Source: Diplonema japonicum (Eukaryota; Protista; Euglenozoa: Diplonemea). From it: a DNA stretch of 64,000 nt. Where the stretch lies: contig OZ025662.1 of the NCBI GenBank assembly GCA_964019335.1, positions 62,001-126,000 on the forward strand, in the 5' to 3' direction. The notes below the pieces were generated by a model, which saw only the letters and a list, made by a program, of their open reading frames with translations, searched no databases and was not told the DNA's origin. Within the stretch, counting starts at the first letter, position 1; each line of letters begins with the position of its first letter. The translations under genes were made by a program, and so were the position numbers. Below are positions 1-64,000 of this stretch, piece by piece.

Positions 1-514
1 GGAGGCCAGTGCAGTGGAAAGGGAAAGGGGCACAACTACTTTTACAGTGCGTGAAAAAAAAAAAAGAAAAAAAAAAGAATGCAAAAGTAATATGGCACGA
101 GGCACATTATGCAGGCGGATTGGTACCCCTTCTTCTTTTCAGTGGTCGGCCGTTATGAACACGATGCGTCCGTTGAACAAAGGCGGTGGAAAGAAAAAAA
201 AAAAAAAAAAAAAAGAAACGGGCTAATTTCTAGATAAGTGTGTGGGGTGTTATTACCATCCTCCAACGTGAGCACGTGGTCGAAGCCCTCTTGTCGTAGA
301 AAGGCAACAAGTGCTACCAGGGCACCTTGTCCCCCTATTTAGAAACGCCCCAAACAATTTTTTATTTCTTTTAAAGCAGCAGCATTGAAGGAAAGGGAGA
401 GGGGGGGGGGGGGGGGGGGCAATTGGTGCGGTATGGAGGGATAAATGAACGCAACAGAAACTAATACGGGAACGTGAGGGGAAAGGGGGAGGGGAATAAA
501 ATAATAACTATTGA

Positions 515-662
515 TTTATGAAAAATAAAGTGGACTTTATTCCCCGCGGCTGATAATCTGTCCCTCGGAATCTGATTTTCACGAGCGAAGCGAGGGAAAA
601 TCAGATTCCGAGGGACAGATTATCAGCCAAGGGAAAGAGTAAAGTCCACTTTAATTCATGAA
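515..662. repeat. Long inverted repeat/hairpin, Crypton/Eulor-like terminal palindrome
   Basis: Perfect 33-bp arms at 548-580 and 596-628 around the loop ACGAGCGAAGCGAGG; outer arms TAAAGTGGACTTTA (526-539) and TAAAGTCCACTTTA (640-653). Confidence 0.9.
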
Positions 663-711
663 TACGTAATTTTATTTATTTTCTGGTTCCCAATGACACT
701 CCCAAAACCCC

Positions 712-980
712 CCAAAGCCAGGAAGTCTAGGATTTGACATAACATTAAGACAGGGGGTTGCTTGCACTGCTCGTCCCACGCCTTCAGCATGGCAGTCAAC
801 CTGGGCCAGTCTTGCAATTTGTGCTAATGCTCCATGGTATGGTTCAGGCGGCTATAAAGGGACCAGAGGCTCGACGGCTTAGCCCTCCTTTGTACAGGGC
901 ATCGAACTACTTTATGATGTCAGCCTCCCTGGGCTTTCTGGTGCGGATGCGGCTGAACTCGATGAACTCCCTGAGGAACC
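712..980 (-). pseudogene. Decayed N-terminal fragment of a Crypton-like tyrosine recombinase
   Basis: Manual minus-strand translation across 2 stops and 1 frameshift gives FLREFIEF..KPREADIIK*FDALYKGG/KPSSLWSLYSRLNHTMEH*HKLQDWPRLTAMLKAW...QILDFL. This resembles the YF..L...KxSTLWSxYSxL..PRL..LK pattern of Crypton recombinases and adjoins the hairpin. Confidence 0.6.
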
Positions 981-1370
981 TGGGTGCACCAGGTGCACGC
1001 ATGGCCCCTGTTCTCGTCCCTACTTAGAGGGGCTGCGAGCGATGTTCTTACCGCAGATGCCATCCATGGCTGAAAGGCAAACCCCGACAGCCAACACCAA
1101 GATGCAACAGCAGAATGGTGACAGGCACGTGTAGGATCCCCTGTCCACGGTGGGCACCAACCATTCACAAATTTGCAGAAAACATGAGGGAAAAAATAAA
1201 GTACTTTATCTAGCCAAAATCCCTTTAGAGGGAATCCAGAAAATAAATAAAAATAAGATGTCTTTGAAGGGAACCTGCAGTATGTGACAGGATCGCCTAA
1301 ATAAAAAAATAAGAAAAAACAAAAACCCACCCGTGCTATGTGCAATAAAAGGAAACAGGGAAGAGGGAAC

Positions 1371-3078
1371 TTAACGCCCGCTGTCTGTTCCAGGAGGTGG
1401 TCTCGGTTTCTGCAGATCGGGAAGAATATGGAGGACTGGCCACAGGATAAAGGGTAGGGCAGCCTGCAGCATCGGTCTTATGGACAGTGTTTCGGGATCG
1501 TCCTCCTCCACAGGTCCCTGCGGCATGTCCTTTATATCGAGGATTGTGGCCGCTGTGGGTGCGGACTTGCTTCTGGAAGACAAGGACGGCTCAGACTCTC
1601 CGCCACTGGACGAGATGCCATGGCTCTCTTGGCCGCTGCTATTAGTTCCCATTTCCCACCCGTTCCCATTCCTCGGGGCAGAGGGGGCCAACACATGCAT
1701 CACCTGATGCTGCTCCATCTCAAGTTCCCTCCGCGATGACGCCAAAGCTGACTGAATCCACAGCCTCGTGTGCATTGCCTGTGCTGTGTGTGCTCGTAGT
1801 GGTGTAAATACCTCCAGCGTCGAGAGTGCACTCTCAGCGAGAAACATCACCTTCGTTCTCTCCTCCACCTCCTCCTTCAGCATATACTCCAGCCTGCCTT
1901 CGATATCAACGTTCTTTATACCAGGCCACGCCCCATTGCTGCCAGGTAGGGCCGGCAGTCTGACGGCTACACCTCCTTGTTTCCTAGCTGGGGGTGCTGA
2001 ACCAGGCGCATTCCTAGAAGGCGGGACGGGCTTCTTGGGAGGGAGCGTGGCCGTGGAAGGGGGTGTTGGTACCTGGCCCCTTGCAGGCCCTTTCTTGAAC
2101 ATGTTCGAGAGGCCTCCGGATGCAGGTCTTGCCTTGGTTGTCCGGTATGCGAGCTGTTGCAACAGGATATTGCTCTCGGCCTCTATGCTCGATCGGTTGA
2201 TCTGTGTGGTGTTCAAGTTGGACAACTGCAGCAGCCCATACCACTTCGGACTTCAAAAGGGACAAGATCAGCGCTTTGAGCTGCTGGTTGAGCCGCAACG
2301 TTTTTCGGATAGAACGCTCTTCAGACACGATTAGCTTGTAACCGGACTCGCAGCTGTGGCGGTGGTCATGACCGTGACGGTGTGCATACCTTGTCTGGCA
2401 CTCTGCAAGAAGACATTCAATATTTTTGAGGGCTTCTGCCTGAGTTACACTTCTGTGGTGGCTTGTTGGTGGCTGTTTATCGGCAAACCTAGGGTTTTTC
2501 GCAGATGGTGATGCTGTAGGTGACGAAGCGTAGCTTATGCAAGCTTGCGGGGACTGTGTGAGCAGTGCTCCCGACCCACCGCTGGTGTTGTCCTTTTCAG
2601 GACCTGGGGAAGTAGAGCTGGAGGATGCAGGCATCCTGGAAAAAGAATCGTTTGATTCCGGTACGAGTTCCCACCCGTTGTTGTTCGGGAGGTAGGGGCG
2701 GAACCGGTGGGCTGTGCGGTGCTTTCTCCGGTCCTTCCGGCGGCTTGTACCGATCACCTCCGGAAGGCCCTTTGTCGCATCCCTGTCACCCATGAACACG
2801 ACAAAAATCTTTGCCGCTGCTTCTTTGTGCAACTGACAGCGCTCCTCGATGTCTTCTTGAAAGCTGTCGAACGTCACCTTTGTTATCGCACACTTTTCCC
2901 CCTCAGCGTCGTAGTACGTCATCCGCAGCAGGTTGGGTGGACATTCTGCTATCTCAAGCACATCTCCAGCCACTGCCGTCACCTTCTGTATATATTCATC
3001 CCACGTCTTCTGCAGGGAGATCTTCATCCCCCCATCAGCACGTCGACCATACCCCGAGAAACACAGCAAAAGCTTCAT
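1371..3078 (-). CDS. Hypothetical protein with N-terminal PB1-like domain and low-complexity/coiled-coil regions (two ORFs probably forming one gene)
   Basis: ORF 2014-3078 has the PB1/OPCA-like motif RMTYYDAEGEKCAIT. It joins ORF 1371-2225 in frame if GTATGGGCTGCTGCAG (2226-2241) is removed. Confidence 0.55.
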
Positions 3079-3161
3079 ATGCTCTTTAACATTTTCTACC
3101 CGCCTGTTATAATTATGCTTCTACTGCATTTAAAAGGGAGGGGAAAGTGTTTAAACCAGCG

Positions 3162-3575
3162 CTACGCACACCCGTGGGAGTCGCACACCCACTCCCACAG
3201 GGGCGCCTCGAAGCTGGGAAACTCGTCAAGGGCCATCCCCTCCGTGCGCCCCATGCTGCTGAAGAACACAACGCCCTTGAAGCCGAAAGAGGGACCTCGG
3301 GTATTAGCGAAGGTCTTGCCCTCTGGTGGGTGGGCTTCGAACGTGGCGTGCACCTCGTAGCTGCCGTCTTCAAGTGCTGAGGTGATGTATGCCTTCCCTT
3401 CTTTCTCTGCTGTGATGCTCATGCCTTCGTACTCTTCATGCAGAGTGGGCACCTCCTCTGCTATGTACCGCACAGCAGCCTCCAGCTTATCGTCCCCAAA
3501 TCGCAGCACAGACTTCTCCACCTCAGGCCATTTGTACCCGCCCAATACCAATACAACTAGCACAGCCCACCCCAT
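3162..3575 (-). CDS. Small hypothetical protein with predicted signal peptide
   Basis: 137-aa ORF with hydrophobic N-terminus, CTGCAG acceptor 2 nt before the ATG, same strand as the array. Confidence 0.7.
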   Translation of the reverse strand: MGWAVLVVLVLGGYKWPEVEKSVLRFGDDKLEAAVRYIAEEVPTLHEEYEGMSITAEKEGKAYITSALEDGSYEVHATFEAHPPEGKTFANTRGPSFGFKGVVFFSSMGRTEGMALDEFPSFEAPLWEWVCDSHGCA

Positions 3576-3600
3576 AACTGCAGGAGTTCAGAATACAGTT

Positions 3601-4746
3601 CTAAGTTTGGTCTTGAACCGAGTTTGCTTTATTAATGAAAAACTCAACTTTCGTAGTGCTCATCCCTAGCCTTGCCATCTCGTCACCCAGGCTCCTGACC
3701 TCCTTTACTTTGCCTGCGTTGGCGTAGAGGCGGAGCATGGCGTTCCAGACTACAAGAGAATGCTTGAAAGAGGGGCGTTGCGTGACCCGGAGAAAGACTT
3801 TTTCAGCGAGAGAGGTGTCAGGGGGCAGAGAGTTGGCGCAAGCAGTGATGAGGACGCTGTAAGTAACATCTGTGGGACTGACGTTGTGGTGCAACATTCG
3901 CCTGTACACAGAGAAGGCTTTGTCGACATCTCCAAGCACAGCGTGGGCAGAGGACAGCGCCGTCCACTGCTGCACCATGGGCGCTATGCCATTGTCCAAC
4001 ATCTCATCAAAGTACTTCTCAGCCACAGATGTATTTTTCATGAACCCTGCCGTCTTTATCACCACGCCATAGAACTGCCTCATGTCCCATTTAAGACCCT
4101 TCTCTTGTTGATATGCATGCGCTTCCTCGAACCTTTTGATGACTGTTGCCACATTAGGTGCCCCTTGCAGGTACGCAACGAAGAGAGCCGAATCAGGTTG
4201 TATATTGTCAGCCAACATCGCAGACCAAATGCTCTCGGAGAGATTTGGGGCGGTCTTGCCAACACCTGTAAGAATATGCGTGAATGTAACTTTGTTTGGC
4301 TGTATCCCCTCTTTCGCCATCAGCTTGTAGTACCGCTGTATGTCTTCGCCCCTCGTGAGCTTTGTAGCGATCATGAGGAGGTGGTTATAGGTCTGTACGT
4401 TGGGCTTTACATTGTTTTTAAGCATATCCTCATGCAGCCTCTCTGCCTCCTGAATTGCTTTCACCTTCGTGCAAATATGCAATGCTGTGTTGTAAGTGGC
4501 TTTCCCGGGTTGCTTTCCCTTGCTTCTCAGCATGTGCACTAGCCTAAGCAATTCGCGCACCCCACTCTCCTTCTTCGAGACGCCGCCCTTCAAAGCCTGA
4601 TGGTATCTTTGTTTCAGCAGCTTCACACAATCATGATCACTTTCTTCCCTTGTTTCCTTGTGTTGAATGCGCGCGCGCTCACGCGTGAAGTCCTGGTAGC
4701 GTCTCGAGCACGGCGTCCGCGCAACAAGACGCAAACAAAATTGCAT
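3601..4746 (-). CDS. Pentatricopeptide repeat (PPR) protein, probably mitochondrial
   Basis: About 35-aa repeats (TYNTALHIC, PNVQTYNHLL, PNKVTFTHIL, PTDVTYSVLITAC, VWNAMLRLY); Arg-rich presequence-like start MQFCLRLVARTPCSRRY at ATG 4746. Confidence 0.92.
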   Translation of the reverse strand: MQFCLRLVARTPCSRRYQDFTRERARIQHKETREESDHDCVKLLKQRYHQALKGGVSKKESGVRELLRLVHMLRSKGKQPGKATYNTALHICTKVKAIQEAERLHEDMLKNNVKPNVQTYNHLLMIATKLTRGEDIQRYYKLMAKEGIQPNKVTFTHILTGVGKTAPNLSESIWSAMLADNIQPDSALFVAYLQGAPNVATVIKRFEEAHAYQQEKGLKWDMRQFYGVVIKTAGFMKNTSVAEKYFDEMLDNGIAPMVQQWTALSSAHAVLGDVDKAFSVYRRMLHHNVSPTDVTYSVLITACANSLPPDTSLAEKVFLRVTQRPSFKHSLVVWNAMLRLYANAGKVKEVRSLGDEMARLGMSTTKVEFFINKANSVQDQT

Positions 4747-4928
4747 AAGATACCTGCGAAACCGAGTAAAGACAAAGAAAGAAAGAAAGAAAAAAAGAAA
4801 GAAAGGAGAAGTAAAAAAAAAAGAAACTCGATCTACTCTGCTTATTAAGCTTGCTGAGCATCGTACGCACCCTATAAAGCCATTTATCGTGTTTCGAAAA
4901 CGTTCGCAAGTTAGACTCAAGCAAGCCG

Positions 4929-6060
4929 TCACGCAGACTTGACAAAGAAGCGGTGCACAGTGGTGTGCTCATAGCGCTCGCCAGGAGCGAGGAGGGTACT
5001 CGGGAAGTCCTTACGGTTGGGCGAGTCAGGAAAGTGCTGGGTCTCAAGGCAAACGGCACCGCGGTGCGATATCTTAGCACCACCGTAGCCCACCTGTTCC
5101 GGCGAGAGGTAGTTGCCTGTGTACAGCTGGACCCCCGGCTCCGTGGTGTGCAGGTCAAATCCGATGCCGGTGTTGGGAGCAAACAAGGTGCCGCGCTTAG
5201 GAACAGTGCCTGCCCATGACTTGGCATCGGGTGCTGGGTGTTCCGAAGAAGGACCGTCGGTGAAGACAACGGTGTGGTCGTACCCCCTTTGCGGCGCTAT
5301 GAGAGCGTCCTCGACACCCTCTTTAAGAGCTTTCTGTTCCGAAAAATCGAAGCAGGTATCCCTTACAGTGGGGAGCTCGCCAGTTGGAATACTGTGCTCG
5401 TCAACAGCTACGTACCTATCGGCCTTGAGCTCCAGTTTGTGGTCTAAGACATCGCCCCCACCGTTGGCCCAGCCACCGAGGTTCCAGTAACTATGGTTCG
5501 TCAGGTTCACAACGGTCTTGGATCCCTCCACGGATGCAGTCCACTTGAAAAGCAGCTCGTCGTTGTTGTTTAACAAGATCCACGTTGTGATGCTGAGGGC
5601 CCCAGGGTAGCCATTGTCGCCGTCCTTGCTGTGCAGTGTCATTTTGACTCCCTTTGTCTCGCCCTCGACAACCTCCGCATCCCACACCCTCTTGTCGTAG
5701 GACTTCACACCTCCATGCAGAGCGTTCTCGCCATTGTTGATGTGATCCAACGTGTAACTGCCTTGGCCCTCGATGCCGAACTTGCCGTGTTTGATTCTGT
5801 TGCCGTACCTGCCCACTGTGCACCCGAAGTACGACTCCCCTTCCTGCCACTCCTTCAGTGTGTCATAACCCAGCGTGCTTTCAACGTACCCGCCCTCTCC
5901 CTTCACCTGCAGGGAGACCAACGTGGCACCATAATTCGACACCTTTGCACGCAAGAGCCCCGAATCACTGTGTTGGTTGCTTCTCGACCTCCCCATACCT
6001 CTGGAAGCTGTACAGGTTTACCCCTTCCGCACCACCCCAGTCCTTGCTAACCTCCACCAT
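4929..6060 (-). CDS. GALM: Aldose 1-epimerase (galactose mutarotase)
   Basis: Motifs YFGCTVGRYGNRI, NALHGG, VNLTNHSYWNL, GYDH, GVQLYTGN, CLETQHFPDSPN. A 31-nt GT-AG intron at 5968-5998 extends the frame to ATG 6060. Confidence 0.95.
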
Positions 6061-6238
6061 TTTTGTTTGTGCACACCCTGCGGTCTTGTGTAGCAAGCGA
6101 ACGGCAAGCCCCCTGTTGCCAATGCTGACGAGAACTTTCAACATTCGGCAGACAGCTGTGCAAGATGCAATGTTGCAGTCAAACGAGTGTATAATACAAT
6201 ACTACAAACATAAGTTACACCTACGGAAATAGGCAGCT

Positions 6239-9200
6239 TCACCACTTAAATACAGGGCGTGATATGGGGTTTGTGGGCTTCGGTTTTTTCTTATTCAATT
6301 TGTGCATGTGGAGGGTTTTCGCCTGCGAGGCATCGGAGAAGCTTTTAGCTTGGGCCCTGATGTTGCTGGAGCATTGCCGTGATATGAGCATTTGAAGTGG
6401 CGACCCTACTGCTGTGTTTGCACACTGCAGCTCGACTAAGTTTTTATTCTTTTTGAGAAGGTTGAGCAGCTTGACGCCAGACGCCGAGTCAATGTCCCTG
6501 TTGTTACCCAGCTGAACCCTACGGAGGGACGGGTGGTTCTTTAGCCGTGCACAAAGCTCTGCCACAGCGTGCTGCTCTAACCTATTGCTGCTTAGGTCGA
6601 TTGTTTCCAAGTTGTGTAGGAACTTAATTAGGCCTAGGACCTGCTCCATGTCGCCATGCACACTGCTGAGATCCAACTCTTTTACATCTTCCAACCAACG
6701 ATGGTACTTGAGCTGCTGCAACACGCACTTGAGGGGCCTGCAACCCGAGTCATCACAGAGTTTTGTGTACACCAAGCATGGGATGCTGTCGCTTGCGTTC
6801 TTCATAGGAGACCGAGTAGATATAGGCATCATGTCTATTCTTTTATAATACAATGCCGCCCTGTGGTACCACTTCTTAAGCTCGAGCACAGACAGCAGGC
6901 TGTACTCGCCGACACAGTTGTCGCTAGAGGGCTTCTCTGTTGTGATCAGGAACCACGCCTTCAGAAGCTTTGAGCAGTCCTCGACCCGTAGTGCCATCAC
7001 AATCTGCAGCGCTGTCTCGTTCATAAAATTCACATGATGCACAGGTGCTCCGTAAGAAAGCACCACTTTCAAGGTCTCGAAGTCACCCACGCGGCACACG
7101 TTGTGCACAACGGTGTTCCCATTCTCGTCGGGGACATCAAGCACCGCACCCCGTGAAAGCAGTAGTTTCATCATCGCAGGGCAGGCCTTCGTTGAGGCGA
7201 TGCTCACACACGTTGTCAACCCACCTTCACATGGCAGCAGCTTCGTACCTTTGTTGACACAACAGCCCTTGTTCAGAAGGGCGCTAACTACGTGTTCCTG
7301 GGAAAACCACACAGCGCACATAAGCACCGTGACGCCTCTCTTGTTCGTGGCATCCAATGACCCCACCAGGTGGATCTTGTCACTCAATAGGTCTAAGAAG
7401 CCCATCCGCGCAGCGTAAAAGCAGGTACTGCCGTACAGTCTATTGCTCATGGCATCGACATCGTCCCATGTGTCCCATTCGTGGCTCTCAAGGTTACTCA
7501 TAACTCTCCGCAGCGTGGGGTAGTATTGATTGTTCCATGTGCCCTTAAATTCTTCTTCCTGGGTGTCGGGAGCCTCTGCAGCAAACAATGCATTAGCCAA
7601 ACTCTGCATTGCCATGCTTGGCTCTGGCAGCGAGGATCGCCACACCACTGGGGTACTTTCCTTTGTTGTGCGCTCCCATTGGTCACAAGAGTCCTTGTCT
7701 TCGGGAGGCAAGGTTTGCGACTTGTCATTTGAATAAATGGGGCGCAATATGCAAGAGACAGCCGAGTGGCCCATTGCAACGGCCAGACGCAAAGGGTTGT
7801 AGGGATGAGGTGCGTCCTTCAAAAGATCATTAGACGTCTGCATCGGCGAGTGATTCTGGAGTGGGAATCCTCTGTTGTCGAAGACGGAGCAGCATAGCTG
7901 CAGTGCCGGGAACATGTTCTCGTCGCCGTGCATTTCGGATATCCTGCCGGAGTCGTTGCACACGCTGAACAGGCCTTCGAACAGACAGTCGTCTGGAACG
8001 CTGCACCCTGTGTCGATGCAAATCTCTTCTTCGTTTGAATCTATCTCCCATGTTCTCTCTCCGAGGTAGGGTTGCATAGAGCCTTGCAACACACACAGCC
8101 CTTGGTACTGGGCATCGTGTGCGGAGTCAAAGAACGACAAGCATCCTTCGTAGTATCCCGACAGAGCAACGGGTTCCTTGCGTACCTCAGACAACGCATC
8201 TGCTTCTGGCAACAATAGTTGCACGCCCAAACACTGCAGGTACTTGAACCGCTGCCCGAACGAAGACGGCTCTCGGTTCAGCACTGTTGCAGCACGTAAT
8301 AGCAGTGCGACTTCGGTGATAGCTGGTTCTGGTTGCTCCGACGTAAGTGTGATGTTTGTCTCAATCTGGTCCTCATGCTCTCCTGTTGTGGGGAACGAAT
8401 CTTCCGGGCTCGCTTTCGACTCGTTGCGACTCTCCTCTAGTAGCAGTGCAGAAGAGTACCATGTTTTGTCGAGACATATGTAGGCACGGACTACACTCAT
8501 AAGACCTCTCTCTGCTGCACTATGTAGCATTGTGTAGCCGGTGAACGGGTTCCGCGATTCCAACGATTGTTGGTTCCTTGAAACAAACAGCATAACTAAG
8601 CTGCCGTGTCCACACCGTGCAGCATGCATGGCAGCTGTGTTACCATCCTTGTCAGCATGTAACGCAGAGGCACCGTGATCCAGCAACTTGCTGACTACGT
8701 CTGAGCGACCCGCCCGTGCAGCGTACATGAGGGGCGTGGCATCATTCTTGTCAAAGGCATCAATGGACACCTTCCTGGTGATGAGCAGCATTACCATGTC
8801 CAGGAAACCCTTCCAGGCCATCAGGTGCAACGGAGTCACACCCTTTTGGTCAATCGTCATATCGAGGTGATCACCGCTTGCGTCGACATAGTTGGTGAAT
8901 GAGAAGTAGCGCGACAGACCTACGGCCGCACGTACTTTCTGGTAAAGTGTTGATGTGATGCAAGGGTTAGCATGCCGCTTGAGGAGCATATGCACGATGC
9001 GTGCATCGCCTCCCAACGCAGCGTAGTGGAGCGGTGCAAGGCCCTCTCCCGAGAGGCTGTTCACATCAAACATATTATGCTTCAGCAACAGGCAGACAAC
9101 ACGCTCAGTCCCGTGCAGAGCTGCATTGTGAAGGGCAGACTTCCAAGTCCAATCAGTCCCTCTCCCCCACTCCCGCACAATACCTCCCGCAAGGACACAC

Positions 9201-12200
9201 TCTACCAGAGTAAAACACCTTGCGGCACACATTTCATGCACCGTGCGATCCCTCTCTCCGATCACGACCAGACGCCTTGTCAGCATCACCAGCAACTGGT
9301 TTTCAAGATACCGCTGTTTGACAGATACCGGGTGGCTGAGGTGATATGCAGGACACTTCCTCTTGTAGGTACGGAGGACAAACCGAGACACCGTATCGTA
9401 GCTCACGACTTGGGGGTCAGTCTCCTTCGGGAGCGCATCAATGATGCTCTCGAACAGCCTCTTTGAGTGTGCTGCATCAGGTAATGCGGCAAGCAGCTCG
9501 TCAGCTGACACATCCGAATGCTGAACATACGCCTGGATCACAGACAAGAAATGACTGCCGTCAGCATGGAGACAGGGTGTGGTTCTCTTATCGGTGACGT
9601 ACTTTTGTGTCACCTTAAGGATTCTAGACATTGCAGGGATAGACGTCATCGACATCGTGCTTTGCATGCCGGTGTTATCATCGGGCAGGTTTGCTCTGAT
9701 GTACTTGTTGAGCCCCTTCCACCTCATTGGCCACATGTGTTTGTGTATTTGGCACAGTCCTGCTAGGACACCTTGAGCACCGCCATGCGGGCTGGCCACT
9801 AGCGACGTTTTAACATCACTCTGAACCACTTCCAACCACTTGCTGTCCTCTGTCCTTACTGCGATTGCCACTCCTAAGCTGCACGTAAATACCAGCCCGT
9901 TCGGCATAACCACGTGTGTGGCTATACCGAGTGACATGCCCCGTCTCTGCAGCTCTCGAAACATTTCTAATCTGTCATTCCTGTATGCAAGTTCCAACAG
10001 TGGTGCATGCGTTGGCAGCCACCACCCATTCTCAAGCATGCACCGCAGTGCCCACACGTTTCCGTACCGCACAGCTGCTACGACGTACGATGACGGGTTG
10101 TAGACAGTCTGCGTCTTTGTCAACACCAACATGTCTCGCATGTGCTGCAAGAAGGGCAGATGCTCGTGCCCCTCTTCAGCCTCACAGAGCATTTTCAATG
10201 CAGGTGCACAGTTTGTGAACTTTAGGTCACCAGAAACGCAGAAGAAGCTCCCCACTTGTTCCCGGTCTTTGACGCTGGTCTCCAGTGGAGTTGGCTCTAT
10301 ACTGCAGACGTCTGGATAGTTTGGAAGCTGCAGCAGTGAAGGAAGGAGTGCCTGTGAGAAAGCTGTGCCCCTGGCAATACACTCATGAACAGGTGTGATA
10401 CCGCTACTATCTGCATATGCAAGCCCTTCACTTTCGTGGTGCCCTCGAATGAGGAGGGCTGCCGCCTCGGCTCTACCCTTGCTTACTGCAAGGTGCAAGG
10501 GCAACCTATTGTGGCTTTCCCTTGCTGTGATTTTAGCACCATAAAATATCAACGCCTTAATGCAACTTACGTGCCCCCGGCGTGCGGCCAGATGCAGGGC
10601 TGTGCACCCTGATGTATCTTTTGACTCAAGTTCAACAAGGCAACAGCTGGCAAGAACCTCGACCACCTCAGCGTGTCCTGCTTCTGCTGCCTCATGCAGA
10701 GCTGTCCTCATCACAATGTTGGAAACGATCCTACCACAAGACCACGTCATACACGCTGTGAGGTCAAGAAGGAGAGCGTTCTTCGTCAGCTTCAACTGTA
10801 AATACCGCAGATAAACAATGCTCTCAGAGACAGTTCCAAGGCCCAGATCCCTGTGGTTTCCTAGCCAAGGGAGGTACTCAACCCCTCGCTGAGATTTACA
10901 CCCACCTGCGGCAGCAAGCAGCTCGTGTATCATACGATAATCACCAGCACGTGCCAGCTCCGAAACAGAGGGAAGCAGGCGTAGCGCAAGCTCGTACGGT
11001 GCGGTGTTGCTGTTGTTAGTAATGTCCACCGAAGCCCCTTGTTCCACAAGCCACAGAGCTGTGTTCAGATGTTTGTTGCGTAGAGCGTTGTGCAAAGCAG
11101 TGTTCCCTTTGGCATCTTGTGTGTCTACCTCTTTGCCTACCAGCAGTGCCACACAACGAGAAAACCCCTTGGCGGCTGCAACATGTAAAGGTGTTTGCCC
11201 TGCGCTGTCTTGCGCACTGGGGTCAGCACCACACTTTAGCAAAACTCCAATAGCACTTGCACCCCCTTTGCTTGCAGCTTCATGCAGGAGTGTGACACCT
11301 AGTGGGCTCGGTGTGCACGGTGAGAATGACACGTACCCAGGGCCTTTGGCACTCCTTTTGTAAGCAGCTGCAGTGAGCCGGCTACCTGCCCCCCGTCGGA
11401 ATGGTGCCTTGACCGGCTCAGCTCGCAGCCTGTCGGCCTCCTGTTCTTCATCGTTGTACCTCAGCTTGTCCAGGTCGGCCATCACGCTCGCAGCAGCTGT
11501 TTTTTGGGAACATCTCAGAAGATTTGCCAGCTCGTCTGCCTTATCCTCTCTGGCTAGAGAAGCAGCCGCCTCATAGCAGTCCAGCAAGTCCTGCTGCCCC
11601 ACAGGTACTGCAACGATCGCCAGGACACTGTTGTTGTGGATATCGGTGTGCCTCCACCACCCGAGATTCGTGCAATTCTGGCAACGAAGTCTTGAAGTAA
11701 AGAACTGGCAGGAATTGAGCGGAAGGCACTGCCCTACGGTAATGTAGGGCTCGGAGTACCGACTGCTGGGACGGTACACCTTGAAAGCATAGGTCAGTGG
11801 TAAAGGTACACCCAGCTGGTAGAGTTTGCACCGCAATTGGTGTAGTGTTGTGGTAGGGCGGATGTTCGGCACGACACCCATTCGCCCCCCCCAGCCGTCG
11901 ATGTGGACGGACAACGAAAAGGTCTCCGGCAAGGTGTTAGATATGTACGTCCACTCATACAAACGGCTCTTCGTCTCATCAAGCGAACGCCGTATAACAC
12001 CTTCTACAAAAGTGCCATGGTGCTTGTAGGTCACAGTAAGAGTCTCAGTGGCTCTTTTGTAGTTTCGAGCCACGTGCATTACCGTGAGGAGGTCACCGTT
12101 TGCGAGGGATATCTTCCCGTGCGAAAAGCGGCCTTTGCGCCACACGCCGTCTGTGTACGCAACGCAGTGCTGGAGAGACCGCGGATACCACCTGACCCCT

Positions 12201-12607
12201 TCTCCGTGTAACAAGCCACTTTTGGTGAACCCGTCGTAAATAGTGTTTGTCTTGGCATCGAGGACCGTTGTGTGCCCGTCGTTGTAGCGCACAGTTGTAC
12301 TGCTCTCTGTGAGTGTTGCTTGTCGCAAGTAGGACATCGCAGCGGCACGTGCTCCACTGCTGACCCTGCACCATGTCCGCCGTACTTCTGCACAGCTCAT
12401 GAATCTCAACACATCTGAACACAGCCATGCAGGCACCTCTTCTGTGTCCCGGCCATTGAGTATCTCACTGCACTGCTGCCAGTGATTTGTATCCTTCTTA
12501 CTCATTCTGCTTTCTGCGTGGCTCAATCTCGGGACTGCCCGCGAGGTGCTCAGACCAGTCTTCATGCCCGACCCTCGCTCGGGGAGGCATACCCAGTAGC
12601 TGTTCAT
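6239..12607 (-). CDS. Giant ankyrin-repeat protein with C-terminal LRRs and N-terminal F-box-like/MORN-like segments
   Basis: ORF of more than 2100 aa with many TPLH/TALH ankyrin repeats in several clusters and RI-type LRRs (LETIDLSSNRL, LRRVQLGNN). First ATG is at 12607. Confidence 0.88.
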   Translation of the reverse strand: MNSYWVCLPERGSGMKTGLSTSRAVPRLSHAESRMSKKDTNHWQQCSEILNGRDTEEVPAWLCSDVLRFMSCAEVRRTWCRVSSGARAAAMSYLRQATLTESSTTVRYNDGHTTVLDAKTNTIYDGFTKSGLLHGEGVRWYPRSLQHCVAYTDGVWRKGRFSHGKISLANGDLLTVMHVARNYKRATETLTVTYKHHGTFVEGVIRRSLDETKSRLYEWTYISNTLPETFSLSVHIDGWGGRMGVVPNIRPTTTLHQLRCKLYQLGVPLPLTYAFKVYRPSSRYSEPYITVGQCLPLNSCQFFTSRLRCQNCTNLGWWRHTDIHNNSVLAIVAVPVGQQDLLDCYEAAASLAREDKADELANLLRCSQKTAAASVMADLDKLRYNDEEQEADRLRAEPVKAPFRRGAGSRLTAAAYKRSAKGPGYVSFSPCTPSPLGVTLLHEAASKGGASAIGVLLKCGADPSAQDSAGQTPLHVAAAKGFSRCVALLVGKEVDTQDAKGNTALHNALRNKHLNTALWLVEQGASVDITNNSNTAPYELALRLLPSVSELARAGDYRMIHELLAAAGGCKSQRGVEYLPWLGNHRDLGLGTVSESIVYLRYLQLKLTKNALLLDLTACMTWSCGRIVSNIVMRTALHEAAEAGHAEVVEVLASCCLVELESKDTSGCTALHLAARRGHVSCIKALIFYGAKITARESHNRLPLHLAVSKGRAEAAALLIRGHHESEGLAYADSSGITPVHECIARGTAFSQALLPSLLQLPNYPDVCSIEPTPLETSVKDREQVGSFFCVSGDLKFTNCAPALKMLCEAEEGHEHLPFLQHMRDMLVLTKTQTVYNPSSYVVAAVRYGNVWALRCMLENGWWLPTHAPLLELAYRNDRLEMFRELQRRGMSLGIATHVVMPNGLVFTCSLGVAIAVRTEDSKWLEVVQSDVKTSLVASPHGGAQGVLAGLCQIHKHMWPMRWKGLNKYIRANLPDDNTGMQSTMSMTSIPAMSRILKVTQKYVTDKRTTPCLHADGSHFLSVIQAYVQHSDVSADELLAALPDAAHSKRLFESIIDALPKETDPQVVSYDTVSRFVLRTYKRKCPAYHLSHPVSVKQRYLENQLLVMLTRRLVVIGERDRTVHEMCAARCFTLVECVLAGGIVREWGRGTDWTWKSALHNAALHGTERVVCLLLKHNMFDVNSLSGEGLAPLHYAALGGDARIVHMLLKRHANPCITSTLYQKVRAAVGLSRYFSFTNYVDASGDHLDMTIDQKGVTPLHLMAWKGFLDMVMLLITRKVSIDAFDKNDATPLMYAARAGRSDVVSKLLDHGASALHADKDGNTAAMHAARCGHGSLVMLFVSRNQQSLESRNPFTGYTMLHSAAERGLMSVVRAYICLDKTWYSSALLLEESRNESKASPEDSFPTTGEHEDQIETNITLTSEQPEPAITEVALLLRAATVLNREPSSFGQRFKYLQCLGVQLLLPEADALSEVRKEPVALSGYYEGCLSFFDSAHDAQYQGLCVLQGSMQPYLGERTWEIDSNEEEICIDTGCSVPDDCLFEGLFSVCNDSGRISEMHGDENMFPALQLCCSVFDNRGFPLQNHSPMQTSNDLLKDAPHPYNPLRLAVAMGHSAVSCILRPIYSNDKSQTLPPEDKDSCDQWERTTKESTPVVWRSSLPEPSMAMQSLANALFAAEAPDTQEEEFKGTWNNQYYPTLRRVMSNLESHEWDTWDDVDAMSNRLYGSTCFYAARMGFLDLLSDKIHLVGSLDATNKRGVTVLMCAVWFSQEHVVSALLNKGCCVNKGTKLLPCEGGLTTCVSIASTKACPAMMKLLLSRGAVLDVPDENGNTVVHNVCRVGDFETLKVVLSYGAPVHHVNFMNETALQIVMALRVEDCSKLLKAWFLITTEKPSSDNCVGEYSLLSVLELKKWYHRAALYYKRIDMMPISTRSPMKNASDSIPCLVYTKLCDDSGCRPLKCVLQQLKYHRWLEDVKELDLSSVHGDMEQVLGLIKFLHNLETIDLSSNRLEQHAVAELCARLKNHPSLRRVQLGNNRDIDSASGVKLLNLLKKNKNLVELQCANTAVGSPLQMLISRQCSSNIRAQAKSFSDASQAKTLHMHKLNKKKPKPTNPISRPVFKW

Positions 12608-12663
12608 GGCGACATTCCTGTGTGAAATTAATGCGAAGCACATAAACGCAGACGACACAAGCT

Positions 12664-13416
12664 CTATAGGGGTGTAGGGAGAACCTTTTCGTCAATAGGG
12701 GGCGGGTATTCTAGGGGTTCTAATGGATGACGCGCGAAAATGTCAGCGCCATGCACGCCATACGGCCGTGGAATCTCAACAGGGCGGGGTAGCTCCTCGT
12801 GTACGGGGTCTCGCGCAAGGTACGAGATGTGCGTGATGGACTCGAAGGGTCCCACAATAGCGGACCCCCCGCCGGGTATGGCCTGCGCGTACAGCTGGCG
12901 AGGGAACAGCAGTCGGAGGTAGCCACCTGGGAGGGTTTGGAGGACGGTGAGACCTGCGATGGGGGGGCCGGCCACGAGGTCGCAGTGGTGCCCCGTTTCT
13001 GCAGGTTTTTTAGTGCCGCCAACTGTGATGTACTTTAGATGGTCGCCTTGTCGAAAAACTAGGTCTCGGGACTCGAGGGACTGGGCCATGAGGCCGACGG
13101 CAGCATCATTATGGGAGGAACCCTTGAGGAGGCAGTAGAAGAGCACCAGGATTAGTATGGGGGAGAAGAGGAGAGCCAGCAGACCCCCGTCACCCCAGTC
13201 GTCCCAATACCCCACCCACGCAACTACTTGTGTAATCCCCAGCATCACAGGCAGGATGTACACGATCCCCACCGCGATCCCGTGGCCTGCGTCACTCATT
13301 CGCACAGCGCCGCTGACCTTGCCATCATGCACGTTCCTGAACAAGCACAGCAGGTACAGTGCAAGGCACACCGTGATGATAGACATGCCGCTGATTAGCC
13401 AGATGTATACCTTCAT
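12664..13416 (-). CDS. Hypothetical membrane protein (about 3 TM helices)
   Basis: 250-aa ORF with three hydrophobic segments; CACAG acceptor shortly upstream of the ATG. Confidence 0.75.
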   Translation of the reverse strand: MKVYIWLISGMSIITVCLALYLLCLFRNVHDGKVSGAVRMSDAGHGIAVGIVYILPVMLGITQVVAWVGYWDDWGDGGLLALLFSPILILVLFYCLLKGSSHNDAAVGLMAQSLESRDLVFRQGDHLKYITVGGTKKPAETGHHCDLVAGPPIAGLTVLQTLPGGYLRLLFPRQLYAQAIPGGGSAIVGPFESITHISYLARDPVHEELPRPVEIPRPYGVHGADIFARHPLEPLEYPPPIDEKVLPTPL

Positions 13417-14152
13417 GGTATCCGCATTCCTGTGATATCGGATGGAAGAAAAAGAAATTAAATGGGCAATAAATACGAAGAGAAAAAAAAACGTAAAAAT
13501 AAGTGCCCCCCCCGACTACTGCCCTTCCCACTGGCAGCCTTCTTTGTTACCGTGTTGTAAAGGTGAATTGAAAGAGATATAAAAAGAACAATGGGAACCG
13601 GGGGGGGGGTATCTTTATGACTTTCTTTGTTCGCGCGAGTAGAAAAAAAACTTAGAAACGCTGCTAATGTTCTCTTCTCTCGGCACAAGTCGCATAAGGT
13701 AATAAAATCTTTTTTTTTACTTTTTCCCTGTTAAAAAAATCTTCTTCAGAAGGACGAAAAGAGAGTGTGCATTACGCACACGGTACACATCCTGTGATAA
13801 GCAGCACCGCATGCTAGCACTACTCTAAAGCTCTTTTTACAAAGTAACTACTAACGGTGCCCCCCCCCCCCCCCCCCTCCCCAAAAAAAGGAAATAAGTA
13901 AAAGACGGTCACATTATGTCTGATCAGAGTGCTTCTCTCAGCACCGGATTTCCCCCCCCACTTTTTTTAATCCCCTCTGTTGTCACAGGAAGAGAGAGAA
14001 AAAAAAACTATTCTGTATCCTGTGCACGTGTAACCTTGTGGGCGCAACTGTTTCCTTGATGCAAATATCAAAACAGAGACGGGGGGGAGGGGGATAAAAA
14101 GGAAGGGAAATAAAAACACTTTTTTTTGCGGTATCTTCCCTCACGACAAGAT

Positions 14153-15341
14153 TTAGATGAACTCTATACCCTCGTACTTGTTGGCACCGATCCGCGTCTC
14201 CTCCATGAGGATCGTCCCGTCCAATGCGAAGACGGAAATGTAAGTCTCCTGCGTCTGGTCTGCTTCGTTCTCTGCGCTCTTCAAGGCGACCTTTTTTAAT
14301 AAAAAAACTTTTTTTTAATTCTCTCTCCCCTGTTTACCATGATTTCATCGTTCGTCCCAGGAACGAATTTTGCACTCGAGAAACCCCTCTCGGGCGTGAC
14401 TTCACCAACCTTAAAGCTCTCGCACTGTGTAATCTCAGCGTTGCATTTCTGTAAAAAGAAAAAGAAAAAAAGGAATGTATTTGTGGAGTGGGGGGATGGG
14501 GATACCACAATGATGTTTGATCCCTTCTTCTCGTCAGTCTCCTCGTTGTAGGGGTCCTGCGACACCCTTCTAGGGAGGATGAACCATTGCTTGTGAACCG
14601 GGGACCACACAACGGTCTCGATGATCATGTAGGCAGGGTGCACGGACCCTGTGGTGGCCCTGATGGTGTTGTATTTGTCAGTCCAGTTCTCGTGCCCCTT
14701 TTCGCCGGTAGCTGAGACAGTGGACACCCACAGGTTGTTCCTGCTGGTCACCTCACCCATGGACCCTACATACTCCTTGCCGAAGGAGCCTACATACAGG
14801 GTGCCATCTTTGACGGTGGCCCACTCGGACTTCTGTCCCTTGCCCACGTTCCCGTCTCCCTCCATTAGGATCTCTCGTGGGATCACCTTGCGATTCGAGT
14901 CGATCTGTGTTTTGGTGTTTGCTGGCACGCTCTGACCCTGACCCTGCATACCTCGAACATGAGCCCTGTCCTGTCGTCGAAGGTGTACAGCCTGTCGTTG
15001 AAGATGACAAGCTCCGACAGCTCCATGCCCCTCCCTGCCTCGTTCATAGGTGACTTCAGCTCCGCCTTCTCTCTGTTCCATTCCACGCTCCACTTCTTGT
15101 CCTCCCTTGTTAGCATGCCCTCCCATAGGATTGACTTGAAGCTTGGTTTGGGTGTGTCCATCTTGCTCTTCTTATCCAAATCGGCCACAATGGCTATGTG
15201 GTACTTCCCGCCAGCCATGCTGTTGAAGGTCTGGCTCCACACACCTGTCGTTGCGTGCATCGCAGCGGAGCTCCCTCCGCTTTTGCTGAACAGGGCAAGC
15301 AGCACGATGGCCGCAAGGCCTGCAACTACTAATCTTTTCAT
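14153..15341 (-). CDS. CANT1: Calcium-activated nucleotidase / apyrase (CANT1 family), 4 exons
   Basis: Motifs IAIVADLD, GRGMELSEL, DDRTG, KSEWATVK, LYVGSFGKE, WFILPRR, RGFSSAKFVPGT and C-terminal KYEGIEFI*. GT-AG introns at 14905-14951, 14449-14505 and 14291-14337. Alternative ATG at 15371. Confidence 0.93.
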
Positions 15342-15700
15342 TTTATAATACCAGAGCCGTGCTCCTAGCATTCTGTAATAGGGGAGGGGCGGTGAGTGGG
15401 AGGTTATATATAAAAAAAGAATAATAAAAGAAAAATAAAAAAATGGAGAAAAGATAAAAGGTACAAAGAAATAGAAGAAAGAAAAATGGTGTTAAAAAAT
15501 AAATCGAATTACTGGAAGAAGAAGAAGAAAAAAAGAAAAGAAAACTCCCGGAAGCACCGGGATTTCTTTCTCTTTTTTTTTTTTCTTCTATATATGTTTT
15601 TGTTCTACAAGTAAAAAGTTGAAAAGGAGAAGTGGGAAAAAAAAAAAAAAAAAAAAAAAGGCCTAGCTGCTTAGGAAAGCAGGGCGTATGTGTGGGTTAT

Positions 15701-15742
<42 letters not shown>

Positions 15743-15753
15743 CACGTCAATAT

Positions 15754-16131
15754 TCAACACGTCACGACACCGTACCGCTTCTTGTTCCAGCGCATCCATG
15801 ACATGGCGTAGCCCAGGATATCCTGCGTGTGTGTAACATGAGCCAGTGTATAGACTCATACCACATTGCCGTCCCCGTCTACAGGGGCATCATCTACCAT
15901 ATTGCAGAGGAACTCTTCAAACATATAGTGAACACGGTGTTTTAAGAGGTACGCAGCTGCAGCATCATCCATGTGTGGTGTAGGGTCGGCACAGACAAGA
16001 ACACCAACCTCCGGGCAGACTAAGTGGGAGATAATATGTGCAATGGGGTCCGCGGGTTTATCACGAATCAGAATACCCGTCAGCCTGCTGATCATAGAGG
16101 ACACCTCGTGCTTCCGGAAGAACTCTGTCAT
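15754..16131 (-). CDS. Small protein with tandem RIIa/Dpy-30-like dimerisation-docking domains
   Basis: FFRKHEV..LIRDKPADPIAHIISHL and YLLKHRVHYMFEEFL..P.D. A 39-nt intron at 15823-15861 adds DILGYAMSWMRWNKKRY..TC*. Confidence 0.75.
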
Positions 16132-16838
16132 CGCCTTCGTCTTCTGCTGCGTGTCCTTTCTCGTGTTGATCGTCTGGGTGGGTCGGTTTTGTACATCAGT
16201 TTGCATACCAGTGGTGCGTCCACCAGTCCTTCTTCTTTGTTCAGATTGCCATCCGGAACTTGGAAGTCCATCTCTTTCCTCCCCCTTTTTTTTGTCTTCT
16301 TTCTTTTATTTTGTCATGTTTTCAAAGACGTCAAGAGAGAAGAAAAAGAGAGAAAAGAGAATACTGTAAACCAAGAAAATTGAAACACCGGGGAGTTGAT
16401 GTCGGAAGTGCCACAAGGTGCTGCATCCACAGAGGATCGATTTCCTGGTGATGGCCAAGCTTCTTTTTTTCTTTTTTTTTCTCTCTTTTTTTTTTTTTCT
16501 TTTTTTCCAGTTGAACAGAGGAGAAAAAAAAAGGAGAAAAAGCAGTTTTGGCCGTTCCAACGTGACTTTGCAGCGAGGTTTTCACAGAAGGTTGTTTTTT
16601 TCCCTTTTTTTCTTTTCTCCTTCTATTTGCCGGGTCAGGTCAGTAGGCGTCGGGTTGAGTGTAAAAAAATTAGCGAGATGAGAAAGAAAGAAAAACAAGA
16701 AGAAAAAAACCCCACGGATTGACTCGTCCCTTATTACGATTATACAGCTGCAACCCATCCCTATTATTGTAAGCCACGCCTAGGCAACGTTAGGCGGTCG
16801 TCTGACCTCACTATAACTATTTTACACGATTATGTACA

Positions 16839-17939
16839 TCACTCGTGTGACCTGACTATCATCAACGCACCGTGCGCTCCGCCCACAAGGATCTCGTTAG
16901 GGTTTGCAGGGTTGATGTCTATCGTGAAACAGGTGTCTGGGAAGTCCCTCACCGCACCAATGACGTCGCCTGTGCGGATGTTGATGGCTAGCAGCACGTT
17001 TGGCTTGGACCCCACACAGTACAGGGTGGTCTGGTTGGGTGCCAGCTTCGAAGCGTACAAGTTAGACGCCCCCAAGTGGTCCGACACATTGGGGGGCGTG
17101 CGGTCCTTTCCTGTCACGTAGTCGAAGAAGTTGAGCTGGTTCTCCTGCCGGTAGGAAGCGACCACCACCATCGAGGTGTTAGGCGAGGCCTCCAGCGAAT
17201 CGGCACACACATGCGTCCCGAGCAGCTGCCTCTCTGATTGCCCCGTTCTCAGATCCCAAACTTGGCACGCGGACTCCCAGCCTGCTGTCACAATCAGCTG
17301 CTGCGTCACAAACCTCGCTGAGAAGATTCTACTGTGGTGCGCCTTTCGAATGTAGCCCCTGTCATCGAGGCCGTGCTCAAGGGTGCTCTGCAGGTGCCCT
17401 GACATTGTGTCGTACACGCGGACGAGCCTATCTGACCCAACGGAGGCGAGGAGGTTCCCGTCCGGTGAGTAGTCCGCGCACATGACTTCGTTTTTGTCCT
17501 CAACAAGGGAGCCGATGTACTCGGGGTCGTCTGCGCCCTCGTCCCAGCCCCACTGCTGGATGACGCCAGACGCGCAGGTCACCACCATGTCGTAGGACTT
17601 CGTGGGGCAGTGCGGTCGCCATCGCACGCACGTTGCCGCCAAGGACTCCGGGTTGTGGGACATGCTCTTCAGCCTCTGCACCGACTCCCAACCGTCTGTC
17701 TCGAACACCCTCACTGCTCCATTCCCATAAGACGCCGCAGCGTACCCCCCCGAGCTGCTGTATCTCGCACAGTAAACTGTCTCGCTCTGCTCCTTGGCCC
17801 CTACTATCTTCACCACCTCTAAACACCCCGATGCCGTTCCAAACCCTTTCCCAGGCTGCCCCTGCTGCTTCCACCCTACACTGCTCTTCCTCCTGTCCAT
17901 GGAAGCCCAAAGCCTGAAAGACGCCCTTAGATTGCTCAT
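16839..17939 (-). CDS. WD40-repeat protein
   Basis: Repeats such as VMCADYSPDGNLLASVGSDRLVRVYD and HHSRIFSARF..IVTAGWESACQVWD. Start uncertain (17939 or 17900). Confidence 0.88.
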   Translation of the reverse strand: MSNLRASFRLWASMDRRKSSVGWKQQGQPGKGFGTASGCLEVVKIVGAKEQSETVYCARYSSSGGYAAASYGNGAVRVFETDGWESVQRLKSMSHNPESLAATCVRWRPHCPTKSYDMVVTCASGVIQQWGWDEGADDPEYIGSLVEDKNEVMCADYSPDGNLLASVGSDRLVRVYDTMSGHLQSTLEHGLDDRGYIRKAHHSRIFSARFVTQQLIVTAGWESACQVWDLRTGQSERQLLGTHVCADSLEASPNTSMVVVASYRQENQLNFFDYVTGKDRTPPNVSDHLGASNLYASKLAPNQTTLYCVGSKPNVLLAINIRTGDVIGAVRDFPDTCFTIDINPANPNEILVGGAHGALMIVRSHE

Positions 17940-18251
17940 TACGGCGCAATAATTAAGTAGAGGGGGCAAAGGAGGAACATCACAGGAAGGAAGGGAGATC
18001 TTAACTATTAAGGTGAAAACACAAGTAAAAGATTTGAAAACGATTTTTTTATAATCCTCTCAGTTTGCTTTTCTTGAAATAAGGGGTTGGTTTCTTTTTT
18101 CGGGGGGGGGGGAGGGACTCTCCACACGTCAGGTGTCGGACGAGGGCTCTCTCGAGACGCTATTTGAATAAAAACACTCTCCTTATCACACATTGGTTCC
18201 AACTCGCTCCTCCCCCTTTCATTTCTTCCCAAATTAAATAACCTTTGCACC

Positions 18252-19362
18252 CTACACCGAGCAGTCCTCTTTGGGCGGGCGGAGTTTCGTTGTGAAGGAA
18301 GCAAAATAATTCGTGGATGTAGAGTACATCTGGACGGAAGCCAGGACCAAGACAGCACCCACCACGAAGAAGTGGGAGGGGTGGAAGTTGAACAAGGGTA
18401 TGGAGATCACAGTGGCAAGCAGCAGCGACATCGCGACGCTGAAGTTTTTAACTATGTTGTCTGCGATCTTGATAACTAAGGCAACCACGATGCCACTGCA
18501 TGCCTGCAGAAGCACCACAACCCAAACCACGTTTGTGTAGCCGTCGAAGAAGCCCTTACTTTTAATGGTCTCGTAGTCCGATGTGCCGTAGATGCCTGTG
18601 GTATATACAATGTGGTGATCCCTGCATACCGATGAAGCCCGCTACGACTGACCAAGCTGCAAGTTGGATGTTCCTGATCCACAGCGTCGTCTGTGTCTGC
18701 TTCAGCAGCTTCTCCGTGTAGACCTGTTGTGGTGTTTTTTCCCCTTGAACTTAGCATACCCCAGCGAAGCCCGAAGTGAAGCACGCCACCAGCAATGCCA
18801 TGATGCCTGCCGTCTGCGCCGAGAGCGACGTCCCTGCATCAGAGTCTTCAGCCGCGGAAGGAGGCTGCAACTGCGCTAGGCTGACACCAACCGTAAGCAT
18901 AATCAACGCTGCCCACTGCTGCAAAGTCAGCCGGCGGTCAAGCATTAACACCGTGCATATAGCTGTTGTGAGGATCTTCAGTTGGTATGTGACTTGGTAC
19001 ACAGCAGCGTCGAGCTTCTCCATTGCGAAGAACAACAAGTTGTTCTGCACGAGGTACAACAACGCAGGCACAGCCAGCAGAAGCATGTCCTTCGGTTTCA
19101 TCAAAAGCTCTTGGTTCAGGTGCTGGAAGATCCCCATGCCGTGCGTGAAGGTCAGCACCATAACGCACACCAGAATCTTCACAAACTCCGCGCACACCAC
19201 TGCCGTCGAGCTCAGATATTTCGTTGTCGTCTTCGAGTACCGCAACGTCAGCACCATGGCAGTCACCTGCAGCGTCAGGATCACTGCTACGCCCATCTTG
19301 CGGTTCCGCTCGCTCTTCAGCTTGGCCATGATGCTCGACACATCCTCCGGTTCCTGCATCAT
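18252..19362 (-). CDS. Nucleotide-sugar transporter, SLC35A (UDP-galactose/CMP-sialic acid) family, 3 exons
   Basis: Motifs YLSSTAVVCAEFVK, VPALLYLVQNNL, LDAAVYQVTYQLKILTTA, SGFAGVYTEK, LWIRNIQL, ADNIVKNF. GT-AG introns at 18724-18759 and 18596-18629. Confidence 0.93.
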
Positions 19363-19486
19363 ACCCAACCCTGCAGTAAGTTGTCAAAAGTGAACATTTA
19401 AGTATCTAAAGCAACAGACTTCATAAGAAGCTCTGTCAACACCAGACTACTAAGCTTGATTCCATCTAACTATGACATGGCATGTC

Positions 19487-20656
19487 CTACATGACGACAC
19501 CGTCGTCGTCGTCGTCGTTGGGATTCCCTGCTAAGTGCCGCGTGTTCGGCAGGTACCCTTTGCTCCAGTCTTGCTTCCATTCCCGTTTATGTTGGTCCCT
19601 GCTGGTAGCCCAGCCAACGGTTGTCGCCCTGTCGTTCCAGATGGACGAGTTCCCGTAGTAGGGTTGCGTCTCGAGGAGTTCCGGCGGAGGGAGTGGGTAG
19701 TTTGTGCGGCTGATCCGCAGCTGGTCGGGATCGCGGAAGACACGAGTGTTCTCCCCGCCTATGTACTCCTTACGGTACTTGAAATAGGGGGAGATGGGGA
19801 GGTACTGATAGAAGCTGGGAACAAGCATATGGTGGAGGAAGGGTTCGAAGAAGACAGAAAAGAGGGGCTGGACTAACCATGCAGCGGGGATGTCAGAGGG
19901 AGTTGGGGGTATGGCGGGGGGCTTCGGGAGCGATGGGGGTGCCTTGTCCATTGCAACAAGAGTTTCCATCGTCTCCTCGACACCTCCGTCACACTCTGCG
20001 AATGACACCATGTGACTGACCGAGCCTTCCTCATCTGTTGAGAGAAGCCGCTCTCGCGACTTTTCGGGAGTGCTTTGTTCGATTTCTTTTTGCTTCCGTT
20101 TTCTGAACTTCTGCACGACGGCCTCAAGTTCCTTGCCCAGCTGTGCCATGTCCTTGTCGTCAAAGTTCACCCGCCGCCCCTCACCGTCGAAGATTGTCAC
20201 TTGACACTTCCTCCCGTGCACAACACCATGGGCGTAGGAGGGGTTCATGTTGACTGCGATCATGAAGGCCCCAAGGTTGGCAAAGTTGATGTGTGTTGTT
20301 GTTAACGAGAGCTGCTCGCTTTTGTACTGTCTGATGGCCGTTTGTTGGTAGATTCGCATGAACTCTTGTTCTATTTTGGGGCTCAATTTTCCAAACCGCG
20401 ACAACATGATGCCCATCTGGCCCTTCATTCTGGAGATCGGTACCCTCTCCAGGTCGTAGTTGCGCAGGTACTCCTCTTCGATCTTCAGCGGGGTCGGGTT
20501 CATCTTCATCACAAACTTCTCCTTCCGCAGCATGATCGACTCCTTTAGGTCCGCTCCCATTTTGTTGTGTTCCTTGAAGTCCCTTACCTTCCCTATCAAC
20601 TTCGATATGGACAGAGACTCCTTATGAATAGGGCGGAGCACCTTTGTGGTCGCCAT
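19487..20656 (-). CDS. Hypothetical protein
   Basis: About 390-aa ORF with coding-like composition and a CACAG acceptor upstream; no family recognised. Confidence 0.75.
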   Translation of the reverse strand: MATTKVLRPIHKESLSISKLIGKVRDFKEHNKMGADLKESIMLRKEKFVMKMNPTPLKIEEEYLRNYDLERVPISRMKGQMGIMLSRFGKLSPKIEQEFMRIYQQTAIRQYKSEQLSLTTTHINFANLGAFMIAVNMNPSYAHGVVHGRKCQVTIFDGEGRRVNFDDKDMAQLGKELEAVVQKFRKRKQKEIEQSTPEKSRERLLSTDEEGSVSHMVSFAECDGGVEETMETLVAMDKAPPSLPKPPAIPPTPSDIPAAWLVQPLFSVFFEPFLHHMLVPSFYQYLPISPYFKYRKEYIGGENTRVFRDPDQLRISRTNYPLPPPELLETQPYYGNSSIWNDRATTVGWATSRDQHKREWKQDWSKGYLPNTRHLAGNPNDDDDDGVVM

Positions 20657-21302
20657 TGTTCCTCCCACCTGTGTTGGATGAGCACAAAAAATAATCAGAA
20701 GAACTAAAAAGAAAAAAAAGAAAACTCGATAAAATTTCAGTGTGCATGGGGGTGCTCACTATCCAGGAAGAAATTCACAATAATCGGTCACCGTTCTGCG
20801 GTTGCTGTCTGGTGCCTGCGGTGGCTGGTTTGTCGCGATGAGATGGACGGCATCTGGGCGAGAAACATTACATGGAGTCGTGCTAGGTAGGGGGCGCTTT
20901 GGCTCGAGGAGAAGAGTGGTCTCCTGTCGTAGCCGTGTGCCGTCGGGCCCCTGAGAAAAAAAAATAATATAGCAATATCATTCTGCCTTTCTTTTGCCTG
21001 GTGTGTGCTCGCATGCAACTAACCAACTAAAGGAAGTGCATTACACCAAACACGAATAGAAAGAAGGGGGGGAGGGGGAATTGTAAATTGTGAACGTAGC
21101 AAGATAGGTCGGAATATGAATCATTCGTTTTCTTCTTCTTTTTTTCTTTCTTTTTTTTTTCTCGTTTTTTTCTTCTGTTTCTTTTTTTTTCGTTCGGAAG
21201 ATAATATTAGTATACTATCATAAGGGGAGGAAATAAATCTATTAAGTGAAAGTAGAAAACAGGAAAGAGAGGGAGAGGAGGGGAGAGAGGAGGATAATTA
21301 CA

Positions 21303-22331
21303 TCATTCTGCTAGTTCAATGTCCACGGCACGTTCTTGCTCCGTTTGGTTCATGGAGCTGAGATCAATGGGCTCTTCACCCTGCCTGCAGGACTTGAACA
21401 AGTCAACACCATATGAGGAAGAAAAGGTGTTGATACAGAAAAGTATGCCTCCGAAAATGGAAAGTAAGACAAAGAAAGCCGCGTGGTTAAGCGTAGAAGA
21501 GGGGGGTGGGGTAGGCATAGGCGACACTGCTTCGGCACCACGACGCATTTCAGCCACATGTTCAGAGTCCTGAGCATTCATGAGGAATACATAATACCCG
21601 TGGTCCGTGTGGAGTGCCAAGAAAGGATTGGGTATCAGTGTAGCCAACCTGTTCGAGGCACTTGTATAGAATAGCGTTGCGGTAGCCGATGAGCTCGCGT
21701 TAAGCGTCCCCACCACCCCTGCCACCAGCTTGCGCACAGCGTCCCCTGCGGTGAGCTTCGTTTCTTTGTTCATTACGCTGGTTGTCATCTCGTTCCCTAC
21801 ACTGATGAATACTTCATCATAATTGCTACGTCCCTGCAGCTCCTTCGACACGTACGACCCGAGGGTCTGCACGCCTGTCTTCTCACCAGGATACAGTGCC
21901 AGCCCGCCCTTTGTGATGTACTGGCATGTTGCGGGCTGTACTGCCTGGCATATATTGTATCCAAACCCTTGTACGAATGGCCCGCTTGGGTTTCCTATCA
22001 AGGAGTCGCCGACGATGAGGACTTTCGTAGTCGGGTTGGGCAGCACCTTGCACTGCCCTTGTTCCGTCACCACCTTCACAATCTTCAAGGTGTGGCCGTC
22101 GTCGTTCTTAACTATTTCGAAGCCATTTTTGGTTTGCAGGGACGTCACTCCGTTGCACACAGCCGCACCACCCGCGGTGCCGCACCCGCTACCGGTGGCC
22201 ACCACTTTCACACTACCGCCTGTCACATGTACTTTCACTGCGTCCCCTGCACCAAGGATGCGATCCACAGTGCATTCATCGCCCGTTGCGAGACTTGCAA
22301 GGTATAAGAGTATAGTTGTTCGCAGTGACAT
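21303..22331 (-). CDS. Type I membrane protein with SGNH/GDSL hydrolase-like domain
   Basis: Signal peptide MSLRTTILLYLASLATG, block I KVLIVGDSL, block III-like FISVGNE, possible His block LHTDHGY, and a C-terminal TM helix. Confidence 0.65.
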   Translation of the reverse strand: MSLRTTILLYLASLATGDECTVDRILGAGDAVKVHVTGGSVKVVATGSGCGTAGGAAVCNGVTSLQTKNGFEIVKNDDGHTLKIVKVVTEQGQCKVLPNPTTKVLIVGDSLIGNPSGPFVQGFGYNICQAVQPATCQYITKGGLALYPGEKTGVQTLGSYVSKELQGRSNYDEVFISVGNEMTTSVMNKETKLTAGDAVRKLVAGVVGTLNASSSATATLFYTSASNRLATLIPNPFLALHTDHGYYVFLMNAQDSEHVAEMRRGAEAVSPMPTPPPSSTLNHAAFFVLLSIFGGILFCINTFSSSYGVDLFKSCRQGEEPIDLSSMNQTEQERAVDIELAE

Positions 22332-22444
22332 GTTGCCCGACGTCTGAAAGGTGCTAAAAAAGGCGGGACTGAGAGGTTTCAATAAGCAATAAAGCAATAA
22401 CAAATTCTATTTATTGACATCTAAGTTACAAATCATTTGGCGTG

Positions 22445-24160
22445 CTACCCGAACAGCCTTTGGGAAGGTCTCTGAGAGTCGAGGAATGTTGTGTTTGGTG
22501 TTGTGGCTCGCATTGAGGCGTTGAGCCGGTTGCCGGTACGGCCCGACGATTTGAAAAATCCTGTTGCACTGGCACGCAGCTGCGTTTCTCTCTGACTGAT
22601 ACTGTGTCGTTGCTCTTTGAGTTGCACCTCTTGGTCCAGAAGGGGTTGCTCGGCCACCTCTACTTCTTTTCTTTTTTGGACGTAAATCTGGTACTCGTTC
22701 TTTAATTGGTGCACATATTCCTCCTGCCTCAAGACTTCTTTGGAACACTCCTCTGCCTCTTGCAACGTGTTTTTCTCTTTTGCAATAGTCTGTCTGCGTG
22801 TCTCTTCCAGCTCCTCTTTGCACGCAGCAAGACTGACGGTCACTTCCTCTTCTTCTGCAGTCATCCTTTCGAGGTTTGCAAGCATCGTTCTCGCTTCAGC
22901 CTGTTTGTCCCCCACAGCTCTCAGCTGCTGCTTGGCGTTATCAACTTCTGCTGCCGTCTGTTCGAGAGTGTTTTGCACTTTTTTTACCTTGCTCCTTGCC
23001 TTTCGCAGTTCCTGTGAGCTAGAGTCAACTACCTTCTGGTGTCTTTCCACATCACGGCGGGCATCTTCTAATGCCTGTCGCAACTGCTCTTCTTTTCTCT
23101 TGCACGTGTCGAGTTCATGCTTGTGCCCAACGAACCGCTCTTCCACATCGCTCGAATCCTGCGTCGCATTGTAGAGCATCTGCCGCACCTTGCTATACTT
23201 CTCGGCCCTCATGTGTACCTCAGTTTCGCTGTCACGGATTTGCTGTTGTATGTCGTTGTGCTTCTTCTTCACTTTCTCGTACTCCGCAACGGTGTTGCCC
23301 CGCTTGGCGCTTTGCTGGTGCATCTTGCTATTCATGGCGGCGATCTCATGATCGCATCTTTTCACCTCCTGTTTGATTGCCTCGTTGGCATCCCTGCAAG
23401 CATGCTCTTGCTCCCTTCGAACCAGGAGAAGTTCATCGTTCGATTGCATTTCCTGCTTCTGCTTGTAATCCTCCCAGTAGTCTCTCGTGCGGTAATACAG
23501 GCAGTCGGTAAGTGTAGGGTGCTCCACGCACAGGTCATGGAACTCCGCGTACTCTAGAACGCCGTCGTTGTTCAGATCGCCCCAGCGGAACATTTGCATG
23601 ACAGTGGCAGTGCTGAAGGTGACACCCAGGGTCTTAAAGCCGCGCAAAAACTCACTCTCGTCGATCACGTTGTCACTATTGACGTCTATCTCTTCGAACA
23701 CGACACGCACCCGCTCCTGAGGCGCAGCGGTGTCAGGCAGTGCTGCCTTCATGGCTTTCTGTGCGGGTGGGATCTGCTTTGCTGACTCCTTATGCCAAGG
23801 GGTCTCCTTCTGGAAAGCATACACCTGACACAAGTGGGTGAGCTGCCTCATCGCCACTAATTCCTGCCATTCCCCGCACCCAGTGTCATACACTTGCATC
23901 CTTTCGATTTTAAAGGACTGTGCAGGTGTGCCTTCGGGCCTCTGCACTGCCGCTTCCATCCCGAATATCTTAGATGCTGCGCTTGTGAACTCATCAAGGT
24001 CCGGGTGCCCAGGGAAAGGAATCTCAAGGTTCACCTTGTTGTCACAAATCTGTGCAGCAACATTTACTACAAAGTCATCTTCGGTTGGCTCATCGTGCAG
24101 CATCACCTGGTGAGTGGGTGTCGTTGGAGGGACCACCCCACGACTACGTCCATACGGCAT
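22445..24160 (-). CDS. BILBO1-like protein (BILBO1 N-terminal domain, 2 EF-hands, long coiled coil)
   Basis: VNVAAQI.DNKVNLEIPF...W.EL....QLTHLCQVYAFQ N-terminal domain; EF-hands DVNSDNVIDESE and DLNNDGVLEYAE; about 330 aa of coiled coil. Confidence 0.85.
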   Translation of the reverse strand: MPYGRSRGVVPPTTPTHQVMLHDEPTEDDFVVNVAAQICDNKVNLEIPFPGHPDLDEFTSAASKIFGMEAAVQRPEGTPAQSFKIERMQVYDTGCGEWQELVAMRQLTHLCQVYAFQKETPWHKESAKQIPPAQKAMKAALPDTAAPQERVRVVFEEIDVNSDNVIDESEFLRGFKTLGVTFSTATVMQMFRWGDLNNDGVLEYAEFHDLCVEHPTLTDCLYYRTRDYWEDYKQKQEMQSNDELLLVRREQEHACRDANEAIKQEVKRCDHEIAAMNSKMHQQSAKRGNTVAEYEKVKKKHNDIQQQIRDSETEVHMRAEKYSKVRQMLYNATQDSSDVEERFVGHKHELDTCKRKEEQLRQALEDARRDVERHQKVVDSSSQELRKARSKVKKVQNTLEQTAAEVDNAKQQLRAVGDKQAEARTMLANLERMTAEEEEVTVSLAACKEELEETRRQTIAKEKNTLQEAEECSKEVLRQEEYVHQLKNEYQIYVQKRKEVEVAEQPLLDQEVQLKEQRHSISQRETQLRASATGFFKSSGRTGNRLNASMRATTPNTTFLDSQRPSQRLFG

Positions 24161-24228
24161 CTCCACCTGTGGTGCTGGTGCTGGGGTGGTTTGTGGCAAG
24201 CAAACATATTAAAATATCTAAAAGTTAT

Positions 24229-25545
24229 CTAAACCACATCCAGGTTGACTAATCCTTCATTGTCATACAGCCCGTGCCGCATGTCAAGCGTCCCCTCGTT
24301 GAACCGCCACACCTGCAGATATCCGTCACCCTCCACAGACGCCACGCAACCGTCGGCACCCATAGACTCCAAAGGAGGGCAGGCGACTGCCTCGCACTGT
24401 GACTTGTGGCCGAAGTGTGTCGCTACAAGCGAAGAGTCGCCCTGACCACCTTCTGTGTGGTACGGGAGTGTTGCCTGCGAGAGGTCGTACATCTCCACGC
24501 GGCCGTCCGAGGAGCCCATGACGAACCGGCTTTCATCCTCCACAGGGCAGCCACCTGTGACCCACTTTAGGGTAGTAACTTCACCCTCGACAGGTATCGT
24601 TGTCAGGGCCAGCTCCAACTTCCTATCATCCCTCACAACCACCCTGCCCTGCGTGTCTCCTGAGAGCAGAATATGAGGCTTCGACACGCCCCCTGATCTA
24701 TTGTAGCACAAGCTATTGATGCCGAGCTCCCTCTCACAGTCAAGTACAGGCTCGACACCTACACTAGCTGCCGGGCTTGACATCCTCGTGTCCCACAGGA
24801 AAATCATGCCATCATCTCCCGAAGAGGCCAAGATACTGTGGCTGTGTCCAGACCACGACACGTTGCCAACTTCCTTTGTGTGCTGTGCCATGCTGAGGAT
24901 GGGTTTCTTGGATGTTTCATCCCACACTTTGACAGTGGTGTCGTACGAGCAGGAAGCGAGGAGGCCCTCACGGTGTGGGCACCACTCGAGGCCGTAGCCC
25001 TCCTTTGTGTGGCCAACGAGTGTGGACATAGGCTCGTGTGTACTGAGGTTATAGAGGATAATGTCACCTGTGCAGCAGTTAGCAGCAAGGACGTCTGGCT
25101 TCTGTGGCATATAGGACATCCTGTGGCACTTGGTAGGGTGCGGTATCCTGTGCTGCACTACAGAAGCGGGCACATTGGTGGCAGCGGGGGCACGCGGGTC
25201 CCCACCTTGCAGGCCAGGGATGAACCCAGTGGGGATGGTGGTCTCAACAGTCATGATGTAATTCTGCGCGTCTTCACTCAGCGTGGCAGCCACGAGGTTG
25301 TGCACACGCCCCTCCACACCACCGGCATAGGGCTTCGCACGACCTACACCAGGCAGCCATGCAACGTCGATTATATTCTGTCCTAAGTGCGTGGAGTTCA
25401 CAAAACCATACAGCACAACTGTTATCTCCTCCGCCCATGCTTTGTAGCGCTCTGCAAGTATCGCCTCCTCGTCTTCAAACTCCTCCTCTTCTTCTTCCTC
25501 CCCCTCTAGACACTCCTCGATTATGTCATCTTCCATTTTACTCAT
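24229..25545 (-). CDS. RBBP4/CAF-1 subunit C-like histone-binding WD40 protein
   Basis: Acidic N-terminus, ERYKAW H4-binding-like helix, RIPH..CHRMSYMPQ, LVGHTKEGYGLEW, HFGHKS. Confidence 0.8.
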   Translation of the reverse strand: MSKMEDDIIEECLEGEEEEEEEFEDEEAILAERYKAWAEEITVVLYGFVNSTHLGQNIIDVAWLPGVGRAKPYAGGVEGRVHNLVAATLSEDAQNYIMTVETTIPTGFIPGLQGGDPRAPAATNVPASVVQHRIPHPTKCHRMSYMPQKPDVLAANCCTGDIILYNLSTHEPMSTLVGHTKEGYGLEWCPHREGLLASCSYDTTVKVWDETSKKPILSMAQHTKEVGNVSWSGHSHSILASSGDDGMIFLWDTRMSSPAASVGVEPVLDCERELGINSLCYNRSGGVSKPHILLSGDTQGRVVVRDDRKLELALTTIPVEGEVTTLKWVTGGCPVEDESRFVMGSSDGRVEMYDLSQATLPYHTEGGQGDSSLVATHFGHKSQCEAVACPPLESMGADGCVASVEGDGYLQVWRFNEGTLDMRHGLYDNEGLVNLDVV

Positions 25546-25696
25546 TTTGTAGTGACAAGTATCTGGTATTGATATGAAGACAGCACTCCAAATAAAATGC
25601 AATTAACTGTGAGTAGATATGTGTAAATGTACATCCGGTTTTTTTGGTTTACTAACTCCTTTCTTTTTTTTCTTTCTTTTTAAGTTATTATTACGA

Positions 25697-26260
25697 TCAG
25701 TCCTTGATCGACTCGCGTGGTTGCAAGGGCCGGTCGGCGGGAGTGTCGGTGGGGATGGTGGCCGCTGCCTGCCGGTCCTTATCTTTAATGCAACAGCAGC
25801 AACAAAACAATGCTAATTTCTGGCAGCCCTTCACGGTAGGCTTCGAAGGACGACGTTGGAGGGCGGGATATGAGACGCGATGGGAGGGGCGTCGAGAGCC
25901 AGCCTCTGGGTACGGTACTGTTGAGCGCCGGGGAGAGAGCGATGGGGAGTTGTCACGCGAGGGCTCAGACCCTGACGACCCGAAGCGGAACTTCGATAGA
26001 CTTGCAGTACTATTTTTCTTCTCCGCTTTGCCCTTTACTTTCAGCATGTTTTCAACTGGGATCTTCGCAACACTAGGCGAGCCTGCCTCTGGGTGCGACT
26101 CCTCGTCTTCTGCCTCTTCATCGCCATCTACTGCATGCACTTCACATTTTTCGTCAAACCCACTGTTGTCACTCACACTGTGCTTTGTGCTCTCAAACTG
26201 CACTACCACCCCCGTCCCCCCGCTGCTACTGAACGAGCTGCTTTCCCACTCCTCACTCAT
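25697..26260 (-). CDS. Hypothetical disordered protein with C-terminal Cys cluster
   Basis: 187-aa Ser-rich ORF; LFCCCCI suggests a palmitoylation site. Confidence 0.65.
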   Translation of the reverse strand: MSEEWESSSFSSSGGTGVVVQFESTKHSVSDNSGFDEKCEVHAVDGDEEAEDEESHPEAGSPSVAKIPVENMLKVKGKAEKKNSTASLSKFRFGSSGSEPSRDNSPSLSPRRSTVPYPEAGSRRPSHRVSYPALQRRPSKPTVKGCQKLALFCCCCCIKDKDRQAAATIPTDTPADRPLQPRESIKD

Positions 26261-26438
26261 GCCCTTAATATCTGCGTGGGGTTGTCACATTCTGCAGGGT
26301 GCGAAGAAAAAAAAAAAACAAAGAGAAATAAAAGAACAGAAAGGAAAACAGTAATCTATTTGAACTTTAAAAGAGGTCCTTTTAACAATAAGAAGAAAAA
26401 AATTCTAATTCATGTGCTTCTGCGGCACTTCTAAATTT

Positions 26439-29400
26439 TTATGGCAAAATAGGTTGAAGAAAGTTGGATATGCGCCTGGTCCAGAAGGCTTCTGACTCAA
26501 GTGTGGAAACGGTGGATGCGGCGCTAGAGGACCGCATGGATTTGTCGGGTTTGTGAGAAGAGGTAGGAGCCACCTTGCATGGGGGAGGGTGCCAAGGTGC
26601 AATGGGAGGAGAAGAGTGGGAAAGAGCAGGTGACACGGAAAAGGGCCCCCTTATGTGCAGCCTGGTGATGGCGTCCTTGTGGCATAGAAGGATATTTTTC
26701 AAGCGTTTCATCTCGGAGCTCGTAATCTGATCCCTCTCGAGAGCCTCTCTGATGGGGATGTTCAACAGAGACAATCTATCTCCCTGCTGGTCCTTGAGTT
26801 TCGTGGGCTTCTTCTTCGTCTTCAATTCCACAGACGGCGGTGGCCCTGTGGCGTGGTCGATTGCCTTCCTCAACACCGCCAACCCAAACTTCGGGTCGAT
26901 CTGTGTCAACAGTGCTTTCTGCGGTGCCTGCACGAACACCCCCGACTCCCCCGATTGCACCGGTGCAGGGTAGGTCTTCTTAGGCCCCTTCTTGTCGCTC
27001 TCTTTTATCTCCTTTCCTTTTGCTTTTTTACCGTCTGTAAAGTGCAGCTCTTCGAGCATTGTCTCTGCAGTTGGTTTGTAAACAGAACTCTGCACCTCCT
27101 GTGTATTATCATACTGCCCACCCTTCTCGTCTTCTGGGACGAACTGCACCTTCTGCCCCCGAGCTGTTGTGGCCAGCCTGTCCAGCCACACGCTGCCAGC
27201 AGCCTCTGTTGCATAAACTGCTTGCTTCCCCCGACGGCGGTGTACGTCCCTCAGCGAACGCCCTTCTCCTGCACGGTTCTTCATCTCCTTCATGGCGTCC
27301 TTCACCTTGCGCTTGCGGTCTCTGTCCATTGTCTTGAACCCTTCTGAGTAACTGCTCCGCTTCTTGTACTTAGGGTACTCTCGGTCCTCGTCTTCGTCGG
27401 GGATGATGGCGGTAGCAAAGAGCTCATCGGTTGTTCTAGCTGAGGGCTTGCTTTTAGGTGGTGAAGCGGTGGCAGGTATGAAGGGCGATCCCGTGCGGGC
27501 TGGGAGGGAGTGTGACCTTGGGACTGCTACCTGCACAATGCCCGACCGTCTTCTGAGGTCGCATTTAGATGGGGTGAGGGGCTGCGTGGAGTCTGTGCTA
27601 GACGACAAGAATGAAGAGGATGAAGCTGAAGATTCAGAAGGCGAGGGGGGTGCAGGAGGGGACCGCTGAGGGGTCTTTTTCTCCGCGACTGGCATCGTGA
27701 CTTCCATGCTATCGTCGGAGATATCTACCTCCAACACCCTCGGTGTGGCCACTTCCGACAATGTCTCAGTGGTACCCGTCTCTGCCTCTGACCCGAGCAC
27801 ATCAACAGGCGGCGGAGGAGGTGCCCTCTTTGGAGTGCCTTTGTTCACTAAGGGTAATACAATGGTATGTTCCAAGAAAATCTCTTGCCTCTCCTTGAGC
27901 TCCAGCATGCCAATATCGACTCTAATATTGCTCTCGGTCGTCTCGACTGTGTAGCTTGCTTCCCGGACGAACACTTTTTGCAGTTCCAACGTCCGTTGTG
28001 CATGCTTCTGCAAGTGCATCTCACGGGATATTGCTTCTTTCCACTCGATTTTCAAAACGGGCCATATTTGCACCCAGCCCACTGTCACAGCCTCCCTGCC
28101 AACGGACTCACAGTCGAGCAAGGCGTGTCTTTGCAAGGAACGTGAAGTAGCTTCCTCTTTACCCCACAGCACTGCACGCTCTGCCCTTTCACGTCTGCTG
28201 AGATATTTGTGTAGTAATTTCGTCCTTTTACGGCTTTCCGCCTCGGCGATGAGACACTTCTCTGCGTCCAGCTGCAGAAAGAGATACCTCTGCCTGCCGT
28301 GCTGTTCAAACGTCTGGACTTCCTCCCTCCCGTCAGCCTCGTGGGGTGCTAGGCGCGTAACTATTGTTAGCTCAGCAGTGCGTAGTGCCTCAAGTGCTTC
28401 CGCTTTTTCCTGCTCACGAAGTTTCTCCTCTTCGAAGTGACGCTGCTGCTGCCACAAGGCCACTCTTTCCCTTTCGAGCTCGGCAGCTCGTTTTTGCTCC
28501 TCCATGCGTGCCTTGGTGGTGGTCTCTGAATGCAACTGCATCTCTTCAAGCATCCTGTTCCGTTCCCTTTCTAACTCCTCGCGTTGGCGTCTTAAAGCAG
28601 CCTCTTCCCGCTCACGAGCTGCTTTCGATAGGCTCTCCGCTAGTTGCACTTCTTCCATCATCTCCCTCTGCTTCTTTTCAAGTTGCTCTTCCTGCGCCCG
28701 CTTTGCTTCGTCGGCTTCTCTCTGCTGCTTCTCGAGTAACTCTTCCTGTGCTTTGATTGTCCGTCGTTGCTTATCTGCTTGCCGTTCCCTTTCTTCCCGT
28801 TCAGCCTTTTGTGACGCTTCCTCTTGCTCTCTTCTCGCAGTCGCCAGCTCTTGTCTCTGTCTCATGAGCGCCATCTTCTCTTTTTGTAGCTCTTCTTCTT
28901 GTGCTGCCCTCTCAAAAGCGTTCTTCTGCTGCAGATATTCGAAGTGTTCTTTTGCTAGCTCCAGCTCGTGTTGCAGCCTTTTTATTTGCGCTTTCTCTTG
29001 CTCAGCTTCTGTGGCTTGTCGGTGGAGGGAAAGGTTTGCCTCTTCCTTCAGTGCAACAAGCCTCCTTTCTTCTTGTCTCACCATGGCGCTCTTCTCGTCG
29101 ACTAGCTGCATCTGCCCAACAACCTCTTGCTGCCTTTTGCTATCTGCTTCGCGCAGTGTTTCGATCTCCCGCTGGAGCCGTCGCTCATTCTCCAGAATGG
29201 CGTCCTTCTCCTTCTGGAAGCTTGCATCAAGCATCTCGTTGAAGCTGGTCTCCTTTTCAATGAGCTCGATCTCACGATCCTTAACCTGTTTCATGCTCTG
29301 CTGTTGTTCTTTCGCCAGCTTCTTCTGGATAGCGTGTCTCTCCTTTTCGAGCTTGTCACTCTCTCTTTCAAGCTTCTGTTTCAGCTCAAACTCTTTCTTG

Positions 29401-31256
29401 TGTAATTCTGCCTGCGCTGCTTCCACCGCTTTCAGGTGCTGTGCTTCTTCTTCCCGAAGTCGCTGTTGTTCCTTCTTGCGTTGTGCTTTCAGCCTGTTGA
29501 GCTCCTCTTCAGCTTCTTGTTTTCGCCTTTTCTCAGCCTCCAATAGCTCTTCTGTTCTGTGCTTTTCTATTTCAGCTTCTTCTTTCTCTTTAAGTAGTGC
29601 TACCTCTCTTTTCCTGTGTTCATGCTCCACTTCGGCCCTCTCCCGCTCCCTCTGTCTTGCTACTTTCTTCTGCTCCAGCACTAGCCTTTCCTGCTCTTCA
29701 ACTTCTCGTCTCTGGCGAACACGTTCCTTTCTTTCCTCTTCTTCCTTCTTGGCTTGTATCTCACGTTGTGTCTTCTCGTGTAAGATCTGCTGCTCCTTGT
29801 GCAGGACCCACTTCTTTGTTTCAATGTCTTCGTCCTCTTTCATCTTCTTTAACCTTGCGATATGTTCCCTTTGTTCTTTGAGCTCTCTTTTAAAGCCCTC
29901 GTCTAGTGAATGCATCTCGCTGTGTATCTGCACCTCGGCTTCCTTCACCTTCAGTGTCATTTCACGCTCTGCGATTTCTTTTTCTCGCAAAGTCACTTCG
30001 TCCTCCCTGCTGCCCACTGAGGTGATCACATTCAAAGCTTGTTGCGTCATCTTCGTAATGGTGCTGGTCAGCTTCTCCTCTGTCGCGTCGGTTAGCTTCT
30101 TGAGAGACACCTCTGTCGCGGACAAGTCATCGCCCACAGGGTCGTTGCCCACAGGCTGCGTTGTGTCCAGCGATACATCCAATACCTTCAACGAACTCTT
30201 CCAATCATTGTTCAGCTTCCCCAGCTCGCACGATGCCCTGTCCAATGCCCCCGTCGGTGAGCCTGGTGGAGGTGAGCTCGGTGGAGGTGAGCTCGCTTGT
30301 GTGTTTTGATCTGCACGTGCTAGTATGCCCTGCTCCTGCGCTTCATGATTCTGCGGTGACACGAAAGGCGAATTCGATATCGGCAGCCCTGGCGGAACAG
30401 GCAGATGCCGCAGACCGTCATCGCTGTCATCAGACACTGACCATGCAGAACCCGAGCGGGGGGTGGTCCTCTGCACTTCTTCGTTGGCCTGCGGTGTCTT
30501 TGCCCATGGCGGGGGTGATGGTGTCCCCTTCGGCTTGTGTCTATTTTTAACAGCACGCGTGTTCGGTTTCCTGCACTGCAATGTGTGGTGTGCTTCACCA
30601 CATTTTTCACACTTCGTCCTCTTCAAAACCTCAGGCGTGTCGACGAGGTGCAGCTTCTCCCTTTCCTCCTGCTGCGGTGTCCACAGCACCATGGGCGACC
30701 AGTGGCTTGAGGTGTCCTCCGCGCTCTTGTGTATGATGGTTTCATTAGGAGTGTGGTCGGCCTCGAGAGCAGACTCCTCCACCTGTGACCCGGTGTCAAC
30801 GCCGCCTACCTGGACGTACTGCGTGGAGGTGGAGGGAGAGGGAGAGGGTGGCCTTATGGGGGACGGCTCGGGGGGCGGGGTCGGGGTGCCGCCAAGGCGT
30901 GAGGCCCATGGAGGGAGTGCAAGGGTGGTGGGTGGCGTGTAGGGTATCCCCAAATCATAAAGCGGCGTCAGGTCCGTCGGTGTGCTGTCATTGACTGGTG
31001 ACAAGGCCCACGCGGGCAGCACCTCGTCTGTGGCTTTGATCGCAACTATTTCACGCTTCTTCTTCATGGGTGTCCTCACCTTTGTGCTTGACACCTTAGT
31101 GCTTGGGAGCCTCTTGCTGGAGTCCACATTGTAGAGAGGCTTGCTCCCGAACCCGCCCAGCTGGGAGGACGATCTCCTCAGCCGCCCGCTCTTCTTGTGA
31201 ACTGGATACACCCGTCCTTGGTACACACCAAGGGTGTCGTCCGGCGCACTTGACAT
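26439..31256 (-). CDS. Large coiled-coil protein with a CCHC zinc knuckle
   Basis: 1605-aa ORF with CEKCGEAHHTLQC and about 700 aa of E/K/R/Q-rich helix. Confidence 0.85.
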   Translation of the reverse strand: MSSAPDDTLGVYQGRVYPVHKKSGRLRRSSSQLGGFGSKPLYNVDSSKRLPSTKVSSTKVRTPMKKKREIVAIKATDEVLPAWALSPVNDSTPTDLTPLYDLGIPYTPPTTLALPPWASRLGGTPTPPPEPSPIRPPSPSPSTSTQYVQVGGVDTGSQVEESALEADHTPNETIIHKSAEDTSSHWSPMVLWTPQQEEREKLHLVDTPEVLKRTKCEKCGEAHHTLQCRKPNTRAVKNRHKPKGTPSPPPWAKTPQANEEVQRTTPRSGSAWSVSDDSDDGLRHLPVPPGLPISNSPFVSPQNHEAQEQGILARADQNTQASSPPPSSPPPGSPTGALDRASCELGKLNNDWKSSLKVLDVSLDTTQPVGNDPVGDDLSATEVSLKKLTDATEEKLTSTITKMTQQALNVITSVGSREDEVTLREKEIAEREMTLKVKEAEVQIHSEMHSLDEGFKRELKEQREHIARLKKMKEDEDIETKKWVLHKEQQILHEKTQREIQAKKEEEERKERVRQRREVEEQERLVLEQKKVARQRERERAEVEHEHRKREVALLKEKEEAEIEKHRTEELLEAEKRRKQEAEEELNRLKAQRKKEQQRLREEEAQHLKAVEAAQAELHKKEFELKQKLERESDKLEKERHAIQKKLAKEQQQSMKQVKDREIELIEKETSFNEMLDASFQKEKDAILENERRLQREIETLREADSKRQQEVVGQMQLVDEKSAMVRQEERRLVALKEEANLSLHRQATEAEQEKAQIKRLQHELELAKEHFEYLQQKNAFERAAQEEELQKEKMALMRQRQELATARREQEEASQKAEREERERQADKQRRTIKAQEELLEKQQREADEAKRAQEEQLEKKQREMMEEVQLAESLSKAAREREEAALRRQREELERERNRMLEEMQLHSETTTKARMEEQKRAAELERERVALWQQQRHFEEEKLREQEKAEALEALRTAELTIVTRLAPHEADGREEVQTFEQHGRQRYLFLQLDAEKCLIAEAESRKRTKLLHKYLSRRERAERAVLWGKEEATSRSLQRHALLDCESVGREAVTVGWVQIWPVLKIEWKEAISREMHLQKHAQRTLELQKVFVREASYTVETTESNIRVDIGMLELKERQEIFLEHTIVLPLVNKGTPKRAPPPPPVDVLGSEAETGTTETLSEVATPRVLEVDISDDSMEVTMPVAEKKTPQRSPPAPPSPSESSASSSSFLSSSTDSTQPLTPSKCDLRRRSGIVQVAVPRSHSLPARTGSPFIPATASPPKSKPSARTTDELFATAIIPDEDEDREYPKYKKRSSYSEGFKTMDRDRKRKVKDAMKEMKNRAGEGRSLRDVHRRRGKQAVYATEAAGSVWLDRLATTARGQKVQFVPEDEKGGQYDNTQEVQSSVYKPTAETMLEELHFTDGKKAKGKEIKESDKKGPKKTYPAPVQSGESGVFVQAPQKALLTQIDPKFGLAVLRKAIDHATGPPPSVELKTKKKPTKLKDQQGDRLSLLNIPIREALERDQITSSEMKRLKNILLCHKDAITRLHIRGPFSVSPALSHSSPPIAPWHPPPCKVAPTSSHKPDKSMRSSSAASTVSTLESEAFWTRRISNFLQPILP

Positions 31257-32770
31257 GCCGCCCTGTGATGCTGAGGTGAAGAGCCGTAAGGCAAACAGAG
31301 GTAAAACAGAACAGATAAGTGAAGGGTGCCCAACAGAACTAAAACAGAAGAATAGGATGAATATTCAGAAGAGAGTGTTGGTTGGTGTAAGGCAGTCAAA
31401 TTGAGCATAACATAAAAAACTGAGAAGAAGGCGGACGAACAGAAAAAGAAAAATGGGGAGGGAAGAAGAAGGACTCGTTCGTAGGGGTGGGCAGGGGTAA
31501 GTTATAGAAAGAAAAAAAGGGGGGGGTGGGAGTACTACTGTGACAGGGATGACAACAAGAGCTTTTTGTTAAATAATATTTTTTTGTTTTTTGTTTCTTT
31601 GTTTTCTTTGAAACCAAAGCAGCTGTCCTTAAAAGCTCGTCAATCTCACCTGCGTTTCTTGAATTTTCTTGATTTGCTTGAAAGTATCATTCCATGTGGG
31701 TGGACGTGACAGGTTGTGCTGCCCAGCATTGTTATGATTCTTCTCGCCTGAACTAAAGCAGACATGTAATCAAAGCCGAGATTAATTCTCTTGGGGGAAG
31801 AAAAAAATTTTTTTTGATGAATAAGGGCAAAAAAAAAAAAAAAAAAAAGAAAACCGCTCCATGTCTCTACGACCTCGTTTGCAAAGTCCGAAGTGTCTAT
31901 GTATCTTTAAGGCATCCTCCAAAAGGCCGGCTGAGAAGGTTTCAGAAAGAATTGATATGCAGTCTCTCCTAACGGACTCACGGTGCTTTGGATGGGCCTA
32001 TCACTTGTGTTTTTTTTGGGGGGGGGATAACAACTTTCTTAGGGGGGTCAAAACGGGTTTTGGAGATATGGCGCGCAAATTATTCCAGATCAGTTCTTGA
32101 GCTCTGTCGGACCTGTGAGTGGTCAGTGCAGCGTAAGGAATAGAATTATTGTCATAATAATAAAAAAAATCTTTTTTGGGTGTCAGGTAAGAGAAAATGC
32201 TTCTTATAAGTATCTTCTCTCCTTTTATATATGGTTACTCCCCTCCTCCCCCCCCTCCGAGGTGAAGCCTTAACTTCATCCTTGGATACTATAACTAATA
32301 TTCTTACATGAAGCTGGCCAGCCACAAACACAACTACCTAGGTGAGGCCACCCCCCACCCCCATGGGTTTTTTTGTGTGTTCAGCAGCGGGGGCCTCCCA
32401 AGTGCCGGGTAACCCTCCCCATCATAGAAAGAAAAAGAATGAAACAGTCGAAAGTAGACGCTTAACCTGACTAAAAACGCAAGGGAAGAAAAGAGAAAAA
32501 AGAGGGGGGAAAAAAAAACATCATTAGCATCGTTAGCCTCGTGCGGGGAAAGAAACATAACATAAACTGTAAAGGCCCGTGCAGGCAAAGACGCAGCGAG
32601 AGGATGTCTGCAATGCCACTATGCGGCACACCTTTCGCCGAACTGTTGCTGTTCAACGGAAAAGCGATTTGGAGACAACACAAACGCGCCTGCCAGACCA
32701 TGACCATGACCATGACCATGGCTAGTAATACTAGCTAATAGATATAAAGACTGGCGTATGCAGCATTGAG

Positions 32771-35700
32771 TTACAGGCTGGTAACAACAGGGATAGGGTT
32801 GATGCTAATCCGTTGGGATGAGCGTGACGATGGCCGCGAAGACGGAGGACGTGAAGACTCGCTGGCTGTGTTGGGGCCCAGCTCGACAGAGACAGAGTGC
32901 CCTGTGTGGGGAGGGATGTCTTCTTCAGACAACACAGTGCCGCACTCCTGCAGCCCGAGGGGAAGACAGGGGAGTGTAAAGGGGAGGTCAAGCCTCCAAC
33001 GACGGTGCGGGTGTTGCAGGATATGGTCCTTTATGTGCTCCACAACCTTTTTGACAGTGACGTCATCATCTGCCTCCTCGCGCAGCCACATCAGGTCGTC
33101 GGTATCGCCGTAGATAGCTCCGAAGAACTTGTTGCGGTACTCCTTCCCCTCATCCGAGCAGGTGCTGGCAAGGTCGTTCGCCACGTCAGATGCCATGGTC
33201 TCCCACTTATCCGTGCGCAGTGTCTTGAAGAGGGGCTCCATGAGGACCTCTTCCACAACAACGGGCGGGGCACCCTCCGCACCCCACACGTCGACAGGGC
33301 GGAGAAGGGCCTCTATGGTAGTGGGGACTCTGTTGCGCATGATCGACAGCATGGGCACATCCCACACCTTCACAGCATGGTGCACCAGTGTCTTGGCGAG
33401 AAGAGCTGTGGTCCCCAGGACCGTGTTGAACCTTCGTACACTGGTGCCCACGTTCCCGTGAACCACCTGCCCTACACTTAAGCCTATCGTAACGTTCTTC
33501 TGCCCCGCCCGAGTCAGCAGCATTGCACAGTAACGCAGTGCTTTAAGTGTAACTAGTGAGCAGGACTGTCCTACGCCCCACGTGATAGTGCTTTCGGCAC
33601 CTGACAAACTAACAAGAGTACCTCCCGTAAGAATGGCAGCCTCGCTCACAACAGTCAGCACTGATTGCAGAACGGCGAACATTCTGGCTGTGTCTGTGAT
33701 GCCTACGAGTGTCCCGTCTGCCGACACTTCGGCAATGGCAGCGTTGGAGGCTGTTTTGAGCTTCATGTTCAGGAGGTTCTGTGTGGAGCCCCCCACGACA
33801 GTGTTGATCCAAGATGAGTCTGTCTGTGAATCAGCAGAACCAGTCATATCTCCTTTGTCTGGGGAAAGCACAAGAGGGTTGCCCTTGGTGATCACCTTAA
33901 GGTACACCACCTCACGCCGCTTAAGTTTCTCGGATAAGATATAGAACAGCTCTGTCCTGCGCGGTGCGGCAATACTCGTGAGATGTTTCACCATGATACC
34001 CTGCTTCGCAATCTCATCCAAGTTGTCAATCACTTGCTGTGTTGCAACAACCATCCCAGGCAATGCCTGGCTCCAAGCCTTGGCGGCTACTTCCACTGTC
34101 TCGCCCAAGTAGTCTATCTTCTCCGTGAGAGGGTTGGGTTGTGTGATGACCTGCCCGCAATGAATGCCCATCCGTACAGTAAGGCCACCCATCAGCTCCT
34201 GCTCTTCGGTGCGTGGTTGCTGAGTCTGAAGCCATGTCTGCTGCAAGAGCTCCTCTTGCACTTGTAAGCAGAAGGAACACGCATCAGTGACCTTCTGGAA
34301 GGCGATCATGAAGGCATCGCCCATCTGCTTCACCTCATAGCCGCTGTGCGCCTGCATCAGCTTCTTCATCAGCTGGTTGTGTATCTCCACCGCGTCTTGG
34401 ATCCCGTCCCACGATGCCTCCCATAGTGAGACAGAGTTCGAAATGTCGGTAAAGACAATGCAACAGTCATCGACAGGCGGGGCAGTTTCGTTGCTGTTGT
34501 TGTCGACGTCTGTCTTGAAGAGCACCGGCGGCAGGTAGGTGCGGTACTCGTACAACGTGTCCAAGGCTTGCAGGACAGAGCAGAACAGCCCTCGGACTTC
34601 TCGCAACGCGAACCTGTTGGTCTCCATCTGAAAGTGTGCACGTGCTTCCTCAAGCTGGAGGTTTCCAACATGAGCCATGAGCTCCGTCCCCCTTGCCAGG
34701 GGACGGGCGATCAAAGACACCTCCACAATTGCAAGTAGCAGATCCACTACGAACACCCCTGCAGAGAAAACCAACAAGATAGTGAGCGCCCGCTCCACCT
34801 GCCCCGACACGGAGGACACATCACGGATCCATAGGATCTTCGCAGAGAATTGGACTTGTCCTTTATGCACCTCTTCAAACAAGTGGAGCTTTCTGAGGAA
34901 CACTTGGTTTCCCCCTGCGGCCGCTTTCCTGAATCCGCCCACCTCGTTCTTCATGATGCTGTGTGCGTCGTTGACCACCTGTGTGGTATTCTGGTTGATG
35001 AAGATCTTGCACTCCTGAAACTTGTTGCCTTCAACCTCTCTGTTGTCACCGCAGTTGTCAGCCACCATGGAGTGGTTCAACTCTGAGCTGGCGTAGACCC
35101 AGAGCGTGTCCTCATCGTAGACCACGACGGTGGTCTGGGGGTGCGTGCCTGCATACTCCGCAACAACATCTTCGAACCTATTGAGGATGAGGAAGGCATG
35201 CAGCATGACGCGTCTGAAGCCGCTCCATGGGTGCGGGGGCAGCGGGGGCGGCCATGAGGTGTCGAATGCCATGAAGACGTATGCGCTGTTGTCGTTGGAC
35301 AGCCACACCTGAGGTGCACGCCATCGCGTGACGGTGACCGACTGATCCCCTTCTTGCGGGGTGGTCCACTCCCATTTGTTGTAAGTACTGCAGTCGAAGT
35401 CGTAGAGCTTGCCAGGCTTTGTTGGGTCAGTCCCTGCCGATGTGTTGACTCTGCCTGTTTCGGTAGCGAGCGAGAAAGTGTCGGCTTGCGTGGTGTCGTG
35501 AGTAGCATTGAAGTTGTCTGTCATGTAGCTGCCATACTTGGCGTGGACGTACTCGCGGGCCCCGTGGCGCAGCACGTCGTACCACACGTGGGAGTAGAAG
35601 AGGCCTGCGGCGTTGGGGCCGTGCACGGGGAGCACCACGCCTATCTCCTGAGTGATGTTGGACATCATGGCGAACTCGAACCACTTGGTGTACTCGTGCC

Positions 35701-36013
35701 ACTCCTGTTGGCACTCGTCCATGTTCGCTGCACAGTAGCTGGTGTTCCCGAAGACGTTTTCGTGAACGAAGAGCTTCTGCATCTGCTGTGTGAGCTGCAT
35801 GGGGATCGTGAAGGACTGGTTCAGCTGCGTTGCGATCAGCGCCGTCTCCGCTGCACTCACCTCACTCACCGTCTCATGCAGTGCGTCTAGCGACTCGAAA
35901 TACATAATAAGCCCGCCCAGCAGCGAGGCCCCCACTGAGAGCACCATCGTGCATGCTACTACACTTGAAATAGAGATGCATGTTTTTGATTTCGGCGGCT
36001 CCACCGCCTGCAT
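32771..36013 (-). CDS. Receptor-type class III adenylate cyclase-like protein (2 TM, extracellular domain, cyclase domain plus degenerate second domain)
   Basis: IVFTDISNSVSLWE, GYEVKQMGDAFMIAF, VRMGIHCG, DYLGETV; second domain IGLSVGQVVHGNVGT. Confidence 0.9.
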   Translation of the reverse strand: MQAVEPPKSKTCISISSVVACTMVLSVGASLLGGLIMYFESLDALHETVSEVSAAETALIATQLNQSFTIPMQLTQQMQKLFVHENVFGNTSYCAANMDECQQEWHEYTKWFEFAMMSNITQEIGVVLPVHGPNAAGLFYSHVWYDVLRHGAREYVHAKYGSYMTDNFNATHDTTQADTFSLATETGRVNTSAGTDPTKPGKLYDFDCSTYNKWEWTTPQEGDQSVTVTRWRAPQVWLSNDNSAYVFMAFDTSWPPPLPPHPWSGFRRVMLHAFLILNRFEDVVAEYAGTHPQTTVVVYDEDTLWVYASSELNHSMVADNCGDNREVEGNKFQECKIFINQNTTQVVNDAHSIMKNEVGGFRKAAAGGNQVFLRKLHLFEEVHKGQVQFSAKILWIRDVSSVSGQVERALTILLVFSAGVFVVDLLLAIVEVSLIARPLARGTELMAHVGNLQLEEARAHFQMETNRFALREVRGLFCSVLQALDTLYEYRTYLPPVLFKTDVDNNSNETAPPVDDCCIVFTDISNSVSLWEASWDGIQDAVEIHNQLMKKLMQAHSGYEVKQMGDAFMIAFQKVTDACSFCLQVQEELLQQTWLQTQQPRTEEQELMGGLTVRMGIHCGQVITQPNPLTEKIDYLGETVEVAAKAWSQALPGMVVATQQVIDNLDEIAKQGIMVKHLTSIAAPRRTELFYILSEKLKRREVVYLKVITKGNPLVLSPDKGDMTGSADSQTDSSWINTVVGGSTQNLLNMKLKTASNAAIAEVSADGTLVGITDTARMFAVLQSVLTVVSEAAILTGGTLVSLSGAESTITWGVGQSCSLVTLKALRYCAMLLTRAGQKNVTIGLSVGQVVHGNVGTSVRRFNTVLGTTALLAKTLVHHAVKVWDVPMLSIMRNRVPTTIEALLRPVDVWGAEGAPPVVVEEVLMEPLFKTLRTDKWETMASDVANDLASTCSDEGKEYRNKFFGAIYGDTDDLMWLREEADDDVTVKKVVEHIKDHILQHPHRRWRLDLPFTLPCLPLGLQECGTVLSEEDIPPHTGHSVSVELGPNTASESSRPPSSRPSSRSSQRISINPIPVVTSL

Positions 36014-36049
36014 AGCGCCCCGCCTGGTAATTGGTGTGTGATGGCTGTC

Positions 36050-36237
36050 ATCCGAAAGAAGACAAAAAAAAGAATAAATAATAATAAGGGGTGTGTGAAA
36101 AGGGAAGACTAGTGATAATAAAAAAACACAAACATAAGGGGAGCAAAAGAAGAAGAAAAGGAGGAAAACAGAAGGGGGGGGGGGGGGAAGAATAAGGAAA
36201 ACCTATCAGGTGGTCAGAATTGAGAAACAGAGTTTCG

Positions 36238-36269
<32 letters not shown>

Positions 36270-37440
36270 CTTATTTTTCGTTTCTTCCTTGTTTTTTCTT
36301 CTTCTTTCTTCCTTTGTTGTTTCCAAAAGAGAGAAAGGAACAAAAAAGAAGAAGAAAACGAGAAAGAAGAAAAGAAAGAAGTAAAGGAAGAAAAAAAAAA
36401 AAAAAAAAAAAAAAAACTACAGGGAAGAGAAAGGAGGACCAGTTCTGGACGTGAAAAGGAAGAAAATAGAAGAGAATAAAAGAAAGAAATAAAAAGAGAA
36501 CTAAACAGTTTTTTTTTTCTCTCCTTTTCTTTCTTTATTTCATACTTATATCCTTTTCCAGTTCATCATAAAAAAAAAGGAGGGGGGAGAAAAAGAAACA
36601 AGAAAGAACGAGGGGGGAAAAAAAAAAGGACGGGGGAAAGGGAAATCTTTTTTCCCTAATTCCTTTGGTCGTCCTCTCATTCTTTCTGAATCTTTCACAA
36701 GGACCTCCTTTTTCTCAGGTGTTGCTACTTAAAATTCCAAGCTCTTAGCTCTCATAGGCCATACCATTGAAAAACCCTATTCTGGAGATGGAGAGGAGGG
36801 AGAGAGAGAGAGAGAAAAGGTGAAAGAGGGGGGAAAATGTGAGTATATTTTTTTTCTTTTTTTTTTTTCATTCCAAAAATAAAGAGTGGTACGATATTAT
36901 TGCACAAAAGAGATAAAGGAGGCCAGTGCTAGTGGCGCCCTGCTGCTAAAAAGAAAATATAGAAGAGAGGAAGAGAGGAGGTAAAGATTTATTAATTTAT
37001 AAATAACATCCAACCTCCTCCCACCCCCTTTTTTTTTGGCGTGTTTCTTTTCCATTTTTTTTTTTGACCATTAAGTGTACAGTCAAAAACTCGAAAAAAA
37101 TAAGGGGGTGCTCGTTTTAACGACCTGTATACAGTGAAGCCCTTTCAGGATTCTTGATGGAACGAGGGAAGGGGAAAAAAAAAAGAAAAGGAAGAAGAGA
37201 AAAAAAAAATCATAACTAAAACAAGCTAATCGTACAAGGCGCACTGCCCAGTATTCAGTAGTAATAAAAGGAAAACGGGGCCTGAGCGGAGTGGAGGGGG
37301 GAAAAGGGAAGAAGAGACTGACAACAACAGCATGAATGTGGACAAGGAGTGGGGGGGGGGGGGGGGGGGGGAAGGTTCCCTTTTACAAACAAAAAGCAGT
37401 GTTTTTTTTTTCACGGCTGGTTTTTTTTTGCGATTTTCGG

Positions 37441-37473
<33 letters not shown>

Positions 37474-37610
37474 ACGCAACTGGAGCAGACGGCACTACGG
37501 GAACACCAGGCCCTCCACCTGCCCTCAGAAAGCACTCCTCCGCAAGGAGCCTCGTAAGAGGAAGGCTGCACCAACGGGCTGGTGGCACTATGCGTCAGGG
37601 TGGGCTGCGT

Positions 37611-37659
<49 letters not shown>

Positions 37660-38870
37660 GGGGCTAAAAAAAAAAAGCTGCCGTCCCGTTGAAAACAGCC
37701 GGAAAAACGCTGAAAAGGAAGGGGGAAGAAGAAAAAAGAAAACGAAAAACGAAAAAAAGAAAATGAGTTAGCCGGTTGCAATGGGTATGTGACAGAAAGG
37801 ACTGGAGAGAGTGAATAAAAAAGGGGGGTAACTATTCGATGGGTTTATAGCTGGGCATATATTTATTTTAATAAGCCAACTGCGCCAAAGGAATAGTTAG
37901 TACTGACAAAAAAAAGGGGGGGGGCAGTAAAGGGGTTAAAAAAAGAAGATGATTTCTTTTTTTATGAAAAAAAAAGGCCAGACAAGGTATTGTCACCTCA
38001 AATGGCTTATGTGTATGGGAAAAGGAGGGGGGAACTAAAAAAACAAATTCACCGACAGTACCCCTTCCTTGAAATAAAAAATCTAAATAAAAAGCAGAAA
38101 CGGGGGGGGGGGGGGCTTAACCATATTTGTTCTAGTATTTTTTTTATAGATATTAAATGTTTGTCCCCCCGGTGGTGGGGGGGGTGGTATATTAACTCGC
38201 AGATTTCTTTTCTTTCCCCAAAAGAAAAATAAATGTTTGTTTACAGGTTTTTGATTCACAGAAAACCATAAGAAAAAAAATAAGAAAGTATGCTTTTGGG
38301 ATGAAGCCTTTTCTCAATATCTGGCACGTGAAAAACAATTTCCCGATTTTAAGGAATTTTTCATAGATGGAAGGAGAAAAAGCTCTCCCCTTTTTTTTTT
38401 ATCTACTTTCTTATTCTTATTCTTCATTATTTTTTTTCAGGGGATAAAAAAAATAAAAAATAAAAAAAAAACACTTTAGTAGTTTAAACCCTATTTAGTA
38501 CATCCCTTTCGTAGGGGGGGGGGGGTTCCCTCCGCTTTACTTTGTAAGGGAAAAAAAGAAGACACTGCCCCCGGGGGGTTGGGCAACCATCTTTAATCTC
38601 CCTTTTTCTTTCTTTCTTTTTTTTTTTTCTTTACGTTTTCGCGTTTCTTTAATTTATAAAGTTTCCCTTCGTTCTTTTTTTTTTTTCTTTCTTTCTTCCA
38701 GTGCTGTTGTTGTCATTTTTTTTTAAACGGAGTAAGAGGAATGAAACAGAAACAACTATTTCTGAAGGGAGGCTTTTTTTTTTTTTTTTCTTTTTTTTTT
38801 TAAGGGATAGAATAAAGGCAATAATACAAGACGAACCGTAAGAAGGAACTAAGCAAGGCCAAGGAGGTGA
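36050..38870. repeat. AT-rich low-complexity intergenic region with poly(A), poly(T) and poly(G) tracts
   Basis: Numerous homopolymer runs; only poly-K/F artefact ORFs. Confidence 0.85.
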
Positions 38871-39203
38871 TCACGCACGGCGCATAGGAAGAGGCCGGCT
38901 GCTTCTGCCATGGTGGATGGCATGGTGTCGGAAAGGGACGAAACAGGGGTCGTTGAGCTTATTCTCCTTTACAACATGGGTATCCTCTTCAGGCATCCCC
39001 TTTGCCCACAGGTTTGTCAGCTCCGCAAAGCAGAACACCGTAAAGACGACTGTCGCTACCACAACAAGTGTCATGCACATCGATGCAAAATCCTGGTACT
39101 TCCTATCCACACTCCCGTAGGTGTCCATGAACACGCTCTCCTCGAACGTCGTCTCCATGAACGACAGCAACGTGCTGGTGTTACACTGTGTCAGTTTAAG
39201 CAT
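38871..39203 (-). CDS. Small hypothetical single-TM protein
   Basis: 110-aa ORF with one hydrophobic helix, a GC-balanced island in AT-rich DNA, CAG acceptor at 39230-39232. Confidence 0.65.
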   Translation of the reverse strand: MLKLTQCNTSTLLSFMETTFEESVFMDTYGSVDRKYQDFASMCMTLVVVATVVFTVFCFAELTNLWAKGMPEEDTHVVKENKLNDPCFVPFRHHAIHHGRSSRPLPMRRA

Positions 39204-39352
39204 TTTTTTTTTTTTTTTTTTTTTTTTTCCTGTTGTGCATACAAAGAAGAAGAAACAGAGTATTAAGAAGAAGAAAAGGAGGGTGGGTGGGAAGTCTAAG
39301 TTTACAACACAAAAAAAAAGAAGAAAAAAGAAGAAAAAAAAACTACAGATGT

Positions 39353-41527
39353 TTAAGTCTCTGAGGACTCGACCAACTCTTCCTCTTCCGGCTGGTCGCT
39401 TTGGGGCGCTTCGGCTGCCTGTGCAGGTGCGGGCACTGGAATAGGTGTCCCCATTGTCTGGGTGTAAGGAGGAGTGGGTGTGGCAGGGTGCCTGTAGGGA
39501 GAATGTGAGGGGACACGCGGCCCACTGAAGGTCGCTTCGACAAGCTTTATTTTGCTCTGCTGAAGCTCGACTTGCTGCTGGACGTGCTTGGCACGCAGGT
39601 CCTCAAGGTGCACGTCCTTCATAATGAGGTCTGCCCTCAAGCGTTCGGACTCGTTGCCGACCCTCTTTGCTTGGTTCTCTGCTGTTGCCAAGCTATTTTT
39701 CAGATAATCGTTCTTTCTAAGGGCTTGTGTGTGCTGCACTGCCAGATGTTCAGCTTCAGTTGCTGCTTCTGCTAGCTTTCCTTGCAGCAGCCCTACCTGT
39801 GCGGTGTAGCCATCAAGCTGCTTTCTGAGATGCCCTTCCCTCTCGGTGCTCGTTGCAAGAAGCCTCTCCTGCTGGTGTATCTTGGAATCGTCCTCACGCA
39901 CCCTGACTTCCAGCTTCTGCATCTGCTCTTCCAAGAAGGCTACGTTGCGCGTCGTCAGCTGTTTGTCATACACCGCGTTCTGCACCTCTTGTTTCAGGTT
40001 GGTGATGAGTGCAGTCTTGGCGTTCACTTCCTTCGTCTTTTCCAGCAGTTTGCCATCGTACTCCGCCTGCACGGCCTCGAGGAAGGCATCGGTGTCCTGG
40101 CACTTCAACTCCAGGGTTTGTATTTCACCCCTCAGTGCCAAGATCATACTGTTGTCATTCTGTTTTTCTGTCTGCTTCTGGTTATGCAGCTTCAGCAGCC
40201 TCTCCTCAAAGTCGGCTTGCAGTTTTGCCGTTTCCGTCTCGTACTTGTGAGCAGCGGTCGCCATCTCGTGTCGCAAACCGTTGTTCTCGTCTTCGTACAA
40301 GTTGTACCTGTTTCTTGCTTCTTCTTTCTGAGCGGCAAGCTTCAGCTCCATGTCCATGGTCAGGCTCCCTATTTCTGCTTTGTAATCATTCGTTGCCTGT
40401 TGTAGCAGCAGGCTATCATTCTCCTTCTGCGCAACAAGGTCTTGTGACAGCTCTGCGTTGTGCTGTGTGAGGGTCTCTATCTCCATGTGTAGGGCATTGA
40501 TCCTTTCCTCGTACGCAGCGCGCTCCATGTCCGTTTTGGAAAGCTCGGTCCGAAGCGACGTCACCATTGACTGCAGCAAAGTGGACTGGTCGACTGCGGC
40601 GGTGTACTCTGTGGATGTGACAATCTGGTTCCGTTTGATATCCTCTGCTTCCTGTATGGCTTCTTGCGTGTGCTGCATCCTGGCCCGTAACTCGCTCTTC
40701 ACTTCTTGCAGCTCTTTTTCCAACACTGCTGTGCGCATCTCTGCCCTTTCTGTGGCACCCGAGAGCACGCCAGAGTGCTCGATTGAGTGTTCGTAGGCAG
40801 ACATCCTCAATTCAAGGGTCTCTCGTTCCTTTTTCGACTTGTTGTCTGCCTGCTCCAAGTGTACCTTCCACGAAGCTACGGTCTCGAGCCACTTGCTTCT
40901 GTCCTGTTCTCTCAGCTGTTCTAGAGTACTGATCCTTTCGTGTGCTTCTTTCAGCTTGCCGACCATGAGACTGTTAGTTTTCTGCGAGGACTCCAAACTG
41001 TTCCGTGTCATGGACAGCTTCTCGTTCGCAACGTTCAGTTCCGAGCCAAGTTCACGCATCAGCTCGTGTCCTCCAGTGGAGCGTGCGGCAGACGACACCG
41101 ACCTGGCAGTGGACTTCGTGGTCAGGGGCTGCCTCTGGTACAGTCTGGAGTTTGGGATCTGCTCAGCAGGCTTCTTCTTGCGTATCTTTGTAGATGGTGT
41201 GGAGGTGGACCTTGCTGAGGCTGCAGCGGTTGGGCGCTTGTCGCGTTGGATAACAGCCGGCGTCACCTGGGGGCCTGGGCCTGGGGGGGGCTGCGAGGGT
41301 ATCTCCATGTCCGTACCAGGTGGCTGCGGGAGGACCAAGGGCGCCAGTTCATTTGAGCTATAGACTACCACTGGGCTTGATCGGGGAGGGGACCCCTTTC
41401 GTTCTGGGCTGCATAGCCTTTCTGATACCACAGGTGGTGGTGCGTGGGGCGGCGAGACAGGTGTGTCCAGCCTGTTTATCTCATCTACTAGACCTTCACT
41501 TAGACCTTCAGCGAGCCCTTCAGCCAT
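39353..41527 (-). CDS. Coiled-coil protein with Pro-rich N-terminus
   Basis: About 725 aa from MAEGLAE with a long heptad region. Confidence 0.85.
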   Translation of the reverse strand: MAEGLAEGLSEGLVDEINRLDTPVSPPHAPPPVVSERLCSPERKGSPPRSSPVVVYSSNELAPLVLPQPPGTDMEIPSQPPPGPGPQVTPAVIQRDKRPTAAASARSTSTPSTKIRKKKPAEQIPNSRLYQRQPLTTKSTARSVSSAARSTGGHELMRELGSELNVANEKLSMTRNSLESSQKTNSLMVGKLKEAHERISTLEQLREQDRSKWLETVASWKVHLEQADNKSKKERETLELRMSAYEHSIEHSGVLSGATERAEMRTAVLEKELQEVKSELRARMQHTQEAIQEAEDIKRNQIVTSTEYTAAVDQSTLLQSMVTSLRTELSKTDMERAAYEERINALHMEIETLTQHNAELSQDLVAQKENDSLLLQQATNDYKAEIGSLTMDMELKLAAQKEEARNRYNLYEDENNGLRHEMATAAHKYETETAKLQADFEERLLKLHNQKQTEKQNDNSMILALRGEIQTLELKCQDTDAFLEAVQAEYDGKLLEKTKEVNAKTALITNLKQEVQNAVYDKQLTTRNVAFLEEQMQKLEVRVREDDSKIHQQERLLATSTEREGHLRKQLDGYTAQVGLLQGKLAEAATEAEHLAVQHTQALRKNDYLKNSLATAENQAKRVGNESERLRADLIMKDVHLEDLRAKHVQQQVELQQSKIKLVEATFSGPRVPSHSPYRHPATPTPPYTQTMGTPIPVPAPAQAAEAPQSDQPEEEELVESSET

Positions 41528-42619
41528 GTGCCTGTATGTGAGTGGCGTGGAAGGAGAAAATAAAACAATACAAAGACGGGCTGATGGCACCCGAGGATTA
41601 GCGGTGAACCTAAGAAAATAAGAAAAAAACAATAAAAAAAAGCTCAACAAAAGTCAGGTAAGGGCGAGGAACATAAAAAAGAAAAGGAGAAGAAAAGAAA
41701 GTGGCACTATAGGCAAGTTATTCTTTGTTTGTGCGGTATGTTACATGTTTACTCTAATAAAGAGATATATTTTGTAACACATAGCTGCCGCCATTCCTAC
41801 AATAACAAGTGTTTCTGCGCATCTTGAAAGGGAAAAGAAGAAGAAGGAAAAAGAATGGAAAGAATAACGAAAAAAGAAGGCATTTCTGCAGTGCAGGGCA
41901 CGAAACAAGTTATCCTGCAAACCGGAAGAAGAAGAAAAGGGAAGAAATAATACACGGGGGAAAAGGTGACAAAAAAAGGGGGGGGGGGGGTGCAAATACC
42001 TCCAATCTCATTTTTTTTCTAGAGACTTCCCCGCAAGCCCCCTTAGCTAAGACCGGATATCAATTTGCTCTACTGTTCTCTGCTATTTTGAGTCGGTGTC
42101 TGCCAATTTTTTTTTTCCTCTTTCCTACTAGCGTCCGTGTGAGGTCTTATGAGGAAAGAAAAAAAAAAGAAAGGTAGGGGGGATTGTCGTTAGTTCCTGA
42201 TTTCTGGCGTCTTTTTGCTTGTCACTGACTTTTTTTTTTTTGTTTTTTTGTAACAACAAAAAGAATTCGAGTAGAAACCAGGGGGACAGCAGCACGACGG
42301 AATGAGACAGGGGAGGGAAAAAAATAAGGAAGAAAGAAAAAAGTGATGGTCTCACTTTTTTTTTTTTTTAAAAAATTATTCCCCCTTACCCTGCCTTCTG
42401 TGGTGTCTTCACTAACGACGACGAATAAGCTGCATATTGGGAGAAAGGTTAGAACGAAAGGAAGAAGAAGGGAGGAAAGGGGTAACTAAGGGGATGCTGC
42501 AACCTGCAATGATGTTTTGACTGCAGAATGCCGTTGACGGGTTATCATTGCGATTGCGCTACTCCCAACCCTACCTATATTTATACAAAACCTTCTTAAG
42601 GAGTGCTTCGGCCAACAGA

Positions 42620-44230
42620 CTACGAGAGTGGCTTGAGCCTTCTGTACTCCCTCAGTCGCATTACCGCATAGGATAGGTAACAGAAACCTTCGATGTCTGA
42701 GGCAGCAGCCTGAATGAGAGACCAGAGACACCAGTGGAGGTGCGCAGCAAGTATCATGACCTGGCATTCTTGGTAGAACTGCTGAACTGTCACTGCACTG
42801 GGCACACTGCCTGTTTTGGTTGTGAGGTACGATGTGATGAAGTCAGTCTGCAAGCCAGGGGAGAGGAGGAGCTGTGGATGGCACCTGTAGCCAGGGTACT
42901 CCGGGAAGAAGTTGTCAAGATATGTCTCGCAGAAAAAGTTTGCAATGTCAAAAGCTTCATAGTCGTACCGCGAGTACTCGAAGTCGATTAGCGTGATGGC
43001 AGGCGTCGAAGAATGCAGGTTGTCTGTCAAGATATTCCCCTCCTGTACATCGCAGTGACAGAAGCTCACACCAGATACGGTGAACTTCTTCACTTCCCCT
43101 TCTAAGTAAGAGATCTCCCCCTCTAGTGCAGCCAGATCGTCCATCTGCGCCAGAAGATCCTTCTTAAGTACCGGCGTTGTCCCGGGTACGTCCTGTGTCT
43201 CATGGGTGAAGCTCACCTTCATCGCAGATTTCAGATAACCCCGTAGGATCTTGAATAAACCAGGCTCGCAAGGAATGCCGGGAATGCTCATGTTGTGGAA
43301 GTCAGCAATCTTCTTGCTCACCTCTGACAGGACCTGCGGCTTGTTAAGGTGGTAGAAGCGCAGTGCCAGGCCATTTGAGAACTCTTCTATCCTGCCGCCG
43401 TCGAAGCTTCCGAACAGCTTGGGTCCCACATTGATCTCGGACAGTGCGCGCACAACTACGGACTCGATGTCCCTGTCTACGAGATCCCCGGATCCCAATA
43501 TTCTAACCACCACCTTGCGGCATTGCCCTTCGGGGACCTCTACAGCTTCAACGGTGTATAACTTATTAGACAAGCCACCCGTGAGGACGCTGATGGCTAG
43601 ATCTTTCCCTTTCCACCCGGGCACCATACTGTGGCACGAGTCGGTGATCAAGCCATTGAGATTCACACATTCTTCATTGGCACAGGGCGCGGTGCCTGCA
43701 CACAGTGCACACCGACTCTTAGCCTTTAGGATCGCAACCACCGAATTGACTTTGTTCGACATTCTGACCAATTCGCTGTCGTCTTCAAAGAAAGCCCTTT
43801 TGAACAAGACAGGCAGCTCGTCTCCTCGGTACCCGTGAGATTGACGGCTGCTCATGTTTTTAACGTATTTTTTGTAGATTTTCACAAGTGCGATATGATT
43901 GAGTTCGACCCACTTCTGAAGGGCGGTCAAGTCCTTTTGCAGCATCTCTGTTTCGTCCAATGTTGCGACCCTGGTCATGCCACTCAACCTATCTTGTAGC
44001 TTATTCAGCCGCTTGCAGTAGAACCTGTCTATCTTTTCTATCTCTGCTTCGAGCTCCTTCCAAAACACATCATTGGAGTCAGCAGCCTTAGTGCCCTCAC
44101 CCTCAACGTTGTTGACGCAGAGCTTCAGAGTGCGCTTCAAATTGCTGTACGCCAGAACACCTTTTTCGAGCTCGGCATCCGTGAGCCCGAAGTCTTTTGT
44201 TTCTGCAATCAGCCTTTCCCCGAATTTCAT
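42620..44230 (-). CDS. SPX domain - choline/ethanolamine kinase fusion protein
   Basis: SPX motifs MKFGERL, YSNLKRTLK, FWKELEAEIEKIDRFY, LNHIALVKIYKKYVK. Kinase motifs LTGGLSNKLY, GPKLFGSFDGGRIEEF, FCHCDVQEGNIL, LIDFEYSRYDYEAFDIANFFCE, HLHWCLWSLIQ. Confidence 0.92.
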   Translation of the reverse strand: MKFGERLIAETKDFGLTDAELEKGVLAYSNLKRTLKLCVNNVEGEGTKAADSNDVFWKELEAEIEKIDRFYCKRLNKLQDRLSGMTRVATLDETEMLQKDLTALQKWVELNHIALVKIYKKYVKNMSSRQSHGYRGDELPVLFKRAFFEDDSELVRMSNKVNSVVAILKAKSRCALCAGTAPCANEECVNLNGLITDSCHSMVPGWKGKDLAISVLTGGLSNKLYTVEAVEVPEGQCRKVVVRILGSGDLVDRDIESVVVRALSEINVGPKLFGSFDGGRIEEFSNGLALRFYHLNKPQVLSEVSKKIADFHNMSIPGIPCEPGLFKILRGYLKSAMKVSFTHETQDVPGTTPVLKKDLLAQMDDLAALEGEISYLEGEVKKFTVSGVSFCHCDVQEGNILTDNLHSSTPAITLIDFEYSRYDYEAFDIANFFCETYLDNFFPEYPGYRCHPQLLLSPGLQTDFITSYLTTKTGSVPSAVTVQQFYQECQVMILAAHLHWCLWSLIQAAASDIEGFCYLSYAVMRLREYRRLKPLS

Positions 44231-44966
44231 GTTTTGTATATTTTTAAAGTGCGGTTTTCCTGTAATGAAAGTGGCATCGGAAAAAGAAAAAGAGAAGCGG
44301 AAAATAAAATCGAAACGCTCTAGTACAATATGTTAAGAAACACATCTACGCAAAGATCATAGCAGCCAATCCAAACCCCACACCGAAGCCAACCACAGCA
44401 AACACCACCGTAGCTGCTATCAGGTACCGTTTACTGACCTGCCTAGGCGGCTCCTCCTTTTGCAGTAAAATGTGTGTTTCGAGAGGAGGTTCACGGGTTT
44501 CTGCTTTTGCCTGTTAAGGGAGGGGGGATACTGTGGATTGAAATATGGACTGACAAGATTGGCCGAACAGCTTAACTCAAAAAGCTCCTCCTGGGCAGAA
44601 AATGGTCCGGCCTGACAAAAAACCACCTTTCATTTGCAGTACTCATAATATTACGAATGAGGTGAATAAAGGATCGACGGCAGACGTAATTAAAATATCT
44701 TGATAGCCAAGGTCTACCGCCCACCAGTCCGTTTCGAATGCAAATATGAAGTGACGTGAAACCTAGGACAATAATGCTCTTCCATTTTCAGGCTGTCGGG
44801 CAGGAAGAGGATCAGTAGAATTACTACCGTATTGCAAACACCGGGCTAGTGAAAAGGTGCAAGACTTACTATTGTCCGAGTTTTTCGTCCAAGGAATGTC
44901 GGCCGGGAGTTCGGACATGTGTCATGTAAGACGCACGTTTTTAACTTTACAATAAAGTTGGGATAC

Positions 44967-45414
44967 CTTTAATCTATCTTCTAATGTTACAATCCGGCGA
45001 TGAAGCAGCTTATTTTCATCGAGAACGGAAGCCCGCTGGTGCGAAAGCTGCTCAATCTGTTGAGTGTTGACCTTGACTTACTTTTGCTCATACTTCAAAA
45101 TTCTTCTCTTCCAACGCCTCGCTTAGTTCGTTTATTTTACTGTTGAGAATCTCGGGCGCGACGGTTAGTTCTTGAGGCTTGGTGCTCGATACAGCCTCGT
45201 CTTGCACATTCTGCGGTGGATAGGGTGACGGAGTTTGTATTTGTGTTTGATCTTCTCCATCACCACTCATGACCGGTACAGCTGGCGGCGATGCGATGTC
45301 TCGTCTAGTACTGATACTCCTTTTGGCACTGTTTGTTCCATAGGTGCCGGATGGTGACGTGGTGTCGGAGTCGTACACCGCATCCCACATGGCCTGAGGG
45401 GATCCTGCCAGCAT
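44967..45414 (-). CDS. Hypothetical coiled-coil protein, multi-exon (3' exons unresolved)
   Basis: MLAGSPQ... exon, 37-nt GT-AG intron at 45057-45093, then IEQLSHQRASVLDENKLLHRRIVTLEDRLK, followed by another GTATCC donor. Confidence 0.6.
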
Positions 45415-45510
45415 AATGAACTGCCTACAAACCCTGAAGAAGCTAGAACAGTGAGAATAAAGCAGACGAATAAATACTGTAAAAAGGTGCCTGGACTGCA
45501 CTATGAAGAA

Positions 45511-45585
45511 TTTTTTTTTCCCTTTTCTCAGGTGTTGCTCTCCATGGCGGCCCTGCAATGGTATTTTGGAAAAAAAAAAAAAAAA
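45511..45585 (+). repeat. Short copy of the family-B LINE terminal motif plus poly(A)
   Basis: CCTTTTCTCAGGTGTTGCTCTCCATGGCGGCCCTGCAWTGGTATTTTG followed by A-run; near-identical to 58681-58754. Confidence 0.85.
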
Positions 45586-47375
45586 GCCCTGGAAGCTGGG
45601 GTGACCGCAAAGGCAGCACATCATCACCACATCACCATCCCTCATCTTTCCCTCTCCACACACAATTCCTCCCCAAACAAGCACTCACAAACTCTCGTCT
45701 CTGGTGACGAAGTATTACCCAGTATCCAAAGGCCTGGACCTAGGGGTGACCACACAGGCAATCTTCACTTTCGCAGAAATCCCGCAGCCAGCGGTCCGCA
45801 CGGAAAACACTTACTGAGCTGCGGGGACATAGAAGCGAACCCCGGTCCAACCACCGAAAAGACAACAAGAGTTGAACACTCTCTCCCTCCCGTCCCCTCT
45901 ACTTCCTCTCTCTCACAGGCACACTCCAACACAACACCACCACCCAACAACATCAACGTACTGTCTCTCAATATCAGATCCCTAACGGTGAGCACCACAG
46001 CGCAGCTGCTGAAGGGCATTGAGACACACAACATCGACGTGCTCCTACTCCAAGAGACTTTCCTGAGGCCGTCAAAAGATATAACCGGAGTCTTCACTGG
46101 GTTCAAGGCATACCGCAGAGACCGAACACGACCGGTGAAAAGAGGAAAGCAAATCAGCGGAGGGGGTCTCGTCACACTGGTCAGAGAATCGATACCGTCG
46201 AAACAGATCGAAGTACCTCAGAAACCCAGCGACGTGACGGAAAGACTCGACGTAGAGATCTCGCTGCCCAACCGGAAGCCGTACAGACTCGTCAACCTGT
46301 ACCTGCCTCCGACAACGGGTAGAGACGGCGACGACAGGCCACCCCCCGAGAAATATTTCCGCCCGGCAGAGCTGCCTCATGACAGTCACACCATCATCGC
46401 CGGTGACATGAACGCCCACCACACGATGTGGGACAAAAGGGGCACACCGAACAAGCTGGGAGAAATACTGCACAGCTGGATGCTGCGATGGGGCTACAGC
46501 ACATGGAACAAGAGCAGCGAAGCCACGATCCTGAACCCGTCAGGAAACCCAACCTCTCCGGACATGGTAATGAGCGGCGCAGAGTTCGACAAATCTTCTT
46601 GGAGGACGTTGCCAGCAATGGGCTCAGACCACGTTCCAATGTTCTTCAGTCTGAGAGGGGGAGTCAGCCAACCGACCAGAAGAGTACTCTACTCTTGGGG
46701 GAGGGAGGCAAGGAGCGCGTACAGGGAGACGATGGAAGAAAAGTGCAGCAGGCTGCTCAGGGCCAGAGACCCGATAAGGCTAAACGCTGAGTTTCGCATG
46801 CTTCTTCTATCGGCAACCGAATCGTGCGTCCCCAGGAAAGGACAGAAGAAAGGGAAGGTTTGGTGGAACGACGAGATTGACGCACTCGCAAGGCGACGAA
46901 GCACACTGAAGGCGAAGCTGTTGTCCGAGGATCACGACGGGAACGACGAAGACCTGGCACGTCTAGCGGCGATGGAGGCAGTGAAAAAAAAAAAAAAAAA
47001 AAAAAAAAAAGGAACAGAAAAAAGTGAACCAAAAAGTACTAGTGAACCCTCTCCCCCTCCCCCTGTGTTTCCCACTATTACCCTGTCGTGCACCCCAACT
47101 TCTGTCTTCACCTTTCCCTGCCCCTTCACACACATCCCCCCGTATCATTTTCCTTTGTTTTGAATTTTCTACCTATGGTGCTGTTTGTTCTCTTCTTGGG
47201 CGAAAGGCTCATGATACCTTCACTTTGATTTTTGATTTCTCAAGCTCTGCTTTTCAACTCAGCTTTGTTGATTTTTTCTTCCTTTCCCCATTTTCCTTTT
47301 ATCCTTTTCAAACCTTCTCTGATGCTCCCGACCCGGCAGTGGAACAGATATTATTATTATTATTATTTAAAAAAA
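45586..47375 (+). mobile_element. Family-A non-LTR retrotransposon, 5'-truncated and internally deleted copy (A1)
   Basis: Near-identical to 48768-50163 (2A plus APE region), then jumps to A27 plus a block matching 53025-53183, and ends in (TTA)n. Confidence 0.92.
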
Positions 47376-47415
47376 GGTAGGGAAGGCTTAAAAAAAAAAA
47401 AAAAAAAAAAAAAAA

Positions 47416-48636
47416 ATGTCAAGTGACAAAATGACGAAGCCGAGCAAGGCGGGCGCCTCCAAGGGGCCCCTACCGGACGGGAGCGAGCCCGACCAAGACC
47501 CGCCGCAGCTAGTGCTGCAAACCACCGAGGTGGTGATCAGAAAGACCCCCCCCGAGACGACCCCCAAGACGAAGCCCACCCGGAAGCACTACGACGCAGT
47601 CGTAGCCCCGCTTGCCCCCAAGCCCACGTGGGCGGCCTTCATTGCGCAGGCTGGACTGGGGAAGTCGATGAGGTTCGACGGTGTCCTAGGCACCATCGTA
47701 ACCACAGGGACTCCCCCTCTTCAGTCCTACTCAGTGAGGGACGGAGACACTACCCATAAGGTGGTGTTCGAGGAGCAGAAGGGATCCTTTAAAAGGAAAC
47801 TACCGGGTGGGTCTCGTAGAGGGACCAAAATAGACTTCCGCAGGGAGTTCGGGGGGGCGAGCTGGTCGCAGGTGTGGGAGCTGGCCGACGAGAAGGAGGG
47901 GAGGAAGAAGAAGGCGAGAGAGGAGAAGGGGGCCAAAGCCGCAAAAAGGAAGGCCGAGGCCAGGGAAAGAGAGGAGAAGCTGGAGGCGAGGATCCAGGCG
48001 CTGGAGAGCGCCGAGAAGGAAGAGGGAGGCGGGATGGAGGACGACTGGGGCTGGAGGGAAGCCATGGACAGGCGGATTGCCGAGTTAGAGCAGGCGAGGG
48101 AACAGGCCGGGCTGTGGGAGAAGGCGTGCGAGAGGAAGGTGGAAGAGGTGGAGATGAGAGGGGTGCGTACGGACGAGAGGACTGAGGAGCTGAACAGGAG
48201 GGTGGGCCTGGTGGAGGGCGAGCTTGGTGGCCTGAGGGGGGAGATTTCTTCCTTGAAGGCGTCATCGGAGAGGACGGAGCGGTCGGTGGAGGAGCTGAAG
48301 CAAGGGATGAACAGATTACTCATCCACTTGACTACAGGAGCCCCCCCACCAGGAACCTCCGAGGAGGCAGACGGGTCCCCAGAACAGAGGGGACACGTGC
48401 CGTCCACCGATGGCGCTGACGAGGGGACTGACACCCCAGACTGCCCCAGGCACGCTGCGACACCGGAGAGAAAGGGTACCGTAGCACCTTTATGCTACGA
48501 CACCCCCCCACCAGCCGAAAGGCTCGTAGGAGTTGCCACAACAAGGCAGACAACCCTACACACCACCCCCTCGCAGACAACGCCCCTGCACAAGGTGAAC
48601 CCTCCCGTAAAAAGGAAGGTTGAAGGCCAGTACTAA
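47416..48636 (+). CDS. Family-A LINE ORF1 (basic region plus coiled coil)
   Basis: 406-aa ORF directly upstream of ORF2 with a central heptad region. Confidence 0.85.
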   Translation: MSSDKMTKPSKAGASKGPLPDGSEPDQDPPQLVLQTTEVVIRKTPPETTPKTKPTRKHYDAVVAPLAPKPTWAAFIAQAGLGKSMRFDGVLGTIVTTGTPPLQSYSVRDGDTTHKVVFEEQKGSFKRKLPGGSRRGTKIDFRREFGGASWSQVWELADEKEGRKKKAREEKGAKAAKRKAEAREREEKLEARIQALESAEKEEGGGMEDDWGWREAMDRRIAELEQAREQAGLWEKACERKVEEVEMRGVRTDERTEELNRRVGLVEGELGGLRGEISSLKASSERTERSVEELKQGMNRLLIHLTTGAPPPGTSEEADGSPEQRGHVPSTDGADEGTDTPDCPRHAATPERKGTVAPLCYDTPPPAERLVGVATTRQTTLHTTPSQTTPLHKVNPPVKRKVEGQY

Positions 48637-51600
48637 GGGCCGTGCAATCTCATTCAACACCCCTTTCACCCCCTTTCCCACACCGTCTCTCACTCCCTGT
48701 CCCTACTCCCAAACCCCCAACACTACACCCCATCTAAACGAAGATGAAGTACTACCCAGCCTCTCAAGCCCTGGAAGCTGGGGTGACCGCAAAGGCAGCA
48801 CATCATCACCACATCACCATCCCTCATCTTTCCCTCTCTCCACACACAATTCCTCCCCAAACAAGCACTCACAAACTCCCGTCACCGGTGACGAAGTATT
48901 ACCCAGTATCCAAAGGCCTGGACCTAGGGGTGACCACACAGGCAATCTTCACATTCGCAGAAATCCCGCAGCCAGCGGTCCGCACGGAAAACACTTACTG
49001 AGCTGCGGGGACATAGAAGCGAACCCCGGTCCAACCACCGAAAAGACAACAAGAGTTGAACACTCTCTCCCTCCCGTCCCCTCTACTTCCTCTCTCTCAC
49101 AGGCACACTCCAACACAACACCACCACCCAACAACATCAACGTACTGTCTCTCAATGTCAGATCCCTAACGGTGAGCACCACAGCGCAGCTGCTGAAGGG
49201 CATTGAGACACACAACATCGACGTGCTCCTACTCCAAGAGACTTTCCTGAGGCCGTCGAAAGATATAACCGGAGTCTTCACTGGGTTCAAGGCATACCGC
49301 AGAGACCGAACACGACCGGTGAAAAGAGGAAAGCAAATCAGCGGAGGGGGTCTCGTCACACTGGTCAGAGAATCGATACCGTCGAAACAGATCGAAGTTA
49401 TTCAGAAACCCAGCGACGTGACGGAAAGACTCGACGTAGAGATCTCGCTGCCCAACCGGAAGCCGTACAGACTCGTCAACCTGTACCTGCCTCCGACAAC
49501 GGGTAGAGACGGCGACGACAGACCACCCCCCGAGAAATATTTCCGCCCGGCAGAGCTGCCTCATGACAGTTACACCATCATCGCCGGTGACATGAACGCC
49601 CACCACACGATGTGGGACAAAAGGGGCACACCGAATAAGCTGGGAGAAATACTGCACAGCTGGATGCTGCGATGGGGCTACAGCACATGGAACAAGAGCA
49701 GCGAAGCCACGATCCTGAACCCGTCAGGAAACCCAACCTCTCCGGACATGGTAATGAGCGGCGCAGAGTTCGACAAATCTTCTTGGAGGACGTTGCCAGC
49801 AATGGGCTCAGACCACGTTCCGATGTTCTTCAGTCTGAGAGGGGGAGTCAGCCAACCGACCAGAAGAGTACTCTACTCTTGGGGGAAGGAGGCAAGGAGC
49901 GCGTACAGGGAGACGATGGAAGAAAAGTGCAGCAGGCTGCTCAGGGCCAGAGACCCGATAAGGCTAAACGCTGAGTTTCGCACACTTCTTCTATCGGCAA
50001 CCGAATCGTGCGTCCCCAGGAAAGGACAGAAGAAAGGGAAGGTTTGGTGGAACGACGAGATTGACGCACTCGCAAGGCGACGAAGCACACTGAAGGCGAA
50101 GCTGTTGTCCGAGGATCACGACGGGAACGACGAAGACCTGGCACGTCTAGCGGCGATGGAGGCTGAGCTGGACAGGGCGATAACGAGCGGGAAGCAGGCT
50201 GCCTGGGGCGACTACACCAAGAAGTTGTCCAAGGACGGAAACCTGACGCAAGCCTTCTCGGTCATCCGCAGATTCGACGGTCGCAGCGAGAAGCCACCAA
50301 TAGCCCCGCTCCGACGAGGAAACGGTATCGCCACCACCGACAGGGAGAAGGCCAGTGTACTCGTCGAACACTACGCGAGGGCCTGCTCCCCAAGGACGAC
50401 TGCCAAGTCGGAGGAAGTGATCACCACCATCAAGAAGGACGCGAAGCCCGGGACAGACAACGACTTCCCCCTGGTAACGAAGGACGAGCTGGACTCGGTG
50501 CTGCGAAGGCTGAAGAAGGGCAAGGCTCCGGGCCCAGACGGCATCTACAACGAAATGCTGAAGTACCTGGGACCGGTGGCCAGGGAAGTTCAACTCCTCC
50601 TCTACAACTCATCCCTCCAGACCGGTGTCGTCCCTGCCGAATGGAGGCGGTCTTCCATCATCCCCCTCATGAAAAAGGGCAAAGACCAATCCGAACCCGC
50701 CTCGTACAGGCCGATCGCGCTGACGTCAAACATCGTGAAGACGTTGGAGCGAATAGTCAAGGACAGGATGTGCTTCCTGCAGGACACAGGACGGGTAAGG
50801 CAATTGCACACATCGCAGGCGGGTTTCCGGAAAGGGAGGTCCACGGAGGAAAACGTGCTGTACGCCGCCTCAAAGCTCAAAAGTGTCAGACTGAGCCAAG
50901 GTCTGGGGGGTCTCCTGCTGTTCGACTTCAAAGGAGCCTTCGACACAGTCTGGCACAAGGGAGTGATCGCAAAGCTGATAGGCGACGGATACCCTCCCAA
51001 GCTCGTGAAATGGATCACCTCTTTCCTCGACCAACGTAAAGCCTCCGTCTGTGTGAACGGGGAACACGGCTGCGTGAAGACAATGACAGGGGGCGTACCC
51101 CAAGGCACCATCCTGGCCCCGCAGCTCTTTTCCATCTACGTCAACGACCTGGCCAGGTTGTACAGGAAGGCTGGAATCGACGCGGTAGTGTACGCAGACG
51201 ACATAGCGATAGTGCTGGAGGCGGGGAGTCCTGCCGAGCTGAACAAGAAGGTGCAACGCGCGGTGAGCCTCACGGAGCGATGGTGCGAGACGTTCTCGAT
51301 GAAACTGTCCCAGGAAAAGACAGAGTTCATGCCGGTAGAGGGACAGTTCTGGAACTCGCACGACAGTCTCGCAAACCTCATCAACGCCCGCTTCCCCTCG
51401 AGTGGGGCGAAAGTCAAGGTGGTACGCGAGGCTAAATATCTTGGCGTCACCTTCGACGAAAGCATGAACTTCCACGAGCATGTGCAGAAGGTGAAGGGAA
51501 AGATCAACAGCCGTCTTCGCCTGCTGCGCAAACTCGCCGGAACAAGGTGGGGCTGCCGCAAGCACACCCTAAGGACGCTGTACCTGACGTACGTCCAACC

Positions 51601-52945
51601 GGTTCTGCGCTACTGTCTCGGTGCTTACGGCAACTTCGTGGGACATGCTGCTCTGGCCGAGTTCGACTCGCTACAATACACAGCAGCGAGGTTGATAACG
51701 GGATGCTTCGACAAGACTTCCGCGACGGTGACCAGGTCAGAGGCGGGCATCTGGGAGATTGAATCCTTGCTGGAACACGACACCCTGGTGCTCTACGAGA
51801 AGGCACAGCGTCAACCGGGGACAACAGCGGAGAAGGCAACAAAGATATCCGGGGGTCAGATGTGGTACGGGAAAAGCTGGCGAAACACCGCGCTCGACTT
51901 GGCGAAGAGTCACGGGATGCCGGAACGCGAAGACCTACCACACCACTCAGTCACTCAGAGCGCAGACCTGCAGCTCCCTCCATGGGTCCAACCCAAAGTC
52001 CTGTTCCACCCCGACCTAGTCCGCAAGGTACACAAGAAGGACGAAAAAAGTCTCAAACTCCGAGCGGCCTTCGAATCGATCAGGAGGCACGGCATCCCAG
52101 ATGTGATCGTCTACACCGACGGGTCAGTCACCGGACACAGGAACGGCGGTTCGGCAGCTGTGATAAGGATCGGGTCTGACACACCGAAGCAGGCACGCAA
52201 GAGCGGAGGAGCAGTGACTTCGGCCTACCGATGCGAACTGAAAGCGCTGAACCTGGGGCTGCAATTGACACTGTACCATACCCGGAGACAAGGTGTGACG
52301 ACCGGAGTAGTGCTGCTGTGCTCGGACTCCCAGTCGGTGATCAGAAGACTGATGCAGGGCCACAGAGAGATGAGGCAGAAGGAGGAACTGCTGGCTTGGA
52401 AATGGCTGGACGCGCTTGACCGCCAAGGCCTCTCCACCATCATCCAGTACGTTCCCGGACACTGCGGCCTACCAGGTAACGAGCAAGCCGACCGACACGC
52501 CAAACGCGCCGCAAAGGAGTCGACACCGGACGGACCGACGGACCTGATGACCACAAAGAGCCTCATCAAGAGGTCGGTGAACCGCGACTGGGCAGCCTCG
52601 TGGGAGAAGACGGGTCGGGACAAGAAGTACCGAGAGGAGATCGGCGCGAGGTACCTCCCCTTGAAGGAACTGTCCTGCAGACACGATGAGGTACAGATAA
52701 CGAGACTGCGAACGGGCAGGAGCCACCTGACTTGCGGTTTCCTGTCGAAACCCGTCCAGAATGACATACGTTGCCTCTCGTGCCATTCGATCCAGGACAG
52801 ACACCATCTGCTGATCGGGTGCCCAGCTGGAGACAAGGTCCGCGAAGAGATCTTCGGGGATGACATCCCCACGACCACGAAGGAGATGCTCACAATGAGG
52901 GTGAGTGAAACCGCCTCCTACCTGAAGAGGATGGACCTCATCTGA
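48611..52945 (+). CDS. Family-A LINE ORF2: 2A peptide, AP endonuclease, reverse transcriptase, RNase H, C-terminal CCHC
   Basis: LLSCGDIEANPGP; SLNVRSL, LLQET, AGDMNAHH, GSDH; KAPGPDGI, YRPIALTS, QAGFRKGRS, DFKGAFD, GVPQG, YADD, YLG; YTDGS, CELKAL, SDSQS, VPGHCGLPGNEQAD; CLSC..HLLIGC. No ATG before the APE domain. Confidence 0.95.
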   Translation, partial: KGRLKASTKGRAISFNTPFTPFPTPSLTPCPYSQTPNTTPHLNEDEVLPSLSSPGSWGDRKGSTSSPHHHPSSFPLSTHNSSPNKHSQTPVTGDEVLPSIQRPGPRGDHTGNLHIRRNPAASGPHGKHLLSCGDIEANPGPTTEKTTRVEHSLPPVPSTSSLSQAHSNTTPPPNNINVLSLNVRSLTVSTTAQLLKGIETHNIDVLLLQETFLRPSKDITGVFTGFKAYRRDRTRPVKRGKQISGGGLVTLVRESIPSKQIEVIQKPSDVTERLDVEISLPNRKPYRLVNLYLPPTTGRDGDDRPPPEKYFRPAELPHDSYTIIAGDMNAHHTMWDKRGTPNKLGEILHSWMLRWGYSTWNKSSEATILNPSGNPTSPDMVMSGAEFDKSSWRTLPAMGSDHVPMFFSLRGGVSQPTRRVLYSWGKEARSAYRETMEEKCSRLLRARDPIRLNAEFRTLLLSATESCVPRKGQKKGKVWWNDEIDALARRRSTLKAKLLSEDHDGNDEDLARLAAMEAELDRAITSGKQAAWGDYTKKLSKDGNLTQAFSVIRRFDGRSEKPPIAPLRRGNGIATTDREKASVLVEHYARACSPRTTAKSEEVITTIKKDAKPGTDNDFPLVTKDELDSVLRRLKKGKAPGPDGIYNEMLKYLGPVAREVQLLLYNSSLQTGVVPAEWRRSSIIPLMKKGKDQSEPASYRPIALTSNIVKTLERIVKDRMCFLQDTGRVRQLHTSQAGFRKGRSTEENVLYAASKLKSVRLSQGLGGLLLFDFKGAFDTVWHKGVIAKLIGDGYPPKLVKWITSFLDQRKASVCVNGEHGCVKTMTGGVPQGTILAPQLFSIYVNDLARLYRKAGIDAVVYADDIAIVLEAGSPAELNKKVQRAVSLTERWCETFSMKLSQEKTEFMPVEGQFWNSHDSLANLINARFPSSGAKVKVVREAKYLGVTFDESMNFHEHVQKVKGKINSRLRLLRKLAGTRWGCRKHTLRTLYLTYVQPVLRYCLGAYGNFVGHAALAEFDSLQYTAARLITGCFDKTSATVTRSEAGIWEIESLLEHDTLVLYEKAQRQPGTTAEKATKISGGQMWYGKSWRNTALDLAKSHGMPEREDLPHHSVTQSADLQLPPWVQPKVLFHPDLVRKVHKKDEKSLKLRAAFESIRRHGIPDVIVYTDGSVTGHRNGGSAAVIRIGSDTPKQARKSGGAVTSAYRCELKALNLGLQLTLYHTRRQGVTTGVVLLCSDSQSVIRRLMQGHREMRQKEELLAWKWLDALDRQGLSTIIQYVPGHCGLPGNEQADRHAKRAAKESTPDGPTDLMTTKSLIKRSVNRDWAASWEKTGRDKKYREEIGARYLPLKELSCRHDEVQITRLRTGRSHLTCGFLSKPVQNDIRCLSCHSIQDRHHLLIGCPAGDKVREEIFGDDIPTTTKEMLTMRVSETASYLKRMDLI
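48995..49033 (+). other. 2A-like (StopGo) peptide LLSCGDIEANPGP; second copy at 45811-45849
   Basis: Exact match to the D(V/I)ExNPGP consensus just upstream of the APE domain, as known for L1Tc/ingi elements. Confidence 0.9.
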
Positions 52946-52990
52946 GACTCTCACGACCGCCGAGCCGCTGACCGCAATCGCAGGACGTAG

Positions 52991-53026
<36 letters not shown>

Positions 53027-53567
53027 AACAGAAAAAAGTGAACCAAAAAGTACTAGTGAACCCTCTCCCCCTCCCCCTGTGTTTCCCATTATTACCCTGT
53101 CGTGCACCCCAACTTCTGTCTTCACCTTTCCCCGCCCCTTCACACATCCCCCCGTATCATTTCCCTTTGTTTTGAATTTTCTAAGGCTCCGCCGCCCAAC
53201 AAAGCTGGCTGAAGGGGATGCCTCCGTGCCAGTGTGCCGCTCGTGAGGGCGAGCACGGACGAGGTACCCCACTCCTCAAAAACCCGGAGGTTCGCCCGAA
53301 GGGTGCTGGCTTGGGAAGCGGGCTGGAGAGCTGCCGGGGTCACGGAGGTGGGCGAAGTCGCGAACACTGGAGCCCACGAACCGGCCCCACCTCCGTCCTC
53401 GGTACGTATGGATAGTTTAGCGGAAGTTTCAAGGTTATCACATTCCTTTCCTTTCCCCCTTTCGTTAGATACAGGGAGACCCTTGGTCCACCTGTTCTGT
53501 CCCCCCAGCCTTTGCTTCGCACGTCAGTGGTTCATTTATTATTATTATTATTTTAAAAAAAATAACA

Positions 53568-53574
53568 GCCGCTT

Positions 53575-53623
<49 letters not shown>

Positions 53624-53640
53624 AATCCCAGGTGGTGGCA
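53568..53640 (+). tRNA. trnF-GAA: tRNA-Phe (GAA)
   Basis: 73-nt cloverleaf: D arm GCTC/GAGC, anticodon arm TCAGA-CTGAAGA-TCTGA, T arm CCTGG-TTCAATC-CCAGG; followed by a T7 Pol III terminator. Confidence 0.95.
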
Positions 53641-53824
53641 TTTTTTTATCTATGTAGCTTGTGCTGCATCTCTGTAAGCTGCTGCAACTAGTTGACAAGT
53701 CCTGTGTAGTCAGCCCATTGCATTTTCTGCCGAAATCTTATCCTACGATCACGAAACTCCTGCTTGTGGACAAGGATTTAGGGAACACCTAGAGAAGGAG
53801 TAAGAACCCCAATCAAAAAAAACA

Positions 53825-54240
53825 CAAAAATACCTCACAGACTGCGTTGCCTCTCTTTGAAAAAAATGACAAAAATAGTGAGAGGTCGAAAGTTGTGAAG
53901 GTCCAAGGCCTCGGAGACAAGCATGCCATAACAGGGCAATGCTGGTCTGTCATGAAAAACCCCCTGGAAGGCTGGAGTTTAATAGCTTCGGAAACCCCTT
54001 AGGCTCTGGGTTCAAGAATTGTTCCTCCCCTTCTGACAACCTGATCGAGTTGTCGGGGTGGCCCAACGAAGCCGTGCTGCTCATAGACGACGTCACCCCA
54101 CCAACCCGGGCTCTGCTTTGGGACAGGCGAAGAGGGCTGAATTACGTTATTCCCTAAGTTGAGTGAGAGAAACAGGGGCTGGCAGAAAGCCCCAGGGAGG
54201 TATTGCTCCTGAGTGAAACATGTTGAGGTGAGTGGAAGTG
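53825..54240 (-). mobile_element. Inverted, diverged relative of the family-B 3' UTR (truncated LINE or SINE-like)
   Basis: 54096-54222 is a reverse-complement homologue of 58440-58612; also shares CATTGCCCT and a terminal GGTATTTT(T)G. Confidence 0.7.
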
Positions 54241-54310
54241 GCAAACAATGCAGAAGAGGGACACAACAGTTCATGATCTGCTCTTGGAGGCGCCCTGCGA
54301 TTGTAATGTG

Positions 54311-57300
54311 TTCGGTTGGAAGCCGTCGTCCATCATCCGACGCTCTGACACGGCGTTCCAGGGCACGAGGCAACTCGTGTTCTTCATCGTCGCCGACGCC
54401 CCGCCCCCCAAGGCCAGGACATGGCTCTTCGGCTCTCGTCTCGTTCGACTGCACGACGCGGAAGACCACCCGAGCGTCACGCTCCCGCCCCGCACCAACA
54501 AGAAGGCTCCACCCGCGGCTCAGACGCCGACGCCGGCCCCTGGCCCCACGGTGCAGTCCACAGGGCTGCCGAGCACCAATCCGTGGTCATCTCCACCGAG
54601 CTCGGTTGCCCCTCCGCCACTTGGCACTGTGACTCCGGTCTCCTCTGCGGCTTCCCCGACCACGACACCTCCCCGTGACTCCCAGAAGAAGAATCCCGCA
54701 CCGGAACCTGAGGTCCCGGCGCTCCTCGCGCTGATCCAGTCGATGCAGACGACCATCGACGGTTTGCAGGCGACGGTCCGCGACCTCCAGGAGAAGATGG
54801 CAGCGTCACTTGGCGCGCCGGCGCCATCTGCAGACGGTGCTGGGCGGACGGCAGTTGCTGGGAAGGGCAAGGGCGGCAAGGCTGGGTCCAAGGCAGGGAC
54901 GAAGGGGCACCAGGCGCAGGGCGTAAGCACGCCAGGCCCCTACCCGACATCGACGGAGCAAGGGGGCGGAAGGGGACGCGCCCAGTCGCTGGCTGGCGAC
55001 TCTGCTACCCCCAATGGGGTCGGCCGTGGACGGGCAGCCTCTGTGGGCCCGGCCTCCGCCCCTGCCAATTGAAGGGGTCCCGCTGAGCAGGGGGGGCGGC
55101 AGATCGACGACCACGCCCCCTCTCCTGGTCTCCCGCGCATACAGCCGAGGAGACACCTTCCACATCACTTGTACGACGTCCTCCCTTCCTTGATCCCTTC
55201 CTTACTTGAACGGATGTCGGCCAGGGACCTGCTGGGGCTGCTTGGGCTGGTTGAGACGAACCCCGGTCCACCTAAGAAGCTCCCACCCCCGAAGCCGAAG
55301 GGACTCAGGGTCCTGTCCTGGAACTGCAACGGTCTTGCCGCCAAGTGGTCAACCGTGTCCTACCACGCTGTCCTACTGACGCTGGATATCATTATGATCC
55401 AGGAGACACACCTTAGGGAGGGGCATGAGACACCATACCTGCCTGGATACACGTCCTACAGGAGGGACCGCACAACACCGGTGACGGACGGCTCTGCGAC
55501 GAGAGGCGGTGGTGTCATCACGTATGTCCGTGACTGCCTTGCCTCGGAGGAAGCTCCTTTCGTACTCCCTGAAGGTGACAGTGTCACTGAGCGATTAGAC
55601 GTGAGGATCTCCTGTGTGAAGCGCGTCCCGGTCACCCTCTCCAACGTGTACCTCACGCCTGTGAGTATAAGCAGAGGAACAAGGGACCCCGAGTACCTAC
55701 GGCCGGGCAGCCTACCTGTGGGGAAGAACACGATCGTTGCTGGCGACTTCAACGCACACCACAGCTCTTGGGATGCCAAGGTGACAACGCCCAACGAAAG
55801 GGGGAACGTGGTCAGGGACTGGCTTGACACCCACGGCTACACCGTCTACAACAACCGTGACGAGCCGACGCGGGACTCACCGCCACGCGTTCTGGACCTG
55901 GTTGTGGGACGTTGTGCGGAACTGGAGCCGAGGACGTTGGGGACGTGGGGCTCTGATCACAGCCCGGTTTCCTTCCGCTTGCCGCTTGAGGACGCCTACT
56001 GCTCGGAGCGACCCTGCCCTACCTGGAACTTCAAAAAGGCCAGGTGGGACGACTTCACCGCGGCCGCCGCCGCCCTTCTGACCAGGATCGACACGAAGGC
56101 CCACATCGACTCCTTCACGAAGGAGGTAACAGAGGCTCTTCTGCATGCAGCTGACGACCACGTTCCGCTTTGCGGAGTGCGACGAGGCCCGACCCCCTGG
56201 TGGACGGCCGAACTCGAAGACGCCTTCGAAGAACGGAACGCCTTGCGGGATCGCTTCCTCAAGTCGGCTGAGACTGAGGACGACAGCGTAGCGGCGGTGT
56301 ACAAGGCGAAGGTCAAAGAGGTGAATCAACTCTTGACCGAGTCGAAGCGCGCGGCCTGGGGTGAGATGGCGGCTGACCTCAGTCGGAGCAAGGACCTCGG
56401 GTCTGCGTTTAGGGCGGTGAAGAAGCTGGACGGCAGACACCGCAGACCGCACCTTCCCATTCTCGAGGGGAGGTTCGTGACGGACAAGGCGAAAGCCGAC
56501 CGCCTGGGGGCTCACTTCGGCAAGCTCTAGGGTGGTGATGGGGACGCGGTGGACGTAGCTCCTTCGACGAACGTGCTTGGGTGCCACGCCTTTACGGTGT
56601 ATGATCTCACCCGCGGTCTGGGAAGGATGAAGACACGCAGTGCAGCGGGTGATGATGGCATCTTCGCGGAGATGCTTCTCCACCTCGACCAACCCTCGCT
56701 CGGGGTTCTACTTCTGCTCCTCAATCGCTCATGGCAGGCGGGGATTGTGCCGGGTGCCTGGAAGAAGGGGGTGATTGTTCCAGTGGCGAAGGCAGGGAAG
56801 GACGCCACGTTGCTTGCATCGTACCGTCCCATATGTCTCACTAGCTGTCTTTGTAAGCTGCTTGAGAGGATGATAGAGGAGAGGCTTACCTTTCTCCTAG
56901 ACTCTAGCGCGTCGGGCGTTGAGGGTCTCCACGACAGCCAGGCTGGCTTCAGGGCCGCTCCACGGAGGAGCAGGTGGCGTCCCTGACCGGGTGTCGAGGA
57001 ATAAAGACAGTCGGCGTCTGTCGGCTGCCCTGCTGTTTGACTTCTCATCTGCGTTTGACCTGGTTCAGCACGAAGCTCTCCTGGGCATGATGCGGAGGAA
57101 GGGGATCCCTGAGCCCTTCGTCGAATGGACGCGCTCCTTCCTCTGCGGTCGTACGGCGGCGGTCACGGTGGGTCGCTCGCGAGGGTCGACGACGAAGGTG
57201 AGGAGAGGGGTGCCCCAAGGGTCTGTGCTGGGACCCGTCCTTTACACCATCTACGTCGACGAGCTAGCCAGGTTGCTGGTTGGGATGGCGGACCTGTCGG

Positions 57301-58754
57301 TTCTTTATGCCGACGATGTTGCGGTGGTGGTCTCAGCCGGGCAGGGCGACCTGGCTGGTCTTGAGTGAGGGGCCCAGGCTGTGATGGACGCGGTTGAGGG
57401 CTGGTGTGGGAGACGGGGCATGCTGCTGAGCTCCAGCAAGTCGCAGGCAGTGTGCGTTCCCTATCAGAAGCGGCTTAATGTCTACTTCTCTTCGTCGCGT
57501 GTCCCGCTTTGCCCGGGGGGGCCTTCCAGGACCCTGTCCTTAATCTTGGGGTTGGGGCCTGTGGGACCTTGTCTGGCGTCCGTGAGCTGTCTGGCTTTCG
57601 GGTCGTGGAGGCGGGTGGCAAACGGTCCACCAGACGTGGAGCCGGCTGGTGACCGCGGCGCGCACGCAGGGGACACCGGTGGTCCTCCAATTTGTGCCCT
57701 CCCACTGTGGGGTGGACGGGAACGAGAAGGCTGACGCTCTGGCCGTGGAGGGAACGAAGCGGAAGCAGGACAGGCCCTCCCTTGACTACCGATCAGTGAG
57801 GGCCCTGGTGCGACGGTGGGTGGTGCGGAGGTCCGCGGAGCTCATAACATCCCTCGCCCACAACTACGCGGTGGCGACCGAGCTTCGGTCCGCGCACTTC
57901 CCCCTTGGCTTCCCCAGACAAGCTGAAACGGTCATCTCGCGGCTGCGGATTGGTCACTCGGCTCTCTTCTTCGGCTTCCTGCAGACTGCTGGCCCGAACA
58001 GGAAGCACAAGGGTGTGCTCCGGTGCCCAGCCTGCCACGCAGCACCGATGTCCAGGGAGCATGTTGTCGGTGGGTGCCCTGTGATCGGGAGGGGGGCGAT
58101 CGACACTCCTGCTGGTACTCCCTCCCTAGCCTTCTCCCTGTCGAGACGCGTGACCCAGATCTACGACCTCATTGTTGAGTCTGGCCTGCTCGCCTGGTCA
58201 CGCTCCGGACTGTTCACCTCGCCATCATCCCTGGCGTCTACAGACGTCACTGCACCTTCAAACGTGCCGCCCCCTCCTCCGGTCTCTCTTGACGCCGGTC
58301 CCGCGGCCCCCGTGCTGCGCTAAGGGATCGCCCGCGTGTGTGTAAAGTGAAATGTTGTGTTTTCCACTTTCCTTTCCCTTCCTTCACCTTCCTCTCACTG
58401 TTTCCCATTTCCCCTTTTTTTTATTTTCACACTCACCAATGATTCGCTCAATAGGAGCAATACCTCCCTGGGGGGCTTTCCGCCGGAGGTTCCAGCCAAA
58501 GAAGGACATCCAGCTGGAAGGTAGGCCCCCGTTTTTCTCTCACTTGACTGAGGGAATAATGTAATTCAGCCCTCTTCGGCTGTCCCAAAGCAGAGCACGG
58601 GTTGGTGGGGGACCAGGGCTCCTCCTGCTTGCAGAAGCCTGGTCCATTGCCCTCCCTATTTCCCCATGGTTTCCCTTCACCTTTTTTTCCCCTTTTCTCA
58701 GGTGTTGCTCTCCATGGCGGCCCTGCATTGGTATTTTGAAAAAAAAAAAAAAAA
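54311..58754 (+). mobile_element. Family-B non-LTR retrotransposon, 5'-truncated decayed copy (B1)
   Basis: ORF1 C-terminal part (to TGA 55070-55072), then APE, RT (YADD) and RNase H/zinc finger remnants. Nonsense TAG at 56528 (TAC in B2), frameshift near 56950, TGA at 57366, internal deletion; 3' UTR ends in poly(A). Confidence 0.9.
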
Positions 58755-58795
58755 TAATAATAATAATCTGAAAAAGAAAAGAAAAGAAAAGAAAA

Positions 58796-61648
58796 ATGGG
58801 CAAGAAGAAAGACAAGCACAAGGAGAAGGCAAAGCCGGAAGGGAACGGGGCCAGCACGCAGCTGGCCCAGTCCAAGGCCAGGGAGGAGCGGCGGGTGGAG
58901 AGGATGCTCCGCAGCGCTGGAGCAGCCGGGGAGCTGGGGCAGCTCCTGACGCCGGAGCACCGGGAGAAGATGACGGGGGTGGTCACCGTAATTGACCTCC
59001 TCACGCCCGACGCCGCCGCCGCTACAGCCGGCCCAGCGACACCTGTCGCCTCCACCCCGACCGGCTCCGTCAAAAGGCCGGTTTCGCCTGACGCCAGCGT
59101 CGCCACCCCGACCTCCAGCAAAAAAGCTAGGAGGAAGGCCGCCAGAGCCGCGCGCGCTGACGCTGCCGCCGAAGCCGCACACATAGCTGACGCCACACAC
59201 CCCCTCGAAGCCGCACGCACTGCGGCCGACGTCGAACTCGCGGGAATCGCTGCTGATTTGGAAGCTGCACGCGAGTCGGCCGACGTGGTAGCTGCAGAAA
59301 TAGCTGCTAAGATGAAGGCTGCGCAGGAGGTGGCTGATGCTGCTGTTGTCAAAATGGCAGCCGAGACGGAAGCTGCACGCGTGGCTGGTGTGGAGGCTGC
59401 TCGCAGAGCAGTCGAGGCTGAGGAGAAGGCTCTGCGCGAGCGGTCTACTGCACGACTTGCGGCAGAGGAGAAGGAGGCTGCGCGTGCTGCGGCCGAGATG
59501 AAAGCAGCCGAGGAGAAGAAGGCTACAGCCGCAGCCGCTGCAGCCGAGAAGAAGAAAGCCGCAGCCGCCGCCGCCGCCGAGAAGAAAGCAGCAGCCGCCG
59601 CCGCCGCCGAGGAGAAGGCCGCCGCCGAGAAGAAAGCCGCTGCCGCCGCCGCCGCCGAGAGGAAGGCCGCAGCCGACGCCGCCAGGAAGCAAGCTGCAGC
59701 CGCCGCCGCCGAGAAGGAGACCGCAGCCGCAGCCGCCACCGCCGAGGAGAAGAAGAAGGTCGCAGCCACCGCCGCCGCCGAAAAGGAAGCCGCCGCAGCC
59801 GCTGCCAAAAAGGAGGAAGCTTTGAGGTTGGCGGCCGCCAAGAAGGCAGATGCCCAGAAGGTCGAGGACGAAGCAGTCGCGAACGCTTCCGCCAACGCGT
59901 CAACAGACCAAGGCACGCTCCTCCTCAGCTCAGACTCTGACACCAGCTCTGGCCCTGAGGAGATGGAGGACGACCCTGCCCCTGCCCCTTCCACAACCCC
60001 GCGATGGGACCTGGTGCCAGACACATGGGACGCCCCGATCTACACCAACGTGTCCCCCCCGACGGAAACATCCCGCGCTGTCATTGCGCTCGACGATCCC
60101 GCCGGAATGGGGGTCGTGTGCTCCGCGTTACCTACGGCATCCATCACCTTTGTCCTTATGACAGAGGTCCCCGGTGTCACCACCCCCAGCGAGATTGTCA
60201 TGGTCTCTGGGTCGCGCGCAGTGAACAGGAGGGTCCACGTCTCCACGTTCGGGCTGGACCCCCCCACCTACACCCCGCCTTCCACCTTCAACAGCGGATC
60301 GGAGGTCGTCTACGTCTGTGTCAGTGCAGACAGCCTGAAGGAGGCGAAGGCCAGGGTCCTGGAGCTCGCCAAGGCTCAGGGCGCGGTGGTGGAGGATCGT
60401 GCGGTCTTCCGCCCAAGGAAGTTCGGTGAGGAGGAACCGCGGGCGAGGCACTGGACCCACGAGGTGGGACTGCGCCTGCAAGCAGCACACGTCCACGCCG
60501 TCCTGCGCCGGTCCGGGGACGGCTGCTTAATGCGGACGACGGAGAGACGCGGGGGGTACGCTTATGTACCCATCGTGGCGGAAGGGAGGGCGGATGCCTT
60601 TCGGATTGCGGGGACGCTGGGTGGGTTGTCTCTCGGGGTGGCGCACCGTAAGGGATGGACTGTGCGGTGCCTACCGGAGACGGAACAGCGGCTCCGGAAG
60701 GCCCTCGCAAAACAGCGCACGAAGCGCAAGTTTTTGCTTACCGGGGCCCCGCCGTCCATCACCAGGGCGGCCTTCGACGAGATGATGGACCACATCGGCT
60801 GGAAACCATCCTCCGTCCTGCGGCGCACGCAGACGATGTTCCAGGGCACGAGGCAACTCGTGTTCTTCATCGTCGTCGACAGCCCGCCCCCGAAGTCCAG
60901 GACGTGGCTCCTTGGGGGGCGCCTTGTCTGCCTCCGTGATGCGGACGACCACCCGACCGTCAAGCCGCCCCCTCTCATCAACAGGACGACACCTGCATCT
61001 GCACCTGCGCTTGCAACGTCCTCGACCCCGGCACCCACATCTTCTCATGTACCTGCACCTGCGCCTACACCTGTACCTGACCCGGCACCTGTATCGGCGT
61101 CGACACCCTCGGAGACTGGCCCTGCGGTGAAAGCAACTGGGCTTCCTCCCACCAGCCCGTGGGCGTCCATACCGAGCTCGGTGGCTCCCCCCCAGCTCGA
61201 CACTGTGACGTCCCCTACACCGCCCCGCAACGTGTCTGCGGGAAACAAGGAGGGGGTCCCTTCCGGGTCGCCTGAGGTCGCCGCTCTCACTGAGCTCGTC
61301 GCCACGCTGAAGGAGTCGATCGTCGGGCTGCAGAGGACGATCGACTCTCAGCAGGAGATGATCTCCGATCTGCGGACGACGCTCCGCCTCCTCCTGCCGC
61401 AGGCGGCCACGCTGACGACGGGAACGGCAGTGCCGCGGGACCCTACACCGGGGGTGACGACGACACACGACAGTGTCTGGAAAGGGAAGGGGAAGGGGAA
61501 GAAGGGGGCTCCTCCTCTCGCTACGACCTCTGAGGCTGCGGTGACGAACCTGGGTACGAGGGGGCGGGCCAGGTCGTTCGCGGAGACCAAAGATCTCTTC
61601 ACCAATGGGGTCAAGGGGCGCTCTGCCTCCATGGGTCCATCCAATTGA
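58796..61648 (+). CDS. Family-B LINE ORF1
   Basis: 950 aa: (EKKAAAAAA)n helix, globular middle, Pro/Thr-rich linker, coiled coil, KGKGKG tail. The C-terminal third is homologous to 54311-55072. Confidence 0.88.
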   Translation: MGKKKDKHKEKAKPEGNGASTQLAQSKAREERRVERMLRSAGAAGELGQLLTPEHREKMTGVVTVIDLLTPDAAAATAGPATPVASTPTGSVKRPVSPDASVATPTSSKKARRKAARAARADAAAEAAHIADATHPLEAARTAADVELAGIAADLEAARESADVVAAEIAAKMKAAQEVADAAVVKMAAETEAARVAGVEAARRAVEAEEKALRERSTARLAAEEKEAARAAAEMKAAEEKKATAAAAAAEKKKAAAAAAAEKKAAAAAAAEEKAAAEKKAAAAAAAERKAAADAARKQAAAAAAEKETAAAAATAEEKKKVAATAAAEKEAAAAAAKKEEALRLAAAKKADAQKVEDEAVANASANASTDQGTLLLSSDSDTSSGPEEMEDDPAPAPSTTPRWDLVPDTWDAPIYTNVSPPTETSRAVIALDDPAGMGVVCSALPTASITFVLMTEVPGVTTPSEIVMVSGSRAVNRRVHVSTFGLDPPTYTPPSTFNSGSEVVYVCVSADSLKEAKARVLELAKAQGAVVEDRAVFRPRKFGEEEPRARHWTHEVGLRLQAAHVHAVLRRSGDGCLMRTTERRGGYAYVPIVAEGRADAFRIAGTLGGLSLGVAHRKGWTVRCLPETEQRLRKALAKQRTKRKFLLTGAPPSITRAAFDEMMDHIGWKPSSVLRRTQTMFQGTRQLVFFIVVDSPPPKSRTWLLGGRLVCLRDADDHPTVKPPPLINRTTPASAPALATSSTPAPTSSHVPAPAPTPVPDPAPVSASTPSETGPAVKATGLPPTSPWASIPSSVAPPQLDTVTSPTPPRNVSAGNKEGVPSGSPEVAALTELVATLKESIVGLQRTIDSQQEMISDLRTTLRLLLPQAATLTTGTAVPRDPTPGVTTTHDSVWKGKGKGKKGAPPLATTSEAAVTNLGTRGRARSFAETKDLFTNGVKGRSASMGPSN

Positions 61649-64000
61649 AGGGGCCCCGCAGAACAGGGGGAGCAGCAGATCCACGACCATGCTCCCTCTC
61701 CTAGTCTCCCTCGCATCCTCCCAAGGAGACTCCTACCTCTCTGTTTCTTCACCGACTTCTCTGCACTGATCCCCACCCTACTCGGGAGGATGTCCGTCAG
61801 GGACCTGTTGGGGCTGCTTGGGCTGGTCGAAACAAACCCTGGCCCACCCAAGAAGCTGCCGCCCCCGTCGCCTAAGGGTCTCAAGGTTGTCTCGTGGAAC
61901 TGCAACGGCCTCGTTGCGAAATGGACCGTCGTATCTCGCCATGCTGACTTCTTGTCGCTGGACATCATCATGATACAGGAGACGCACCTGAGGGAAGGGC
62001 ACGACACGCCACACCTGCCTGGGTACAGGTCATACAGGAGGGATCGGTTGACACCGGTGACTGACGGCACTGCGACGAGGGGTGGTGGTATTGTCACGTA
62101 TGTCCGCGACGATCTTGCCTCGGAGGAGGTTCCGCACGTACTCCCGGCTGGGGACTGTGTCACTGAGAGACTGGATGTGAGGATCTCCTGCGAGAAGCGT
62201 GAGCCGATCACTCTCTCCAACGTTTACCTTACACCGGTAAGCGCGAGCAGAGGCACGAGGGACCCTGAGTACCTGCGGCCTGGCAGCCTTCCCATGGGGA
62301 AGAACACAGTCATAGCGGGTGACTTCAATGCTCACCACAGCTCCTGGGACGCCACGGTGACGACGCCGAACGAGAGGGGGAACGTGGTCAGGGACTGGCT
62401 GGACACCCACGGGTACTCCGTCTACAACGACCGCAACGAACCGACGAGGGACTCGTCACGACACGTTCTGGACCTGGTTGTGGGGCGCTGCGCGAAGCTT
62501 GAGCCGAAGACGCTGGGCACGTGGGGCTCCGATCATAGTCCCGTATCCTTTCACCTGCCTCTTGAGGACGTCTACCGTTCGGAGCGCCCCTTCCCCACCT
62601 GGAATTTCAAAAAAGCCAGATGGGATGACTACACTGCTGCTGTTGCCCGCCTGCTTGCTGGTGTTGACACGGCGGCTCCGATTGACTCTGTCACGAAGGG
62701 GTTTACACAAGCCCTTTTGACTGCGGCGAACGACCACATTCCCCTCTGTGGGATGCGACGTGGCCCGACCCCCTGGTGGACTGCTGAGCTCGAGGACGCC
62801 TTCGAAGAGCGGAACACCCTGCGCGAACTCCTGCTTCAAGAGGCGGACGTGGTGGTGGAGGAGTACAGGGCGAAGGTGAAGGAAGTCAACCGACTCCTTG
62901 ACGAGACGAAGCGTGAGGCATGGGGAAGGATGGCGGCCGACCTCAGCCGGAGCAAGGACCTCGGGGCTGCGTTCAGAGCGGTGAAGAAGCTGGACGGCAG
63001 GCACCGAAAGACACACCTTCCTGTACTCGAGGGAAGATTTGTGTCGGACAAGGCGAAGGCCGACCGGCTGGGGGCGCACTTCGCTAAGCTCTACGGCAGG
63101 CGTGGTGACGGGAACTCGAAGGACGCCGCTCCTTCTGCAAGCAGACTCGGGTGTCAAGCCTTCACCGTGGACGACCTCACCCGCGGCCTGAGAAGGATGA
63201 AGACGCGCAGCGCGGCCGGGGAAGACGGAATCTTCTCGGAGATGCTCCTACACCTGAACACGGACTCCCTCGGTGTCCTCCTTCTACTCCTCAATCGCTC
63301 CTGGCTGATGGGTGTCGTCCCCGGTGCCTGGAAGAAGGGAGTGATCGTCCCGGTACCGAAACCTGGAAAAGATGCGACTCTCTTGGCTTCCTACCGGCCG
63401 ATCTGCCTGACCAGCTGCCTCTGCAAGCTGCTGGAGAGGATGATCGAGGAGAGGCTCACGTTTCTTCTTGACGCGGACGGGACGGGAGTCGAGGGACTCC
63501 ACGACAGCCAGGCTGGTTTCAGACGCGGCCGCTCCACGGAGGAGCAGGTGGCAACCCTCACTGAGTGCATGTCGAGGAACAAAGACGATCGACGTCTCTC
63601 GGCCGCTCTGCTGTTCGACTTCTCTTCTGCCTTCGACCTGGTGCCCCATGGTGCCCTGCTGGACAAGATGCGAGGGAAGGGTCTCCCCGAACCCTTCGTG
63701 GAGTGGACGCGGTCCTTTCTATGCGGCCGTACTGCTGCGGTCACGATTGGACGGTCGAGGGGGTCAACGACGAAGGTGCGACGGGGTGTCCCCCAGGGCT
63801 CTGTCTTGGGTCCCATCCTGTACACCATCTACGTCGACGAACTCGCCAGGAGACTGGAGGGACTGGCGGACGTCTCGGTGCTCTACGCCGACGACGTGGC
63901 GGTTGTGATCTCCTCTGGACAAGGGGACGTGGCTGGGCTGGAGCGGAAGGCGCAGGCGGTGGTGGATGCGGTTGAGGACTGGTGCAGGGAGCGTGACATG
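61649..64000 (+). CDS. Family-B LINE ORF2 (2A-like, APE, RT), partial; absent from the ORF track because it has no stop in the window
   Basis: GLVETNPGP (ends 61846), SWNCNGL, IQETHL, AGDFNAHH, GSDH, YRPICLTS, QAGFRRGRS, GVPQGSVLGP and YADD at 63884. Frame spot-checked at 63062 and 63884. First ATG is at 61790. Confidence 0.92.
61665..61731 (+). promoter_or_regulatory. Conserved tandem stem-loops 3' of the ORF1 UGA (candidate readthrough stimulator); homologue at 55089-55154
   Basis: 10-bp stem 61665-61674/61690-61699 with two compensatory pairs relative to B1; second stem AGTCTCC/GGAGACT. Confidence 0.7.

Follow-up and report, generated by a model that had tools for sequence, protein, structure and literature searches.

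Candidate UGA readthrough between ORF1 and ORF2 of a diplonemid LINE, with a coding-selected linker and a 2A-like motif downstream of the stop

How LINEs translate ORF2 when it shares a bicistronic RNA with ORF1 has long been debated. In gammaretroviruses and alphaviruses, readthrough products are released by a viral protease. In these viruses, a single in-frame stop with RNA structure on its 3′ side separates the polymerase from an abundant protein encoded upstream, at gag-pol and nsP3/nsP4, respectively (PMC3159437, PMC13517186), with spacers of 8–12 nt and the contexts UAG-G or UGA-C. Candida Tca2, an LTR element, has an in-frame gag-stop-pol arrangement with a purine-rich 3′ context and a predicted pseudoknot; readthrough was first proposed for it, yet a reporter showed none (PMC7175516), which makes it a cautionary precedent. 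Among LINEs, SART1 and mammalian L1 use bicistronic RNAs, and SART1, with its overlapping UAAUG, requires a structure downstream of the ORF1 stop (PMC5972666, PMC10275272). In the Paramecium LINEs, a separate ciliate clade, ORF1 and ORF2 of Group 3 share one frame and readthrough was proposed from consensus sequences, and Groups 1 and 2 have a +1 offset; the accessible portion of that report describes no 2A, hairpin, or selection test (PMC5405496). A LINE of Cordylochernes scorpioides has a 2A-like peptide between the ORF1 and ORF2 domains, and its ORF1p-2A-ORF2p products are described as single proteins, with no stop or readthrough step mentioned (PMC13405545). Ingi and L1Tc, in euglenozoan hosts, encode an ORF2 that has APE, RT, and RNase H domains and carries a 2A-like motif immediately ahead of APE (PMC3708506, PMC3894237), and the Ingi clade is described without ORF1.

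We analyzed a 64,000-nt stretch of Diplonema japonicum DNA (the window), in which a LINE family, family B, is present as two subfamilies, B2 and B1, that are ~79% alike from the ORF1 stop onward. Like Ingi/L1Tc, family B has an APE-RT-RNase H ORF2 and a 2A-like motif just ahead of APE, ~65 residues into the post-stop frame. Unlike them, it has a 950-aa in-frame ORF1 with a core under purifying selection and matching transcriptome proteins, and its motif lacks Asp12; the Ingi likeness is one of shared features. The two ORFs share one frame, as in Paramecium Group 3, and are separated by a stop, in contrast to the Cordylochernes proteins. The in-frame stop and downstream structure resemble those of the viral junctions and Tca2, but with a spacer of 16 nt, the context UGA-A, and no protease domain (none in ORF1 or ORF2 by Pfam scans) family B differs from the viruses. 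Unlike SART1, family B lacks an AUG close to the stop, and coding selection acts on its spacer.

A Pfam scan placed PF03372/PF14529 and PF00078 above cut-off in one ORF, identifying family B as an APE-type non-LTR retrotransposon. The LINE hallmarks of dispersed copies, 5′ truncation, and A-rich ends were also present: A1 (family A) and B1 are truncated, A1, A2, and B2 begin in A-rich tracts, and the 3′ ends of A1 and A2 are poly(A). ORF1 of B2 (58796..61645, + strand) reads as 950 codons from ATG 58796 and comprises an Ala/Lys/Glu-rich, coiled-coil-like half, a central domain, and a Pro/Thr-rich tail. It matched no Pfam family at E 0.1, the central domain included; RRM-like Atlas matches were all below 0.9 and are leads only, and the domain fold prediction (pLDDT 33) was unusable. 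The ORF1 core is under purifying selection (dN/dS 0.26, B1 vs B2). B2 ORF1 is 99% identical to the transcriptome protein P0020, and both P0020 and a second transcriptome ORF1 protein, P0022, stop at the same residue, indicating that the TGA is kept at the protein level. The label of P0020 ends in.p2, which we take to mean the second ORF of its transcript and which fits a multi-ORF RNA.

ORF2 of B2 (61847..64000, + strand) encodes APE and RT domains and is cut by the window end at 64000, the 3′ end of B2 lying outside. The protein P0021 (1383 aa), 99.7% identical to B2 ORF2, adds an RNase H (PF00075) and a C-terminal CCHC pattern, C-x2-C-x8-H-x4-C (read by eye); through P0021, family B thus has the Ingi-clade trait of RNase H plus a C-terminal zinc finger. 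No named Ingi/L1Tc reference was among the database matches of the element. The Ingi clade also has a conserved 5′ leader with an HDV-like ribozyme. No Rfam match to such a ribozyme was obtained in 45000-64000 at E up to 1, and the B2 ORF1 ATG directly follows an A-rich tract.

The first-pass annotation had placed ORF1 and ORF2 in the same frame, separated by one TGA, and ORF reading confirmed this. The TGA (61646..61648, + strand), a candidate readthrough codon, is followed by AGG G, and the ORF1 frame stays open from there to the window end, encoding the APE and RT domains. As had also been noted, it runs for 66 codons to GLVETNPGP just before the endonuclease. The B1 junction (55070..55270, + strand) is alike, with TGA (55070-55072), linker, stems, and 2A-like motif in the same frame and length without an indel, although B1 ORF2 is broken farther down. 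Furthermore, the TGA was unchanged in three of four sequence runs (X7, X11, and X13; the fourth did not cover it).

We then compared B1 and B2 over the 47 codons that follow the stop and contain no in-frame ATG (61649..61789, + strand). This linker had a dN/dS of 0.23 in the ORF1/ORF2 frame, near the values of the APE region (0.11–0.14) and the ORF1 core, and its synonymous divergence matched that of the APE region (pS 0.53 vs 0.51). Its remaining forward frames gave ratios of 1.22 and 1.30. The reverse-strand frame with shared third positions gave 0.51, as expected of a mirror frame. The whole linker from stop to skip site, 65 codons, is gap-free between the two copies, whereas the ORF1 tail has many indels. 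Against a ts/tv-matched null, codons 1–47 had 17 amino-acid changes versus 23.3 expected (P = 0.006), and codons 1–30 gave P = 0.003; for the 23 codons unpaired in the structure model P was 0.033, so that the coding signal persists outside the stems. The first seven residues past the stop are identical, with three synonymous changes. However, codons 1–10 alone were not significant (P = 0.21) and their three synonymous changes also fit the predicted pairing, so the coding signal does not establish translation across the stop itself. Residues 40–47, directly upstream of ATG 61790, are conserved with five synonymous changes (P = 0.04, window picked post hoc); with them, the 2A-like zone under constraint spans 27 residues, which implies that ribosomes come from upstream of this ATG. 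No 9-codon window showed synonymous-site conservation at P < 0.05, and the open 47-codon frame by itself is weak (P ~0.32, nucleotide shuffles). Judging from these substitution patterns, ribosomes very probably enter the linker upstream of ATG 61790 and translate it. Both subfamilies thus show one criterion for programmed readthrough, a single in-frame stop that is conserved and followed by sequence under coding selection.

Other origins of the in-frame TGA were rejected. A copy-specific nonsense mutation does not fit a TGA common to lineages that diverged under selection. UGA reassignment was dismissed since TGA terminates A2 ORF2 as well as 4 of the 13 long host ORFs chosen out of 51, marking UGA as an ordinary stop in this host, and selenocysteine since Rfam gave no SECIS match (the window includes the B2-like end of B1 but not the 3′ end of B2 itself).

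A 10-bp covarying stem 16 nt past the TGA, also reported earlier, was recovered. In stem 1 (61665..61699, + strand; 61665-61674 with 61690-61699, 15-nt loop), B1 and B2 differ at four positions, all of which belong to two compensatory A-U/G-C pairs. The shared fold exceeded chance (0/400 column shuffles and 2/400 codon shuffles), and pair probabilities were 0.84–1.0 in B2 and 0.68–0.78 in B1. A second stem was present as claimed (61703..61731, + strand; core 61704-61709 with 61725-61730, 15-nt loop) in the two-copy fold, but its 6-bp core (7 bp in B2) is invariant and therefore offers no covariation. A possible long-range partner of 61648-61667 at 61804..61819 (+ strand), present in the consensus fold of the two copies and, in part, in each of the 205-nt folds, is a weak lead: its probability was 0–0.25 once 66 nt upstream were added, and its one compensatory pair fails with the majority B2 letter. 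Loop 1 may form a pseudoknot with 61824-61829, in which 6 bp are compatible in both copies without covariation and which the folding model cannot score. Folding energies of the 205-nt junctions were ordinary (z −0.72 and −0.23, single sequences). Programmed readthrough is associated with a leaky context (UGA-C, CAR-YYA) or a structure 6–12 nt downstream; the stop context here is UGA-AGG, not UGA-C, with a robust stem at 16 nt and a weak 13-nt long-range helix.

The only in-frame ATG (61790) opens a 19-residue 2A-like peptide (61790..61846, + strand) with L6, L7, G11, V13, E14, and NPGP, and Leu in place of Asp12. The final Pro of GLVETNPGP is codon 66 past the stop (61846), and a skip would fall between codons 65 (Gly) and 66 (Pro). 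Only one amino-acid change was found in the 19 codons versus 4.7 expected (B1 vs B2). G11, leucines 6 and 7, and the location just ahead of APE all fit class A, but the class A core D(V/I)ExNPGP is absent from family B (L-V-E-T-N-P-G-P in both copies) and present in family A. In a study of 2A activity, no single substitution of D12 brought P2A or F2A up to the activity threshold of 0.6, and of 1969 Class X peptides with a single deviation, only 139 scored >0.7 (10.64898/2026.09.24.754024). The motif and location of the proposed 2A-like site thus hold, but Leu at a position essential in P2A and F2A weakens the candidate StopGo step.

All comparative evidence on the junction, covariation included, comes from two sequences, B1 and B2. 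Protein, metagenome, viral-contig, and HMMER searches found no third subfamily, and none of 3492 candidates was a linker+APE homologue of near length. The ORF2 search gave 19 matches among 7994 scored (best 44%, Diplonema ambulator, protein only). The ORF1+linker search gave two among 7992 scored, both the element itself, as was the single HMMER match among 1.84 billion representatives. The proteins of 825–2625 aa included no fused ORF1-ORF2 relative, and viral contigs gave no relatives. A metagenome scan yielded four loci at 28–36% identity; the one examined, L001, is a distant LINE with overlapping ORFs out of frame and its own ATG, and is uninformative. In the Rfam scan, only a tRNA exceeded its gathering score.

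One-frame ORFs across a kept stop, together with a coding-selected linker, suggest that ribosomes are likely to pass through the stop, and we give UGA readthrough joining ORF1 and ORF2 a probability of about one half. Reinitiation starts after a long ORF usually do not share the frame of the first ORF (PMC10275272), and mosquito kelch provides a UGA-AGC readthrough context (PMC3159437), both of which favor readthrough. Conversely, the stimulator spacers tested are 6–12 nt (PMC3159437), which stem 1 at 16 nt exceeds. A minority of ribosomes would read through the UGA into the linker, possibly stimulated by the two hairpins, and this would set a high ORF1p:ORF2p ratio. The Asp-less 2A-like site might then release ORF2p only in part; if inactive, it would leave an ORF1p-ORF2p fusion, an analogue of Gag-Pol. 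That readthrough is coupled to an active StopGo in family B is doubtful.

The first-pass proposal of readthrough gains from coding selection upstream of ATG 61790, but a rival in which ribosomes terminate at the UGA and then, with help from the hairpin, reinitiate without an AUG at the adjacent AGG (61649), or another early near-cognate, accounts equally for the coding signal and fits the hairpin spacing at least as well. The linker would then be an Ingi-type N-terminal leader before the 2A. Stem 1 begins 13 nt after the AGG, close to the ~14 nt at which a start codon occupies the P-site (PMC13270972); LINE 2A sits ~40–80 aa from the ORF2 N-terminus (PMC3708506), and an AGG start would give 65. 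Precedents are the stop-start coupling of SART1 by a downstream structure, calicivirus reinitiation, which tolerates non-AUG starts, and L1 ORF2 initiation, thought to be AUG-independent (PMC5972666, PMC5009743). The AGG is identical in B1 and B2, although one identical codon across two copies has about an even chance. AGG is among the weakest near-cognate starts. The 950-codon length of ORF1 also counts against reinitiation, and the UGGGA TURBS-type motif is absent from the last 120 nt of either ORF1. We consider this explanation possible, though unlikely. Near-cognate initiation at AGG did not appear in the first-pass annotation.

Reinitiation or IRES-like initiation at ATG 61790, which the first-pass annotation gave as its alternative, would make the linker a structured non-coding spacer and the shared frame incidental. 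Both copies retain this ATG, from which P0021 is annotated to begin, and for the D. ambulator relative P0001 the called start is likewise a Met, 14 residues ahead of its 2A-like site. Linker codons 31–39, all nine changed between B1 and B2, fit such a start, and the 63-nt spacer of mammalian L1 is a precedent (PMC5972666). However, Met is a single-codon residue within a conserved peptide, family A has no comparable ATG, and the third-position bias and synonymous first-position changes upstream, also in unpaired codons, would be left unexplained. Coding-type substitution over the 47 codons upstream argues against plain reinitiation, and we regard it as improbable.

Synthesis of ORF2 from a separate RNA, by spliced-leader addition or by a cis-splice at a post-stop AG (e.g., 61649-61650) that removes the stop, is very unlikely: diplonemid mRNAs do undergo SL trans-splicing and have cis introns (PMC10161547), and the pyrimidine-rich B2 linker has 10 AG dinucleotides, but junction contigs show no splice-like joint (contigs drop rare forms), the P0020 label is consistent with a multi-ORF RNA, and SL addition alone would make the linker non-coding.

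Family A had been suggested to follow the same logic by frameshifting. In A2, ORF1 and ORF2 overlap at 48608..48636 (+ strand), and ORF2 lies in the +1 frame, as in Paramecium Groups 1 and 2, opening at 48611 exactly at AAA AGG A, a candidate Ty1-like +1 site. The first Met of this frame is residue 328, within the APE domain, and the absence of an in-frame ATG before it suggests that AUG-free synthesis of LINE ORF2 is required in this host. These features agree with the suggestion, but the offset is seen in one copy. A canonical 2A motif, GDIEANPGP, was read at 49007..49033 (+ strand) in A2 and at 45823-45849 in A1, and the family A linker contains an internal duplication of 18 codons that carried no significant coding signal (P = 0.29). 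A full model in which diplonemid LINEs rebuilt the retroviral gag-pol strategy twice without a protease is tentative and on balance unlikely. Under this model, family B would rely on UGA readthrough assisted by structure and family A on a +1 frameshift like that of Ty1; in both, a StopGo site would then free ORF2p, the B 2A being active though Asp-less.

The novelty claimed earlier was overstated. The combination was not found in print, but its parts have precedents, since readthrough of an ORF1 stop is already proposed for Paramecium Group 3 LINEs (PMC5405496) and 2A is known in LINEs, including the ORF1-2A-ORF2 fusions of Cordylochernes (PMC13405545). The cassette is ~200 nt long, and readthrough, non-AUG reinitiation, and AUG reinitiation predict differently for three point mutants; B1 supplies a second, natural allele of it, and family A, a sister family of frameshift type, lies beside it. 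If the full model is true, the element would use two successive recoding steps at a single junction, join an Ingi-like ORF2 to an ORF1, and have a 2A that works although it lacks the Asp considered essential. Should the model fail, the data still indicate that an ORF2 is made without AUG initiation in a euglenozoan.

In B2, a family B LINE copy that is cut by the window end, ORF1 (58796-61645) is terminated by TGA (61646-61648), and the same frame continues for 65 codons to the Gly of NPG/P and then into the APE and RT domains. The first-pass annotation had described this stop, two RNA stems and a 2A-like site, and each was found where it had been placed. A second copy, the truncated and broken B1, has the same layout at 55070 without an indel; the ORF1 tails immediately 5' of the stop could be aligned between B1 and B2 only with many gaps. 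TGA is common to both copies. In the APE region of ORF2, dN/dS between them was 0.11-0.14, and the two subfamilies split with ORF2 under selection. Because B1 and B2 keep the TGA despite this divergence, the in-frame stop is, judged from sequence, a feature of the LINE family. In a comparison of B2 with 4 of 24 sequencing runs (X7, X11, X13 and X15), X15 gave no cover, and the stop was covered without a listed change in the other three. Contig depth in X7 was 1758 at the B2 junction and 670-1540 for the B1 type, depths that do not equal copy number. Two transcriptome ORF1 proteins labelled Diplonema japonicum (P0020 and P0022; 99% identity with B2 ORF1) end at the same residue, at the ORF1 stop. 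TGA also closes A2 ORF2 and 4 of 13 long host ORFs (hand-picked from 51) and is therefore an ordinary terminator in the host. No SECIS was found.

We next compared the 47 linker codons before ATG 61790, the only in-frame ATG between the TGA and ORF2. B1 and B2 differed at 11, 10 and 18 sites at codon positions 1, 2 and 3, respectively (pS 0.53, pN 0.19, dN/dS 0.23); dN/dS was 1.22 and 1.30 in the other two forward frames. The Fisher test for this bias gave 9e-5. A more honest null, matched for transitions and transversions, gave P = 0.006 for codons 1-47, 0.003 for codons 1-30, 0.008 for codons 11-30, 0.033 for the 23 codons that the structure model leaves unpaired and 0.48 for codons 31-47, the sub-windows having been picked after inspection of the data. 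Every codon was changed in codons 31-39, and codons 40-66 were highly conserved. Among three linker variants in X7 and X11, two were synonymous and one was a replacement in loop 1. The open frame alone says little (P about 0.32). Translation of the linker is nevertheless probable, and the coding-type substitution pattern argues that it most likely starts far 5' of ATG 61790, before about codon 11-20; with P = 0.21 for codons 1-10, the signal bears on how early translation starts and does not reach to the stop itself.

Single-sequence folding energies of the junction were also weak evidence. When 15 overlapping windows were scanned from the stop into APE, the two-copy fold of the junction was the strongest (z -2.95), and codon shuffling gave 1 of 400. 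This signal came mostly from stem 1, which has two compensatory pairs between B1 and B2; the core of stem 2 is invariant, and the 3' half alone gave no fold signal (210 of 400 shuffles).

As for entry into ORF2, we assign a probability of about 0.50 to readthrough, in which part of the ribosomes would read the UGA through into the linker and ORF2. In its favor are the single in-frame UGA between the ORFs and residues 1-7 after the stop, identical in B1 and B2 with three synonymous changes. By contrast, stem 1, a robust hairpin, lies 16 nt behind the stop; stimulators described in PMC3159437 have spacers of 6-12 nt, and 11-12 nt reportedly sit within the ribosome (PMC13517186). The consensus fold also joins distant segments into a helix (spacer 13 nt, loop about 136 nt), much like that of Sindbis virus (12 and 154 nt). 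This long-range helix was gone from single-sequence folds that include upstream context, and its sole compensatory pair does not form when 61808 carries the majority letter. Tca2, in which a similar junction reportedly can fail a reporter test (PMC7175516), also advises caution. Near-cognate reinitiation at the AGG directly behind the stop, one mismatch from AUG, is less likely. Stem 1 begins 13 nt past this AGG, initiation being reportedly favored at ~14 nt (PMC13270972), and the 2A would lie 65 residues into ORF2, where 40-80 is described as typical of LINEs (PMC3708506). However, no TURBS-type UGGGA was found in the last 120 nt of either ORF1, and ORF1 is long, both of which favor readthrough over reinitiation; starts behind long ORFs are reported to be mostly out of frame (PMC10275272). 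Initiation at ATG 61790 is improbable, since the coding signal lies upstream of it. Supply of ORF2 from separate RNAs is very improbable.

Conservation within the junction peaks at the 2A-like site immediately upstream of APE, with 1 change in 19 codons (P = 0.003). The site retains L6, L7, G11, V13, E14 and NPGP, and its T15 is a tolerated residue. The Asp12 position is Leu in both B1 and B2. In the accessible part of one study, saturation mutagenesis of P2A and F2A yielded no D12 substitution reaching 0.6, although natural 2A variants with other core residues showed activity in their native sequence setting and scores >0.7 were recorded for 139 of 1969 Class X peptides (10.64898/2026.09.24.754024). 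Leucine-rich eukaryotic 2A-like peptides reportedly often give lower protein output, not clean skipping (PMC13405545). We put meaningful skipping at the family B site at a little under even odds, and for this reason the full double-recoding model, readthrough plus active StopGo, is rather unlikely. Loop 1 (61684-61689) could in both copies pair with 61824-61829, the Leu12-Val13-Glu14 codons; if this candidate pairing is real, RNA pairing could explain the loss of Asp12. The best non-self match of ORF2 was from Diplonema ambulator (44% identity), which together with the ORF1 proteins labelled D. japonicum marks the host as a diplonemid; homologue searches found no relatives of ORF1 or the linker beyond the element itself. 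P0001, an ORF2 relative from D. ambulator, has the doubly variant motif GDVHRHPGP before its APE domain, so non-canonical 2A motifs of several kinds occur among diplonemid LINEs.

In A2, a family A copy with two intact ORFs, ORF2 runs in the +1 frame relative to ORF1, with which it shares 26 nt. No Met occurs in this ORF2 before residue 328, within APE (start near residue 175), and a canonical GDIEANPGP occupies residues 133-141. The +1 frame opens precisely at AAA AGG A, where a Lys tRNA could slip forward by one base and again pair perfectly with AGG waiting in the A-site, a parallel to the reported Ty1 site CUU AGG C (PMC5009743). In this one copy, the site supports the earlier suggestion of frameshifting in family A; the offset may instead be a copy-specific indel, or ORF2 may begin at a non-AUG start. 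The family A linker contains an in-frame 18-codon internal duplication (48743-48796 and 48890-48943), whose coding signal was not significant; the units are separated by a stretch with a CT run, in which the 5'-truncated copy A1 and A2 differ by 2 nt.

Host genes in the window are unidirectional and of the trans-spliced type, and the four LINE copies lie from 45.5 kb on. A 73-nt sequence ending in an A-tract precedes both A1 and B2, poly(A) and then an identical 156-nt sequence stand at the 3' ends of A1 and A2, and the ORF1 ATG of A2 and B2 is directly behind an A-rich tract (flank sites of the three copies, 45512-45584, 47334-47416, 58682-58796, 46984-47139 and 52998-53153). These common flanks and abutting ATGs suggest that the LINEs target A-tracts within another repeat and nearly lack a 5' UTR, as is reported for Candida Zorro3. 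The 3' end of B1 (57628-58320) has 99% identity with the C-terminus of the ORF2 protein P0021, and its middle ~81%, so B1 is a chimera or holds a separate truncated B2-type insertion. An 83-nt inverted repeat (54096-54178 and 58528-58610; 90% complementary) encloses the whole B1 copy, and a tRNA gene (53568-53640) lies between A2 and B1. Within B2 ORF1, ~10 imperfect repeats of 27-33 nt (59501-59848) encode an Ala/Glu/Lys helix.

2A ahead of APE is an established feature of Ingi/L1Tc elements and of other clades; members of the Ingi clade are described as being without ORF1, and few 2A elements as having one (PMC3894237). ORF1 stop readthrough and +1 frameshifting have reportedly been proposed for Paramecium LINE groups (PMC5405496), and ORF1-2A-ORF2 fusions noted in a pseudoscorpion (PMC13405545). 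LINE ORFs are also mentioned in the accessible part of the genome paper on D. papillatum, but not at this level of junction detail (PMC10161547). Within the open full-text literature, a scope that excludes subscription papers and Repbase, we found no paper that places a stop, an RNA structure and a 2A together at a single LINE junction or that describes this diplonemid family. Within that scope the combination looks new; 2A before APE and the ORF1-2A-ORF2 fusion are known singly, and readthrough of an ORF1 stop has been proposed. The junction is a real variant of LINE ORF2 expression that looks unreported so far, with components known or proposed elsewhere.
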